Shown piece by piece: positions 1 to 58,475 of a DNA stretch of 58,475 bases. A program made the position numbers and the translations under genes. This DNA is from a virus (taxonomy: Duplodnaviria; Caudoviricetes): IMG/VR virus record IMGVR_UViG_3300003937_000086, positions 1-58,475 of that record. One strand, 5' to 3'. The notes under the pieces are model-generated. The model saw only the letters and a list, made by a program, of their open reading frames with translations, was not told the origin of the DNA and made no database searches. Position 1 is the first letter of the stretch, and each line of letters opens with the position of its first letter.

Positions 1-32
1 ATCATCAACAAAAAATTTAACGGGCTGTCTTT
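1..32. repeat. Terminal 32-bp overlap with 58444-58475 (circular assembly junction)
   Basis: ATCATCAACAAAAAATTTAACGGGCTGTCTTT occurs at both ends, and a reading frame continues across the join. Confidence 0.97.
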
Positions 33-3000
33 CGGTCTTACCGGATACGGGATCGAAGTAAGTCCTTTTCGGTCGTTTACTGGTGTCAAGCTTCGCGTTC
101 TTTGGAGGAGCGAGCTTAGGGTAAGCGGTGTAGACCGCAGAAGCCACAAACTCTGACAGGGACTGCCGTGACGATTCAGACGGCATCGGCAAACCATAGT
201 TTACGTTGGGGTCGAGGTTAAGCGGGAAGCCGTGGCTGATCGCGAAGTCGATGAGCTTGTTAGCTTTCTCTTCTGCGTCAGGGCCACTGAAGGGAGGGTC
301 ATCAAACCTAAGTGTGCCTGACGACGGCCTTGAAGAATACCGCTTTGACTTAGACGGGTCGAATCCACGGCTGTCGCTGTTGGTGGAACTTATGTTGGTT
401 CTGGACTCACCTTGAAGGGAAACACCAACGGACTCTGCGTTAGTTTGTTCTTGGGTAAAGTCGATACTAGGACCGCCAGCGTAGTCTTTAATTTTTCTAG
501 GGGATTTACGACCGTAGTCAAAAGGAGTCTCGGCGGCTGGGACTGAAGGGTCTTCGATACCCTCAATTTTAAGAACCGTGGTATCCTCACTATTATTAAA
601 GTTGATATTCTGCTGGTTTCGGATGTTCTCGAAAGCGATCTCAACGTCAAGTGGGCTGGACTCGTTCAGGGACTGCAAGAACACCTCTGGGTCTACCTGC
701 TGGTCAGTAAATGTATCATCAGGAGTAGTGGGTGACTGTGAGGCAACTCTAAAGTTTTGTTCCTCCTCTGAGAGAGCCATGCTCTCCTGCCCAAGCTCTA
801 TTCTCCGTTGTTCGCGGACGGCGACCTCGGCTTCCCGCTCCTCCGCATTTTCAGGTAGGGTCGATTCGTCATCGAGTTTAGATATCTCTTGGGCGATCTC
901 CTTACTTCTTTTGGCGTTCTCTTTTCTCAGTAACGCCTGCTCAGTAATAGTTGACGACTCTGCGATTTCAGGTGCTGGTTCAGGCGCAGGCGCAGCCGCA
1001 CCACGACCCCTTGCACGGGTCATCATTATCTCACGAACCTGCGCGGCGGCGAGCGGGCTACCTGTTCCTTCAAGCTCAGAAGAAACTTGTTCAGCGAAAT
1101 CATTCATCACCCGAATACGCTGCTCTAGCTGATCCATCGGGGTCACACCTGCGAATCTTGCACCGGCCTGAATAGCGGGAACACCCGCACCGAGAATACC
1201 GCCAACTTGTGCGGCGTGCCACACCTGCTTCATCCTCTCAAGCATCGGCGTGTCCTGATTAAGTGCCACGTCTTCGACGAATGAATTGACTAACTGATCA
1301 ACACCTTCTTCAAAAGCTTCATCGACTACGTTCTTTACGATCTTCTTCCCAAGAGTAGCGGACCCATACTTCTTGATGGAGTCGTTCATTACTTTTGTCA
1401 TGGTTTTTTTGACGGTCTCATTAGTGATACCCCCCGTGTTACCCATTGCTTGTAAAAGCTTTTTAGATTCTCTAAAGGTCATGCCTTTAAGCAAGGCGTC
1501 CTCAACACCTCCGCGACCTATCAGACTGAAGCCAGAAGTGATCACACCTGTGATCGCGCCAGAGGTTAGGGCGAAGCCTAACGCCCTGTCATGAGCTTCC
1601 TCTTCGGTGAGGTTAGGGTCTTTACGTAGCTGGTTGTAAAGTGAGCCGTAGCTCATCGCTCCGCTGCGTGTGGCTGCTGGAACGAAGGTCGCGGGAACCA
1701 AACTAAACTTACTGGAGGCTGCTTTGTTAAATGCTTCAATAGCTTCGATGGTTTTAGCGCGGCCTCCTGTCTCTAACGACTCCCTGATAAGACCTTTAGC
1801 GGCCCTCTCTGCCACTTCTTCGTAACCTTCTTTCGAGCTAGCTCTAAGAACATTACTGGTAAGTGCTTTACCTAATCCCTTAGCGGTGAGCTGCGCTCCG
1901 CCTTTCGCGACACTTCTCACGGCCAAGTAACCCGCGCCAGCAGCACCGCCGGAAACTGAAGCTAAAGCAGCCGTAGCGGCTACGTCCACGATGAGAGGCG
2001 TAACGCTTTCGGTTACGTCTTGAAACAGGCCGTATTGCTCACCAAAAATCTGCGCGACCTCGCGGCGGTCAGACTGTCTCTGAGCCGCATTAGCGAGACC
2101 GTCTTTGGCCCAGTCCGCGCCCATAACAGCGGGAGCGATATACAGAAGGCTGGCGACAGAGTCCCAGACAGAGTAGGCGATCCCCTTAGCACTGTCCAAG
2201 TATTCATTGAAGTTCTCGTCCTTAGCGACGAACTCATCGAAGATGTCTAGGTCATCTCTTCCGGCCTGTCTGCCGGACACAAGAGCTTTCGCCCAGTCGT
2301 CACCGACGGCGGACTCAGACAGGAGCTTGCTGTAGCTCGCGAAGTTTTGTTTGAGAACCTGAACACGGTTATCGAGGAAAAGTTTTTTCTGCTGGGCAGT
2401 AAGTTCAGGATGAGCGGCAAGAGTATTAACCATGTCCTCTTCACGGGCAAAGACTGCGGGGTTCAGGACTGGGCCAAGAGCGGTCTTGTAAAGGTTCTTG
2501 CCTGCTTCAGACGGGTCTTGGTGTAGCTTAAACGCTCCGGTTCTAGCTCCCTCATTAATAACATGGGCTTCGTAAGCGGCGCGGACATCGTCGGGGCTGT
2601 AATTAGCTCCAGAACCGTTCAGCTTCTCAGTGACATACTCAATCGTGTCGTCAAAGGATTGGCGGCTAGCAATATAAATCCTCTTTTTCTTGGCGTTGCT
2701 CTCCTCCGATTCAACGCCAGCAAATGTCAATAGATCGCTAATTCCTCGCGTGACGGTCTCACCCACAGAATCAAAAGCATTCTGATCCTTTCTGGCGAGC
2801 TGGCGAGTGTGTCCGGTAACGTGTTCCGCGACTGAGGCGTCCTGTTGGGCCAACTCAGCGATGCCTTCGGTGATCTCCGCGATCTGCTTGAATTTGTAAA
2901 GTTTAACGTCAAGCCCAGCGACAGGAGAAAGAAGCTTTTGAGCTACCAGACCGTCTTTAAACGACACGCCTCCGATCTTGGAGGCTTTGATCGCCTGATT

Positions 3001-3591
3001 TACGGTCATGTTCTCGGCGGCGTCACCGACTAACAGTTCGCGCTCGCCAGTTTCATTAGTAACGTAAGCCATCGGAATCTGGTTACTCTCCACCAGATTC
3101 CTCTTAACCTCGTCGAATCGGCGGTTAACAACTTCTTCAGACTTTAGTTTAAGACCCGATACTTTATCTTGGTAAGGCTGGACAGTTCCACCAGCGGCGA
3201 CGACTTTCTCGCCTGCCTTATACTCAGTGAGGGTCATCCAGTCTTCGTCATCACTGTTCAGTGCTGCGCGAACATACTCAAACTTTTCCTCAAACGATGG
3301 CTCCTTGGTGGCCGTAAGAGCTTGAATGGCTTCTTCGTCTACTACACCTAGGTCAGCTAACTTAGAATTCAGTGACCCACTAATCTCTCCTTCAATACTA
3401 GGAGTGTAAGCCCCCTGTTCAAGGTAGCCCTCACGGATGTAATCCGAATACTGGACGTAGCTCTGAGGGTCAGCTTCGGTTAATTGATTCTCCTCTGACC
3501 AAACAGAAAAGGGTTTAAGTTCGGGCGGTTTAGGAGCCTCTGTGATCAGAGACTTATCAAAGTCGGTAAGGGAAGAATTCAAATCAGTCAT
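1..3591 (-). CDS. N-terminal 1197 codons of the giant polyvalent/internal virion (ejection) protein; continues across the junction into 58443..49132
   Basis: ATG at 3591 (MTDLNSSL...). The ORF track reports no terminated ORF in this frame and spot translation is open. 3591 is a multiple of 3, and 58443-58398=45, so the frame matches the 3088-aa ORF. Confidence 0.88.
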   Translation of the reverse strand, partial: MTDLNSSLTDFDKSLITEAPKPPELKPFSVWSEENQLTEADPQSYVQYSDYIREGYLEQGAYTPSIEGEISGSLNSKLADLGVVDEEAIQALTATKEPSFEEKFEYVRAALNSDDEDWMTLTEYKAGEKVVAAGGTVQPYQDKVSGLKLKSEEVVNRRFDEVKRNLVESNQIPMAYVTNETGERELLVGDAAENMTVNQAIKASKIGGVSFKDGLVAQKLLSPVAGLDVKLYKFKQIAEITEGIAELAQQDASVAEHVTGHTRQLARKDQNAFDSVGETVTRGISDLLTFAGVESEESNAKKKRIYIASRQSFDDTIEYVTEKLNGSGANYSPDDVRAAYEAHVINEGARTGAFKLHQDPSEAGKNLYKTALGPVLNPAVFAREEDMVNTLAAHPELTAQQKKLFLDNRVQVLKQNFASYSKLLSESAVGDDWAKALVSGRQAGRDDLDIFDEFVAKDENFNEYLDSAKGIAYSVWDSVASLLYIAPAVMGADWAKDGLANAAQRQSDRREVAQIFGEQYGLFQDVTESVTPLIVDVAATAALASVSGGAAGAGYLAVRSVAKGGAQLTAKGLGKALTSNVLRASSKEGYEEVAERAAKGLIRESLETGGRAKTIEAIEAFNKAASSKFSLVPATFVPAATRSGAMSYGSLYNQLRKDPNLTEEEAHDRALGFALTSGAITGVITSGFSLIGRGGVEDALLKGMTFRESKKLLQAMGNTGGITNETVKKTMTKVMNDSIKKYGSATLGKKIVKNVVDEAFEEGVDQLVNSFVEDVALNQDTPMLERMKQVWHAAQVGGILGAGVPAIQAGARFAGVTPMDQLEQRIRVMNDFAEQVSSELEGTGSPLAAAQVREIMMTRARGRGAAAPAPEPAPEIAESSTITEQALLRKENAKRSKEIAQEISKLDDESTLPENAEEREAEVAVREQRRIELGQESMALSEEEQNFRVASQSPTTPDDTFTDQQVDPEVFLQSLNESSPLDVEIAFENIRNQQNINFNNSEDTTVLKIEGIEDPSVPAAETPFDYGRKSPRKIKDYAGGPSIDFTQEQTNAESVGVSLQGESRTNISSTNSDSRGFDPSKSKRYSSRPSSGTLRFDDPPFSGPDAEEKANKLIDFAISHGFPLNLDPNVNYGLPMPSESSRQSLSEFVASAVYTAYPKLAPPKNAKLDTSKRPKRTYFDPVSGKTERQPVKFFVDD

Positions 3592-3627
3592 AGCTGAAGA
3601 GGTTTGTGTTGTGTTGTTTGGTGGAGT

Positions 3628-4653
3628 TTAACTATTGTTGAGGGTCTCTATTGTGCTTGCCTTTTTAGGCTGGCCGTATTGTCCGAGAATTGTCTGTTGC
3701 TCTAAGACTTTCGCAACGGTTGACCGGAACAGATCTTTTGTATTCGCATTTTCTACGGCTTCTCGATTCACCGCAATACCAGACCTCCTCATGACATCAA
3801 CATAAAGCTCTTGAAGTGTTATTTTGTCCTCTTCCTTGAAGTTAAAGCCCTCGGAGACTTTGTCAACAATCTGCTGGATGTCGCCGCCAGCCTTTGGTGC
3901 GGTCATATTTTCCCATTGATTCTGCGTGGACTTGGTAGTCATGCTCCTTAAAGCACTTTCATCCGATTTATAACGAGCGGCTACTTTAGCTATAGCCGCC
4001 GAATTGGCCGCTGCTGTCAATTTATCAGATTCCGCTTTCGTTTTTGCGTCCTTTGCGTCTTTAAACACGTCAGATAGTTCGATGTAGGATTGCTCTGCGT
4101 CGTCAACTACGGGTCCGGCTGCTGCTCTTGTTTGTTCAGTAGCCCCCTGTTGAGCGAGCATAGTCATAATGCCAAACTTGCGGGACTCCGCTTTCTCTGC
4201 TTCGCGCTCTTCTTTTTCTTGGCGGATGCGATCCACGTTAAGTGAATTATTAGCAGAGGTGAAAAGAGTCCCGATAAGCGGGTTGTGTTGCATGGAAGGA
4301 GCATACTGCATCTGAAGACCGAGCAAATCCTTGGTCGCGGTATACGAATCCTTTTCAGGATCATTCGTAATGGCGTCGAGCTGACTCATGAGGTCGGGCA
4401 GCTTTTCCATGAATTCTAGCTGGGACTTAGCCTTCTGTCGAGACTGCGCCAGACTGAACTTCTGCGTTTCATAGGCTAGGTCTTGCCTCTGCATTGACAT
4501 AGCGTGCTGCTCTATTTTCATAGTCTGCATACGCATAGGCATCAGGACATCCTGACGATACTTCATCGATTGGTCAAAACCTCTTTCGCCAGCGAGCATT
4601 GGGAAATACTGCTGGCGTAGTGGGGCGATATCTTGGTTGTAGTCGATAGCCAT
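3628..4653 (-). CDS. Putative internal virion (ejection) protein, helical/coiled-coil, 341 aa
   Basis: Q/E/K/A-rich helical ORF directly upstream of the giant protein; position typical of podovirus core genes. Confidence 0.55.
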   Translation of the reverse strand: MAIDYNQDIAPLRQQYFPMLAGERGFDQSMKYRQDVLMPMRMQTMKIEQHAMSMQRQDLAYETQKFSLAQSRQKAKSQLEFMEKLPDLMSQLDAITNDPEKDSYTATKDLLGLQMQYAPSMQHNPLIGTLFTSANNSLNVDRIRQEKEEREAEKAESRKFGIMTMLAQQGATEQTRAAAGPVVDDAEQSYIELSDVFKDAKDAKTKAESDKLTAAANSAAIAKVAARYKSDESALRSMTTKSTQNQWENMTAPKAGGDIQQIVDKVSEGFNFKEEDKITLQELYVDVMRRSGIAVNREAVENANTKDLFRSTVAKVLEQQTILGQYGQPKKASTIETLNNS

Positions 4654-4661
4654 TTTAGTGG

Positions 4662-5759
4662 TTACTTGTAAGATTGGTTAGATATCGGCGGGTAACCGAA
4701 TTCCCCAAATCTATTCCAGTTATCCATAGGATCTCTAAGATCTTTAATCGAAGATTTTGAATCTTCTTTTTTTTCTTTTTCTGTGATCCCAAGACCACTG
4801 GTAATGTTCTGGAAAAAACTTTTTGCGCTGTCGGCATAAGCCTTATCTTGCCTTTGGGCTTCTCTCCCAGCCTGAAGTTTCTGAGCCATTCTCTGATTCC
4901 TCAATTCAGGCGTGTCGATTCGCGGCTCTCCCATACGCACAAGCTCTCTCTGCATTGCCATCTCGCCTGCTTGTTTGGTATGTCCTCTACGGAAGAGCCT
5001 GCGCTCTGCATTACGATACTTAGTACTCTCAGGGCTGACTGTTGTTGCTGGTGTGGATCTTTGATTCGCAGTGAGTCCTTGGCTCAACGCTCCACCACTA
5101 CCGAATTTGTAGCCGGAGTCATTAGACCGAATATCCATTGCTGTAAGAGGTGAACCATAGTTAGCCTCATATATAGCGCGATTAGTAGCTTCTTCAGGCG
5201 ATGAAAAACTTGTACCTTTGATTTTGTTTTTAGCCATCGCTGAGTCAAATGCTTTGCCAGACACACCTTCGTATTTACCAAGTTCTTCTTTTGCTTTATT
5301 TAAAGTTTCTGTCGTTAGCTTACCGGCTCCTGAGAGTTTCTTGAGTTCGTCCATATACTCATACCTCATGGGAGACCCCGATGGCTGAATTTTGTTTTTT
5401 GCCATCGTCGAATCAAACAATTCAGGAGACACACCCGCATACTTATTAAGGTCTTCTTTCTTTTGATTGAATATTTCAGGGGTTAGCTTACGCCTCTTTG
5501 CGAGGCTTTTCATTTCGTTGAACGTATCAAGCCTCACGTTTGAAGGCTTAATTTGCTGTTCAGTCATCGTGTCATCAAATGCTTTGCCAGACACACCTTC
5601 GTATTTACCAAGTTCTTCTTTCGCTTGATTTAATACGTCGGGGGTTAGTAAACTCTTATTTGAGCGTTTTTTTAGCTCATCGAAGAAATCTTTTCTCATG
5701 CCTGAAGGGTCAGGCGCATACATACCGTACTTGTTGAAGTTATCGCTAGGGTCTCTCAT
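4662..5759 (-). CDS. Putative internal virion protein with three ~55-aa internal repeats
   Basis: Repeats of ...ELKK...LT...LN.AKEELGKYEGVSGKAFD..M....I; exact DNA repeat at about 5245-5291 and 5575-5621. Confidence 0.55.
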   Translation of the reverse strand: MRDPSDNFNKYGMYAPDPSGMRKDFFDELKKRSNKSLLTPDVLNQAKEELGKYEGVSGKAFDDTMTEQQIKPSNVRLDTFNEMKSLAKRRKLTPEIFNQKKEDLNKYAGVSPELFDSTMAKNKIQPSGSPMRYEYMDELKKLSGAGKLTTETLNKAKEELGKYEGVSGKAFDSAMAKNKIKGTSFSSPEEATNRAIYEANYGSPLTAMDIRSNDSGYKFGSGGALSQGLTANQRSTPATTVSPESTKYRNAERRLFRRGHTKQAGEMAMQRELVRMGEPRIDTPELRNQRMAQKLQAGREAQRQDKAYADSAKSFFQNITSGLGITEKEKKEDSKSSIKDLRDPMDNWNRFGEFGYPPISNQSYK

Positions 5760-5789
5760 AGTTGTTCTGCGGTTAATTAATTTAGGAGG

Positions 5790-6083
5790 CTACCAGAGGT
5801 GCTTGCAGGCCCAGTGGCGTGCGGTTGTCTTGTCTTTAGCGGTTTTGCAGTTGTGTCTGGCCCTGAAATTAGCCCGACGCTTTGGGTTCTTGTGCTTTGT
5901 AAAATCGCTGTAATCACGATGTCCATACGAGACTTTCTTGATTTTGTCCCCTTCCTTGCCTAACACGACAAATTTTTTTTTCGACCCTTTCGGGGCGCGT
6001 TTAGGCTTATTAAAGCCAGCGAACGTCTCGCCGTGGTATTGGATACGGCCAGAGGGGAGCCGCTTGAATCGTTTATTCGCCAC
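5790..6083 (-). CDS. Small basic protein of a widespread viral family (KKF.V...V.YG...RRANFRARHNC...A.HWAC..LW)
   Basis: K/R-rich 97-aa ORF with its own promoter; motif recognised from marine phage hypotheticals. Confidence 0.75.
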   Translation of the reverse strand: MANKRFKRLPSGRIQYHGETFAGFNKPKRAPKGSKKKFVVLGKEGDKIKKVSYGHRDYSDFTKHKNPKRRANFRARHNCKTAKDKTTARHWACKHLW

Positions 6084-6089
6084 AGGCAG

Positions 6090-6118
6090 AAGATACAGGT
6101 TTTAGGAACAAGTGTCAA
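6090..6118 (-). promoter_or_regulatory. Sigma70-type promoter giving a leaderless mRNA
   Basis: TTGACA-17-TATCTT, then 6 nt to the GTG at 6083. Confidence 0.75.
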
Positions 6119-6135
6119 TCTTCGGGATTCGGGGC

Positions 6136-6213
6136 AAAAAAACTTTTCTCCCAGACCTTTAGTACCCCTCTATTTATAAAGGAGTACTAAGAGCCTCAGA
6201 GAAAAGTTTTTTT
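6136..6213. repeat. ~78-bp imperfect palindrome, copy A (inverted relative to copies B and C); possible terminator of terL
   Basis: AAAACTTTTCT...TTAGTACCCCTCTATTTATAAAGGAGTACTAA...AGAAAAGTTTT immediately after the terL stop. Confidence 0.85.
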
Positions 6214-8003
6214 TAGCTGATCAGACTGGTGTCGGGATTATTGAGCGCACCACTAAGACTTTTAATCGTAACCTGTTTCCTGAACCCCGCATCCTTCTCG
6301 TCTTTCGGGGGGTCGATGGCCACTAGCCCCATACGCTGGCGAGCGCAATCGAGAGCCAGAAACGCAGCATCTGCCAAGTCTGGACTGCGGCCAAACCGTG
6401 CCTTGAACTCTGGTTTCGACTCGATCTTCACTCTCAGCGTGCCTGTTCCCTTCGTCATGTCGTAGTTTCTGGCACACATTTCCTGTGCGAGATCCGATGA
6501 TACACCGTAAATTTGCTTAGTTCTCAGCAGTTCCTTGCCCACGAACCAGAGTTCGGAGACCCTATTCGTGTAGAGTTCGGCTCCGGTAAGCTGGCTGTTC
6601 TGGCTCACACGCTTGTCGGAAGCTTTCCCACCGAACGTCACCCGCATGAAGGAACTCTCCCACTCACCAGCCAGAACGTCGCAGAACGGCGCACCCGCTC
6701 CGGTCGAGTCGAGTGCCACGTTGTTAGCAGATATATTGCGGCGTTTACAGTGGTCAATAATCTGGTGGACGATCTGGTAGGTTCGGGGAACAGCTTTATT
6801 AGTGGCGTCGTCATTTAGGTGGATTGCCTCTCCCAATTTACATACATACTGACCGTTTCGGGCGTATCCGACTTCGGCGGTATACATAATAGTCCGGTCG
6901 CCCCCGTTGGTGAAGGCCGGATCTATTCCAGCCACCGCCGTCGGTTTTTCGGCCCAATCGACCTCGCCCATCGCGCCACCTTTGGTAAGCTCTGCCTCAG
7001 AGTAGATTCCGGTTGTCTCGTCTGAATCAAAGAAGACGGCGCGAACCATCCTCATATATCCTCTGGACTCCGGCCCCAATAACGCCCTGTCTTCCGCCAG
7101 CTTCTCAGCGGTAGGTAACCAAGGATACTTAACCTCTCCTAAAGTAATGTTGGGACTCCGCTCACCGTCCAGCCGGAGATAGTGGCCGTTCCATTTAGTG
7201 GCCCACCGGTCAGCGGTCTGCGTATCGACGGACTCCCAGCCCTTCTTCGGCTCCGACCAGACGCCGAAGGCATCAAATCGGCTATTTGGGTTGGACATTC
7301 CGATCATTTGGAAAAACGGGTTTTTCGACAGGTTAGTCAATCCAGCCTGCAAGATCGCCTCACTAAGCTCAGAAAGCTCGTCACCGATCATGATCACGCG
7401 CTTTTGCTTGATTCCGATGAATTTTCCGATGGCTTCTCTCGTCTTAGATTTTTCCGCTGCGATAAGAGAAAGACCAGCCCTCTCGATAAGAGTGCCGTTC
7501 TCATCCACATACGCAGCGTTTCCTATTGAATCCCGTATCTTGATCGGCGCACCGTCGATCACGGACAATAGAGACATTACTGAACCCCAGATCCTCTTTC
7601 GTGCTTCCCGTAGCGTGGTAGAGGTCATCAGGACTAGTGTATCGCGTGGCTGAGATAGCCACTGGATGATGCCCCATGCGGCCATCGTGTGTGACTTTCC
7701 GCTACTGGCTGACCCGCCAACCGCCAGATACTTGTGCTTAATAGCAGCCCGAATCATTTGTTCCGCCCAAGGATGGCGGACCATCATATGCTCTGGTAAA
7801 TCGTCGCGGTTCCAGAGTTCGTCGCAGACTCGCCAGAAGTAGAACTCCTTGGCCTTGTCGTTCGGGTGGTGCGCGAAACCGTAAAGTAAAGCGGTAAGGA
7901 GACTGGTGGGCTGGATCATTAGACCGCCCACGTCCATTTTCTTGGATTGTGGATCGATGCGCGGCTCTAGAACGCGCTTGCGCTTGTCTGCTTCTGAGGG
8001 CAT
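6213..8003 (-). CDS. terL: Terminase large subunit
   Basis: Walker A GSASSGKS, Walker B MIGDE, motif III MSNP, RNase H-like GIDPA, C-terminal SPDLADA; likely start ATG 8003 (MPSEADK). Confidence 0.92.
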   Translation of the reverse strand: MPSEADKRKRVLEPRIDPQSKKMDVGGLMIQPTSLLTALLYGFAHHPNDKAKEFYFWRVCDELWNRDDLPEHMMVRHPWAEQMIRAAIKHKYLAVGGSASSGKSHTMAAWGIIQWLSQPRDTLVLMTSTTLREARKRIWGSVMSLLSVIDGAPIKIRDSIGNAAYVDENGTLIERAGLSLIAAEKSKTREAIGKFIGIKQKRVIMIGDELSELSEAILQAGLTNLSKNPFFQMIGMSNPNSRFDAFGVWSEPKKGWESVDTQTADRWATKWNGHYLRLDGERSPNITLGEVKYPWLPTAEKLAEDRALLGPESRGYMRMVRAVFFDSDETTGIYSEAELTKGGAMGEVDWAEKPTAVAGIDPAFTNGGDRTIMYTAEVGYARNGQYVCKLGEAIHLNDDATNKAVPRTYQIVHQIIDHCKRRNISANNVALDSTGAGAPFCDVLAGEWESSFMRVTFGGKASDKRVSQNSQLTGAELYTNRVSELWFVGKELLRTKQIYGVSSDLAQEMCARNYDMTKGTGTLRVKIESKPEFKARFGRSPDLADAAFLALDCARQRMGLVAIDPPKDEKDAGFRKQVTIKSLSGALNNPDTSLIS

Positions 8004-8006
8004 AAT
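7978..8006 (+). promoter_or_regulatory. Sigma70-type leaderless promoter for the replication operon; the -10 overlaps the terL start codon
   Basis: TTGCGC-17-CATAAT, 7 nt to ATG 8014. Confidence 0.6.
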
Positions 8007-8013
8007 TAAGTTG

Positions 8014-8655
8014 ATGTCTGAAAAACCTATAAGAGAGTGCGAGGCCGAAGCCTTGCGCCTTAACAAAGAAGGTTACAGTAATAGTGCGATTGGTCAACAC
8101 ATTGGGGTCCACCGCAATACAATTCGTAAATGGCTGAAGAAGCACGGAGTCGCTGCGAAGGTGAACGGGGACACGTCGGACGGTAAGGTTCTCGACAACC
8201 TGATCCAAAACACAAAAGTCAAAGACGAACACCTGAAACCGGACGACGACAAAGACCAGCTTAAAGAAGATATTGAGGAACACTTTAACGAGACGGTTAG
8301 TTCGGCCATTGTTGAAGAACGGTTCCGAGCGTCGAAAGAAGAGGATGTTACCCTTAACGAGATCGCGGAGGCGCAGAACTCACCCGCCGACAAATACCAG
8401 CACTACGTAGCCGCAGCCGGAATTAAGTTACTGCGTGACTCGATGAAGACCCTGCGTGGGCCAAGAACAATCCGCGAGATGTCTGAACTCGACCAGCTTA
8501 TCAGACGTAACTTGGGTCTTAACGCGAAGACTGGCGGAGGCAGTAGTAAGATGCAGATCGATATTTCTATCCTCAACAACTCCAAGGCAGACAAAGGAGG
8601 AGGGGCAATAAAACAGAAAAAAACGATTGACGCAGAGACCGGAAAAGAGATTTAA
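8014..8655 (+). CDS. N-terminal HTH protein, candidate terminase small subunit
   Basis: GYSNSAIGQHIGVHRNTIRKWLKK HTH, helical middle, C-terminal IDISIL strand typical of TerS; adjacent to terL. Confidence 0.6.
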   Translation: MSEKPIRECEAEALRLNKEGYSNSAIGQHIGVHRNTIRKWLKKHGVAAKVNGDTSDGKVLDNLIQNTKVKDEHLKPDDDKDQLKEDIEEHFNETVSSAIVEERFRASKEEDVTLNEIAEAQNSPADKYQHYVAAAGIKLLRDSMKTLRGPRTIREMSELDQLIRRNLGLNAKTGGGSSKMQIDISILNNSKADKGGGAIKQKKTIDAETGKEI

Positions 8656-8665
8656 TACCGTCACA

Positions 8666-8896
8666 ATGTTTGAAGACCGCGAACCCGAAGTAGGGGCAAG
8701 GTTCATTACCCGCGTAGATGAGGGTTCTGATTTCCGATTTCCTGTCGATACCGCCGACGGACTATGGTATCGTGTGAGACCGTCAACGGCTCGCGAAGTG
8801 TTCTACCTGCAATCGTTGCCAAAAGGGATCAGGGTTCTTGTGCCAGCGGAGGGCGACGGCCTACTGATCAGAGGAGATTCAATACCAGTAAAATGA
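8666..8896 (+). CDS. Hypothetical protein
   Basis: ATG 8666; ATGA overlap with the next gene. Confidence 0.6.
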   Translation: MFEDREPEVGARFITRVDEGSDFRFPVDTADGLWYRVRPSTAREVFYLQSLPKGIRVLVPAEGDGLLIRGDSIPVK

Positions 8897-9291
8897 AACC
8901 CGAAACCCTATTCCGTCTCCACGAAGAGACGTGCAAGAAAACGCTCGACATCATGCGTGCGAAGAACAGCGACTACTGCGGCGGCACTGAGACCGTAGAC
9001 GCGCTCGCTAATTTCAAGTCAGCTAAATCGTTAGGACTCCATCCGGTTACCGGATTGCTGCTGAGGATGCAGGATAAACTGATGCGGATTAAGTCGTTCG
9101 TGAACGACGGTCAGTTACAGGTAGCTGGCGAGTCAGTAGACGACGCCTGTGAAGATCTTGTGAACTACTCGATTCTTGCGAAAGCTCTCCTCACTGAGGA
9201 ACGGGATGAACACTGCGAGACGTGCGATGGGCCTGTGGAAGATGACTGCGACAATATGTATTGTCCTGAGTATATCCCCACCCAATTATAA
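8893..9291 (+). CDS. Nucleotide modification-associated domain 1 (DUF1599-like) protein
   Basis: KNSDY...ANF...LLRMQDKLMRI...ESVDDACEDLVNYS pattern. Confidence 0.75.
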   Translation: MKPETLFRLHEETCKKTLDIMRAKNSDYCGGTETVDALANFKSAKSLGLHPVTGLLLRMQDKLMRIKSFVNDGQLQVAGESVDDACEDLVNYSILAKALLTEERDEHCETCDGPVEDDCDNMYCPEYIPTQL

Positions 9292-9305
9292 CTCCTAAAA
9301 TACAA

Positions 9306-9794
9306 TTGATCGTCGGAGTAGACAACGGACTAGATGGCGGACTCTGCGCCATATCGAAACACGACGGCAGTCTCATCGATAAAATCCGTATGCCTACTCT
9401 CCAGATGTCGAAGAAAAAAGAAATCGACATCCGTAAGGTCCATCAATGGATAATGGATCTAAACACCCCCTTTATCTTTGCGGTCGAGGAACCGCTAGCT
9501 CACGCGAAAAGTAGCCAAGCGGTTCGGTCAATGGCGATCTCGTTCGGTAAGCTAGTCGGCATGGCTGAGTCCCACGACTACGAAAACATAATGCGTGTGT
9601 CAGTCCACAAGTGGCAGAAGGTCATGCTGGGCAGAGTTCCTAAAGGTAGGACTAAGGAAGTTGCATTGGAGCTAGCGAATCAGTTAGAGCCATCGGAGAA
9701 CTGGCTGGCTAATAAACGATGCCGGACGCCGCACGACGGCATGATCGATGCTTACCTTATTGCCCGATATATTTGGGGTGGTAAAAAAAGTTGA
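9306..9794 (+). CDS. RuvC-like Holliday junction resolvase
   Basis: IVGVDNGLDGGL, AVEE, SFG, WQK, DG.IDAYLIA motifs. Confidence 0.85.
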   Translation: MIVGVDNGLDGGLCAISKHDGSLIDKIRMPTLQMSKKKEIDIRKVHQWIMDLNTPFIFAVEEPLAHAKSSQAVRSMAISFGKLVGMAESHDYENIMRVSVHKWQKVMLGRVPKGRTKEVALELANQLEPSENWLANKRCRTPHDGMIDAYLIARYIWGGKKS

Positions 9795-9849
9795 AATTTT
9801 TCTGGACGTATTGCCAGACTTCAATTATTTGTCTGTTCATAGACAATAA

Positions 9850-11142
9850 ATGAAGACGTTATATCCGAAACAACAAGACGCGCTCGACTTCTTCCTAGCG
9901 AAGCACAAGTTGAATTTAAACTCACTCGACACTAGCCATGTCGGGACGGGCAAGACAGTAGTAGCCGCTCATCTGGCCAAAGCTTTGAATAGACCTGTGG
10001 CGGTCTTGTGTCCGAAGGCGGTGATACCGTCATGGCAACGCGAACTTAAAGAGACTGGCATCGAGCCGCTCTTCGTCCTCAACTACGAGAAGATCAGAAC
10101 GGGCCGAACGGACTTCATGTCCAAGCGCGGCAAGAAGATCATGACATGGAACCTGCCTAAAAACACATTAGTGCTGGTGGATGAGGTTCACAGATGCAAA
10201 GGGCCGTATACGCAGAATGCTCAACTGCTGGTGTCGTTAGTGGCACAAGGCTACTCGATCCATGCGATGAGTGCGACTGCCGCCGAAGACCCAACCGAGA
10301 TGCGGCCAATCGGATACGCATTAGGTCTGCACAATCTCAACAAAGCGGAGGGCGGTGTCAAAAGTTGGTTCGGCTGGATGATGCAATACGGCTGTTCCCA
10401 AAACCAGTGGAATGCATGGGAGCTTCGTCGTAAGACCAAACTCAGTGATCTTAATAAGGTCATGTATGGGAAGAATGTTAAGCGGCTCACGGTTGATGAC
10501 TTCCCTGATTCCTTTAAAGCGAATCGTGTATTCGTGGAGCCGATTGCGTTCGGCTCTGCTGCCAAGATCGCGAAGGCTTATAAAGACCTCGACATCACTC
10601 CTGAGATCATCACGAACCTTTTAGAGAATGGAACCGTTGAGGACAGTGATTGGGTTCTGGTCAATCTGTTACGCGCTCGCCAGCTAGCCGAGTCGCTGAA
10701 GGCCAAAGACATGGCAGACATGGCGAAAGACCATGTCGAGCAGGGCCACAGTGTTGTGCTGTTCGTGAACTTTACGGAGACGGCCCAGACACTACAGCAG
10801 TTGTTGGACTGCCCCGCTATCGTTGGTGGTCAGTCCGCCGAAGAGCGGCAACAGATCATCGATGATTTCCAAGACGATACGGAACACGTCATCGTGGTCA
10901 ACATCGCCGCTGGCGGAACCGGAATCTCGCTGCACGACATCAACGGTAGTAGGCAGCGGATCTCATTGATCTCGCCCACGTTCAATGTCAAAGACCACCT
11001 ACAGGCATTGGGTCGTATCCATCGAAACGGCGCGAAAAGCGACGCCATCCAGAAGATTTTAGTTGCCAGCGATTCGATAGAGGAACACGTTATGCGTGTT
11101 GTCGAAGAGAAGTCGGATAACCTGAACACGCTACATCAATAA
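9850..11142 (+). CDS. Superfamily 2 (SNF2/DEAD-like) helicase
   Basis: GTGKT, DEVH, SAT, GGTGISL, QALGRIHR. Confidence 0.92.
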   Translation: MKTLYPKQQDALDFFLAKHKLNLNSLDTSHVGTGKTVVAAHLAKALNRPVAVLCPKAVIPSWQRELKETGIEPLFVLNYEKIRTGRTDFMSKRGKKIMTWNLPKNTLVLVDEVHRCKGPYTQNAQLLVSLVAQGYSIHAMSATAAEDPTEMRPIGYALGLHNLNKAEGGVKSWFGWMMQYGCSQNQWNAWELRRKTKLSDLNKVMYGKNVKRLTVDDFPDSFKANRVFVEPIAFGSAAKIAKAYKDLDITPEIITNLLENGTVEDSDWVLVNLLRARQLAESLKAKDMADMAKDHVEQGHSVVLFVNFTETAQTLQQLLDCPAIVGGQSAEERQQIIDDFQDDTEHVIVVNIAAGGTGISLHDINGSRQRISLISPTFNVKDHLQALGRIHRNGAKSDAIQKILVASDSIEEHVMRVVEEKSDNLNTLHQ

Positions 11143-11164
11143 TGAGCAGACTAAGGAACATGAT

Positions 11165-11713
11165 ATGAACGAAAAGAATAAGATTAAAAATATCATCCTC
11201 GACTATTGTGAGGGTGACACCGATAAGTATTGGCTTGAATTCCCAAGAGATGATCTTCCTGAAATGGTTGAGAAGATTAAGGAAGCAGTTCTTCATGAGT
11301 TTGAGGATGTGGATCAAATGGATTTCAGCGATCTCCTAAAACTCTGCACCGGATGCAAGGAGACGTTGCTGAAGACCGAATTCAACAAGGATGCCGAAAA
11401 GGAAGACGGGTTGCAGACGCAGTGCCGGAAGTGTAAGCACGCAGCCCAGCGTAGAGACTACCTCAAAAAGAAAGACGTGTATATCGAAAGGCAGAGGAAA
11501 AGGCGCAAGGCCGAGCCTGAGAAAAAGCAAGCGAACGAAGCCGTTCGTCGGGCTATCCGAAAGGGTGTTCTTGTCAGGCCCGAATCTTGCACCGAGTGTG
11601 GGCGGTCCCACATGAGGATCGAAGCGCACCACCACAAAGGCTACGCCAAAGAGGATCGCCTCAACGTAGTATTCCTATGCACATCATGTCACCGCGCAGC
11701 AGAGAATTCATGA
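11165..11713 (+). CDS. Zn-finger plus HNH endonuclease-like protein
   Basis: CTGC...CRKC; CTECG...EAHHH...VVFLCTSCH. Confidence 0.75.
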   Translation: MNEKNKIKNIILDYCEGDTDKYWLEFPRDDLPEMVEKIKEAVLHEFEDVDQMDFSDLLKLCTGCKETLLKTEFNKDAEKEDGLQTQCRKCKHAAQRRDYLKKKDVYIERQRKRRKAEPEKKQANEAVRRAIRKGVLVRPESCTECGRSHMRIEAHHHKGYAKEDRLNVVFLCTSCHRAAENS

Positions 11714-11904
11714 AGATAAAGAAAAAGAAATTAGTTAAATACCTCAAAGAATGGGCCAAGGTCAGCGAGAAAGACGCTGAACAATACAGCGAGTCCGGCG
11801 ACTTCTCACGGGCATACCAGTCCATTATTATTGCGGACTTCATTAAGGACGATCTCATCGACGGGATTGAGTATGACTTCAATAACGATTTAAATGGACA
11901 CTAA
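11710..11904 (+). CDS. Hypothetical protein (64 aa)
   Basis: ATG 11710 overlaps the upstream stop; fills the operon gap. Confidence 0.55.
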   Translation: MKIKKKKLVKYLKEWAKVSEKDAEQYSESGDFSRAYQSIIIADFIKDDLIDGIEYDFNNDLNGH

Positions 11905-12241
11905 AAAACAAATTAAGGGTCTCACCAAATACAAGCGGAACATCGTCGAAAAAGTCTGCTCGCTCGTCGCCGAGGAGTTCTCGGTAGACGAAGAAGACCT
12001 CTTCAAAAAATCCAGAGCCTTCCGATACTCTACTCCTCGATCAGTTGCGGCGGGACTGCTGCGGGTGAACTACGGAATCCAGTATCAGATCCTCGCGGAC
12101 TATTTCGGATACGTCTCGCATAGTAGTATCATCCACGCTGTTAAATCGGTAGACCATAAAATAAAAACTGATCCTGAGATCAGGTCTATTATCCGAAATA
12201 TCTTGAAGAGCGTCGCTAAAGAAATTAAACCTAGTTCTTAA
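11894..12241 (+). CDS. Stand-alone DnaA C-terminal (domain IV) HTH-like protein
   Basis: VAEEFSV...DL..KSR....STPR.VA..L......Y..LADYFG...HSSIIHAVKSV resembles the DnaA domain IV pattern (DHTTVLHA). Confidence 0.75.
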   Translation: MDTKKQIKGLTKYKRNIVEKVCSLVAEEFSVDEEDLFKKSRAFRYSTPRSVAAGLLRVNYGIQYQILADYFGYVSHSSIIHAVKSVDHKIKTDPEIRSIIRNILKSVAKEIKPSS

Positions 12242-12258
12242 CTTTTTACTTAAACATT

Positions 12259-13356
12259 ATGAGTAACCAACCAGACCACCAAAGCAGAGGACACGCAGAG
12301 TTCTCTCCGTCGAGCCTGAAGTATGTAGCCGCCTGCGCTGGCTACCAAGGCCGAGACGGCACGTCACCCGCCGCTGAGATGGGGACGAGAATCCATGAGG
12401 CTCTTGAAGTCTTCGACCCTTCTGCACTCCACACCGAACAGGAACATGAGATCTACGAGCAGATCGTTAAGATGGAGCAGGACTTCATGGATAACTTCGA
12501 CGAGATCGAGGAAGAGCTTAACGAGATCCAAGTTGAGGTTGCCCTAGACGGCACTGAGACATGGGGAACCTGTGACCGATTCTTGATCCTCAAAGGAGGA
12601 AAACGAGCCGTCATGTCTGATTACAAAACCGGAATCAGTATCATCGACCCGCCCGAAAAGAACTGGCAAGCGAAGGCATACACGACCGGAGCGTTCCAGA
12701 AGTATCCCGACATCAAAGAGATCGTTTTTGCGTTTTATGTGCCGCAGCACAATGCGACGCTGCACCACACGTTTACGCGAGATGACCTACCTACTCTGGT
12801 CGAAGACCTTAGCCGAGTCATCAAGGCTGGCGAAGAAGTCAGACCTAAGTGGGAGTCAGGCACACCTGAACTGGAGGAATGCACCCCGACTCAGTATTGC
12901 CGATTCTGTAGGCATGAAGATACCTGTCCCGCACTAGGTGGTCTCGTTATCAGTGTGGCTAAGAAACTCGATACCACTCTACCGGACATCGATCCGACTG
13001 ACGTTGATAATCCGGCCAGACTCTCTGAGCTATACAACATAGCGAAGATCGTGGAGAACTGGTCGATGTCGATTAAACGTAAAACACTCGACGCCCTCAA
13101 AGACGGCGAGCAGCTTGACGGTCTTAAACTCCGCTCGATGGGTAGGACTAGAAAGATCTCCGATAATGCGACTTTTGTAAAAATCGCAAAAAAACATGGA
13201 ATAGATCTGGACACTCTGCTGGATCAAGTTAACTTCCCCCTCGCCAAGGTTGCTAAGAAAGCAGGAGCCGACAGCAAACAACCTTTCCTCGACGAATGCA
13301 CAGATGCAGGAATCGTAGAAACATCAGACGAGCGGCACTGTGTCGCGACTCAATAA
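12259..13356 (+). CDS. Cas4-like PD-(D/E)xK exonuclease (DUF2800 type)
   Basis: HAEFSPSS...C, GTRIHE, GTCD, DYKTG, Q..AY, CRFC....CP. Confidence 0.85.
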   Translation: MSNQPDHQSRGHAEFSPSSLKYVAACAGYQGRDGTSPAAEMGTRIHEALEVFDPSALHTEQEHEIYEQIVKMEQDFMDNFDEIEEELNEIQVEVALDGTETWGTCDRFLILKGGKRAVMSDYKTGISIIDPPEKNWQAKAYTTGAFQKYPDIKEIVFAFYVPQHNATLHHTFTRDDLPTLVEDLSRVIKAGEEVRPKWESGTPELEECTPTQYCRFCRHEDTCPALGGLVISVAKKLDTTLPDIDPTDVDNPARLSELYNIAKIVENWSMSIKRKTLDALKDGEQLDGLKLRSMGRTRKISDNATFVKIAKKHGIDLDTLLDQVNFPLAKVAKKAGADSKQPFLDECTDAGIVETSDERHCVATQ

Positions 13357-13377
13357 ACCAAACCAATAATTGATATT

Positions 13378-14034
13378 ATGGCTAAAACCCAAAAGCAAGA
13401 AGTCGTTGCTGCTGAGACCAACACTGGTCTCTCCACCAACGTAAGCGGAATCGAAATCGACGTAGAGGACATCGAGATTCCACGTATTAACGTCTGTCAA
13501 AAGATGTCTCAGTCTGACGCTCCAGTCGGATCGATTCTCTTCGATAAGACATACGAGATCGCCCCACCGGACACTCCGGTTAAGACGATCACCGTAGCTG
13601 CCCAGAAGGGCTGGCGGGAGAACATCCCTTTCGAGGAAGAGGATATCCCCCGCATCGCTTGGTCTAAATCCGAAGCCGACGCTATTGAAGCAGAGTCTAA
13701 TTGGGACATGACTGAGTTCGCCGAGATCACTCTCCTCATGCGCCAGCCTGAAGGTAGTGAAGAAGGCGATGCGTTCCAGTTGCCAATCGGCGACCACAAC
13801 TACGCATTGGGCAAGATCAACGTAGGGAAGAACGCATACCGTTCAACCTACAAGCGTCTTGCGACATTCGCGGCTCTCCAGTCTGGAGTTCCTATTCATA
13901 GCAAAGTTTGGAACTTCGTTTCTGAAGAACTAAGCAAGGGCAAGTATACTTGGTTTAATCCGTCACTCAGCGTGACTAAGGAAGAAACCGATGAGGATGT
14001 CATCGCCTTTGTTAAAAACTTTCTCGGAGCGTAG
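13378..14034 (+). CDS. Putative ssDNA-binding/annealing protein
   Basis: DIEIPRINVCQKMS N-terminus; position between the exonuclease and the polymerase. Confidence 0.6.
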   Translation: MAKTQKQEVVAAETNTGLSTNVSGIEIDVEDIEIPRINVCQKMSQSDAPVGSILFDKTYEIAPPDTPVKTITVAAQKGWRENIPFEEEDIPRIAWSKSEADAIEAESNWDMTEFAEITLLMRQPEGSEEGDAFQLPIGDHNYALGKINVGKNAYRSTYKRLATFAALQSGVPIHSKVWNFVSEELSKGKYTWFNPSLSVTKEETDEDVIAFVKNFLGA

Positions 14035-14036
14035 TT

Positions 14037-14225
14037 ATGACTGACCAAGAGAAAGAACAAAAAACCCGTGATCTCCTGCTTGAAGAGATCGCGATGCTCG
14101 ACGGCATGATCGCTGAAGTCGAGGATCAACTCTCGCAAGTCGGGAGCAACTTGAGAAAGTTGCGGGTAGTTCGGGAGGCACTCCAGCACGTTACTGGCGA
14201 GCAGACTGAATTGGAATTGGACTAG
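14037..14225 (+). CDS. Small coiled-coil protein
   Basis: 62-aa heptad-rich ORF within the operon. Confidence 0.65.
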   Translation: MTDQEKEQKTRDLLLEEIAMLDGMIAEVEDQLSQVGSNLRKLRVVREALQHVTGEQTELELD

Positions 14226-14251
14226 GGATACTAGTAACACTAGTAGGATAC

Positions 14252-14298
14252 AAGCCCACCGCAGAGTTTTTCAGTCTTTCCTTTGCGGTGGGCTTTTT
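14252..14298 (+). terminator. Intrinsic terminator
   Basis: AAGCCCACCGCA...TGCGGTGGGCTT stem followed by a T run. Confidence 0.7.
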
Positions 14299-14318
14299 CT
14301 GCTCACAAATATACTTAT

Positions 14319-16076
14319 ATGATTACATACGCATTAGATTTTGAAACCTACTACGACAAGCACTGCTCGATACGAAAGCTTGGCCCGTTAGGTTACTTTT
14401 CCCATTACGACTTCGACGCCTATATGGTGAGCGTTGTCGGAGATGACGGCTACGAATGGGTTGGCCACCCCGAAGATTTTGACTGGAACCTGCTTAACGG
14501 CAATATCGTTCTGTCACATAACGCATCATTCGATGAAACACTTTACCTATATGGGATCAACTGCGGTTGGTGGCCGGAGGTGAAACCAGCCGAGTGGCAT
14601 TGCACCGCCGACATGGCCGCTGCGGTCGGCTTGCCGAGATCGCTGAAGAACTCAACTGCCGAAGCTTTCGATCTGGAGATCTCCAAATCCACCCGCGATA
14701 ATATGTCAGGTAAGACGTGGGTGGGTATGACTAAAGAGTTCCAGAAGGAAGTAGAGGAATACGCCATCAAGGACTCCGTCCTCTGCCTCCGTCTATGGAA
14801 GGCTTATGAGTCTAAATGGTCGCAGTTTGAGCGGGACATCAGCGTCACGAACCGACGCATCGTCCAGAGGGGAATCCCGATTGACGTGGACGATCTACGC
14901 AAAGCTAAGGAGACCATCAACGAACTTATCTTTGAAACGGAGAAGGCGATTCCTTGGGCGGACGAGAAACCTTTACTTAGCCGTAAAGCGTTCGACGAAC
15001 ACTGCATCAATCTCGGCATCGAGCCACCTGCCTCTCTCGCTAAAACTGATGTAGATGCCCAGCGGTGGATACTGGCTCATGGTCACAAATATAAATGGAT
15101 CGAGGCCGTGACGAACTGGCGTCGTATCAACACGATCAAGAAGAAGCTCGATAGCTTCGACTGCGCGACAATGCCGGACAACCGATACTACGGCGGCATC
15201 ATGTATTTCGGCGGACACACCGGACGCTTCAGCGGTAGCGGCGGTAACCTTAATCTCCAGAACTTGCCGAGAGAAGGTATGTTCGGGGTCAATATGCGTA
15301 ACCTTATTACTGCACCTAAAGGTAAGAAGCTAGTCGTCGTTGACCTCTCTCAGATCGAAGTCCGCACTCTTTGCTGGCTATCGGGCGACCGAGATACGAT
15401 GGACGCAATCGAAGAGTCGGACGATATCTACGAAGCGTTCGCGATCCAGTTCGGACTGTGGTCTGAAGATAAAGGAGTCCTGAAGAAGGAGGACGCCAAG
15501 CTGAGACATAAAGTCAAGGCTCTCGTATTGGGCTGCGGCTACGGTGCGGGTGCAAAACGGTTCGCTGAGATGTACGATATGCCCCAGCAAGAAGCCCAAG
15601 ACGCTGTGGATCTTTACCGAACCAAGCTCGCTAAGGTTCCCCAATACTGGAAGAAACTCGGCAAACAAGTCGATAAAGCATACGACGTAGGTCGCCTGTC
15701 TCTGCCGCTACCGTCTGGTAGGTCTCTTAACTATGGGAATCTACGCAAGACTCTGGCTCAAGGACGCATCCAGTTTGTTTCCAGCATCAACCGGAACGGC
15801 CAGAAACGCATCATGAAACTATGGGGTGGAGTCCTCGCTGAGAATCTCTCACAGGCTCTGGCCAGAGATATTTTCAGTTTCATGATGTTAGAGATCGACA
15901 AGGCTGGCATAGACATTATCTTCCATGTTCACGATGAAGTGATCTGCGAGTGTGACGAAGCCGAAGCCGAAGAAACCCTACAAAAAATTACTCAAATTAT
16001 GTCCACTCCTCCTGAGTGGATTAGCGATATCCCTCTGGATGCGGAGGGAGAAATTCTAACCCAATACCAAAAATAA
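14319..16076 (+). CDS. DNA polymerase, family A, with 3'-5' exonuclease
   Basis: LDFETY, HNASFD, YA..D; HTGRFSG, NLQNLP, DLSQIEVR, R..VKALVLGCGYG, VHDE; likely start ATG 14319. Confidence 0.95.
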   Translation: MITYALDFETYYDKHCSIRKLGPLGYFSHYDFDAYMVSVVGDDGYEWVGHPEDFDWNLLNGNIVLSHNASFDETLYLYGINCGWWPEVKPAEWHCTADMAAAVGLPRSLKNSTAEAFDLEISKSTRDNMSGKTWVGMTKEFQKEVEEYAIKDSVLCLRLWKAYESKWSQFERDISVTNRRIVQRGIPIDVDDLRKAKETINELIFETEKAIPWADEKPLLSRKAFDEHCINLGIEPPASLAKTDVDAQRWILAHGHKYKWIEAVTNWRRINTIKKKLDSFDCATMPDNRYYGGIMYFGGHTGRFSGSGGNLNLQNLPREGMFGVNMRNLITAPKGKKLVVVDLSQIEVRTLCWLSGDRDTMDAIEESDDIYEAFAIQFGLWSEDKGVLKKEDAKLRHKVKALVLGCGYGAGAKRFAEMYDMPQQEAQDAVDLYRTKLAKVPQYWKKLGKQVDKAYDVGRLSLPLPSGRSLNYGNLRKTLAQGRIQFVSSINRNGQKRIMKLWGGVLAENLSQALARDIFSFMMLEIDKAGIDIIFHVHDEVICECDEAEAEETLQKITQIMSTPPEWISDIPLDAEGEILTQYQK

Positions 16077-18271
16077 TGACCTACAGATATTTGCGTAACC
16101 TACGCGACAGCAAAGCCCAGAAAACAAGCGAACTCGATAACCTTAATCTAAAGAAACCATCATTTAAGAATAAAGCGGACTACCGAGAATGGTGCAGTAA
16201 CAATAATACTGACCACGTATTCTATTCTTGTGTCGAAGGACGCGCCCCATCAAAACGAGTCAGCAACGACAATCCGGTTCACAAAATCCACGGTGTAGTA
16301 GCTGACTACGACTCACCCCTCGATTGGAAATCTTTTCGGAATAAGTTGGCCAACGCTTGTGTGGGTATACCACTCCCCACGTGGGCTAGCCGAACTCAAA
16401 GTGGTTACCTCCGACTAGTTTGGGAATTTGATTCGTCCATACCGATTGACCCCTCTATGTATGACTCGTTCATGGGTTATATCAACAAGTCGCTGAAGAT
16501 GGATAAACTCTTTGCTGGTTTCGATAAGACTTCATTAAAACCCAATCAATATTTTGAGTTAGGTGAAGACTGGATTAAAACAGGAGACGAGATCCCGACA
16601 GACGTGGTCCATGCCTGCCTGTCTAAGGCTGTGTCATCAAAACCGCCGGAATCTTCAGATACATCGGTTCCCCTAGACGTGGTTGCACCGGAAGTCGAAT
16701 CCCGATTCCCGAACCGCTGGTTCGGTGAGTTTGAAGTAGGAGCCAGAGGCCCGTTGTTCTGGATCGATGATGGAATCGACCGAGACGGTTGTCAGGTCGT
16801 GGAGGACGGCGTTGTGTGTTACAGCGACCGTGCTGGTAAAGGGTTCATGAGTTGGGGAGATATCTTCGGCGGTTCGTTCGTCAAAGACTACGAGACCAAG
16901 AAGCTGTCTACCCTACTCGACGAGTACTGGTTCAATGGTAAGACCTTCTTCAAGCTCCTATACGGAAACGCCGTGTCGATACCGAAGGAGCAACTCCTGC
17001 TAGAGCTTCGGCAAGCGGGGTTCTCTGTCAGGGTCAGGAGAGGTAGGGCGATCAGCGAGGTGGAGGAAGCTCTCCTCACGGTGAGCAACAACAACCGTAT
17101 CGACGAGATCGCACCTGTTGTGTTCTCAAGCGAACGTATTGTGTCCTACAATGCTACCCGTATTCTCAACTGCTCTAACCTAGTTCCGGTGGAGCCAGAC
17201 TCAGACGGAGATCCAGCCAAGTGGCCGTTCCTGCACCAATGGCTGAATCAGCTATTCGCGAATAGCTCAAAGAACTCCGCCTTAGATTATTTTTACTCAT
17301 GGATGCAGCGTTTCTACACTGCGGTTTTGGATAGGGTTCCCTTACAGGGACAAGCTCTGCTGCTGGTCGGGCCGACAGGTCGCGGCAAGTCGCTATTGTC
17401 GAACAAAATTATCAGTGGCCTTGTAGGGGGTTTCTCTGATGCGTCTGACTACCTGTCAGGTCAGACGAAGTTCAACAAAGACTTAGGTCGTGTCGCCTCA
17501 TGGGTTATTGACGATACGACCTCAGCAGCTAGCTTTCAAGACCAGAGACGTGCGACCGAACTGCTCAAGCGTGCGGTAGCCAATCCAAGAGTCGAGTATA
17601 TGGCCAAGTATGCGGACGCCATGTCTATTCCTTGGACAGGTAGAGTTATTCTGTCGCTGAACATGGACGCCAACTCGCTGTCAGTGATCCCGTCTCTGGA
17701 TACCAGTAACCGCGATAAGCTCATGGCTTTGTTGATTAGCAATAAGTCCACTAATAGTTTTCCGGCTAACTCTCAGCTAGAGGCTACCATCGAACAAGAG
17801 CTGCCGCACTTCGGTAAGTTCCTGCTCGACTGGAAGGTTCCCAAAGAGGTCGAGGACGTTGGTCGGTTCGGTGTGCAGTCATTCATCGACCCCACCATCG
17901 CGGACGCCGCTTACGACAACAGTAGTCGCAGTTCCATCGCGGAGTTGGTCGAGTTCTTCGCCAAGCGTTGCCGTGAGATTCACCCTGACATGGGTAAATG
18001 GAGCGGGACTCTGACTGAGTTTCAGGTGATGGTGCATGAACTAAACAACGGTCGTGACGTTGGTTCTTCCCGTAATCTGGAGTTCTGCCGACGAGGCATG
18101 ATCACTCTGGAAGAAGCTAGTCGGGTCAATAACAAGATCCGTCCCGTCATGTCCCAAGGACAGGGCGGCGGTAAATTATGGAGTATTGATCTCAGCGAGA
18201 ATTACGATATAGGTTATGCAGCGGATGACAAACGAGGACATTCAGATAAAGAGGCAGGAGCTTTGCGGTGA
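16076..18271 (+). CDS. Primase-helicase (N-terminal primase-like domain plus SF3/DUF5906-like NTPase)
   Basis: VVADYD and T.SG..RL.W in the N-terminus; GPTGRGKS, WVIDD, LSLN in the C-terminal domain. Confidence 0.8.
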   Translation: MTYRYLRNLRDSKAQKTSELDNLNLKKPSFKNKADYREWCSNNNTDHVFYSCVEGRAPSKRVSNDNPVHKIHGVVADYDSPLDWKSFRNKLANACVGIPLPTWASRTQSGYLRLVWEFDSSIPIDPSMYDSFMGYINKSLKMDKLFAGFDKTSLKPNQYFELGEDWIKTGDEIPTDVVHACLSKAVSSKPPESSDTSVPLDVVAPEVESRFPNRWFGEFEVGARGPLFWIDDGIDRDGCQVVEDGVVCYSDRAGKGFMSWGDIFGGSFVKDYETKKLSTLLDEYWFNGKTFFKLLYGNAVSIPKEQLLLELRQAGFSVRVRRGRAISEVEEALLTVSNNNRIDEIAPVVFSSERIVSYNATRILNCSNLVPVEPDSDGDPAKWPFLHQWLNQLFANSSKNSALDYFYSWMQRFYTAVLDRVPLQGQALLLVGPTGRGKSLLSNKIISGLVGGFSDASDYLSGQTKFNKDLGRVASWVIDDTTSAASFQDQRRATELLKRAVANPRVEYMAKYADAMSIPWTGRVILSLNMDANSLSVIPSLDTSNRDKLMALLISNKSTNSFPANSQLEATIEQELPHFGKFLLDWKVPKEVEDVGRFGVQSFIDPTIADAAYDNSSRSSIAELVEFFAKRCREIHPDMGKWSGTLTEFQVMVHELNNGRDVGSSRNLEFCRRGMITLEEASRVNNKIRPVMSQGQGGGKLWSIDLSENYDIGYAADDKRGHSDKEAGALR

Positions 18272-18452
18272 GTTCTGGTTAGACCTGCGTGAAGCGATAG
18301 AGGCTGTGGGGGGAGACCCATCTACCATAGACCTCTACGCGGATGCCCCGCTGAGTGAGTTTATCGAACTCGTCGCGCCAAACGGAATAAGGCCCATCTT
18401 TAAAAATACGGGTCATATTCACCACAAAAAACTACCGCCGGAGGAAGAATGA
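18225..18452 (+). CDS. Hypothetical protein, last gene of the replication operon
   Basis: ORF overlaps the primase end and converges with the late operon. Confidence 0.55.
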   Translation: MTNEDIQIKRQELCGEFWLDLREAIEAVGGDPSTIDLYADAPLSEFIELVAPNGIRPIFKNTGHIHHKKLPPEEE

Positions 18453-18950
18453 CTCGAAAGCGTCGGGCCGACGGGTCTTCTTAATCTCGATATTGTATCC
18501 GTCGGCCTTGAAGCGGAACCCGTCTTTGTCGTGAGTCCCTCTCTTGTTGAATCGTTTTTTGTGGATGATCGTCTTCTTGGGCGTCCACCCACAGAGCCAC
18601 ACCTTCCGTAGACCTTTGTGGACTCGCATGAAGAAGTATACGTCGGCCTCAAACTTGCTGAACTTAGTGCTGACTACTGAGGCGTTGTATTCCAGCTTAG
18701 GTGGGGTGTTGCAGCTCTTAGCCTTAACGTCAACCTTGAGACCTTTGTATTCGTAGTCGTGGGTGTAGGACTTGTCGCCGACGTAGTCGAACTGCTTGAA
18801 GGTATTCTCGAAAGCGACCTCACCTAAGAAGCCTGTCATGTTGCCTTTGCCGTTCGTGAACGATGTCCTTAACTCTCCTAAAGCGTCGGATCTCCGGCAC
18901 GCTTCCGCGACATCTTCAGGAGTAGGTTTGTATAGTATGAATCGACTCAT
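18432..18950 (-). CDS. Putative PD-(D/E)xK fold nuclease
   Basis: G.LGEVAF...HDY......VDVKAK...DVYFF......WLCGW. Confidence 0.65.
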   Translation of the reverse strand: MSRFILYKPTPEDVAEACRRSDALGELRTSFTNGKGNMTGFLGEVAFENTFKQFDYVGDKSYTHDYEYKGLKVDVKAKSCNTPPKLEYNASVVSTKFSKFEADVYFFMRVHKGLRKVWLCGWTPKKTIIHKKRFNKRGTHDKDGFRFKADGYNIEIKKTRRPDAFESFFLRR

Positions 18951-19228
18951 GATTTGCGCTTACGCGCTTTCTTCAGGAGCCTTTTTTTGCTCCTGTATCT
19001 CGCAGTCTTCTCCGCGATCTTCTTAGGCTGCTTGACGTGCTGCTTGCCTTTCCGCATACCTTTCCGCTTCTTGCGACTGGTTCGGGCATATTCCTCGTCA
19101 GTCAAAGCCTCACGCGCAGCCTTTGGCAAATATCGCTCTCCCGTTTTGAGTGAAGGCTTTCCAGACTTGGTTCCCCATTTCTCATCAGTCCAATTATCGA
19201 GAGATTTTTGTGAAGCTTTCTTAGGCAT
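18947..19228 (-). CDS. Small basic protein (DUF5872-like, C-terminal half)
   Basis: SQKSL..WT.EKWGTKSGK....GERYLPKAA..AL...EYA.T..KK. Confidence 0.75.
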   Translation of the reverse strand: MPKKASQKSLDNWTDEKWGTKSGKPSLKTGERYLPKAAREALTDEEYARTSRKKRKGMRKGKQHVKQPKKIAEKTARYRSKKRLLKKARKRKS

Positions 19229-19404
19229 TAGTAACCGGATTGGGGTTTAGATCGTTTACGGATAATCTTCTTAGCCTTCTTCTTGGTAGACGGCTTAGTG
19301 TGGCCGTAGCCTTTCTTCTTCATGGCAAGGTGCTGCTCGTAGGTGTTAGCCTTGTAGCCTTTACCAGACTTATCGTACATCATGTGTGGTTTAAAATCCT
19401 TCAT
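19228..19404 (-). CDS. Small basic protein (58 aa)
   Basis: ATG 19404 (MKDFKPHMMYD...HLAMKKKGY.H) in TAATG overlaps with both neighbours. Confidence 0.7.
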   Translation of the reverse strand: MKDFKPHMMYDKSGKGYKANTYEQHLAMKKKGYGHTKPSTKKKAKKIIRKRSKPQSGY

Positions 19405-19583
19405 TAGTCTCTGTATCCTCCTCCGTTTTTCTTGTATCTTGCTGCTAATAGCTGTGCTTTTCGTGCGGACCATTGGCCAGCTTTACCGCCTTTGGTTCCG
19501 GCCTTGATTGAGTTAAATAAACGCTTCCTCATCGTAGGCTTCGTGTAGTTGCCTGCCTCGTTGACCTTTGATTTCTTTTTCAT
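19404..19583 (-). CDS. Small basic protein (DUF5872-like, N-terminal half), 59 aa, absent from the ORF track
   Basis: MKKKSKVNEAGNYTKPTMRKRLFNSIKAGTKGGKAGQWSARKAQLLAARYKKNGGGYRD. Confidence 0.8.
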   Translation of the reverse strand: MKKKSKVNEAGNYTKPTMRKRLFNSIKAGTKGGKAGQWSARKAQLLAARYKKNGGGYRD

Positions 19584-19867
19584 TTTAGGCGTTTAAGGAT
19601 TCGTTCGTAGGCTGGAAAGAAGACCTCGTCGATGCATCGGACACAGGCTTCCTCTTCAAAGTTCTCGCAGAACGAGATACCAGCGATGTGGAAGGCGGCG
19701 TGTAGCATTTCATGACGTAAGGTCGGGATGATTTCGTGTTCTGGTAGCTTGTTGTGTAACTGGATTATCCGCTTCTCATGAAGATACTGACCGTAACAGT
19801 CCTCTAACTCAGTCTTGTGGATCTTGATCCGCTGACCTGCAATCGTGACTGATTTTAGGGATTTCAC
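19580..19867 (-). CDS. Small zincin-like metallopeptidase
   Basis: YGQY....IIQL...TLRHEMLHA...EE. Confidence 0.75.
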   Translation of the reverse strand: MKSLKSVTIAGQRIKIHKTELEDCYGQYLHEKRIIQLHNKLPEHEIIPTLRHEMLHAAFHIAGISFCENFEEEACVRCIDEVFFPAYERILKRLK

Positions 19868-20079
19868 TTCTTGGATCTGTTACTTGATTTACTGAGTAGT
19901 TGTAAGTTCCCGCGTGAGTTGTTTCTAGGATTACCATCTTTGTGGTCAACGTCCTTGCCCTTGACCCGCTTGCCTAAAAGCCTCTTCATCTTACGGCGTG
20001 CGCCATTACGGCTAGCCCGATTCTTTTTCTGCTCCGGCTTGCTGTGGTAGTTATCGTATTCTTTTTGGTAGTTCCTCAT
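19864..20079 (-). CDS. Minimal basic HNH-motif protein
   Basis: GKDVDHKDGNPRNN...NL...S...NRS. Confidence 0.8.
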   Translation of the reverse strand: MRNYQKEYDNYHSKPEQKKNRASRNGARRKMKRLLGKRVKGKDVDHKDGNPRNNSRGNLQLLSKSSNRSKK

Positions 20080-20729
20080 GGGTTGTTAAAGTAACTGACA
20101 ATCGCCTGTGCGTATACGTCGGCCAGTAGTGAGTGCTTTGCGTCAAAGAGAACCCATTCCTTTGGGCAGCTACCGAAGAAAGGTTCGCAGATCACGGCTG
20201 GTGGTGGCACGCTCCTCAAGAACCCGCCCCCGCGACCGCCCGATTCAATCGCCTTAATCCCTCTGTCCGACTGCACCTTAAAGGTCTCGGCGTGGGCTTC
20301 GCGGAAACACTCAGCCAGACGGCGACCGTTGTTGCTGGTGTGGTAATGTAAATATTCGTAGCCCTCTGCTTTCGAGCTTGAGTAACTGTTGAAGTGCAGT
20401 TCAATCGCGATGTCGCACTTCTCCTTCGCGACGCTCTCACCCAACCAGTTCATCGAACCGCTGTAGCTATCCGACGGGTAGTCATCGAACACAACGGATT
20501 GAATCCCTTGGTGGCGCAGGTGGCTCTTCAGCAGGTCTGCGACCTTCTTGTTGTAAGTCCACTCGGTCACACCTCCGACTGATACTGCGCCTTTATCGCC
20601 TATTCGACTGTGTCCCACACAGATGGCTACCTTCTTGAGATTCTTAACCTTCTTACGCTTTACGGCTTTAGCCGCTCTGTAAGCGGCTACAAGTTCTAGG
20701 ATCTTGTCGAGTATCTGGCTTGGACTCAT
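20076..20729 (-). CDS. Endolysin, N-acetylmuramoyl-L-alanine amidase (Amidase_3)
   Basis: CVGH...GA....TE, IELHFNS, GYE, PAVICEPFF. Confidence 0.9.
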   Translation of the reverse strand: MSPSQILDKILELVAAYRAAKAVKRKKVKNLKKVAICVGHSRIGDKGAVSVGGVTEWTYNKKVADLLKSHLRHQGIQSVVFDDYPSDSYSGSMNWLGESVAKEKCDIAIELHFNSYSSSKAEGYEYLHYHTSNNGRRLAECFREAHAETFKVQSDRGIKAIESGGRGGGFLRSVPPPAVICEPFFGSCPKEWVLFDAKHSLLADVYAQAIVSYFNNP

Positions 20730-20962
20730 TTACCGATGATGATTGCGCGACGGTATGAATAATCGCTGTGAAACTTCTGGCCTCGTCCTTTTAGCTGGCC
20801 TTCTTTAAACTGATACGTGACGCCCTCAACCAGCGTCACCGTCGGAGGGTCGAGCAATGCGCTCTCGTTCAAACTTGAGTCGTTTCGCCAAGCGTTCGAT
20901 CCGCAGCTTGGCAGCAGGAGAGCCATCAGCGGCAAGCTCATCAATGTCGTCTTCCAGTTCAT
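20726..20962 (-). CDS. Putative o-spanin lipoprotein
   Basis: Lipobox-like ALLLPS|CG; overlaps the i-spanin in another frame. Confidence 0.6.
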   Translation of the reverse strand: MNWKTTLMSLPLMALLLPSCGSNAWRNDSSLNESALLDPPTVTLVEGVTYQFKEGQLKGRGQKFHSDYSYRRAIIIGK

Positions 20963-21035
20963 AAACGTATGTCCTTTGTTTGAGACCGACGTAAGCTATG
21001 TATGCCTTAGCTGCTGCGGTCAGTAGTTTGATCAT
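20826..21035 (-). CDS. Putative i-spanin
   Basis: Apolar N-terminus plus coiled coil; Rz/Rz1-like overlap. Confidence 0.5.
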   Translation of the reverse strand: MIKLLTAAAKAYIAYVGLKQRTYVYELEDDIDELAADGSPAAKLRIERLAKRLKFERERIARPSDGDAG

Positions 21036-21451
21036 TTCTTCTCTAAAGGTCGTCTGTAGTAATACCCGCCTTCACCTTTAAAAATCTCAGAAAAATCTTT
21101 TTCGCCAGCTAGCGTATTCTTTATAGTCTTATGCGTCATCCCCTTTAAGAGCATTCCGTCGGGGGCGAAACTAGCTTGGTGTTTCAGCCACTCGCCTTTT
21201 AGACCTTTTTCTTTGTTTTCGGGATGCCATACCCAAGCTTCGTGCGCGTAGCCGAGTTCTTTTTCCGGTTGCTCTACGTCGGGTTGCCTTTCTGTAGGGT
21301 TGTCAGGTATTGGTGGTTTAGGTATGAGTAAAGGATACTTCTTTTTAAGCAACCTCCCGATAACTTCGTTATACCCTTTAGATTCAGGGTCGAAGCCAGC
21401 TCCTTTGTCAACAACCCGCGCCTCTACCCCTTTTTCAAATGAGTCGGACAT
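21032..21451 (-). CDS. Hypothetical protein inserted in the lysis cassette
   Basis: 139-aa ORF; ATGA overlap with the next gene. Confidence 0.65.
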   Translation of the reverse strand: MSDSFEKGVEARVVDKGAGFDPESKGYNEVIGRLLKKKYPLLIPKPPIPDNPTERQPDVEQPEKELGYAHEAWVWHPENKEKGLKGEWLKHQASFAPDGMLLKGMTHKTIKNTLAGEKDFSEIFKGEGGYYYRRPLEKK

Positions 21452-21458
21452 TCCCTAA

Positions 21459-21638
21459 TCACTTATCCTTAGCCTTGAACACGTTGAGCGCGAGCCAGTC
21501 GATGACCTTGTAGGCTTTACCGATGAAGGTATCGTCCTTCGGTGTAGGGGTGAGGGCAGCGATAGCGGATGCGGCTGCGATGACGGCGGTAACAACCCCG
21601 AAGAGCTGTTCTTTGTTTTCGATGATGTAGTTAATCAT
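21459..21638 (-). CDS. Putative holin (59 aa), absent from the ORF track
   Basis: MINYIIENKEQLFGVVTAVIAAASAIAALTPTPKDDTFIGKAYKVIDWLALNVFKAKDK. Confidence 0.7.
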   Translation of the reverse strand: MINYIIENKEQLFGVVTAVIAAASAIAALTPTPKDDTFIGKAYKVIDWLALNVFKAKDK

Positions 21639-21817
21639 TTTTTCTTACGGTTACGGAATTTCTCAACTGCCGTTATAGCAGAGAGGACGGCGATGAACAA
21701 GCCGAGAAAAGTTGATAGAAGTTGGATGCCAGTATCGAGATCTTCAGGTAAGGTAGACATGAAAGCGATAGCGGAACCAACTATGCCGGATATGGGATGT
21801 GTGATGTGTTGGAGCAT
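21635..21817 (-). CDS. Putative holin/membrane protein with 2 TM segments
   Basis: Two hydrophobic stretches and a basic C-terminus RNRKKK. Confidence 0.6.
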   Translation of the reverse strand: MLQHITHPISGIVGSAIAFMSTLPEDLDTGIQLLSTFLGLFIAVLSAITAVEKFRNRKKK

Positions 21818-21848
21818 TGTAGTTCAGTAGGTTAGGTGTGTTGATCGG

Positions 21849-23012
21849 TTAGATCTGCGGGAATGTTGAGAAATCTGCTTCGGTAACTGTATAGTTTGTC
21901 GATACCCCTGCCTGCGTGTCAGCGGTCGAGATCATGGTGTTGATGTCTGAAATATAGTCTGCTATAGGAGTCCCCGATCCTGCACCACCAAACGTCCAAA
22001 CAGTTACAAGCACAAGCTCTCTATCAACAATTAGGAATGCGGGGTTACCGCTATCCCCGCTAATTTTATTCTCATGGAAAATGAGCCTGTTGGGGTCAGT
22101 GGGTGTCCGCATCCTACCACCGGAATTCCAGTCAATAATGAGAGCTTTCTCCTCTTGGTCTAACCCAAGGCAGGCCGTCTTGACCTGTTCATTAACTAAG
22201 TAGCTAGTGTAGTCGCTAGGCATCACATAGCAGGGCTTAATCGTATCTGGTAGGTCACTGTCTAAAGTATAGATCGTTAAGTCTGGGTGGTAGTTTGTAG
22301 ATTCTGGGTGTCGGGCTTTTCCGGCCACAGTGCGGTCATGAACCGTCCCGTCTTTCTCCACGAATCTCACCACTGCGCCCACAGAATACTCGTAGTGTGC
22401 CGCTCCAATGACGTGCCTTGGAGTCACCAGTGTCCCCGCTCTCTTGTGGCTACCGCTACTGTTCCAAGGGGACGCGCACGTAATATCTAGGTCTCCACAC
22501 CACAAATCAGGGTTTCTGACATAGGTGGAACTCGCGTGATCCTGAGATGTGAATATCTTCCCGTTGACCCCCATGCTCATAGACTCATCCAGCAAGTCGT
22601 CGATTTGCTGAGAGCAATGAGTAGATAAAGAGATTTGCGGCTCAAGGTCAGGCAACAGGTCTTCGTCTTCGGGTTTCAAAGAGAGCCATTCAAGTTCAGT
22701 AACGATGGATAGTTCTCCTTGCTCAATATAAGGCTGGAGCGCAGAGAGATCATCAGAGGTCACTCTCCAAGTCGCGAGTTGAAGCATTAGTTGACCACTT
22801 CCATCAGTAGTTGTCTGGAGATCCTCGGCTGGTGGTAGTCCGTGAAGAGTCGATGCTTTAGCACCGCCGATTGGGTAGCCTCGCGACTCGTCAACGTATC
22901 CATACAGTGCGGGATAGGCTTCCGGTGTGGCAAGAAAATAAAACCATCCGGTGTCCGCCTGATCTTGTTGCAACTCAGTGAGTGGTTCGTCGATGTAGTC
23001 TTCTTCGGGCAT
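21849..23012 (-). CDS. Trypsin-like serine protease domain protein at the end of the tail cluster
   Basis: GTLVTPRHVIGAAHY (His), DLTIYTL (Asp), GDSGNP (Ser). Confidence 0.8.
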   Translation of the reverse strand: MPEEDYIDEPLTELQQDQADTGWFYFLATPEAYPALYGYVDESRGYPIGGAKASTLHGLPPAEDLQTTTDGSGQLMLQLATWRVTSDDLSALQPYIEQGELSIVTELEWLSLKPEDEDLLPDLEPQISLSTHCSQQIDDLLDESMSMGVNGKIFTSQDHASSTYVRNPDLWCGDLDITCASPWNSSGSHKRAGTLVTPRHVIGAAHYEYSVGAVVRFVEKDGTVHDRTVAGKARHPESTNYHPDLTIYTLDSDLPDTIKPCYVMPSDYTSYLVNEQVKTACLGLDQEEKALIIDWNSGGRMRTPTDPNRLIFHENKISGDSGNPAFLIVDRELVLVTVWTFGGAGSGTPIADYISDINTMISTADTQAGVSTNYTVTEADFSTFPQI

Positions 23013-23015
23013 GGC

Positions 23016-24326
23016 TTAGTAGATTGAGCTTTTGGCGTTCAGGTAATCGCGCACCTTTGTTGCGTCCTCGTCGGTTAAAGCGTCGAACAGATATAACGCC
23101 TCAAGGTCGATGGAAGCGTTGGCGTTTCCGTCATAATTTCCACCAATAGTAAACTTCTCCGAAGACAATCCACTGAGGTCGAGAGATCTGGTTTTAGCAT
23201 CCGCATTGTTGACTTTGGAAACCTGCTCCCCATCAATAGCTTTTAATTCGTGTAGAATAACTCCTCTATCCGCATCATATGTTCCGTCATGCCCATCTCG
23301 GAAAGCGTTGTCGTAATACCAACCGACATCATCGGTGGTCGTCTGACGGATGGAGAATGCCAGACCTCGCGGATTATTGTAGTCGGTTTCGTCTGGATTA
23401 GTGGAATTGACGGCGAATACTCTGGAATATGTCTCGCTGCCATAATTAACGCTAAACGCCACGAACATATATCCTCCGCTGGTAAGCGTCTGGTTAAACA
23501 AACCACTCATGAAATTATCAGCACCGTCGAAGCGCAGGAACGGTCTACGAACAATGGTGGCGGCGTCTCTCGTCGTGCTGCCTTTGTTAATCGTGACGGT
23601 CTGCCCTGTCGAGCAGGCGAACGAGGACGCCTTGTGATCGCCGTCGGAGAAATCAATATCGAGGACGGAACTTCCGTCTATGCCATCCTTGAGGATTACT
23701 CGCTTCACTAACCCCGACAAAGGGTTTTGCGTCCCACCTCCTAATGAACCAACTTCAACGATAGACGTTCCTGAGCTTGGGGTATGGGCAGGAATAGTTT
23801 TATCCGCTCCTACCTGACTCCACGAATTGCCGTCGGTCGTTTCGAAAAACTGCACTCGGTCATCGCTGACCCTATGAGTGACTTTAAATCCCACAGCGTC
23901 AGACGATGGTGCGGCTGTCGATTCGGCATATTGTGAAGTCCTGTAAAACTGTAGTCTGTCATTAGTTTTTGTTCGTAAAATATAATTATTACTTCCCGTT
24001 CCCCATTTGGCAATAAGGGTCTCCTGCACCCCCGAGGTGTGTTCTCCAAACCATTGCATTTCCATGTCCCCCAAAATGTTCAGGTCTGTTTCGTTCGGGA
24101 CACTCGCATAGTTCCCACTCGCTCCTGACAGATACAAATGACCGTCACCAATCGGAACGTGCGCGCGGGGTTGCTTGGATGCCGTGGTCTGGGCCGCGTT
24201 TGGGCCTCCGCTCACTCGGTTCTCTAAGGAGGCGACAAGCTCAAGGTTTGACGCACTCTTGGCCAAGTCAGTAAGGATTCCCGCACTAGTGCTGGAGTTG
24301 GTCAGGGTCTGTAAGTTGAGTGCCAT
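23016..24326 (-). CDS. Tail fibre/adhesin with ConA-like (LamG) domains
   Basis: Beta-rich; FDGADNFM, ...V.DYLNAK..IY C-terminus. Confidence 0.65.
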   Translation of the reverse strand: MALNLQTLTNSSTSAGILTDLAKSASNLELVASLENRVSGGPNAAQTTASKQPRAHVPIGDGHLYLSGASGNYASVPNETDLNILGDMEMQWFGEHTSGVQETLIAKWGTGSNNYILRTKTNDRLQFYRTSQYAESTAAPSSDAVGFKVTHRVSDDRVQFFETTDGNSWSQVGADKTIPAHTPSSGTSIVEVGSLGGGTQNPLSGLVKRVILKDGIDGSSVLDIDFSDGDHKASSFACSTGQTVTINKGSTTRDAATIVRRPFLRFDGADNFMSGLFNQTLTSGGYMFVAFSVNYGSETYSRVFAVNSTNPDETDYNNPRGLAFSIRQTTTDDVGWYYDNAFRDGHDGTYDADRGVILHELKAIDGEQVSKVNNADAKTRSLDLSGLSSEKFTIGGNYDGNANASIDLEALYLFDALTDEDATKVRDYLNAKSSIY

Positions 24327-24329
24327 TGT

Positions 24330-26081
24330 TTAGAGATTGTCTGAGTGATGAGGCCAGTAGATGAGGCGTTTGATGTGGCCTATGTAGTTCGAGCCTATCT
24401 GAAGCAGGGATGATGTAAGAAGATTTCCATTATGTGTAGCTGTGACTTCAGTTTCTCCATTAAATGATCCTTTCATTGTAGTGCTATCGAAAGACACTGC
24501 TATTCTATGAAGAGCATTTGATTCAACATTATTGGACATTGTTAAAATATTAGCTCCATCATAGCTTCGAATGTTACTAAGATTTCCGTTACTGTAAATA
24601 ATCCTACGATTACTATCCCCTCCTCGTAATAGATACTGCTCGCCGACGGTAATATCTTTTGGAGTGAATTCTACGTAAAACGTTCCTTCACTGGTATTGT
24701 AGAAGTTCGTAAAGTCACTACCAGTAATGTCAAGATTATCAGCCGCTCGCGTCACCGTGCTTCCTGATGTGGGGATGTATGATGTGGCTACAGCGCCTTG
24801 TTCAAGCTGTGCGCCCCAGATGTAAACTCCGCTTGTTCCGTCTCCGGTGTAAGTAACATTACCACTGTCATCTAAAGGAGACACACCAACGTCCCAGCTG
24901 TAAGTTGACGCTTTTTGTCCTGTAACGGTAATTCGTTTCCAGCCATTCCCACAATCTTCAATAGAATGCCCATCCACTTGTGTGTTAGATGTGACTGTTC
25001 CTAATGCGCTATTACTGATTAAGTCGTAATCAACAGCAAAAAATTGATTTGTTAGGTGATAAGCGTAAATCCTTACTTTTGTTCGCTCACCCGCTTTAAC
25101 AAATATGGAGGACGAGTGGGATGTGCTGGCTGTTGTATTAGTGTTATTATTAGCTCTAAAAAGTTTAAGGCTATTTGTATTATCCTCAATTAGCTTGTAG
25201 GCGTTGGTGCTTGCGTCTGGTGCAGTAAATCCGCTCTGAACAGTGCAATTAGAAAGTGTTACGTCCTGACTAAAGTCCTCACTATTAACAACCAAGTTCG
25301 TCGCTGCTGGCTCAACCAGAATCATTGGCACTCTTGGCGCATATGTGGCTGCTGCAAAGTATTTCGGGCTTCCTGTTGTGTTAGCCACGAAGGAACTTGC
25401 GGTTGTACCTTCTTCAACTTGGGGCATTGCGATTTCTACAGATTCACCATTGATGGCGATTTGAGGACCGATAGGAATCGATGTGCTGTTGGCTGTAAAT
25501 GGCACTTCCACTCTGGACCAATCATTCGTAATCGTTACATCCGTCGCTGTACCTTCCACAGCATTTACATGCCTCATTCGGATAGTTCCAGTTCCAGAAA
25601 CTCTCCTAATATACATGGAGATAATATATTCCTGACCTACTACAGCAGGGCAATTAAAATACAAACTGGCGTTATTTTGCGTCCCAGTAATTACAACACT
25701 TGGCTGACCACTATAACCACTTCCTGCGACATCAGAAGAGCCGTTATTAACCCACCCACTAGAGAAGTCCGTATACTTAACCCGTTGAAACTTCGTCGGA
25801 GTCAACTCTTCACCCTGCACATGATCAACACGAACTGTATTCGGTGAAGCTGTTTGGATGTTCCCGCTCGCGTCAGTATACGTTGCTGTTCCCGCTCTCG
25901 TAGCCGTAATAATATCCAAGCTGGACGGATTCGCCGGATCAAGGTCAAGGGACTCGGAAGCAAGCGGGGCCATCATCGACTCCTGCATTTCGTATGCAAT
26001 AATCGGGTTGAGGGATAAGGGGTCGAAGGGGGAGAACGCTCTACCCCTACTAAGACCTAAACCGAGACCGAGCCGAGACAT
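24330..26081 (-). CDS. Tail/head fibre protein with carbohydrate-binding-like domains
   Basis: MSRLGLGLGL N-terminus; TRAGTATY, LVEPAATNL..NSEDF, IWGAQLEQG..ATSYIPT...VTRAAD. Confidence 0.75.
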   Translation of the reverse strand: MSRLGLGLGLSRGRAFSPFDPLSLNPIIAYEMQESMMAPLASESLDLDPANPSSLDIITATRAGTATYTDASGNIQTASPNTVRVDHVQGEELTPTKFQRVKYTDFSSGWVNNGSSDVAGSGYSGQPSVVITGTQNNASLYFNCPAVVGQEYIISMYIRRVSGTGTIRMRHVNAVEGTATDVTITNDWSRVEVPFTANSTSIPIGPQIAINGESVEIAMPQVEEGTTASSFVANTTGSPKYFAAATYAPRVPMILVEPAATNLVVNSEDFSQDVTLSNCTVQSGFTAPDASTNAYKLIEDNTNSLKLFRANNNTNTTASTSHSSSIFVKAGERTKVRIYAYHLTNQFFAVDYDLISNSALGTVTSNTQVDGHSIEDCGNGWKRITVTGQKASTYSWDVGVSPLDDSGNVTYTGDGTSGVYIWGAQLEQGAVATSYIPTSGSTVTRAADNLDITGSDFTNFYNTSEGTFYVEFTPKDITVGEQYLLRGGDSNRRIIYSNGNLSNIRSYDGANILTMSNNVESNALHRIAVSFDSTTMKGSFNGETEVTATHNGNLLTSSLLQIGSNYIGHIKRLIYWPHHSDNL

Positions 26082-26088
26082 GATGCCG

Positions 26089-26331
26089 TTATACTTGGTT
26101 GTATGCGAGAACCTTGCCGGAGGTCAAGGCGAACGAAGTGATCTGACCGTAGATAACCGTTCCGGCAGGAATGGCGAATCCGGTCAAAGTCCCAGTCAGT
26201 TCGGGCCAAGTGATCGCGCTGAAGTTAGCTTCTTCCAGCACCTGAAGGGCGCAGAAATCGCCCGTAGCACTACTGGTTACGCACTCAGCTCCGTTCTGGC
26301 CGAAGGATTGTTTGTCGATATTGTTAGTCAT
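26089..26331 (-). CDS. Small structural beta protein
   Basis: IPAG.VIYG.......LTSGKVLAY pattern, upstream of the fibre gene. Confidence 0.65.
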   Translation of the reverse strand: MTNNIDKQSFGQNGAECVTSSATGDFCALQVLEEANFSAITWPELTGTLTGFAIPAGTVIYGQITSFALTSGKVLAYNQV

Positions 26332-26334
26332 GAG

Positions 26335-27279
26335 TTAAATAATGTTTGGGGTGTTGAAATTGTTTCCGGCTGGTTTGAGGGTGACTTTAGGCTTCGCGGC
26401 CCCTCTGGTGGCGTCCAGTTCCTCATCGAGAAGCTGGCGGCAGATCGTCCAGTGATACTGGGCGCGTTCCAGATCGGCGTTGTCCTCCGCCAGCATACCC
26501 AAAAGTCCGTGCTTGATGACGTTCAGGTTGCCTAGATACATGATGTCGTCCTGCGTCAGGACTGGCTCCCATGCTCGTTTGAGCAGTAGTTTGACGTTCT
26601 TGACAGACGAATCGCTGTTGTGGAACCGGAATCGGCGGTAGCGAGCCACGCCGTCGCCTCTGATTATGGCTAGAGTTATCTCAGAATTATCTTCCTGATT
26701 TAAAGCGTATACTTCTACCCCTTCAGGGATGCCGTAGAATGATATAGATTTTACTTCCGTGATACTGTCTTCAGTCCACCCCGCTGAATAATCCGATAAA
26801 TCAGAGGTGAAGACCAAATCCGCGCCTGAATTGACTGCCGCGACAACAACTTCACCTTCAGTGGGTAAAGGGTTCGGGCTAGTGGTGGTGGAAGGCTCGC
26901 TAGAACGGAGAGCAATCTCATATCTGTCGTCTGTGAGAGTCCTTAGATCCTCTTTGGTGGGGTGAAACCCGTCGTCCACGATGCCGAAAATGGGCGCAGG
27001 TCCGTCACTGGCGTAGCCAGAGATCCGGTAATCATGCCACTGGGACTGCGCTTCTACCGGAGAGTTCTGCAACATAGCCCCTAATAGGCTGTCAGCGTGT
27101 TCGGGCAGCGTGAAATAGTCGTTTGTGGTCTCAATAGACCAGTCATACAGAAGATCCCGCCACATCCCCATAGCGTAGAGGCGGGGCATGACCATGTTCA
27201 ATTTCGCCACGATATCCTCATCGGGGCGGACATAGTCGGAAAGGGCTTTGGTTACGGCCTTGACAGTCAACGCTGGCAT
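26335..27279 (-). CDS. Putative head-tail adaptor/tail tubular protein
   Basis: Helical termini, TLPE...SLL, position in the structural block. Confidence 0.55.
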   Translation of the reverse strand: MPALTVKAVTKALSDYVRPDEDIVAKLNMVMPRLYAMGMWRDLLYDWSIETTNDYFTLPEHADSLLGAMLQNSPVEAQSQWHDYRISGYASDGPAPIFGIVDDGFHPTKEDLRTLTDDRYEIALRSSEPSTTTSPNPLPTEGEVVVAAVNSGADLVFTSDLSDYSAGWTEDSITEVKSISFYGIPEGVEVYALNQEDNSEITLAIIRGDGVARYRRFRFHNSDSSVKNVKLLLKRAWEPVLTQDDIMYLGNLNVIKHGLLGMLAEDNADLERAQYHWTICRQLLDEELDATRGAAKPKVTLKPAGNNFNTPNII

Positions 27280-27285
27280 AGGCCG

Positions 27286-27314
27286 AATATAGTCGGGTTA
27301 GGACGGCAAGTCAA
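27286..27314 (-). promoter_or_regulatory. Sigma70-type leaderless promoter
   Basis: TTGACT-17-TATATT, 6 nt to ATG 27279. Confidence 0.75.
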
Positions 27315-27342
27315 TCACTGAGAAATAGGGATATTGCCTCCC

Positions 27343-27954
27343 TCAATGCCAACTACCCGCATAACCTGCGTCCACCCACGCATTTAAATTAGTCGGTTTT
27401 TTTTCAGAACATAATCTTGTGTAAGCTTTACGATCTGTAACCATCGTCAAATCCCACATCATAGCCCTAATAGACTCCCACCAAGCTTTTGGGCCTGTGA
27501 TGTGCCATACATTGCCTTTTGTTAGTAGCTCTTTATCCCTCAGTTGGTGTTTACAGACACACACCATCAGAGGATGTTGCGGTTCGGCCATCCAAACAAG
27601 GCCGTTAGAACACGCATGGGCGTGAGGGTTAGTTACAACCATAGTGTCAGTAGCGGATATAAAATTTAAAAAATCAGGTATATTATTGGGGATAACGTCA
27701 GTACCTGTCGCAACTCCCCCAATATCACGTAAGGCCAGCGCGAGGATTATGTCTGCCCTCATAGCGTGGCAATTACAGAGCGCAGTAACCTCTTTAAATT
27801 CTGGCCACCTCTCTGAAGCCGATTCATCGTCCCACAGAATTAAATCCCACTCTTCTGGTAGATCGGATCTCCATTTATCTCTATTTTTTTTAAATTCTTT
27901 AGGTAGTTCTGACTCCCCTTGAACCCACACTTGATGTAAAATTTTAACACTCAT
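27343..27954 (-). CDS. Glycosyltransferase, GT32/OCH1-like fold (DxD degenerate: GTD)
   Basis: KILHQVW, W...LWDD, A.RADI...L...GGV..GTDV, N......P.HP, TGP. Confidence 0.8.
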   Translation of the reverse strand: MSVKILHQVWVQGESELPKEFKKNRDKWRSDLPEEWDLILWDDESASERWPEFKEVTALCNCHAMRADIILALALRDIGGVATGTDVIPNNIPDFLNFISATDTMVVTNPHAHACSNGLVWMAEPQHPLMVCVCKHQLRDKELLTKGNVWHITGPKAWWESIRAMMWDLTMVTDRKAYTRLCSEKKPTNLNAWVDAGYAGSWH

Positions 27955-27956
27955 AA

Positions 27957-28628
27957 TCACCAAAACATTGTTTTACTGACCCTGCCACTAATGTTCGACG
28001 AACCTTCCCGTTGACCTGCGATCCAGTCAGCCGGACAGTATACGTTCCAGTCTTTACGTCGGTGTGCTACTTCTAGCTGATGGTCAATATGCTTGTTTGT
28101 ATTCTTGTAGTCCGACGCATACGAGATGTGGCGGTATAAATCCGTGAAAATAGACTGATTAACCGCGTAGGCGTGCGTCCTGTTAATCGAGTTTCCAATT
28201 ATCACATTAGGGGAGTCTGTGACACTGTGGTTACGGCGGTGCTGGCCCCCTAAGTAGATCTGACCCCAGTCTTCTGGCACGTCTACCATGAACTCGTTAA
28301 GCCTCGATAACGGGTCATCTTTGAAGATGATATCGTCCTCCAGTATCAAGACGTTATTTAAAGTCATCATATGACGGTCGTCCCTGTCTTGGATGACATC
28401 TTCAAGGATTCGCTGGTGTGAACGTAGGCAACCCCACGCGCCTCTACCGGAACCCCAGTCAGCAGGATGGGTTACCCAGTCACCGATAATGGCTGGATAA
28501 TAATGAACCTTGTCATTATCCACCATTCCAGTTTCTTCTAAATGCTTCTTCGTCTCTTCAAGACGATCCGGTCTATGGGCGCAGTTGATCACGTAAACGC
28601 GGTCAAACCAGTCTGTTAGGTTTTTCAT
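27957..28628 (-). CDS. Glycosyltransferase family 25
   Basis: VYVIN...RPDR, GA.GCL.SH, VLILEDD, W..IYLG, THAYAVN, ID. Confidence 0.88.
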   Translation of the reverse strand: MKNLTDWFDRVYVINCAHRPDRLEETKKHLEETGMVDNDKVHYYPAIIGDWVTHPADWGSGRGAWGCLRSHQRILEDVIQDRDDRHMMTLNNVLILEDDIIFKDDPLSRLNEFMVDVPEDWGQIYLGGQHRRNHSVTDSPNVIIGNSINRTHAYAVNQSIFTDLYRHISYASDYKNTNKHIDHQLEVAHRRKDWNVYCPADWIAGQREGSSNISGRVSKTMFW

Positions 28629-29032
28629 GGTTGTGCTTGTGCTTCTGATACTGATGAGAAACTTTTCTCGGAACCACTAGAGGAAGAGGAAGAGGACTCG
28701 CTGCTGCTGTCGCTGTCACTGCTGCTGTCGCTGCTGCAAGATGAACCACTAGTGGTGACGGTGATGGTGTATATAACGTCATTACCTGCGTAATCAAGCT
28801 CAATATACGTGTAATCACCTGCCGGATCGTCTTCGTCGGCGACGCCATCTCGCTCTACGTTACGGATGTCGTCGGTTAAAACCCAATTATCGACGCCGTT
28901 CCATTGTATGGTTCTAGAGCCTCCTCCCACTTCTTGATAAAGCGAGCCAGTCCATTCAAAATTAAAAGGGCCAGCTAGTACACCCCCGCCATCCTCAAAA
29001 TATGTGGCTTGTGCTTTACAAGGTAACGACAT
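28625..29032 (-). CDS. Small acidic protein with a C-terminal Ser/Asp tract
   Basis: SGSSCSSDSSSDSDSSSESSSSSSSGSEKS. Confidence 0.7.
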   Translation of the reverse strand: MSLPCKAQATYFEDGGGVLAGPFNFEWTGSLYQEVGGGSRTIQWNGVDNWVLTDDIRNVERDGVADEDDPAGDYTYIELDYAGNDVIYTITVTTSGSSCSSDSSSDSDSSSESSSSSSSGSEKSFSSVSEAQAQP

Positions 29033-30105
29033 TACTTTCTCGGATAGGCTGAGTTAATAAACTTCTCGTTAGCGATGAACTGCTCTTTGCTTCGCTCAGG
29101 CATATCGAGATGTTTAAATCCTTTACGTACTCCAGTCAACTTCAAAGTAACTTTTTTGGGTCTCAAGAAAGACAAAGGCCAAGCTGAGAGGATCACGTTG
29201 TTCTTTTCAACTACCGCTCCGACTGATCCGGCCCTGTCACCAGCTACGCCTGTAATGGTCATTGAGTCCGGCTCGCATACCGCCAAAAATCGATCATCGA
29301 TTCGGGTTACGGTTTTGGGGCCGACTACTTTAACGTCGCGCATCACGAACTCAAAGAGAACCTCGTTGGACTCCATTGTGAACAGCGCACCGTATCCTTT
29401 GTCATGCCAACCCATCGGCACGATTGCCGTTGATTTATCAGAGCCGGAATCACTAGAACTAGAACTAGAATCACTAGAATCAGAATCACTAGAATCACTA
29501 GATGATGATTCTGATTCTGATTCAGAAGAATCAGAAGAAGAAGAAGAAGAATCACATTTACCGTCAAACGCACTAATCCAGTATACGTCGCTACCTATGT
29601 CTTGTATTAAATTAGGGATGTCGTAGTCATCAACCGTGCCTATCTTTACGAAGAATTTACCACCATTCTGATTAGGCAGACTTTGCGACTCCGGCTCTTC
29701 CGGCCCGACTAGTTCACATTTTTCTACTGCGCCTTTGCAATTTGTTTCCCAATACAGGTAAACATTGCCGCGCCAGCCCAGAGTTATGTAATTGTATCTA
29801 GACCCTTCTTCGTCCTCAAAGTTAATGGGAACGTGTACCTCTGGGTTAGTTATTGATGTTTGCTCCTCATCATCATCTGTGTCAAACTTGTTTATTTGGG
29901 CAATTAGAGATCCGAAGTAAATATCAATCCCTGTAGGAGCGGGACGCATGGCAAAGGGGAACGGTTTATACTCTTGTGGCTGCTCTGAAGTCGTTATTTC
30001 GATGGGTATTTCATCGAAAGGAACCACATAGTCTTTGTTTTCCTGCGGCGCACTATTTAGTGAGACAGGTAAGCGGACATCAGATCTGGAAAACGGTTCT
30101 TCCAT
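29032..30105 (-). CDS. Putative tail protein with a central Ser/Asp/Glu tract
   Basis: CDSSSSSSDSSESESESSSSDSSDSDSSDSSSSSSDSGSDKS between two globular domains. Confidence 0.7.
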   Translation of the reverse strand: MEEPFSRSDVRLPVSLNSAPQENKDYVVPFDEIPIEITTSEQPQEYKPFPFAMRPAPTGIDIYFGSLIAQINKFDTDDDEEQTSITNPEVHVPINFEDEEGSRYNYITLGWRGNVYLYWETNCKGAVEKCELVGPEEPESQSLPNQNGGKFFVKIGTVDDYDIPNLIQDIGSDVYWISAFDGKCDSSSSSSDSSESESESSSSDSSDSDSSDSSSSSSDSGSDKSTAIVPMGWHDKGYGALFTMESNEVLFEFVMRDVKVVGPKTVTRIDDRFLAVCEPDSMTITGVAGDRAGSVGAVVEKNNVILSAWPLSFLRPKKVTLKLTGVRKGFKHLDMPERSKEQFIANEKFINSAYPRK

Positions 30106-30111
30106 CTAGCT

Positions 30112-31371
30112 TTATGGTGACTCTGGTGGTTTGTAAACTCTCGTAGTTTCTTTCAAGTAGCCTCCCCTAAACTTTTTAACAGTAGACGATACGATCAGAG
30201 AGTCGGGCCACACTGTGTGATTAGTTTCGGGGAAAAAATATGTTCCAGCGGTGTATTTATACGTCGCGTCTGCATTACCGTTAGTTACGTCCACGTTTAC
30301 ATTGCCATGTAGTGTCTCCCCGACCCGTAAATTAAAATAAGGGGTGGCTACCGCGATTGGTTCGGGCTGCATAGGCTCGTCAACAGCATCGGCAGTAACA
30401 TCGGCTTTCGACCAAGAAACCGTAACTAGGGCCTTACACGGGCCTCGATACGACCCTTTCTCGTATTGGACTTCAGGAACATGGGTTACCGCGCCTGACC
30501 TTTTTTCCCATTCGTCAAACCTAATAGGGAGTTTTAGAATCGGCGGGAAGAAGTAGTTAACAGTTGTAAAGTAGCTGAATGAGGGGGTAGTTTGGCCGTC
30601 AAAATTTACAACTTGTTGCTTTGTGACCGCATACCAGTTGTCCGAGAGTTGTTGCACCGTCCGTACGATTCCATAATCACTTAATTCCCAGTAAGGGCTA
30701 TCTGAGTTTTTTGCTACCGTCGAGATAGGGAATGATGCCCCATTTACTGAGACTTGCTCAGTCGCATACATCAGGGTCTGCTTCGTGTAGTTCGTCTTTG
30801 AGAAAAACTCGTCGTAGTCCAGCCGATACATGGGGACTTTCTTCACGTAGACCCGCTGCTCAACGACGTATAACCCGTTAAGCACCTTATCGTTTAGCGG
30901 GATCTGCTTACGCTGTGCCAGAACATACGTATCGGTTTTATTATGGTTAAGTTCATCGACCCTAGCGGATGAGGGGAACTTATCGACCGGAACATCAGGC
31001 ATGGTATCCCCCATCGCCGGAAGTTCTGGGTTAAACTCGCTACGACGGATCACGTAGTCCCGCGCCACGGCGTCGAACTTAGTTCCTCCAATGTCAGCTT
31101 CCGTATACGACCAGTTATCGTTGTCCTGATCTAGCTGGTCAGCAGCGTAGTAGTAACGGTAATACCGAGTCTGTTGTTTAGGATCAGAAGCCTCGACGTG
31201 GACCAGTCTGTGGTTTGGCCACTTCTTGGAGTCTGGGTGCTTGGTTCCGTATTCCGGTATGTCTGTTCCGACCCGCTCTGCGTCTACGGACTCAAAGAAT
31301 AGGATGTCGTTGACGTTCGGCGTAGGGAACGTGACGACTGACTGTCTCTGCGGTGATGGGTTAAGGGCCAT
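30112..31371 (-). CDS. Putative tail structural protein (419 aa)
   Basis: Beta-rich long ORF in the structural block. Confidence 0.6.
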   Translation of the reverse strand: MALNPSPQRQSVVTFPTPNVNDILFFESVDAERVGTDIPEYGTKHPDSKKWPNHRLVHVEASDPKQQTRYYRYYYAADQLDQDNDNWSYTEADIGGTKFDAVARDYVIRRSEFNPELPAMGDTMPDVPVDKFPSSARVDELNHNKTDTYVLAQRKQIPLNDKVLNGLYVVEQRVYVKKVPMYRLDYDEFFSKTNYTKQTLMYATEQVSVNGASFPISTVAKNSDSPYWELSDYGIVRTVQQLSDNWYAVTKQQVVNFDGQTTPSFSYFTTVNYFFPPILKLPIRFDEWEKRSGAVTHVPEVQYEKGSYRGPCKALVTVSWSKADVTADAVDEPMQPEPIAVATPYFNLRVGETLHGNVNVDVTNGNADATYKYTAGTYFFPETNHTVWPDSLIVSSTVKKFRGGYLKETTRVYKPPESP

Positions 31372-31387
31372 ATCCGTTTATATCCGT

Positions 31388-32242
31388 TTAGGAGGTTGCG
31401 ACTTTGATGACGGCGAAGTTTATTTTTACGGTAGCTGCCACATTACCATTGCCGCCGTTTCTTACAGATATGCTACAATTGCCTGTTGTTGTTGCGGTAA
31501 CTGAAGCGTATAACTTGTCGTGACCGACTTGTAGTGACACAACAACAACATCGTTAGCTCCTATATGGGTATTGCTTAAAACAAACACGCTGGAGTCGTT
31601 AGCTGAGTATGTGTTCGGCACGCAGGTAATCACTCCAGAGGGGGCATCCAAGGTGACTCCTGTAGTAATACTGTTCTCTTGAGTCTCAGTGCCGCCGGAG
31701 GAGTACCCTAGATCTGCGCTGGCGAAGATGTTGGGTGCGGAGACATTCCCTGCTAATGCGGTAATGTCTCCGACAGTGGCTACCACGTCCCCGTCCGATA
31801 ACGTAACATCCCCGCTAGTTCCCACATCTCCGGCGGAACTAACGCTGAATTGGTCACTACTCCCAACTGCGAGAGTGGTAAAGTCACCAGCAGAACCAGA
31901 GACATTCCCGACTAAGGAGGTGATGTTTCCGGTAGAGACCGTAATGTCCCCGACAGAGACCGTAATGTCTCCGTCCGCTGCCGTAATGTCACCATCAGTT
32001 GCCACATCTCCGGCGGAATTAACACTAAATACGTTGTTATTCCCAACTGTAAGAGTGGTGAAGTCACCAGCACCTGCTGTTAGAGTATTAGCCTGAATGT
32101 TCGCTGTGCCATCACTACTCGTTGCGCTAGTAATCGTATTAGGGCCAGCTGCTCCTTCCGACCCCGCCAACAGTGTGAGAGAATAACTGGAATCAGTTAC
32201 AGTCAGACTGTGCCTAAGCGATTCTGTGATTTCTACGCCCAT
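31388..32242 (-). CDS. Fibre-like structural protein with GD(I/V)T heptad repeats
   Basis: Repeated GDITV/GNVS units and a duplicated AGDFTTL.VG....FSV.SAGDV. Confidence 0.65.
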   Translation of the reverse strand: MGVEITESLRHSLTVTDSSYSLTLLAGSEGAAGPNTITSATSSDGTANIQANTLTAGAGDFTTLTVGNNNVFSVNSAGDVATDGDITAADGDITVSVGDITVSTGNITSLVGNVSGSAGDFTTLAVGSSDQFSVSSAGDVGTSGDVTLSDGDVVATVGDITALAGNVSAPNIFASADLGYSSGGTETQENSITTGVTLDAPSGVITCVPNTYSANDSSVFVLSNTHIGANDVVVVSLQVGHDKLYASVTATTTGNCSISVRNGGNGNVAATVKINFAVIKVATS

Positions 32243-32580
32243 TACTCAATAGTGATGCTAGTGATGCTGTCTTCAACGAAAACTTTCCCGTAAATCAAAC
32301 GTGAGCGAGTGCCTGAAGCGGTTCGGAAAAGATCCCACTCATAAGTCGTGTTACCATCTAACTTTAAGGTCTCGGTTTTAGATATCCCGACAACCACGTT
32401 ACCGCTATCGTTTGTCATAGCATCAAAATACGCGACAAGAGGTTTCCCTCCGCCGCGTCTAATCTCAGCTTTTAACTCGGAGGCGGCTAAAGTAACAGGC
32501 GCACCCGCCACACTGGCAGATAACGTAAACGAAAAATCCTCTCCGCGAGCTACTATGATATTATGCTTTGCTGCTGCCAT
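32242..32580 (-). CDS. Putative BppU-like/adaptor structural protein
   Basis: I.RGEDF...AEIR...YEWDL......RLIYGKV.V. Confidence 0.6.
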   Translation of the reverse strand: MAAAKHNIIVARGEDFSFTLSASVAGAPVTLAASELKAEIRRGGGKPLVAYFDAMTNDSGNVVVGISKTETLKLDGNTTYEWDLFRTASGTRSRLIYGKVFVEDSITSITIE

Positions 32581-32884
32581 CAGTCATTGCCTTTTCCACG
32601 GCGATGACGAAGTCTACCTTATCCGGCTTACCTTGTCCAGCGTCCGATTTCATCGGGCCACCATTGACCACGTAAGCGTGGACGGAGTCCAGATAGTCGT
32701 TGGCAAGGGTCATTTTTGACTGAACCCAAGCCTCAGTCATCCTCGGAGATCCGCAGCCGCACTGCTCCATGAGCTGTTCGGCGTTGGCCAGAATGTTGGA
32801 CAACTGCTGCTGGATCATCTCCAGATCCTTCTGAGAATCGTGGTGATGCTCAGAAGGTTCCTCGGACTGGTATACGGTGTTCAT
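32561..32884 (-). CDS. Conserved phage hypothetical protein (EAWVQSK.T.A.DY motif)
   Basis: Motif recognised from phage structural regions; function unknown. Confidence 0.65.
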   Translation of the reverse strand: MNTVYQSEEPSEHHHDSQKDLEMIQQQLSNILANAEQLMEQCGCGSPRMTEAWVQSKMTLANDYLDSVHAYVVNGGPMKSDAGQGKPDKVDFVIAVEKAMTDGSSKA

Positions 32885-32917
32885 TAGGGATTTCTGTAGA
32901 ATTGTAAAGTGAACTGA

Positions 32918-34549
32918 TTAGTTACCTACACGTTTTTTAAACTCTTCAAATTCATCCGGTTCAAGGACTTTCGGGAGGGGTTTATTGAGTCTGGCCCTAC
33001 GCGAGGCTGTTTCTTGCTCTAGTTTCTTAATGTAGTCTTCAGCAGAGGAATCACGAAATTCAGCGTATTCGGCTTGTCTGGCAGCTTGTTCAGCTTGTTC
33101 CGCTTGTCTGGCTTGTTCCGCTTGTCTGGCTTTTATGACTTGTTCGGCTTTATGGAACGGGTTTCGTTTGATTCGGAATGCTTCTGCTGCTGCTTCTGAT
33201 GCTGCTGCTGCGGCTTTCTCAGCGGCGGCTTCCGCAATGGCATCTTCCTCAGCGGCAACTTTATCAGCGGCGGCTTTCGCAATGGCAGCTTCTTCAGCGG
33301 CGGCTTTCGCAATGGCAGCTTCTTCAGCGGCGGCAATATATTCTGTCTCCTCAAGATATCCTTTTGGCGTATAATAACCGCCCCGACCTTCTCTATCACG
33401 GAAAAAATATTCACTGCCGTCATCAGGAAGTGGCGTAGTAGAGTTCTTGTTTTCGACTCTCCTTTTAGCTGCGGCCCTATTTTCCATTACTCTCTTTAAT
33501 TGCCTCGCTCGCTGACTTTCTTTGTATGCACTTCTGTTTTCGTCGTATACCGCCTGTTCTTCAGGAGACATGGCCGCATACCTTTTTTCTAACTCTCGTC
33601 GCCGCTCCCCTCCTCTCACTGCGGTATCAAGCCTAATCTGGTCTAAATCAGGTTCGCTAACATTAGCACCCGCATCCCTTAAAGCAGATACTGCGGCATA
33701 GATAGTATCAGCGGGTTCAAGGACGGACTTAACGGCTCTCAAAGCAGCGGTATCGTCGCCCATAGCATCGAAGTCGTCTTTGGCTCCTTGCTTCGCGTCT
33801 TCAGATATCGCCAGATGAGCGGCGTCTAAAACTGCTAAAGGGGCGGCTACTTTTTTAAGTATTTGTTTAGCACCTTTACCTAAAAGTGCTTTAGCTCTTT
33901 TAGACTTTGATTTGTCAGGACCAAGATCTATATCTTTTTCGGGCTTGAGCTTTGGTTTTTCGGGCTTGAGCTTTTCAATTTTAGGCTCAGGTTTGACTGG
34001 TTTAGCCTGCGTTTTAGCGGCTGGTTCCGTAGCAGACCTAGCCTGCATTTTCGCGGGTGGTTTTTTAGCTTGTTTAGCCTGCATTTTCGCGGCTGGCGGC
34101 TTTGCAGACCTAGCCTGCATTTTCGCTGGTTTTCTATTTTCTCCGATCTTTTTTGCTTGTTCTTTGATCTTATCTGCTTTTTTCCTAGCCTTTTCGTTTT
34201 TCCGTGCTTGCTCAGGGTTTCTTCTAGCTTCCTGCTCTCGCAGCATTCGCCGCCTCTCTGCTTTCTCTTTTTTGGTTTCTGGCTTACTTTTCTTTTTAAG
34301 GTCAATATCCTTGACAGTTTTTTTTGTAGGGGTTTTTTCAGCCTTCTTTTTTGCGGCTGGTTTAGCCTTCTTTTTTGCGGCTGGTTTAGCCTTCTTTTTT
34401 GCGGCTGGTTTAGCTTGTTTAGAATCACCAGCTTGGTCGCTTATCCGTTTATTTACAACCTCCATCCACGTCTTTTTTTCTTTCGGGCTTAGTTGCCCCA
34501 TCGAATTTTTAAGGGCGAGTTCTCTAGGTGTTAAATTATCGGCGGCCAT
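32918..34549 (-). CDS. Low-complexity protein with histone H1-like PAAKKKAK repeats and Ala/Glu repeats
   Basis: KPAAKKKA x3, AKMQA x3, EEAAIAKAAA repeats. Confidence 0.75.
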   Translation of the reverse strand: MAADNLTPRELALKNSMGQLSPKEKKTWMEVVNKRISDQAGDSKQAKPAAKKKAKPAAKKKAKPAAKKKAEKTPTKKTVKDIDLKKKSKPETKKEKAERRRMLREQEARRNPEQARKNEKARKKADKIKEQAKKIGENRKPAKMQARSAKPPAAKMQAKQAKKPPAKMQARSATEPAAKTQAKPVKPEPKIEKLKPEKPKLKPEKDIDLGPDKSKSKRAKALLGKGAKQILKKVAAPLAVLDAAHLAISEDAKQGAKDDFDAMGDDTAALRAVKSVLEPADTIYAAVSALRDAGANVSEPDLDQIRLDTAVRGGERRRELEKRYAAMSPEEQAVYDENRSAYKESQRARQLKRVMENRAAAKRRVENKNSTTPLPDDGSEYFFRDREGRGGYYTPKGYLEETEYIAAAEEAAIAKAAAEEAAIAKAAADKVAAEEDAIAEAAAEKAAAAASEAAAEAFRIKRNPFHKAEQVIKARQAEQARQAEQAEQAARQAEYAEFRDSSAEDYIKKLEQETASRRARLNKPLPKVLEPDEFEEFKKRVGN

Positions 34550-34562
34550 GATAAACTTCGTT

Positions 34563-34601
34563 AAAAACCCCGCTACCCGTTTCGAGGGCAGGTAGCGGGG
34601 C
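34563..34601 (-). terminator. Intrinsic terminator-like hairpin
   Basis: CCCCGCTACC...GGTAGCGGGG followed by a T run on the minus strand. Confidence 0.7.
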
Positions 34602-34622
34602 TTGGATTAGATATTAAGAATA

Positions 34623-35480
34623 TTAAGGATATTCACGATAAAACTGTAAAGCAAATTGGTTATCGGTCATTTCACCCATACCACCCCGCTCTGCAAGCAG
34701 AGACTTCATCTTCTCAAGCTTTCCTCTGTCCGTGCGGGACTTTGGATCGAATGAGGTTCCATGAGTATTCTTGAACAGAGCAATAGCCTGATCGCTGTAG
34801 TCCACTTCAGGAGCTGGCTCTGCACTTTCAGCCATCGCATCTGCTGCGTAATCACCTAAGCCACGCTCAGGTGCGCCAATTTCGTCAATCGTGCGGCCTG
34901 CCTCAGTGGCGATAAGCGGTTCTTTGCCTTTGCCTTTACGTTTAGATTTACGTTTAGCCTTACGTTCAGCCTTACGGTCAGATTTTTTATCGCGACCAGC
35001 AGGATATTCCTCAGAGCCTTCCATGAAGTCGAAGGAATCACCAAACTCTTCGTTACGAGACTGCATCTCTTCAAGAGTAGGGGTTTCCGCTGGTTGACCA
35101 ACTTCTCCTCCGACTGTTCCAAAGAGTTTATCAAATGCTTCGGTGTCATCCTGTTCAGCGTCCGCTAGCAGAGCTTCTTCGCGTGCGCGAGAATTCTGTT
35201 TCATAGTATTCATACCATCTCTTACCCTCGCTTTAAAGATGTCAGCTTCTTCGCGTGCGCGAGAATTCTGTTTCATAGTATTCATACCATCTCTTACCCT
35301 CGCTTCAAAAGAGTCAGGGGCTGATGCTCGCTTTTCGACGATATCAGAAAAAGAATCACCTTGTGCTGCTTCTTCTTCTTCTTCTGCTGATAATGCTGCC
35401 GCTCCGGTAGCTCCCATACCCGCGGGGTTCATCGTATTGTAGAACTTTAAAAATTCTTTAAATAACTGTTCTGTAGACAT
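34623..35480 (-). CDS. Acidic hypothetical protein with a 24-aa tandem duplication
   Basis: ARVRDGMNTMKQNSRAREEA twice (DNA repeat 35172-35233 / 35244-35305). Confidence 0.7.
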   Translation of the reverse strand: MSTEQLFKEFLKFYNTMNPAGMGATGAAALSAEEEEEAAQGDSFSDIVEKRASAPDSFEARVRDGMNTMKQNSRAREEADIFKARVRDGMNTMKQNSRAREEALLADAEQDDTEAFDKLFGTVGGEVGQPAETPTLEEMQSRNEEFGDSFDFMEGSEEYPAGRDKKSDRKAERKAKRKSKRKGKGKEPLIATEAGRTIDEIGAPERGLGDYAADAMAESAEPAPEVDYSDQAIALFKNTHGTSFDPKSRTDRGKLEKMKSLLAERGGMGEMTDNQFALQFYREYP

Positions 35481-35495
35481 AATAATTGTTTCCGT

Positions 35496-35540
35496 AAAAA
35501 AGAACCCCGCTGCCCGTTTTAGAGACAGGCAACGGGGTTC
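35496..35540 (-). terminator. Intrinsic terminator-like hairpin, paralogue of 34563-34601
   Basis: GAACCCCGTTGCC...GGCAGCGGGGTTC followed by TTTTTT. Confidence 0.7.
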
Positions 35541-35565
35541 ATGTTAAGTGAATCGGGATTCGGGG

Positions 35566-35781
35566 TTAAGACAAGTCAATTCCGAGTGAAATTGCGAATG
35601 CCTGAACGGTAATGGTTTTAACTTTCTGTTCCGAGGCATCGAATACTTGGATCAGGTCAGCTTTAGCGATTTCGGTAGGAGCGTTGGAATCTCCATTCAC
35701 CAGCGGTACGGGGGATGCGCCGCCAGAAGTTCCAGAAATTACCAGTTGTTCAACAATCGGTGCGTCGTCTAGTGTTGGCAT
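35566..35781 (-). CDS. Small protein after the capsid gene (candidate decoration protein)
   Basis: Position; DLIQVFDAS....KTITV. Confidence 0.6.
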   Translation of the reverse strand: MPTLDDAPIVEQLVISGTSGGASPVPLVNGDSNAPTEIAKADLIQVFDASEQKVKTITVQAFAISLGIDLS

Positions 35782-35803
35782 AATTCTATAAGTGTTACGC
35801 TAA

Positions 35804-35837
35804 GTAATGTTCCCGAAACAGATTTCGGGAACATTAC
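35804..35837. terminator. 15-bp perfect hairpin after the capsid stop
   Basis: GTAATGTTCCCGAAA-CAGA-TTTCGGGAACATTAC. Confidence 0.7.
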
Positions 35838-35850
35838 CTAACTAGATTAA

Positions 35851-37146
35851 TTAAGCAGCAGGGGTGCTGGAGTCACGCTTGAAGAGGATCACATAACCAA
35901 ACTCAGTCTTGATGGGCTTGGTTGCGCTGGCGAGAACACCACGGAAGAATCCGATGGAACCGTCAGGGTTGGTGATCTCATTGGCGATGTTCTTCCAGTC
36001 GAACTTACCACGGTAGTTGACAGGGTCGAAGCTGAGTCCGTTAGATCCGCTAAGTGGGTTAGGGATCTGAGCTTCGCAAACTTCAGGGTGAAGAACGAAA
36101 GCTGCTTCAAACGTAGCTGATTCGTAAGCTCCGTTTGGAGTCGCGATTCCGCTAGCGGAGACAGTGTAAGGCTCGACTGCCACAATAGCTGACCCGCTGG
36201 AAGTGGTGTCATCATTAAAGCGTGGAGCCAGATCGTCAACGAGGTGGTAGAATCCACGGAAGGACTTCTCCACACCAAGTGGGGCGATCAGGTCACTGAC
36301 CTTAGCGTTGTTGTAGCGAACGTCATCGCGGAATCCGGCCTCAGTCTGGAGCTGGTAAGAAGCCTCAGAAGAAAGGACGAGAGCGAAGACTGGGCGACCG
36401 TTCTCACGACCGTAAGCATTGCTACCAGCACCTGCGCGGACTTGTCGGAAATAGACTTTGTCCAGAACGGCGTTGGAGATGTTAGCAGTGATTTCAGCGT
36501 CGCCGACAGCTTCGCCGGAAGTTGGGGAACCTTCGTGGGTATCGGTAACGGCAGAGCCAGAACTCTTACAGACGAGTAAGTTAGCTGAAACCTTATCAAA
36601 CTCATCACGGTAGCGGGTCTCCCAAGTGTTGCGGGTGACCTGAGTCATGATGTCCATGATGGCACGGAGCTGGTCCTGACGGTGTGCGGCGAAGCGTAGG
36701 TCTTCAAGCGAGATGCGTGGAGACTCGATTACAGCACGCTCAAGGCTGAACGCTTTGAGCTTCTTGTTGAAATTAACAAACGAGCGTTTGTCGTCTGCGG
36801 CAGATGGTCCGCCAGTTCCGCGTCCACCTTGCACGTCTTGTGCGGCGTCATCGATCTGGCCTACAGGAAGGCTGGTAGCAGAAAACTGGTTTCCGACAGC
36901 CCCCCAGTCAGCTCCAACGGTTAAGGAACCGCCAGATGGTGTGTGGTTAGCAATTGCACGGTCATAAATGAGCGTGGTCTGTTGGTATCCCATTCCGTCA
37001 GCGAATGCGGACTGCTTAGTGAGGTCCAACCAAGGAGAGGTGTGGAGCGTGCGTGAGTAGATATCCTTGCCGATGCGGTTAGCTTCTTCGGCGAGGATCG
37101 TGTTAATAGCGGTGGTTCCATCGGAACCTACATCAAATGTAGACAT
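35851..37146 (-). CDS. Major capsid protein (431 aa from ATG 37146)
   Basis: Order portal-scaffold-this gene, size, own promoter and strong downstream hairpin. Confidence 0.8.
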   Translation of the reverse strand: MSTFDVGSDGTTAINTILAEEANRIGKDIYSRTLHTSPWLDLTKQSAFADGMGYQQTTLIYDRAIANHTPSGGSLTVGADWGAVGNQFSATSLPVGQIDDAAQDVQGGRGTGGPSAADDKRSFVNFNKKLKAFSLERAVIESPRISLEDLRFAAHRQDQLRAIMDIMTQVTRNTWETRYRDEFDKVSANLLVCKSSGSAVTDTHEGSPTSGEAVGDAEITANISNAVLDKVYFRQVRAGAGSNAYGRENGRPVFALVLSSEASYQLQTEAGFRDDVRYNNAKVSDLIAPLGVEKSFRGFYHLVDDLAPRFNDDTTSSGSAIVAVEPYTVSASGIATPNGAYESATFEAAFVLHPEVCEAQIPNPLSGSNGLSFDPVNYRGKFDWKNIANEITNPDGSIGFFRGVLASATKPIKTEFGYVILFKRDSSTPAA

Positions 37147-37211
37147 TGTTCTAAAATAATAAAGGTTTGCGCTTCCGGCCAACGGGGTCGGAAACTAAAA
37201 GAGTTTAGGAC

Positions 37212-37314
37212 GAATCTCTTAGAACTATACAATGGCTAGAGCAACCGGAGTTTCTATGTGCTTTATCAGTCGTTTTTTAGAACTATTCAAAGGCTAGAGC
37301 AACCTAACTGATAA
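37212..37314 (-). ncRNA. Tandem structured cis-regulatory motif in the capsid 5' leader
   Basis: Two 28-nt copies (37219-37246, 37277-37304), each closed by a different outer stem. Confidence 0.6.
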
Positions 37315-37318
37315 GAGA

Positions 37319-37346
37319 ATCTTAACACCGTATGCCGATCTGTCAA
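37319..37346 (-). promoter_or_regulatory. Sigma70-type promoter for the capsid gene
   Basis: TTGACA-16-TAAGAT with an extended -10 TG. Confidence 0.7.
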
Positions 37347-37430
37347 CGGGGTCGCTCAGACGTGAGAGCCGCCAGTATCAGCAGCGAAATAACGGCGAGT
37401 AGGGATGCCTCGTAGTAATCCATAACTAAA

Positions 37431-37455
37431 AGGGGCCAGCTTAATGCTGGCCCCT
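37431..37455 (-). terminator. Terminator after the scaffold gene
   Basis: AGGGGCCAGC-N5-GCTGGCCCCT then TTT. Confidence 0.7.
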
Positions 37456-37479
37456 ATATGTGAATTTAGGTAAATTTTA

Positions 37480-38637
37480 TTACACCGCGCCCAAAGCAGC
37501 GTTCACGCGCTCCTCAAAGCTCGCGTTGTCCGATACTCCGGCTCTGGTCATCGAGGCTTTCGTCTGACCAGACATCGCTGGCTCCGCATCCGTATACTCA
37601 GCTAGACGATCAGTCAGCGACTCGACTTCCTTACGCATCTCCAGATACTGCCTCACGACAGTCGGAAAAACTTGGGCCGATACCGCGTTGTAGGCATGGT
37701 CAACAGGGTGCATGACAGAGGGATCGGTCTCGGACGCCTTCTGCTGGATAGACGACATATCAAGGCCGTCGATTCCGCTAAGGAACGGTAGCTTCTGCTG
37801 GACACGCTCAACAACATTCCTTGTGATGTTCTGCCGAAGCTGGGCATTTTCCGCTGCGCTAGCGGCTTGCTGCCGCTCCTCCAACTGCTTTGCCTCTGCC
37901 AATGCAGCGTCGGCGTTAGAATAAAGATGTTCTCTCCGCTGCAAGATCGGATCGATGTCCTCCATGATCCGGTAGATCTTAGCCTTGTCCCGATCACTGG
38001 CGTTCGGCATAAGCTCAGATAACTGCTCTTCCTGTTCCTGCGGGTCGTCCAGCGACAGCACGTCGATCAGGGCGTCGGAATCAACCTCATACTTGTCGGC
38101 GATCTGGTCAGCCTGCTCTACAAGTGCTTCCAGTGGCTGCGATACCGCCTGATGGTAAGCAGGTGTCTGCTCCAGATTAGTCAAAGCCTGCTGCTGCTCA
38201 TACTGCGCGAGCCTCTCTTGTAGCTGCTCAACATCTTTATTCTCAACGAGTCCCGTCAGTTCCTGAATCTTTGACTGGTATTCTGTGGACTGCTGCCTCA
38301 ACATATCCAACTCAGAACGGTTTGTCTTCAACTCAGTCTTGAGTTCCTTGAAACGGTTTGCCGCTTTAGGAGTCCACTCGTCACCGATGTTGTCGGTCAG
38401 GCTCTCAATCGGATCTGTATCCTGAACCTCTGGTTCCTGCTCCACTAATTCTGATTCTGGTTCAGGGTCAGGGGTAGGGGGTTCGGGATCGGTGGTTGCT
38501 TGATCCATGTTCGCGAAAGCGGCTTCCAGTGAGGCTTCAAAGGAAGAGGGTTCAGCGGCGTCCGGCAAGGCGTCGATGTTAGTTGGTGCTTCTACGGCTT
38601 CGGTGGCCTCTACGGCTGCTTCTACAGGTGCGTCCAT
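37480..38637 (-). CDS. Capsid scaffolding protein
   Basis: Acidic, Pro-rich N-terminus, long coiled coil; lies between portal and capsid. Confidence 0.7.
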   Translation of the reverse strand: MDAPVEAAVEATEAVEAPTNIDALPDAAEPSSFEASLEAAFANMDQATTDPEPPTPDPEPESELVEQEPEVQDTDPIESLTDNIGDEWTPKAANRFKELKTELKTNRSELDMLRQQSTEYQSKIQELTGLVENKDVEQLQERLAQYEQQQALTNLEQTPAYHQAVSQPLEALVEQADQIADKYEVDSDALIDVLSLDDPQEQEEQLSELMPNASDRDKAKIYRIMEDIDPILQRREHLYSNADAALAEAKQLEERQQAASAAENAQLRQNITRNVVERVQQKLPFLSGIDGLDMSSIQQKASETDPSVMHPVDHAYNAVSAQVFPTVVRQYLEMRKEVESLTDRLAEYTDAEPAMSGQTKASMTRAGVSDNASFEERVNAALGAV

Positions 38638-38918
38638 TCGTCTGGTTGGTTGGTTTTAGTGTTGGAGGGCCGATGAGTCAGCTTCTCCAGATCATTAAAG
38701 GCGTCCCTGTATCCCGCATACCAAGCCAGTTTATGGCTGTTCGCTTGCGGGTCTGCATCCAACGACGTAACCGTTGGGCCAGAAGCCTCTTTCAAAATAG
38801 CAATAGCCTGCTGCAAGGTAGGGTCGTCGATGATCTCCTTGAGCCTTGTGACTGACTTTAAATCGTTGAACCAGTGTTCCAGTTTAATGGGAACCGTGGC
38901 TTTCTTTTTAGCTGGCAT
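38622..38918 (-). CDS. Conserved small protein after the portal
   Basis: TAATG overlap with the portal stop; AGY.DA...LE motif. Confidence 0.65.
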   Translation of the reverse strand: MPAKKKATVPIKLEHWFNDLKSVTRLKEIIDDPTLQQAIAILKEASGPTVTSLDADPQANSHKLAWYAGYRDAFNDLEKLTHRPSNTKTNQPDEWTHL

Positions 38919-41149
38919 TATTCTTGTTCACGAAACTTCAAGGCGGCTTGCGCGTCGCGGATCGCTTGCTCTTGGTCGAACTTCTGTTGCTTGATAGCCA
39001 TGTCTAGTTCAGCCTTCTGCTGCGTGATCTGCATATCGACTTGCGCCTTCTGTAGCTTCATGTCTACCTCAGACATCTGAGGCTGTCCAGCACCATCTTC
39101 AGAAATTTGCTGCTGCTGTTGCTGCTCTCTCTGAATCTTCTCCAACGCCTTCATGGTGTTGTTGATCGCCTCTTCAGCATACTGGAGAACCTGCTTGGCG
39201 TTTCCGACCACGGCCCCCAATGCAGGGTCACCGGATGCGTATTGGGCGGTCTCGGAAATGTGCTGGTAGAGTGCCTGCAACGCCGGAAGAACCTGCTGCG
39301 GGTCTGCTTGGCCTTCGTTGATGGCCTGAATGAACTGCTGCAACAGCGGGACGTGCAACTGCAAGTGCTGGCCGTGTAGCTCGCTGGAGACAACAGGAAC
39401 CTGCTGGCCCTGCTGCAACTGCTGGTTCTCAAGATACGCGATCTTGGTATCTACCGTCTGTCTCTCCGACTCTTGTGCCGGAACGTAGCGATCCGCGAGG
39501 TCGTGGCCGACACGAGTGCTAACGATGTCGCGAGTAAGGTTACGGCGACCAACGTCGTCGAATTGGCCACTAATCCCTTGAAGCTCGCGAAGCGAGACGA
39601 GTCTGTTTGCGTGCGATCCATTGCCAATGGAACGAACTGCTTTGGTCTGTGCGACATCTAATTTTTTAATGAATTCTTTCTCTACGCCCCGCTTCTCACA
39701 GCGGTCGAAGAAATCTTTAATCGCCGCGTCAGGCCGCTTGACCTGAACAATACGGCGGACCATCTCGCGCATCAGGCGAGTCCAACTTGAGTAGAATAGG
39801 TTAAGCGTTGAACCACTAATCCTTGTAGCGACATCCATGTCCGCTACCACCTGCATCTTGTTCTTGTATGGCGAGGTCTGGTTCGGACCATACGGCGACA
39901 TCGTATCAGTGTTGAGGTTCAACTGCTGAGTGAGATCCTGCAAGGCTGGCTGAACCGCTGTTCCTAAGTTCGGGATAGCCTTCTCGACGATCTTCACGTT
40001 CGGTGACATCACGGCATACGCTCCGTAGAACGTGAAGCTGAGTTCGTCTAGCGAGCGTTGGTTCTCCGGCTGGATCATAACAGCCGACGCCAGCATCGCG
40101 CCGTCAATCTGCTGACAGCGGAGCCTGTTACTGGTCTGGATGTGGGAGAAGATCCGCTGGCCGAGTCCTCTGATCGAATGATAAGTGCCGTTACTACCTA
40201 CTCCATAAGTGAAGAAGATATACGCCTGTTCAGGGGTATCGTAGCGACTGACCTTCTTGTAGAGGAAATCTTTAGGACTGGACTCAGCGGATATGTAATG
40301 ACTCACGCTACCGTCGATCTCGCGCACCCAGTAGTGCAGCACGTCAACGGTAGGGTTCTGGATGCCGGTGTAGAGATCGTTGTTCTTGATCTCTGCCTGC
40401 AACGCTTCGTAATCAGAGTAGGTGTTGCCGGACGTGTAGGCGCGGCCCGAGGTCTTGACGTTCTCCATCATGACCCGCTTGACCTCTTCGACGTTCCAGC
40501 CGACAGCCTTAGCGGCCTTCTCGTTCTTAATAAAGTGGTATAGTTCGTGTAGCTGATACTGGCGGCGTCCGACCGCGATATCGATTGAGTTCTCCGATGC
40601 CTGCGACTGGCGGGGAATCAGAATGTCAGCGAAGCCGCCGACGCGGAACTTCCAGTCTTCTGGAGAGTCAAAGTAGGCGACTCCTACTCCGTGCTTGATG
40701 AACTGTGTGCAGAGGCGGAGGTAGCTACTGTGGAACTCCGGCCAACGTCGGAAGAGATCCGTAAGCTCTTGCGCTACGATGTCCTCCTTCGGCCCTGCTT
40801 CGCTTCGCTCGCCTGTCGTAGCCTTTACCTCCACAAGACGCTCCAGAGAGGTGTAGAGGTCAACGTAGGCCGAAAGAGAGATATCCAGCAGACGCTGCGC
40901 CTCTCCGAAGTTCAGGTTGGTCTTGAGTCCCTGACCACTGGCCGCTAACTGCGATTCGTTGTAGGGTGCGACGCCGTCGAACATACTGTCGATCCGCGAG
41001 CGGTTCACGGCGGACTTCTCGTCTGCGCGGAGCAAGGTTGCAAAAATACCTACGGCGGCTTTTACATCCTTGAGACGTGTTTCGACAGGCTTACCCTTCT
41101 CATCGAGGCTCCCTAAGTCGAGGCCGTCTAAGTCAATTAAGTTTGACAT
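38918..41149 (-). CDS. Portal protein (743 aa from ATG 41149)
   Basis: Size, NLNFGEA N-terminus, RGLG motif, Q-rich helical C-terminal barrel, position before the scaffold. Confidence 0.8.
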   Translation of the reverse strand: MSNLIDLDGLDLGSLDEKGKPVETRLKDVKAAVGIFATLLRADEKSAVNRSRIDSMFDGVAPYNESQLAASGQGLKTNLNFGEAQRLLDISLSAYVDLYTSLERLVEVKATTGERSEAGPKEDIVAQELTDLFRRWPEFHSSYLRLCTQFIKHGVGVAYFDSPEDWKFRVGGFADILIPRQSQASENSIDIAVGRRQYQLHELYHFIKNEKAAKAVGWNVEEVKRVMMENVKTSGRAYTSGNTYSDYEALQAEIKNNDLYTGIQNPTVDVLHYWVREIDGSVSHYISAESSPKDFLYKKVSRYDTPEQAYIFFTYGVGSNGTYHSIRGLGQRIFSHIQTSNRLRCQQIDGAMLASAVMIQPENQRSLDELSFTFYGAYAVMSPNVKIVEKAIPNLGTAVQPALQDLTQQLNLNTDTMSPYGPNQTSPYKNKMQVVADMDVATRISGSTLNLFYSSWTRLMREMVRRIVQVKRPDAAIKDFFDRCEKRGVEKEFIKKLDVAQTKAVRSIGNGSHANRLVSLRELQGISGQFDDVGRRNLTRDIVSTRVGHDLADRYVPAQESERQTVDTKIAYLENQQLQQGQQVPVVSSELHGQHLQLHVPLLQQFIQAINEGQADPQQVLPALQALYQHISETAQYASGDPALGAVVGNAKQVLQYAEEAINNTMKALEKIQREQQQQQQISEDGAGQPQMSEVDMKLQKAQVDMQITQQKAELDMAIKQQKFDQEQAIRDAQAALKFREQE

Positions 41150-41157
41150 ACTTGGCG

Positions 41158-41185
41158 AGTATATTGGTTTGGCGCGTAATGTCAA
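41158..41185 (-). promoter_or_regulatory. Sigma70-type (near-)leaderless promoter for the portal gene
   Basis: TTGACA-16-TATACT, 8 nt to ATG 41149. Confidence 0.7.
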
Positions 41186-41622
41186 TCATTGGGGTAAGCC
41201 TCCTCCATAATCTTCTCCATCCGCACCCAGTGGGCGCGACCATCTTCCGTCTTGAGTCGAACGTATTCTTTCTTACCGAAGTCCTTAGTATGTACTAAGA
41301 AGGGGTTTCCTCGATGGCGATTCCCAGTCTTCTGGAACTTCCAGACGGCTCCGTAAGGCGTTACCTTGTAATCGGGGTAGTCGGATACCACTACGAACTC
41401 CTCGTCTGGTAGACCGTGTCGGGCTACAGACGGGTTGCCGTGGTTTACCAGCCTGTATACGCCCTCGTCGTCAGTAACGTAAGAGTGGTGTTTAAGGTTG
41501 CTCCAATACCGCTTTAACTTCTTATCGGTTTTCAGGTTGTATACGTAGTCGTCATCAGTCAGGGCGTAATGGGACGCTCCTTCAATGGGTATCCAATTTT
41601 CGGGTATTATGTGTTCGGTCAT
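41182..41622 (-). CDS. Tandem NUMOD4-like DNA-binding protein without an HNH domain
   Basis: W.PIEG...Y.LT....V.N and F..V.DYPDY.VT.YG.V. Confidence 0.6.
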   Translation of the reverse strand: MTEHIIPENWIPIEGASHYALTDDDYVYNLKTDKKLKRYWSNLKHHSYVTDDEGVYRLVNHGNPSVARHGLPDEEFVVVSDYPDYKVTPYGAVWKFQKTGNRHRGNPFLVHTKDFGKKEYVRLKTEDGRAHWVRMEKIMEEAYPND

Positions 41623-41634
41623 GTCGAAAGTGGT

Positions 41635-41714
41635 AAAAAAAACTTTTCTCTGAGGCTCTTAGTACTCCTTTATATATAGAGGGGTACTAAAGGTCCAGAA
41701 GAAAAGTTTTTTTT
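41635..41714. repeat. Imperfect palindrome, copy B
   Basis: Near-exact reverse complement of 6136-6213. Confidence 0.88.
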
Positions 41715-41754
41715 TCTGGATTTAGATGCTGTTTTTCCGGTAATCCATATCGGT

Positions 41755-41831
41755 AAAAAAACTTTTCTCTGAGGCTCTTAGTACTCCTTTATATATAGAG
41801 GGGTACTAAAGGCCCAGAAGAAAAGTTTTTT
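41755..41831. repeat. Imperfect palindrome, copy C
   Basis: One substitution versus the copy B core. Confidence 0.88.
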
Positions 41832-42090
41832 ATTGGGGTTTTAGTGCCGCTTTTCTAGCACGTCTTTTCTCCATGATTTTAGTCTTGTTTTTGCTGTAAT
41901 ACTCTTTGTTGTAACTACTTACACGTTTTTTAAACGCCTCATATTCCTCCGGTTCTAGGACTTTCGCCACCTCCAACTTTCGAGAGTAGCTGTATTTTGT
42001 CTTACGGTAATACTCATTTTGGTAGTCGAGCCTCTTTTCCCGATTCTTCAAATAGTATTCCTTCTTCTTTTTTGGGTCGTAGTTAGCCAT
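41830..42090 (-). CDS. Small basic K/Y-rich helical protein
   Basis: KEYY.KN repeats; ATG 42090 directly behind a promoter. Confidence 0.7.
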   Translation of the reverse strand: MANYDPKKKKEYYLKNREKRLDYQNEYYRKTKYSYSRKLEVAKVLEPEEYEAFKKRVSSYNKEYYSKNKTKIMEKRRARKAALKPQ

Positions 42091-42095
42091 GCCCA

Positions 42096-42124
42096 ACTCT
42101 AGTCGAAAGCCAGACCCCCGTCAA
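42096..42124 (-). promoter_or_regulatory. Sigma70-type leaderless promoter
   Basis: TTGACG-17-TAGAGT, 5 nt to ATG 42090. Confidence 0.65.
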
Positions 42125-42355
42125 TTTTTTTCTAAACACACATATATACATGATGGACTCCGTCCAAAAAGTCGAGACCTACCGGTGGCGTCTCCCGAAC
42201 CCCGAACCCCGAATCACTATCACTATCATCACATCACGATACCACGATGCGTGAATAGTGGAGAGGGATCAGGGAAGCGGGATTCATGATGAGGGGATCA
42301 GGGAATCAGGTGTCGGCGGATCAGCGAGGCGGCGCGGCTTTGATATGCATCGGAC

Positions 42356-42519
42356 TGGACTGGACTGGACTGGACTGGACTGGACTGGACTGGACTGGAC
42401 TGGACTGGACTGGACTGGACTGGACTGGACTGGGCTGGGCTGGGCTGGGCTGGGCTGGGCTGGGCTGGGCTGGGCTGGGCCACGCTTCCCGCTTCCCGCT
42501 TCCCGCTTCCCTGCTTCCC
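42356..42519. repeat. Compound microsatellite (TGGAC)15(TGGGC)10 followed by ~5 GCTTCCC heptamers
   Basis: Direct reading. Confidence 0.95.
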
Positions 42520-42831
42520 TTATCCCGATTCTTGATTATCGAAAAAAGATTCGATTGTGCTTGCAATAGGTCAATTCCTTTTCTTGGCCCTCAGATGCGA
42601 TCTGAGAGCGTTTGCCCCCATCCGGCTACTGGTATTCAATTTCTTTTCAAAACGCGATCCTGAGCGATTCGCTGTTCTGTTGAACAGTGGAAAGGGTGTT
42701 CAAAACTTTGCCTTTATATAGTGGTGTTTTTTGAGGGGCAGCCGGAACAGGAATAGCCGTTGAGTGGTAAGGGATTAGGGAGTTTGTCGAGTCAGAGGGA
42801 AAAGAAACTGAAGAATAGAGGAGAAAAGAAG

Positions 42832-42860
42832 TTGACCAGCAAACGAGATACGACTACCGT
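42832..42860 (+). promoter_or_regulatory. Early sigma70-type promoter with an A-rich upstream region
   Basis: TTGACC-17-TACCGT; a GNRA hairpin starts 8 nt downstream. Confidence 0.65.
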
Positions 42861-42866
42861 TGCGGC

Positions 42867-43220
42867 AGGTTGACGTGAGTCAGCCGCCCAGCAAGCTCCG
42901 AGAGCAACAGCCCAAGTTAGGCCAGTCTGGATGAGGAGGGGCAAGTGATCATGGATCGCCCCGCCAATCTCCTCTCTCCCGATTCCCCGTCGAGTCTGAG
43001 CCGCTACCAAGCCGCCACGATTAAGAGACCTTCGGATATCATGAGAGAAGAGAAACCGACCGCCAAAGGAAACCGACCATAACGCTACAGCGATGGAAGG
43101 ACCACAGCGGCCAGCGGCGCGAATGCCCCACTGGAAACCATAAGATCGGAGCAGCTCTAGAGAGGGTCCGGTCGGAGATCACACAGTGAGGGTCCGCCAC
43201 GATCCCGCCTCATTCAATCC
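42867..43220 (+). ncRNA. Candidate large structured non-coding RNA/leader
   Basis: No sense ORF of 60 aa or more; a series of hairpins from the predicted transcription start. Confidence 0.55.
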
Positions 43221-43300
43221 GCCATGACCAAGAGAGAGCGATTGGATAGGGGCAAGCTGAACGAATGTTTGGAGGAGCGGATATAACCATGCAACTCACT

Positions 43301-43366
43301 AGCAGTCCCGCTTCGGCGGGGCATAGCTGACAGCCTCCGGCCAGTCCGGAAGCTGTCAGCTATGAA
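43301..43366 (+). repeat. 66-bp two-hairpin element, copy 1
   Basis: Identical to 43577-43642. Confidence 0.95.
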
Positions 43367-43568
43367 TGAACTAAATATTGAACTAACTACTGAGCAAATC
43401 AAGACACTGACCGATTCTGAGTTCTGGGATCACTACGGAATGATCGCCGAAGCCGCGACTCAATGCCCGCAATCAGGCATCTATCGATTCGATGTCACCG
43501 AGCTTAGACGCTTCCAGAATGAAGCACATCGCCGCCTATTGGAGTCGATGGCCCTTCCTAAAAAGTGA
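43362..43568 (+). CDS. Early hypothetical protein (68 aa) between the two 66-bp repeats
   Basis: ATG lies inside repeat copy 1. Confidence 0.7.
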   Translation: MNELNIELTTEQIKTLTDSEFWDHYGMIAEAATQCPQSGIYRFDVTELRRFQNEAHRRLLESMALPKK

Positions 43569-43576
43569 ATCCTAAA

Positions 43577-43642
43577 AGCAGTCCCGCTTCGGCGGGGCAT
43601 AGCTGACAGCCTCCGGCCAGTCCGGAAGCTGTCAGCTATGAA
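43577..43642 (+). repeat. 66-bp two-hairpin element, copy 2
   Basis: Identical to copy 1; contains the ATG of the AAA ATPase. Confidence 0.95.
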
Positions 43643-44741
43643 AGCAAACAATACCCCGACCGCCAATACGGTCGATCAGATAGAAGCGGTTGCCAAGGCC
43701 GCTCTCGCCTCAGATAACTTCCTCCGGATACTTGGCAGATCCGGAGCTGGTAAAACCACGCTGGCCGCCAAGCTGGCAAAGGCTCTCGGCATCGATGCCG
43801 ACCGTGTCAAACTGGTCAACTTCTCCGGCAGCTTGCCATCACAAGTGATCGGCCAGTTAATGCCCGATGCCGCCAGCCGCGAAAGCTGGCGGACCAAGCC
43901 GATTGACCTGCCGCTCCGGCAGGATGTCGGCGATGATCCATATCTCATCATTCTAGATGAGTTTGAAAGCTGGGAGCAAAGCATACAGTGTCTCTTTCAT
44001 GGATTGAAGTCGCCGGATGGCGTGCCGCGAGTCGGCAGTCATGAGCTTCCGAAAGGCACGTTCGTGGTCTTGACTGGCAATCGTCGGGAGGACGCCGCCG
44101 CCAGCAATACTGGCAAGGCTCCGATCGTCGGCAGATCGTCCTCCATCGAATGGCTCCCGACTGTCAAGTCGTGGGCCGATCACGAAGGTGAACGTGCCGC
44201 CGCAAGTCCGATAGCCGCCTTCCTTGGCTACGCCGCCAAGGCCGGATCGGAAGTCGCCGACTTCTTTTGTCCCGCCCCGCCGAAACCTTGGCGCGGCGAG
44301 CCTTACCCACAGCCCCGTGAATGGTCCGCCGCTCTCGCAGTGGAAGCCAGTCCGGCATGGCCAGCCGATCCGGCATTGCAGAATTTGATTCTGGCATCGA
44401 AGGTCGGCCAGTCCGCCGCCGATGCTTGCACGGCGTTCTTATCGCTGGCCAAGAAGATCTTGCCATTGATGGAGTCAATCCTGAAAGGCGAGGCATCACT
44501 GCCGACATCGCCGCAGGATCGATACGCCATCGCTCACTGTGCAATCAGGAGAGCGATTGACCTTGCCGGTAATGATCCGGAGGCCGCCGTTGCCGGTGGC
44601 CACCTCGATCCGATCATCGAGCGGGTATTACTCCCACTCGGACCGGAAATGAGAATCTGGTCCTTCTCCGCCGCCAAGGCGGCTGGCATACCATTGGAGC
44701 TTCACAGAGCGCAAGCTCAACTCCAGAACCTTAACCTCTAA
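43638..44741 (+). CDS. MoxR-like AAA+ ATPase
   Basis: GRSGAGKT, LIILDE, VLTGNR; upstream of a vWA gene. Confidence 0.85.
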   Translation: MKANNTPTANTVDQIEAVAKAALASDNFLRILGRSGAGKTTLAAKLAKALGIDADRVKLVNFSGSLPSQVIGQLMPDAASRESWRTKPIDLPLRQDVGDDPYLIILDEFESWEQSIQCLFHGLKSPDGVPRVGSHELPKGTFVVLTGNRREDAAASNTGKAPIVGRSSSIEWLPTVKSWADHEGERAAASPIAAFLGYAAKAGSEVADFFCPAPPKPWRGEPYPQPREWSAALAVEASPAWPADPALQNLILASKVGQSAADACTAFLSLAKKILPLMESILKGEASLPTSPQDRYAIAHCAIRRAIDLAGNDPEAAVAGGHLDPIIERVLLPLGPEMRIWSFSAAKAAGIPLELHRAQAQLQNLNL

Positions 44742-44759
44742 TCTAGAAAAACCAATACC

Positions 44760-45647
44760 ATGAAAGAATTGAATTCAATACTAATTGCCAAGGTTTCCAC
44801 CGCGAAACCATCACTGACCCGCTCACTTCCGAAACAACTCACTGACCTCTGCCGCCGTGCCGGAGTCGATGAGGCGGAGGTCAACGCACCTTCCGTCAAA
44901 GTTGTGAAGTCGGAGCTGGTGAAAGAAGCCTTCAAACTAATTAACGGAATGACTCCGTTTCTCCGAAAGGGAAAGGTCGGCGTGACCGGAGAGCAACTCT
45001 CCAAAGGCTTGGCCGTTGATGAGATCAACGGCGCGACCTATATCAAGGCCGCCGATGTCGAGGGCATCCAGAAAGAGTTCGACGCCCGTAGGTCAAACCT
45101 CGACAAGCTCCTCGATCAGATCGGGAATCAATACGATTCCCTGATCAGGGAGCGACTGGCAGAGATCGGCAATCTCCGATTCGAGGTCGAAGTTCCAAGC
45201 CGCGAGGAATTCCTCGCCGACTTTGGATTCGACTTGGAATTCCGGTCGGTTGACAGTGGCGTTTCAAACGCCGTCCTCGATCAAGTAAGCGGCGAGGTCG
45301 CCGCCCGACTTCGGGCAAACAATGCCAAGGTGCAGGATGAATTCCGCGCCGCCCATGCCCAGCCGATCCGGACCTGCATTTCGGAGCTGACCGAAACCAT
45401 CGGCCAGCTTGTCGATGGCAAGCGGCTCCGGCAGGAGCGGCTCGACAAGGTCGTGGCCGCCGCCGCCGATATGCGTGAGCAAAATTGGCTTGGCCTGCCG
45501 GACCTCTCCGGTCTGGCAACCAAGCTTGAGGGGCTGGCAGCCAAGAAGGAAGACCTTCCCACTGCCGCCGATAGAGAGGCCCACGCCGACAAGGCAAAGG
45601 CCGTGAAGGCGGAGGCCGAAAACGTCCTCGCCGGATTTGGAATCTAA
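44760..45647 (+). CDS. Helical protein, DUF3150-like partner of the AAA/vWA cluster
   Basis: Position, size and helical character; P..EE....F.FD motif. Confidence 0.6.
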   Translation: MKELNSILIAKVSTAKPSLTRSLPKQLTDLCRRAGVDEAEVNAPSVKVVKSELVKEAFKLINGMTPFLRKGKVGVTGEQLSKGLAVDEINGATYIKAADVEGIQKEFDARRSNLDKLLDQIGNQYDSLIRERLAEIGNLRFEVEVPSREEFLADFGFDLEFRSVDSGVSNAVLDQVSGEVAARLRANNAKVQDEFRAAHAQPIRTCISELTETIGQLVDGKRLRQERLDKVVAAAADMREQNWLGLPDLSGLATKLEGLAAKKEDLPTAADREAHADKAKAVKAEAENVLAGFGI

Positions 45648-45662
45648 GTAGAAACTGATAAT

Positions 45663-46959
<1,297 letters not shown>

Positions 46960-46973
46960 CAGAGGTCCAACAT

Positions 46974-47025
46974 TGCTCCCGCCTTCGGGCGGGGGCATAG
47001 TTGGATTGATCAAATCAATCCTGCT
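46974..47025 (+). promoter_or_regulatory. Third, diverged two-hairpin element
   Basis: TGCTCCCGCC-TTCG-GGCGGGGGCA, then TAG..GGATTGAT-CAA-ATCAATCC..CTA. Confidence 0.7.
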
Positions 47026-47044
47026 AAAACCATAGACCAGAAAA

Positions 47045-47416
47045 ATGAATAAGACAAAAATAGATCCGGAGCGAGTGGCCGATGCCATCGCCCATCATTA
47101 CATCGAAACCGGCGAGGCAATCTTCGGCATCGATCTCGCGGAGAAACTCGGAGTCAGTCGATCCCGACTCGATCAATACATCGAGATCTCAGCCATCGCC
47201 GACATTAAAATGAAAGTGAACCCTGACACCGCGAGCCAAAGGCTACGGAAAAGCAGAGCGTATCTCCCGAAATTGCGGGACTTGCGGCGATACATTCTCC
47301 GGCAAAAAGAGGAGGTCATCCAAGACCTCATGAATGAAGTAGACAAATCCGATGATCGAGTCGCGCTCCCGATATGGCGAGTCGTGAATCAGTTACGTGA
47401 TAAACCAGAAAACTAG
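47045..47416 (+). CDS. Early protein with a possible HTH
   Basis: DLAEKLGVSRSRL. Confidence 0.65.
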   Translation: MNKTKIDPERVADAIAHHYIETGEAIFGIDLAEKLGVSRSRLDQYIEISAIADIKMKVNPDTASQRLRKSRAYLPKLRDLRRYILRQKEEVIQDLMNEVDKSDDRVALPIWRVVNQLRDKPEN

Positions 47417-47417
47417 T

Positions 47418-47651
47418 ATGAACCAATACCGATACACACAGACGGAGCTTCAATCGCTCCCACCGTCATTCGGCGGCAATAATGATTACGGTTGCGAGAC
47501 CGTCACCTGCTTCTCGCCCTCGCCTAAGAAGGCAGTCGCGATGGAGGGAACCATCACCCGCTCCCGTGAGGGAGTCGAGGGCGTCCCCGTCCTCTTGAAT
47601 GCGACCCTCGTCGCCCCCAACGGTCGAGTCGTTTTCGACCGTTGGGATTAA
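47418..47651 (+). CDS. Early hypothetical protein
   Basis: ATG 47418 just after the upstream stop. Confidence 0.6.
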   Translation: MNQYRYTQTELQSLPPSFGGNNDYGCETVTCFSPSPKKAVAMEGTITRSREGVEGVPVLLNATLVAPNGRVVFDRWD

Positions 47652-47666
47652 CCCTGAACTAATCCA

Positions 47667-47921
47667 ATGGATAATCCTATCGATACTATTAAACGGTTAA
47701 GACTATTCCGGCGACAACGTGAACTGGAGTGCAGATTCTCGAAAGAAGAGGCTCCCCATGTTGTCGATATTGTTTTACGCAATTTAATCGAGGAGGGTAT
47801 AATCGAAAGCGCGGATGATCTGGAAACGGTAGGGGCTTCGCTCACCGTCCGCTACACTACCCTGAACCCTGAACCAGTGCGCCCTGTAGATGATACAGGG
47901 CGCACCATTCAGGAGTCATGA
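47667..47921 (+). CDS. Early hypothetical protein
   Basis: ORF in operon context. Confidence 0.6.
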   Translation: MDNPIDTIKRLRLFRRQRELECRFSKEEAPHVVDIVLRNLIEEGIIESADDLETVGASLTVRYTTLNPEPVRPVDDTGRTIQES

Positions 47922-48268
47922 AGACTCTTATGAACAAAAAAAAACTGATGAAAATAACGAATAAACAACTCTTGGAGTTCGCGAAGACCCAAGACCCTCA
48001 AGACACGTTCGACCTTAACTCAAGCGACAACTGACTCGCCGCTCAGGCAGCTACTCAGTTGAGTGGCCAACGGCATGGGATGAATGGATGGCATGACTTC
48101 GCTGTCTTCGGTGAGGATCTGGAATACACGAATGTATCTCCAGAGTATGCTCGCTGGTGTAAGTCGAGGCATGAAGAAGACAGAGATCAGAGTGACCACA
48201 CTCCTTTCGAGGACGCAGTCGAAGCTCTGGAATCTTTTGTTGAAAGAGAAGAAAACGAGCGTCGATAA
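47918..48268 (+). CDS. Early protein interrupted by an in-frame TGA at 48032-48034 (recoded or pseudogene)
   Basis: ATGs at 47918, 47930 and 47948 are in frame with the 48059-48268 ORF: ...FDLNSSDN*LAAQAATQL... Confidence 0.55.
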
Positions 48269-48300
48269 TTTTAACCCTAAAACTAAAGAAACTAATACCA

Positions 48301-48432
48301 ATGAAAAAGAAACTAATAGACTGGCTCATAGGAGCCATCATATTCATCGCCTTTCTGGCGGTGATCGGAAACATCGAGGTGTTCCTCGAAAAGCAATTCC
48401 CAACCCCATACGACCTGAAGTCCGATGAGTAA
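48301..48432 (+). CDS. Small single-TM protein (43 aa), absent from the ORF track
   Basis: MKKKLIDWLIGAIIFIAFLAVIGNIEVFLEK... Confidence 0.6.
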   Translation: MKKKLIDWLIGAIIFIAFLAVIGNIEVFLEKQFPTPYDLKSDE

Positions 48433-48568
48433 CCTAGAAATCGTCGGCCTGATTCTGGCCACGCCTCTGATCGTCATCGTCATCGCCGCGAGCATGATCA
48501 AATCGGAAGCTCGTCGCATCGAGAAACTCAAGGCCCGTGCCGATAGGAAGAAAGGGAGGAGGTCATGA
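48425..48568 (+). CDS. Small single-TM protein (47 aa), absent from the ORF track
   Basis: MSNLEIVGLILATPLIVIVIAASMIKSEARR...; ATGA overlap with the next gene. Confidence 0.6.
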   Translation: MSNLEIVGLILATPLIVIVIAASMIKSEARRIEKLKARADRKKGRRS

Positions 48569-49005
48569 TCTACTTCACCGACACAAATCCCGACGAGGCA
48601 GCGAGCAATCTCTGCGACCGTCACCTGCGAAAGACCGTGAGATTCACCCAGAAAGTGTTCGCGGAAGCCGCTGAGAATCGCACACAGCACCGCGACCCGT
48701 ATATCCGGTGGGGCTGTTCAAGTCTCACGAACTTAAAATGGGTCGTTGAACATGGAAACGCGGCGGCTCATGAGCTTTACTATCGATTCCACAAACCCGT
48801 CCGCATCGAGGACAGCCTGCCTTTGATCAGGGCCAGAGAGAAGATGGACTCTCTGAGCCTCCCGCCCGTAGATCCTGATCATATCTTCTTTCCTGATGAA
48901 ATAGATAAGGTGAGGGAGTTTTACCGTTTAAAGGTTTTTCCAAATTCGAGATGGACAAGGCGGTATCCGCCTGATTGGATGCACCCGTCGCTTCTAGTGA
49001 AGTGA
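48565..49005 (+). CDS. Pyrimidine-dimer DNA glycosylase-like (DenV/Pyr_excise family), divergent
   Basis: F..D..P..AA..LCDRH..K, P...W...S..N..W, E...RF.K, W..R.PP.W. Confidence 0.65.
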   Translation: MIYFTDTNPDEAASNLCDRHLRKTVRFTQKVFAEAAENRTQHRDPYIRWGCSSLTNLKWVVEHGNAAAHELYYRFHKPVRIEDSLPLIRAREKMDSLSLPPVDPDHIFFPDEIDKVREFYRLKVFPNSRWTRRYPPDWMHPSLLVK

Positions 49006-49023
49006 CTTGTTTATTCATAGCAC

Positions 49024-49059
49024 GAAGGAGGTAGGGAGAAATCCCTGCCTCCTTTTTTT
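49024..49059 (+). terminator. Intrinsic terminator closing the early operon
   Basis: AAGGAGGTAGGGA-GAAA-TCCCTGCCTCCTT followed by a T run. Confidence 0.85.
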
Positions 49060-49131
49060 GTGCCTAGAAATAAGTGGGAAAAACCGCCCAGAAATTTCCC
49101 ACTTACTATCATAGGTTAATCCACGCAAGCT

Positions 49132-52100
49132 CTACTCAGATTCTGTAATAGGCCGGACAGGAATGTAGCGGTTGATCTTTGAGGCGTGGTCGTAGATCTG
49201 CTGCGCTCGCGCCCTGCCGTATTCATCAGTCCTTGGGTCGAGCAGACTCTCGATAATGTATTTGAACGACGGCCTGTCCATGTATCCTTTACTCAGTAGA
49301 GCGACCCGATCTCGACCCAGCTTCTTATCCTTCATCCCCTTGAGGAGGTCGGTGTTAGTGAGTCCGAGAGAGGCGAACCCTTTATTGATCCGCATCAGTT
49401 CGTAGTTAAGGAGGCGTCGATCCTCGATGTTCTCATCGATGATGTCCGCTACATCTCCGTCGCTCATAGGGACGTTACGCTTCACCGCGTTGAGTCCGCT
49501 CTTCACGTTGTTGAACCTATTGTTCAGATCCAGCAGGTATCGCGAATACTGTTTCTGGAGATCGACATCATGGATACGGAACGGCATCGCGCCGTCCATA
49601 ATCTCAAGAGTCATGCCCTTCAGAGATCCGGTTGCCCATCCCTCGAAAAAATCCTTACCGAGTCGCGGAGCGTATGCCTCCTTGGCGATGTGGCCTAAGA
49701 TCTTCGATCCGGCTTCCATCGGGCCATCGGCCCCCTTGTTCCAAATTGGTTTACCCGTTGACGGGTTAAGGTTTCGGCGTGCCTCAGACACTGCTCCCGA
49801 GAGGATCTGATCGTCTAAGTATTGATCCCTCACCAAGCCTAACGCGATGGCGGCCCCCGCTTCAGTGAACTCACCTCTGCGGATGTTCTCATACCCTCGC
49901 AGGAACGGATCGACCAGTAGCGAGTATGGATTGACGTAGGTCAGGTCAACCGACTTCAGCTCACCGTTCCATCTGTAATAGAAGAACGTATGCCCTCTGA
50001 GGTAATCTGGAATGGATGCACGCATTGCCTCGTCCTCCTCATCCCCGATGCCCGATAGCGCGGCGAGGACCATAGGGAGAGCGGAAGAAAGAACTCCTAT
50101 CGTTCCGATCATTGATCCCCTTCTCAGTTTACCTCTCTGAACCAGAACAGGGTTGCCGCTGGCGATCTCCTCACTGGCGAGCTTGAACGTGTTGATCACG
50201 ATCCGCGGAACCTCCATCTTGAATCGGATGAACGGGGCGAACAGCAGGCCGAGACCGGACTTCGTGAACGCTGCGACGGCTGGCGGTGCTTGGCTGTATG
50301 CCTGTGAGGTCATGACTACCTTGCGAGCGGCCAGACGTTTGATCTGCGTGTCGCTCATAGCGGCGAGGTTGTTGACCCCCACTTTGCCGTCCTTGACCGT
50401 GCTTGTGTCGGCGGCTTTTGCTTCCATCAGGATTGCCAACTCATGGTTGTAGTAGGCGATCTTGTAGGCGGCGTCGAGAGCGGCGGATAGATCCTGCGCC
50501 TTCTTCTCAATCATCGCTAGACCCTTAGTGACTTTATTGAGTTTCGTCTTTTCACCTAAGTCTTCGATCTGTTTCCTGATGCCGTCGGGTGTTACCTTAC
50601 CGTTCAGGAGGTCTTTCAGAACTCCGGCGCGGAGTTCGTCGCCCTTGATGTTCAGGCCGATAAGCTCATTAAGCTCTGGGTCAATCTCGCCGTCTTTGAA
50701 AGGTCTTAGGTCATAAGTTCCTTTCAACATTTCAGAGACCATCTTGTCGTAGCGGAAGAATCCCTGAGAGGTTCCGAACAATATGTTGCCGATCCCGTTA
50801 CGTAAGTAGAATCCGATGGAGCCTAGAGTCTTAGCTGCCATCGCCTTACCGCTAAGGTTAGCGGCTAAACCAACAGCTCCTTTAACAGCTTTCTCCGCTG
50901 TGTCGGCGTATCCCATCGAGAGGGAGTCCATGAGCGCAACGTCCAGAAGCTCTTTGAATTTACGATCTACCTGCATTCCTGAGAGGGGGTCGTTCTTACT
51001 CGGCGCACCCGATCTAGCGGCCTCAAAGTTAGCATACTTGGCGCGGCTCTCTGCGGTAGCTAACTTCTCTTTCACCGTGACCATGACGCCCGTGTCCTTG
51101 CCGTATTTCACCATTTGGTTCAGGAATGCCTGCTGCGACGCGATTGTCGCGACGGTCGAGTAAGTCCGAAGAATCAAATCGATACCGGACTCTGACCCGA
51201 TTTCGCCGAGAAGATTTCGGATCGCCTCCGGCAGCTCTTTACGGCGTCTGAGGTTGTCCTCAATCATCTTGTAACCTTTAGGCGTGGTCGTCGTCGAGTC
51301 TCTGCCGCCCTCCTCATACTGCATCAAGAAGGTGTTAAGCGAACCCTGCGCGTATGATCCATGTGGACTGCTTTGGTTCTCTCTTTCGAGGAGTATGCGA
51401 GCTTCAACCTTGGCACGCGACTCGTCCATGCCACCGTCAAACAGCTCCTTGGCCTTATTTTTTATGTATTGGTCCTCAAAGAACTCCATAGCGGCGTCCC
51501 TCACATCTTGGTAATCGGGATCTTCCCTCACCTTCTGGAGGTAAGACGAGTCGGTGAACATCCGGTAACTGCGGGTAATGTAGACTCCTCCGGTCTTAGA
51601 GATCTTGGCTCCAATATTTTTATCGAGGCCAGAAGCAACGAGTTTCTTCTGGAGCGGGATGATCAACCTCTGCCGTATGTCGATAATGTGAGCGGCTAGC
51701 TCTGGAGAGTCCTTAGCGAGGTCTCTCAGAGCGGTGTCGCGGTCGGCTTCCCTAGACTTGCGAGCATCTTCGTAAGCTTTATCGGTGGCTTCAGTTCTAA
51801 CATTATGGGCGAGTCCCTTTAAGGAGTCAGCTTGTTCGTCAGTGATCTCACCTGCTTTGCGCTTATTCTCTGCGTCGGCGTGTGCGTCGTCGTAATCTTT
51901 CTCGATAGCGTCAAGCACTTCATCAGTAACCATGTTACCTGTGTAGTGTCCCTGCGCGAGAGCGATCATTTCCATCGGCGCGTTTTCGTATCCGCCGTAG
52001 GTCTCCTTAATGAGTTTATCCATCTCCTGTTTATAGGCGACGACGTTAGCCTCAGTAAGTCGCTTGTAAGCGTCTCGGTTCTGAATCAATCGGCGGAAGG

Positions 52101-55100
52101 CTTCTGGAAGCTCGCCAGCGAACACATTATTCAGGAACTTCATGATGAAGTTCTGTGGCTTTCCGGTCTCGGTCTCGTATACAGGAATCTCAAGGAGATC
52201 GACCACTGCGGAGAAGTCTATGTTCGATCCTGTCTGCTGGCCGGACGGCGCGGCTGCGGCTGCGGCTGCGGTGGGGGCTGAATACAGAGGTAGTTTTACG
52301 GTCTCAACTCCCTCGTCCGCTTTTCTAAATATAAGTTCGCGTTGAGAAACACCAACGGACGGTGGGAAGATGCTGTCTTCCTCCGATTTTTTAATTGGAT
52401 CTGTGTTGCCGTCATAGGGGTCGGCTGCTTTTTTGGGGTTAGGTTTCTTAGCCGAGTAAACTACGTCTTTCCACAGGTTGGACTCACTCAGAACGTGGAC
52501 TACAGGTGTCTCACCCGAAGTGCTGCGTATAGAATATGGGTATGAGTCATGGAAGTCAGTCTCGACGGCTTCGACCTCTCCCTTCATCGAGAGAACAGCG
52601 TAAACCCGCCCAGATGCTTTCTTATCCATTTGCTGAAATTGCTGGAAGGTCTTGACCAGCGGCTCTGCAAAAAGATCTGCCATGCCCTGCATGACTGATG
52701 CCTGTGCGAGTTTGCCTTGAGGTATGTTACCTTTATTGTATAGGTTCTTGTCACCAGCCAGAAGATCAGCTATGTTCAAAGCCTGATTTTTCTTTTTATC
52801 GAAAGCAGCTTTTTCCTTTGGGCTGAACTTCTTCTGAACTTCCACTGTCGGCAGTTTCATGCTGTCAGCTATTGCTGACGATATCTGAGCGATAAAGGAA
52901 CCACGTTGTGGGAACACTGACTCTTCAGGGTGGAGATTCTTTTTCATCTCCTCTATGTTTTTAGCCAGTCCGTCTTTCAGCTTCAGTTTCCTTGAAAATT
53001 CTTTGATGGTGGTCGTCTCGACTCCTGTATCTTTGTCTTTCTTTTTAACAACTAATCTCTCTTTACTGGCGTTAACAATAGCACGGTTTACGACCGCCTC
53101 AGTGATCCCATACTTCTTGGGGTTCTTGGCTAGAGTGGCGAACAGGTTGACCGCTCCCGTAGCCATTGTTGTGGAGCTAAACATCTTCTCGATGGGAGCG
53201 GACGTGAGAGCCATCAGAATAGTTCCGTTGTTGCGCTTGGATATCTTGTTAAGGTTTTCCGCCATGTTCACGGCGGCGTCCTTGGTAGATGCCCAGAAAT
53301 ACCCTTGGTCACCGAACATGACTGGGTAGTAAACACCTCCCTTGCCGTCTACGACCTTATCGCCCTCGACCTCCAGTGTGCCTGCCATCGCGCCGTCAGG
53401 TTGGTGGAGCATGACGGCCATTCCCTCAAACTGGTCGAGGGATTGCTGTATCTTAATGTATCCGTTCTTGATCTTCTCGTAAAACTTCCCGTCTTCTTTG
53501 ACGTAGATGTGTTTGACTATGGGATCACTCGCACTGGCGATTTCTGGTGGGATCTCGGCGGGTGTAGTAGCACCAGCCACCGGAGCAGAGTAAAGGTTAC
53601 GGGTAGGTTTGAGTGGAGTAGGGTCTGATTGTTTTTCATCAATCAAACTCTTCATTGTTTCGTGAGCAGGAGGATCTACTTGTGGATCAACCTTTTCGTA
53701 TCTCGCACCCTTAACCCAGATCGCGAAGTTTTGAAATGGGTTTGTGCTTGATGAATCAAGGTTACTGACCATGACCATCTCATCAGCACCAACAAATTTA
53801 CTCTGTGTGTCGAAGACAGGCTTACCTGCGGTGTCTGTAGACACACGATACATATAGTTGCCCATTGCAGGATTGTATGACAGGGCATCCCACCCTTCCT
53901 TCATATCCGAAACATCAATATCTTCATTAGCAGATACTAGTTCCCCTGTCGGCCCACCGATTACATTCTTCGGACCCTGTGCATACACAACAGTTCCTTC
54001 AGGTATCAGAGAGTTAGGTGCTTTGTTTTTAAGTTGAGGGTTGGTCAACTTGAGGTCAGTCATGTTGATTGCTGAAGTTACTCCAGTTCTCTTTGCGGCA
54101 GTATTGATTGAGTCCAACACATCTATGAGTTTCATGTCACTTGTTAGCTCATACTTGCTGGCACTTCCTTTAGATAAGAAGTTCCTGTAGACAGTTTTGT
54201 TGAGGTTTGGGATACCTGCATTCTCCATGCGGACGTTGAATGCATTATACTTCGCACCACCGATCTCTAACGAGAAGGGCATTACACCCAAAGGATACTT
54301 CTCTAAGTCTGCTTGAGACTCTCTGCTTTTTCTGCCCAGCGTTATGTTGGTGTGAGAGAGTGTTACCTTAACATTCTTGTTTGGATTCTTCGCATCATCA
54401 AGAATCTGTTTAGGTAACCCAGCAGAGCCTCCAACGGATTCGCCGTTCACTAATTTACCTACTGCACTGTGGTCAGAAGGGATAGCCCCAGCGTTTGAAC
54501 CCCACCCAGATTGTAGTTTAGGTGGGGGTGGGAAATCCACCTCCGCCATATACTCAGCACCAGCCACCGGAGCAGAGTAAAGGATACTGCTTTTACTTTC
54601 ATCGAACCGCTGGCTAAGTGGGATCACGTTGCCGTTAGCGTCACGGGTGATAGGGTCTGCGGATTTGATTTGAGACGGGTCTCTAAATGCTATAGTGTTG
54701 GCTTCCTCTCCAGATGTCTCCTGTATCGTCATCGCGTCATACTTACTGAGAACAGCATCGACTACCTTGTCGTTCTCCCAGACAATATAACTTCCCCCCT
54801 CAATCATTCTCATCGTTTGGGGGAGGATCTCAGACTCTGACTTGACCCCGATGGACTCCATGATTTCATCAGAGAACTCCCTCCAATTAGATGGATCAAA
54901 TATTTTATTTGCACTAACGTAACCTTCTATTACACGTATACCCATCGACATCTGTGCCTGTATCATCGTCATCCCATCTAGCAAACCACGTTCAATTTCG
55001 GCTCTTTTTTCAAAGACCTCCTTTGAAAGGTTGGATGGAATGTCGTCCCCATACTCGGCACTTAGTTTATCAAACGCATCCTCAGCATATTCGTTACCCT

Positions 55101-58100
55101 CCTGCTTCGCAGCATCGATTCTTTTTTGAACGTCTGCTTCTGGATTTCTGTTTCCGCCATACCCACGGGGGTAAGTTTCCGCCATCTCACGATCCTTGGA
55201 AAAGTAGATTAGCTTGTTAATGTCTCTGTCACTCTTGAACTTATCAAACCGCTTCTTTGTGCCGTGATACAGCTTCATTAGTGGGTTATACCCCGCCTTC
55301 TTAGCAGCCTCATCAACCATGCGCTGCTGTGTCTCAACGTCACCGGATTCGACCGCCGCCATATACTCAGCGTCTTCTACCGGAGCAGACGCTAAACCAA
55401 CGAAGTCCTGATTCACGGTCCCGAACATCCTGAAAGCCTCCATCGGGTTTTCGGGATTGAACGCCATCTTCGTGGGCTGGCGGACGAAACCTACCTCGAT
55501 AGCTCGCATCTCAATAATCAACTTATTGAGGGCGATATCTGCTGCGGCTCCGATCTTTTTACGGTTGGCGACCCATCGGTTGATGATCCCCCTAAAGTAA
55601 CGATTCAGAATCCTAAGTAAGGAAGGCTTTGATTTCCAGAATTGGGTGTCGTCCTCAGTAGTGAAACCCCGTGTGACCTTCTGGAGGTGCATACGAAGTT
55701 TCTCTTCCGCCAACTGATACTTGGCGTCTGCGACCACTTGAGGGTCAGATGACTGAAGTCTCGCCAGCATGGTCGCAAGTCCACCTTCGTTTCCGACGAG
55801 GTATTCTTTAGCGATGTCCACGTAGTCTGAGTCAGAAAGACTGTTGATGTAATTCTGAATCTCTTCGTCGGTCAAGGCGTTGAAGCTGGCGTTATGGGTC
55901 AGCTCCTCGTTGATTATAACACCAGCAATTGCGCGTCCGGCGATATCACTAACGTCGCCTGTCTGGCTCAACATAACAGGCAGGTTGATGAAGATCGCTG
56001 AAGAATCAGGGTCCACAAAGGCAGCACTGCCGCCAGACTCAGTAGTGAGTTTTATGTCTATACCCACCGGAACCAGACCCCTGATGTAATTGTATAGTTC
56101 TCTTACTTTAGGTCGGTCTGCCTCTGGAACACCTTCAAGGAATCTCTCAGCATCTTCCACGTCTTTCTGACGCTTCGCTTCAAGACGTGCCTGCTCTGTC
56201 TCGCGCTGCATCTCGCGCAACGCCTCTGCCCTCTCCATCCGAGACTCGGTTTGGGCAACTGGTGAACTGTATAACGTCACTGCATTACCGATCTGACCGC
56301 CCAAAGCTTTGGCGTTGGTGGGCGTTGTCTTGCGGGTATTTCTACCCACGTCGATAACATCCCCAAGAGATTTTGCTACTTTTTTGGCGGCCCCTCTACC
56401 TACATTAGGGAACAGCATGGCTAGGTTAATCAGGAAGCGATCAAAGATTGAAACCTTGTCACGCTTGAGATCTCTAACGTGCTTCTGCACTTCTTCCGAT
56501 AACAAGAACTGAGCGGTGAACTCATTAAGATCGACAAGAGCGTTCTCAAGAGACGGAACGGGTCCGCTTCTTTCTTTCTGCGATTCGTAAGACTCTTTTG
56601 CGAAGTCGAAAACAGCGGATAACTGTTTAAGTGTAGTCTGGACTTGAGACGATTTCTCCGCGATTTGAGCCTCAGTAGCTGAAGTGGTATCAGAAATAAA
56701 TGCGTGGACGTATTCCTCAAGTAGTGTGTTGACGAGACCTCGACCGTTTCCAGATGTCACGTTGATAAACACAGTGTGCGAGCCGTCGTTCCCCTTGATG
56801 TATTTGCCTGCGATGTCGGCGGTTGTCTCCCCCAACACAAACTTAACCCCCTTGATCAAATCAGTGTCACGCAGAAGCAGGTCAGCTACGACTTTGTGAG
56901 ACGGGTTATCTGAATTTTTAGCGACCTCTTTAAGGGCTTTGATGACGCTGTCAGGGTTCCCACTCTCAAGACCCAGTCTCTCGATATCAGCCTCGTTCTC
57001 AGCCGTGATGGTTGCCCTCTCGGCGGCAGAGATGTTAGATCTCGATAGGTGGGTGCGGACTGCTTTAGTTAAAGCAATCATTGTGTTCTTCGCCTCGTCA
57101 ATAGAGATCTGTGTCCCCACGGCGTCAGTGAACAGAGCTTGGTATACCTTTACAGCATCAGAGTTCTCGTAGCTCGCACCGTCCGAGCGGGTTGCGAAGT
57201 TGACGAGAAGTAGAGCGTTAAGAAAATCTGTGCCGCTGGTCGAGAGTGCTTCATCCTCGATAGCGTCCACAAGCTTATTAACAGATGGTCTGGTGTCGCC
57301 GTTTCCAGATGACATCCATGAAGTAAACAGCCCGAACACGTCTTCAGCACTCGCGTTATCAACCATGCCCTTCATCTCAGGAGTGGGGTCGTTCAAGACC
57401 TCGTCAAGGATAATCTTGTTGACCTCTCTGCGTAAGTCTGGGCTGGTATTCACCGCCCCAATCGCGGTGTCTATCGCTCCAGATACTGCGTCACTTATAT
57501 CTTGTGGAGAAGCTAGTTCACCTTCAGGGTTACGCCCGAAGTTCGCGATCCACCCGCTTACTTTAGCGGTCCTGAACTCAGCGGGGGCTACGTCGAACGG
57601 GAGGGTGGAGACCGCTCTCTGTTCTCTAAGGGAGTTGGCGTCGTCCTGTTGCAACTTAAACCTATCGGTAGCTTTTCTAAGTAGCGTGTCGAAGGTAGGC
57701 GTCGCGTTGTTAGCGAAGTCAGGGTTGTTCTGGAGTTTCTGCTCTATGAACAATCCGAGAATCGTTTCGCTCGTAAGGTTGATGTTAGACTCTACTTTAA
57801 CAAAAGGTAGAAGTTTTTGGGCTGCTTGCTCTACATTTTTAGATCCTGTCTGGGCTACCAGCTCATCGAAGGGCGTGGTAGGATTGGTTCCCTGTCCGAA
57901 CTCTTTTACTTTTTCGCGGAGACTGAACAACTGTGCGTTGAACAAGAATTCTTGCTTGGCCGACTCTAACGCAGCGGCGCGGAACTCAAGATCAAGCTCA
58001 CCGCTGGGAGTTTCAAAGCGAGCTTGGATGGGCCGTGTCGTCTCGTCTCCGGTCTTCTCCAGCTCAAGAGCGAATCTATTGATTCTATTTTTAATGTCAG

Positions 58101-58475
58101 TAGTGCTACCAAAAAACTTTCCTTCTATGGGTCCGCCGTTTTCTGGGTCGAAGTCTGCGACGCCATTTGGTAGGGTGGCTGGCTTGAACGGGATACTGGC
58201 TAAGGCAGCAGCTCTCGCGTTGTTCGGCTCAATCGAACTCACGTCCCTCGCGTTACCGAGCTTAGACTCTAGCAGGCGACCGTCGGCGGTAGGCCCGACC
58301 ACGTCAGTAACCCTCCCGTCCTTGATTCGGATAGCGGGGTTGAGGTTTGCTCTATTGAAACTGCGGGGAACCTTAACGGTTTTAGCAGCCCTCAACATCT
58401 CAATAATAGAGATCGGGTCGTTATCGAATATGCCGTTACCACTATCATCAACAAAAAATTTAACGGGCTGTCTTT
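49132..58475 (-). CDS. C-terminal ~3100 aa of the 4300-aa polyvalent/ejection protein (two EExxH zincin-like domains, an ART-like domain and unknown domains)
   Basis: LLEEYVHA, IINEELTHNA, KLYHGT...IYFS...AETY...DPSQIKSADP; the frame is open to the window end. Confidence 0.88.
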   Translation of the reverse strand, partial: RQPVKFFVDDSGNGIFDNDPISIIEMLRAAKTVKVPRSFNRANLNPAIRIKDGRVTDVVGPTADGRLLESKLGNARDVSSIEPNNARAAALASIPFKPATLPNGVADFDPENGGPIEGKFFGSTTDIKNRINRFALELEKTGDETTRPIQARFETPSGELDLEFRAAALESAKQEFLFNAQLFSLREKVKEFGQGTNPTTPFDELVAQTGSKNVEQAAQKLLPFVKVESNINLTSETILGLFIEQKLQNNPDFANNATPTFDTLLRKATDRFKLQQDDANSLREQRAVSTLPFDVAPAEFRTAKVSGWIANFGRNPEGELASPQDISDAVSGAIDTAIGAVNTSPDLRREVNKIILDEVLNDPTPEMKGMVDNASAEDVFGLFTSWMSSGNGDTRPSVNKLVDAIEDEALSTSGTDFLNALLLVNFATRSDGASYENSDAVKVYQALFTDAVGTQISIDEAKNTMIALTKAVRTHLSRSNISAAERATITAENEADIERLGLESGNPDSVIKALKEVAKNSDNPSHKVVADLLLRDTDLIKGVKFVLGETTADIAGKYIKGNDGSHTVFINVTSGNGRGLVNTLLEEYVHAFISDTTSATEAQIAEKSSQVQTTLKQLSAVFDFAKESYESQKERSGPVPSLENALVDLNEFTAQFLLSEEVQKHVRDLKRDKVSIFDRFLINLAMLFPNVGRGAAKKVAKSLGDVIDVGRNTRKTTPTNAKALGGQIGNAVTLYSSPVAQTESRMERAEALREMQRETEQARLEAKRQKDVEDAERFLEGVPEADRPKVRELYNYIRGLVPVGIDIKLTTESGGSAAFVDPDSSAIFINLPVMLSQTGDVSDIAGRAIAGVIINEELTHNASFNALTDEEIQNYINSLSDSDYVDIAKEYLVGNEGGLATMLARLQSSDPQVVADAKYQLAEEKLRMHLQKVTRGFTTEDDTQFWKSKPSLLRILNRYFRGIINRWVANRKKIGAAADIALNKLIIEMRAIEVGFVRQPTKMAFNPENPMEAFRMFGTVNQDFVGLASAPVEDAEYMAAVESGDVETQQRMVDEAAKKAGYNPLMKLYHGTKKRFDKFKSDRDINKLIYFSKDREMAETYPRGYGGNRNPEADVQKRIDAAKQEGNEYAEDAFDKLSAEYGDDIPSNLSKEVFEKRAEIERGLLDGMTMIQAQMSMGIRVIEGYVSANKIFDPSNWREFSDEIMESIGVKSESEILPQTMRMIEGGSYIVWENDKVVDAVLSKYDAMTIQETSGEEANTIAFRDPSQIKSADPITRDANGNVIPLSQRFDESKSSILYSAPVAGAEYMAEVDFPPPPKLQSGWGSNAGAIPSDHSAVGKLVNGESVGGSAGLPKQILDDAKNPNKNVKVTLSHTNITLGRKSRESQADLEKYPLGVMPFSLEIGGAKYNAFNVRMENAGIPNLNKTVYRNFLSKGSASKYELTSDMKLIDVLDSINTAAKRTGVTSAINMTDLKLTNPQLKNKAPNSLIPEGTVVYAQGPKNVIGGPTGELVSANEDIDVSDMKEGWDALSYNPAMGNYMYRVSTDTAGKPVFDTQSKFVGADEMVMVSNLDSSSTNPFQNFAIWVKGARYEKVDPQVDPPAHETMKSLIDEKQSDPTPLKPTRNLYSAPVAGATTPAEIPPEIASASDPIVKHIYVKEDGKFYEKIKNGYIKIQQSLDQFEGMAVMLHQPDGAMAGTLEVEGDKVVDGKGGVYYPVMFGDQGYFWASTKDAAVNMAENLNKISKRNNGTILMALTSAPIEKMFSSTTMATGAVNLFATLAKNPKKYGITEAVVNRAIVNASKERLVVKKKDKDTGVETTTIKEFSRKLKLKDGLAKNIEEMKKNLHPEESVFPQRGSFIAQISSAIADSMKLPTVEVQKKFSPKEKAAFDKKKNQALNIADLLAGDKNLYNKGNIPQGKLAQASVMQGMADLFAEPLVKTFQQFQQMDKKASGRVYAVLSMKGEVEAVETDFHDSYPYSIRSTSGETPVVHVLSESNLWKDVVYSAKKPNPKKAADPYDGNTDPIKKSEEDSIFPPSVGVSQRELIFRKADEGVETVKLPLYSAPTAAAAAAAPSGQQTGSNIDFSAVVDLLEIPVYETETGKPQNFIMKFLNNVFAGELPEAFRRLIQNRDAYKRLTEANVVAYKQEMDKLIKETYGGYENAPMEMIALAQGHYTGNMVTDEVLDAIEKDYDDAHADAENKRKAGEITDEQADSLKGLAHNVRTEATDKAYEDARKSREADRDTALRDLAKDSPELAAHIIDIRQRLIIPLQKKLVASGLDKNIGAKISKTGGVYITRSYRMFTDSSYLQKVREDPDYQDVRDAAMEFFEDQYIKNKAKELFDGGMDESRAKVEARILLERENQSSPHGSYAQGSLNTFLMQYEEGGRDSTTTTPKGYKMIEDNLRRRKELPEAIRNLLGEIGSESGIDLILRTYSTVATIASQQAFLNQMVKYGKDTGVMVTVKEKLATAESRAKYANFEAARSGAPSKNDPLSGMQVDRKFKELLDVALMDSLSMGYADTAEKAVKGAVGLAANLSGKAMAAKTLGSIGFYLRNGIGNILFGTSQGFFRYDKMVSEMLKGTYDLRPFKDGEIDPELNELIGLNIKGDELRAGVLKDLLNGKVTPDGIRKQIEDLGEKTKLNKVTKGLAMIEKKAQDLSAALDAAYKIAYYNHELAILMEAKAADTSTVKDGKVGVNNLAAMSDTQIKRLAARKVVMTSQAYSQAPPAVAAFTKSGLGLLFAPFIRFKMEVPRIVINTFKLASEEIASGNPVLVQRGKLRRGSMIGTIGVLSSALPMVLAALSGIGDEEDEAMRASIPDYLRGHTFFYYRWNGELKSVDLTYVNPYSLLVDPFLRGYENIRRGEFTEAGAAIALGLVRDQYLDDQILSGAVSEARRNLNPSTGKPIWNKGADGPMEAGSKILGHIAKEAYAPRLGKDFFEGWATGSLKGMTLEIMDGAMPFRIHDVDLQKQYSRYLLDLNNRFNNVKSGLNAVKRNVPMSDGDVADIIDENIEDRRLLNYELMRINKGFASLGLTNTDLLKGMKDKKLGRDRVALLSKGYMDRPSFKYIIESLLDPRTDEYGRARAQQIYDHASKINRYIPVRPITESE

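Follow-up and report, generated by a model that had tools for sequence, protein, structure and literature searches.

An optional, hairpin-rich stretch proposed to be a 5' leader heads the AAA/vWA gene cluster of an uncultured marine phage

What is the role of a hairpin-rich stretch of ~430 nt placed directly in front of a phage gene cluster? The window (i.e., the whole stretch of DNA that was analysed) is a complete virus record of 58,475 bp with terminal repeats, from an uncultured marine phage. Matches to PHROGs assign a large terminase subunit, a helicase, an exonuclease, a DNA polymerase, a primase, a tail protein and an endolysin, and most of the other proteins fall into no family. The stretch in question (42862-43300) forms the 5' end of a plus-strand cluster and sits in a ~1.27-kb gap that is repeat-rich and contains a microsatellite and palindromes. 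A preliminary description, made from the sequence alone, read it as a non-coding structured RNA heading an operon, which is broadly right. As for what such an RNA would do, we favour, at a probability of about 0.5, an optional structured 5' leader acting in cis, which would be transcribed from a conserved region. A protective hairpin would cap its 5' end, the RNA would fold into a closed domain of several hairpins, and it would part from the downstream genes at punctuation hairpins. The genes around the gap are the following.

41830-42096, minus strand: small gene flanking the gap, conserved in relatives
43362-43568, plus strand: 68-aa accessory small ORF, one cassette, with homologues in L020 and L023
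43638-44741, plus strand: AAA ATPase gene (AAA_5, phrog_1297)
between the AAA ATPase and DUF2201 genes, plus strand: 295-aa gene and 96-aa gene of the cluster
45919-46959, plus strand: DUF2201 vWA-like protein
49024-49055, plus strand: strong terminator-like hairpin closing the cluster

The stretch thus does head a plus-strand AAA/vWA cluster, as had been proposed. The 68-aa ORF found no match in Pfam and PHROG searches. A terminator scan listed other plus-strand terminator-like sites at 46623 (weak, with 7 pairs of which 3 are G-C), 48987 and 49237 (beyond the end of the cluster), and found no convincing plus-strand terminator between the leader and 49024.

Whether the leader belongs to these genes was judged from relatives of the AAA protein, of which the databases hold 18, with 57-97% identity. 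Two viral and 19 metagenome loci were recovered, and the motifs were located in the window and in 18 loci once same-contig duplicates had been removed. Sixteen of these, window included, could be judged, L010, L020 and L023 being left out since their contigs are cut upstream. A long leader is present in six of the 16 (window, L005, L006, L009, L011 and L024), and each insert starts with a GNRA-capped hairpin. The other ten are short, with TTGAC (CTGAC in L021) lying 59-104 nt before the AAA start codon. The element is therefore accessory. The core of the leader in the window (42928-43293), which we call type A, is found in four of the six long leaders (window, L024, L011 and L005). The leaders of L006 (type B) and L009 (type C) have bodies of comparable length that do not align with type A and are devoid of convincing ORFs; both fold well, with z-scores of -5.47 and -3.77, respectively, when the 66-nt element described below is included.

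Leader and downstream gene have parted company in these phages. The core of L024 is 96% identical to that of the window, and identity is still 88% over 774 nt, yet the AAA proteins are only 57% identical. Conversely, the AAA proteins of L011 and L005 are 95% and 93% identical to that of the window, but their leader cores only 73% and 71%. L024 is moreover a mosaic within the leader itself, its 5' hairpin being the other of two alleles. These sequences show the leader to be an optional cassette, placed between a conserved promoter region and the first of the 66-nt elements, which phages have traded separately from the downstream genes. Wider searches were less productive: blastn in its 'distant' setting with 41600-43700 against 50,697 GenBank phage records gave no match, exact and degenerate pattern scans of IMG/VR returned only the two known relatives, and a scan of 185,579 prokaryote genomes gave no further homologues. 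A profile-guided scan of IMG/VR added one AAA relative of 26% identity, which was not used.

As for how the leader might be transcribed, two features lie upstream of it.

42650-42723, plus strand: conserved upstream control region with AAACGCGATCCTG.GCGATTCGCTGTT, the small hairpin CTGTTC-TGTT-GAACAG, and TATATAGTG
42795-42860, plus strand: candidate promoter with a purine-rich tract, TTGACC (42832-42837), a 17-nt spacer and TACCGT (42855-42860)

The control region is mostly retained in nearly all relatives, including those with a short leader; parts of it are common to all 16 judged, and each of its motifs occurs once in the window. The TTGACC-17-TACCGT candidate promoter of the preliminary description is present in the sequence, and its TTGAC motif is conserved, the search pattern AAAAG..TTGAC matching 14 of the 16 judged relatives (the variants are TTGTC in L005 and CTGAC in L021). 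The -10 half fared less well. TACCGT agrees with TATAAT at only three of six positions, the equivalent hexamer varies among relatives (TACCGT, TACCTT, GAGGCT, TCAGGA), and a sigma-70 scan of 41000-44500 listed no plus-strand promoter, the candidate site falling below threshold. In the short-leader relatives, an upstream TATATAG is followed by GGAGA, which we take to resemble T7-class initiation regions. A promoter for a phage polymerase was rejected, since no RNA polymerase was recognised among the scanned proteins and the TATATAG motif occurs once in the genome.

A stable GNRA hairpin immediately after a candidate promoter, kept in two alleles, brings to mind a cis-acting antitermination RNA of the put or nut kind, which would modify RNA polymerase soon after it leaves the promoter. 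The likeness is one of position only, and nothing points to the put-like antiterminator that had been suggested for this stretch. The cluster offers no convincing plus-strand terminator before 49024 (that at 46623 being weak), the same genes go without the leader in ten relatives, and the product of the first ORF has no arginine-rich N-terminus. We consider antitermination highly improbable.

Within the leader, the following structures can be drawn on the plus strand.

42868-42885, plus strand: 5' hairpin GGUUGAC-GUGA-GUCAGCC with a GNRA loop, found as two alleles in the same place
42895-42898 with 42902-42905, plus strand: small hairpin GCUC-CGA-GAGC, missing from L011, L005 and L006, which have the other 5' allele
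42928-43293, plus strand: core domain of ~366 nt, predicted by RNAalifold from the four homologues
42933-42974, plus strand: hairpin GAGGAGGGGC with GCCCC..CUCCUC, with an AUG (42951-42953) in its apical loop
43077-43096, plus strand: hairpin CCAU..AUGG with CGC/GCG, the stem being kept in homologues
43111-43134, plus strand: hairpin CCAG.GGC/GCC.CUGG, where CCAG/CUGG becomes CCAG/UUGG in homologues
43144-43173, plus strand: hairpin GAUCGGA/UCCGGUC, where a G-C pair becomes A-U in L024
43187-43212, plus strand: stem UGAGG/CCUCA

The hexamers, stems, repeats and small ORFs (13 aa and 20 aa) listed in the preliminary description are all in the sequence at 42832-43300, and the linkers are A-rich as it said, with 36% A at unpaired versus 14% at paired positions. 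The 5' hairpin reads GGUUGAC-GUGA-GUCAGCC in the window and L009, and GUCRCC-GCGA-GGUGAC in L024, L011, L005 and L006, both alleles keeping the GNRA cap. In L024 the small hairpin next to it is lengthened by the paired insertion of a G and a C, from GCUC/GAGC to GGCUC/GAGCC. The core is predicted by RNAalifold to be closed by a long-range helix between UGGAUG (42928-42933) and CAUGCA (43288-43293), whose outermost pair is C-G instead of U-A in L011 and L005, and to contain hairpins at 42935-42965, 42994-43029, 43077-43096, 43111-43134, 43144-43173 and 43218-43281. In the hairpin at 42933-42974, the pairings drawn earlier (GAGGAG/CUCCUC, GGGC/GCCC and GAUC/GAUC) are present, and the 35 nt GGATGAGGAGGGGCAAGTGATCATGGATCGCCCCG are invariant across the four homologues. 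The hairpin at 43077-43096 is closed by UACA, by GAGA or, in L011, by a longer loop with an 8-nt insertion.

Comparison of the four type-A homologues (window, L024, L011 and L005) provides evidence that much of this structure is maintained. The preliminary description took its stems from the window only. Across the homologues they are paired in 94.1% of 203 cells (35-48% for slid partners), with four pairs changed on both sides, a number reached in 3 of 500 shuffles. Six of its seven stem sets survive, some through compensatory changes, the exception being UGAGG/CCUCA, which is broken in L011 and L005. Two apical pairs it had drawn cannot form, as U86-A89 would leave a loop of 2 nt and CUCU/AGAG no loop at all. 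Its alternative fold, in which AAACCGACC (two copies, at 43053 and 43070) would pair with GGUCGG (43170-43175), is unsupported because neither the second AAACCGACC nor GGUCGG is conserved in the homologues. The pairs of the RNAalifold consensus are kept in 97.9% of cells, and 123 of 158 paired columns are invariant compared with 101 of 221 unpaired ones.

Folding energies add a signal that is confined to one strand. The leader of the window has a minimum free energy z-score of -1.99 (4 of 100 shuffles being as good) and of -0.12 on the minus strand, and the plus/minus values in the four homologues are -2.17/-0.44, -2.39/+0.17, -2.67/-0.77 and -2.11/-0.23. The alignment as a whole scores -3.24 on the plus strand (none of 60 column shuffles being as good) and -0.08 on the minus strand (27 of 60). 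When compared with coding sequence, the size of the effect is unexceptional. Sixteen sense-strand coding windows from this genome, matched to the leader in length, have a mean z-score of -1.38, and five of them are at or below -2; z-scores between -4.1 and -6.7 occur in the AAA and 295-aa genes, and for coding alignments the alifold z-scores are -2.05, -2.86 and -0.45. Folding better than shuffled controls, the check proposed beforehand, is therefore borne out on the plus strand only and at an ordinary magnitude. Counts of 'compensatory' pairs by RNAalifold are uninformative here, since the reverse strand has 13 of them against 12 on the plus strand, and the coding controls have 3-13. What sets the leader apart from the coding controls is strand asymmetry, seen in all four homologues, whereas coding windows that fold strongly have equally negative z-scores on both strands. 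The symmetric pattern points to self-complementarity at the DNA level and the asymmetric one to RNA pairing that depends on G.U pairs. The homologues fall into two lineages, one of window and L024 and the other of L011 and L005, so that the covariation amounts to roughly one deep split, and constraint is modest since the leader cores are less conserved (71-73%) than adjacent coding DNA (82-84%). A conserved plus-strand RNA structure in the leader is likely but not proven.

Does the leader encode anything? TAA, TAG and TGA are all present in each of its plus-strand frames, so no single stop reassignment opens one, and a recoded gene was rejected on this ground. The four homologues have no open frame in common, the longest open stretch in any frame being 105 codons. 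Substitutions by codon position (9/15/5, 47/45/39 and 46/49/41) are free of 3-base periodicity, and alignment gaps run to 1, 2, 5 and 8 nt alongside 3 and 6 nt, most indels not being multiples of three. The leader is thus non-coding, as had been proposed from its sequence. A conserved small protein was likewise rejected because of frameshifting indels in the homologues. The two tiny sense ORFs of the preliminary description exist, but a longer one had been overlooked.

42950-43081, plus strand: 43-aa ORF from ATG (45 aa from GTG 42945), with GAGGAGG upstream

This ORF raises the possibility of a translational control unit, in which GAGGAGG and the AUG/GUG at 42945-42953 would start a leader peptide gated by the hairpin that GAGGAGGGG forms with a CCUCC-type sequence, thereby setting downstream folding, polarity or decay. 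GAGGAGG is 5-11 nt before GTG 42945 and ATG 42950, the AUG lies in the apical loop and the block is invariant in the four homologues; in L005 and L011 the pairing partner is UCACCUCCU, which we take to resemble the 3' tail of 16S rRNA. Such a strong Shine-Dalgarno-like sequence stands out in a phage where most of 45 gene starts go without one, but this rarity cuts both ways, since in a phage that hardly uses Shine-Dalgarno sites the GGAGG need not be one. Moreover, the ORF starting at ATG 42950 measures 43, 43, 23 and 78 aa in the four homologues, without conservation at the protein level, because L011 has lost 2 nt and L005 has gained 1 nt, both of which change the reading frame, and window and L024 differ in it by three non-synonymous changes and one synonymous change. 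We find a translational unit very doubtful.

The leader also matches no catalogued RNA. The Rfam check proposed in the preliminary description (GOLLD, ROOL, OLE and others) was run with cmscan on the whole window against all 4227 families of Rfam 15, and gave no match at gathering score. Restricted to 42100-43700 at E <= 10, it returned three chance matches only, all far below gathering score, two of the families being human lncRNAs and the third an sRNA. The leader resembles GOLLD, ROOL and OLE in being several hundred nt long, multi-hairpin and in a phage context, but differs from them in having no Rfam match at gathering score. ARAGORN finds no tRNA and no tmRNA, and with Rfam this agrees with the earlier statement that no tRNA, tmRNA, RNase P or intron signature is recognisable. 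A search of the literature on structured phage leaders found nothing specific.

A sequence that is optional in its clade and less conserved than neighbouring coding DNA might have no function as RNA at all, i.e., it might be a decayed gene cassette, a spacer, or a DNA element (operator, origin or recombination substrate) whose hairpins are incidental. The repeat-rich 1.27-kb gap with its microsatellite and palindromes, the folding z-score inside the range of the coding controls and the location in a cassette array whose small ORFs are interchanged would all fit such an origin. Against it are the plus-strand-only folding excess in all four homologues, which is unlike the symmetry of well-folding coding windows, the structure-preserving changes (including a paired insertion and length changes confined to loops), the greater conservation of paired than unpaired columns, and the failure of any frame to keep a recognisable ORF. 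On balance, an RNA without function of its own seems unlikely.

At the 3' boundary of the leader we found the first of two copies of a 66-nt element.

43301-43366, plus strand: copy 1 of the 66-nt element, at the 3' boundary of the leader
43577-43642, plus strand: copy 2 of the 66-nt element, whose ATG starts the AAA ATPase gene (43638-44741)

Each copy consists of a UUCG-capped hairpin, CCCGC-UUCG-GCGGG (SL1), and a 19-bp hairpin (SL2) with the start codon ATG of the following ORF, for copy 1 the 68-aa ORF, as the last three bases of its 3' arm. Twelve distinct copies from eight sources (the window and seven loci) pair in 94.7% of cells. Nine of 25 pairs are changed on both sides, which none of 500 shuffles reaches, and one pair is a G.U in 10 of the 12 copies and can form on the plus strand only. 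This covariation and these G.U pairs are good evidence that the plus strand is read as RNA there, and they make processing at the element plausible. A copy stands at the 3' end of the leader in all six long-leader loci, and CATAGC is found upstream of the AAA gene in none of the ten short-leader loci. Between the elements lie at least five different small ORFs (window, L005, L009, L011, L020, L023 and L024). There are no promoter-like plus-strand hexamers in the element and no plus-strand terminator-like site at either copy, the hairpins being followed by GCAUAG and AUGAA, not by a U run. An integron-like attC reading of the element was rejected, as Pfam and/or PHROG scans of 29 ORFs revealed no integrase and the G.U pairs favour RNA.

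These features suggest how the leader may work. Host RNA polymerase would transcribe it from the conserved region at 42650-42860, the 5' hairpin would cap and protect its 5' end, and the RNA would fold into a closed multi-hairpin domain. An RNase III-type enzyme might then cut the 19-bp hairpins of the 66-nt elements; this would detach the leader from the cistrons and expose the start codons enclosed in these hairpins. The leader would thus act in cis, stabilising or insulating the head of the early message, the word 'early' being an assumption of the preliminary description. The SL2 stem of 19 bp compares with a site of ~22 bp of double-stranded RNA that RNase III is described as accommodating (PMC6212723). 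Four RNA libraries were used, one with 5% of sampled words and three with next to none; they yielded two contigs of 151 nt, both inside the AAA gene and neither on the leader, which says nothing either way on its transcription. Separately, one unrelated RNA-library contig touches 35 nt of the 66-nt element.

Precedents for the parts of this proposal exist. The early RNA of phage T7 has a long untranslated leader, RNase III sites between its cistrons and irregular stems upstream of a start codon. The arrangement here is similar in that a long untranslated 5' leader would precede the first gene of a message, conserved hairpins lie between consecutive cistrons (one copy of the 66-nt element stands before the small ORF, another before the AAA gene), and the RNA products could be stabilised by hairpins remaining at their ends. 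It differs in that there is no sequence relation to T7 and the leader is optional in its clade, and, relative to the T7 sites, in that the 66-nt hairpins are near-perfect 19-bp stems containing the start codon, whose cleavage is putative. The N leader of phage lambda, in which nutL and an RNase III-sensitive hairpin precede N, is comparable in its promoter-proximal hairpin, its length and the large hairpin where the first small gene begins, which would block translation unless processed; unlike in lambda, no N-like protein was identified and no terminators needing read-through were found.

The array of small ORFs has a different parallel in T4-type phages, where PeSL cassettes (PMC2839356; see also PMC4122927) are repeated stem-loop motifs flanking variable, non-essential small ORFs, each PeSL joining a strong sigma-70-like promoter to a terminator stem-loop (PMC2839356). 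Since different small ORFs are found between the 66-nt copies, the array behaves like PeSL cassettes, and recombination between copies explains insertions, deletions and replacements between close relatives. In contrast to PeSL so described, the 66-nt element has no plus-strand promoter hexamers and no U-tract after its hairpins, and carries a start codon. The leader itself has no counterpart among the PeSL features.

The main alternative to a leader acting in cis is a free-standing RNA of ~430-500 nt that would be cut off at the 66-nt element and act in trans as a decoy, sponge or scaffold, as first envisaged for this locus. Several observations are in keeping with it. A long-range helix is predicted to close the core, which contains long invariant blocks (e.g., 35 nt identical in four homologues whose identity is otherwise 71-73%). 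The UUCG hairpin SL1, immediately 3' of the core, could cap an RNA released by cleavage within SL2, and the leader travels between phages as one piece, whichever genes follow it. Most intriguing is the presence in the same slot of non-homologous, well-folding, non-coding leaders (L006 and L009). In a bolder version, the leader would be one of three or more unrelated non-coding RNA cassettes that can replace one another (A here, B in L006 and C in L009) within an early-gene cassette array punctuated by the 66-nt hairpins. Each would be cut out as a stable trans-acting RNA, serving for example to decoy a nuclease or an RNA-binding defence of the host. However, a target is missing, as nothing longer than 12 nt is complementary to the leader elsewhere in the genome, and nothing points to the decoy or scaffold roles. 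The leader is missing from 10 of the 16 relatives, no known RNA family is matched and the structure statistics are unexceptional. An antisense regulator of the phage's own genes was rejected for want of any complementary match above 12 nt in the rest of the genome (E > 1). We regard a trans-acting RNA as unlikely, and its extension to a family of interchangeable cassettes as more so.

Together, these findings describe a leader that is dispensable, weakly constrained, unremarkable in its folding statistics for this genome, and of a familiar kind. If the cis-acting leader is transcribed and processed as we propose, it would be a compact natural example of modular RNA punctuation, in which start-codon hairpins delimit swappable cassettes, one of them purely RNA. 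This would extend ideas drawn from the RNase III sites of T7 and the PeSL of T4 to unrelated marine phages that largely lack Shine-Dalgarno sites, and it would provide a defined RNA motif for Rfam-style curation. If instead the reading as interchangeable RNA cassettes were true, these phages would be trading RNA 'morons' in the way they trade small protein genes.

Each small ORF of the presumably early cluster and the gene encoding the AAA ATPase are preceded by a 66-nt element that forms a double hairpin, with a 19-bp stem whose last three bases are the ATG. Covariation in this element is strong, and G.U pairs are found on the + strand. The small ORFs lying between its copies differ from phage to phage (i.e., they are swapped). 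A variant of the element also occurs in four relatives.

43301-43366 and 43577-43642: 66-nt double-hairpin element, also present in L005, L006, L009, L011, L020, L023, and L024
L005 5947, L009 698, L010 208, and L020 797: variant element, consisting of the first hairpin followed by other sequence

In the four relatives with the variant, a conserved 10-aa ORF, MTRPLAAM(S/G)W, begins at the variant element. In L005, L010, and L020, only 51-69 nt separate it from the AAA start downstream; in L009, where it sits at the 3' end of the leader, the distance is 628 nt.

The DNA before the leader contains several repeats, as well as the most conserved noncoding block of the clade (42650-42723).

41636-41725 and 41755-41844: palindrome pair, copies 94% identical over 90 nt
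42352-42483 and 42487-42520: pentanucleotide microsatellite and CTTCCCG-type repeats
42650-42723: conserved block with AAACGCGATCCTG.GCGATTCGCTGTT, a small hairpin (CTGTTC/GAACAG), and TATATAG

The palindromes, each centered on CCTTTATATATAGAGG and lying between a run of A and a run of T, sit between minus-strand genes of 88 and 146 aa and look like bidirectional terminators. In the microsatellite, (GGACT)n passes into (GGGCT)n, and the CTTCCCG-type repeats follow. The microsatellite gives rise to two spurious ORFs (103 and 125 aa), and at this site relatives carry other arrays of short repeats. In short-leader relatives, the counterpart of the conserved block has TATATAGGGAGA, which resembles the initiation region of T7-class promoters. 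The window proteins scanned included no recognizable phage RNA polymerase.

Across the AAA and 295-aa genes (43800-45840), the coding DNA folds much more stably than its dinucleotide shuffles (z scores of -3.5 to -6.7). The two strands show this excess to a similar degree, which suggests dense self-complementarity at the DNA level rather than mRNA structure.

Elsewhere, an open frame runs off both record ends.

49132-58475, continuing at 1-3591: minus strand, open frame of 3113 + 1197 codons

If the record were circularly joined, this frame would encode one giant protein of >4000 aa. Its only domain match is ART-PolyVal (E 8e-7, just below the Pfam cutoff).

The window has predicted sigma-70-like promoters and intrinsic terminators. 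Even so, most of its 45 gene starts lack a Shine-Dalgarno-like sequence and their upstream regions are A/C-rich, which suggests a host making little use of Shine-Dalgarno sequences.
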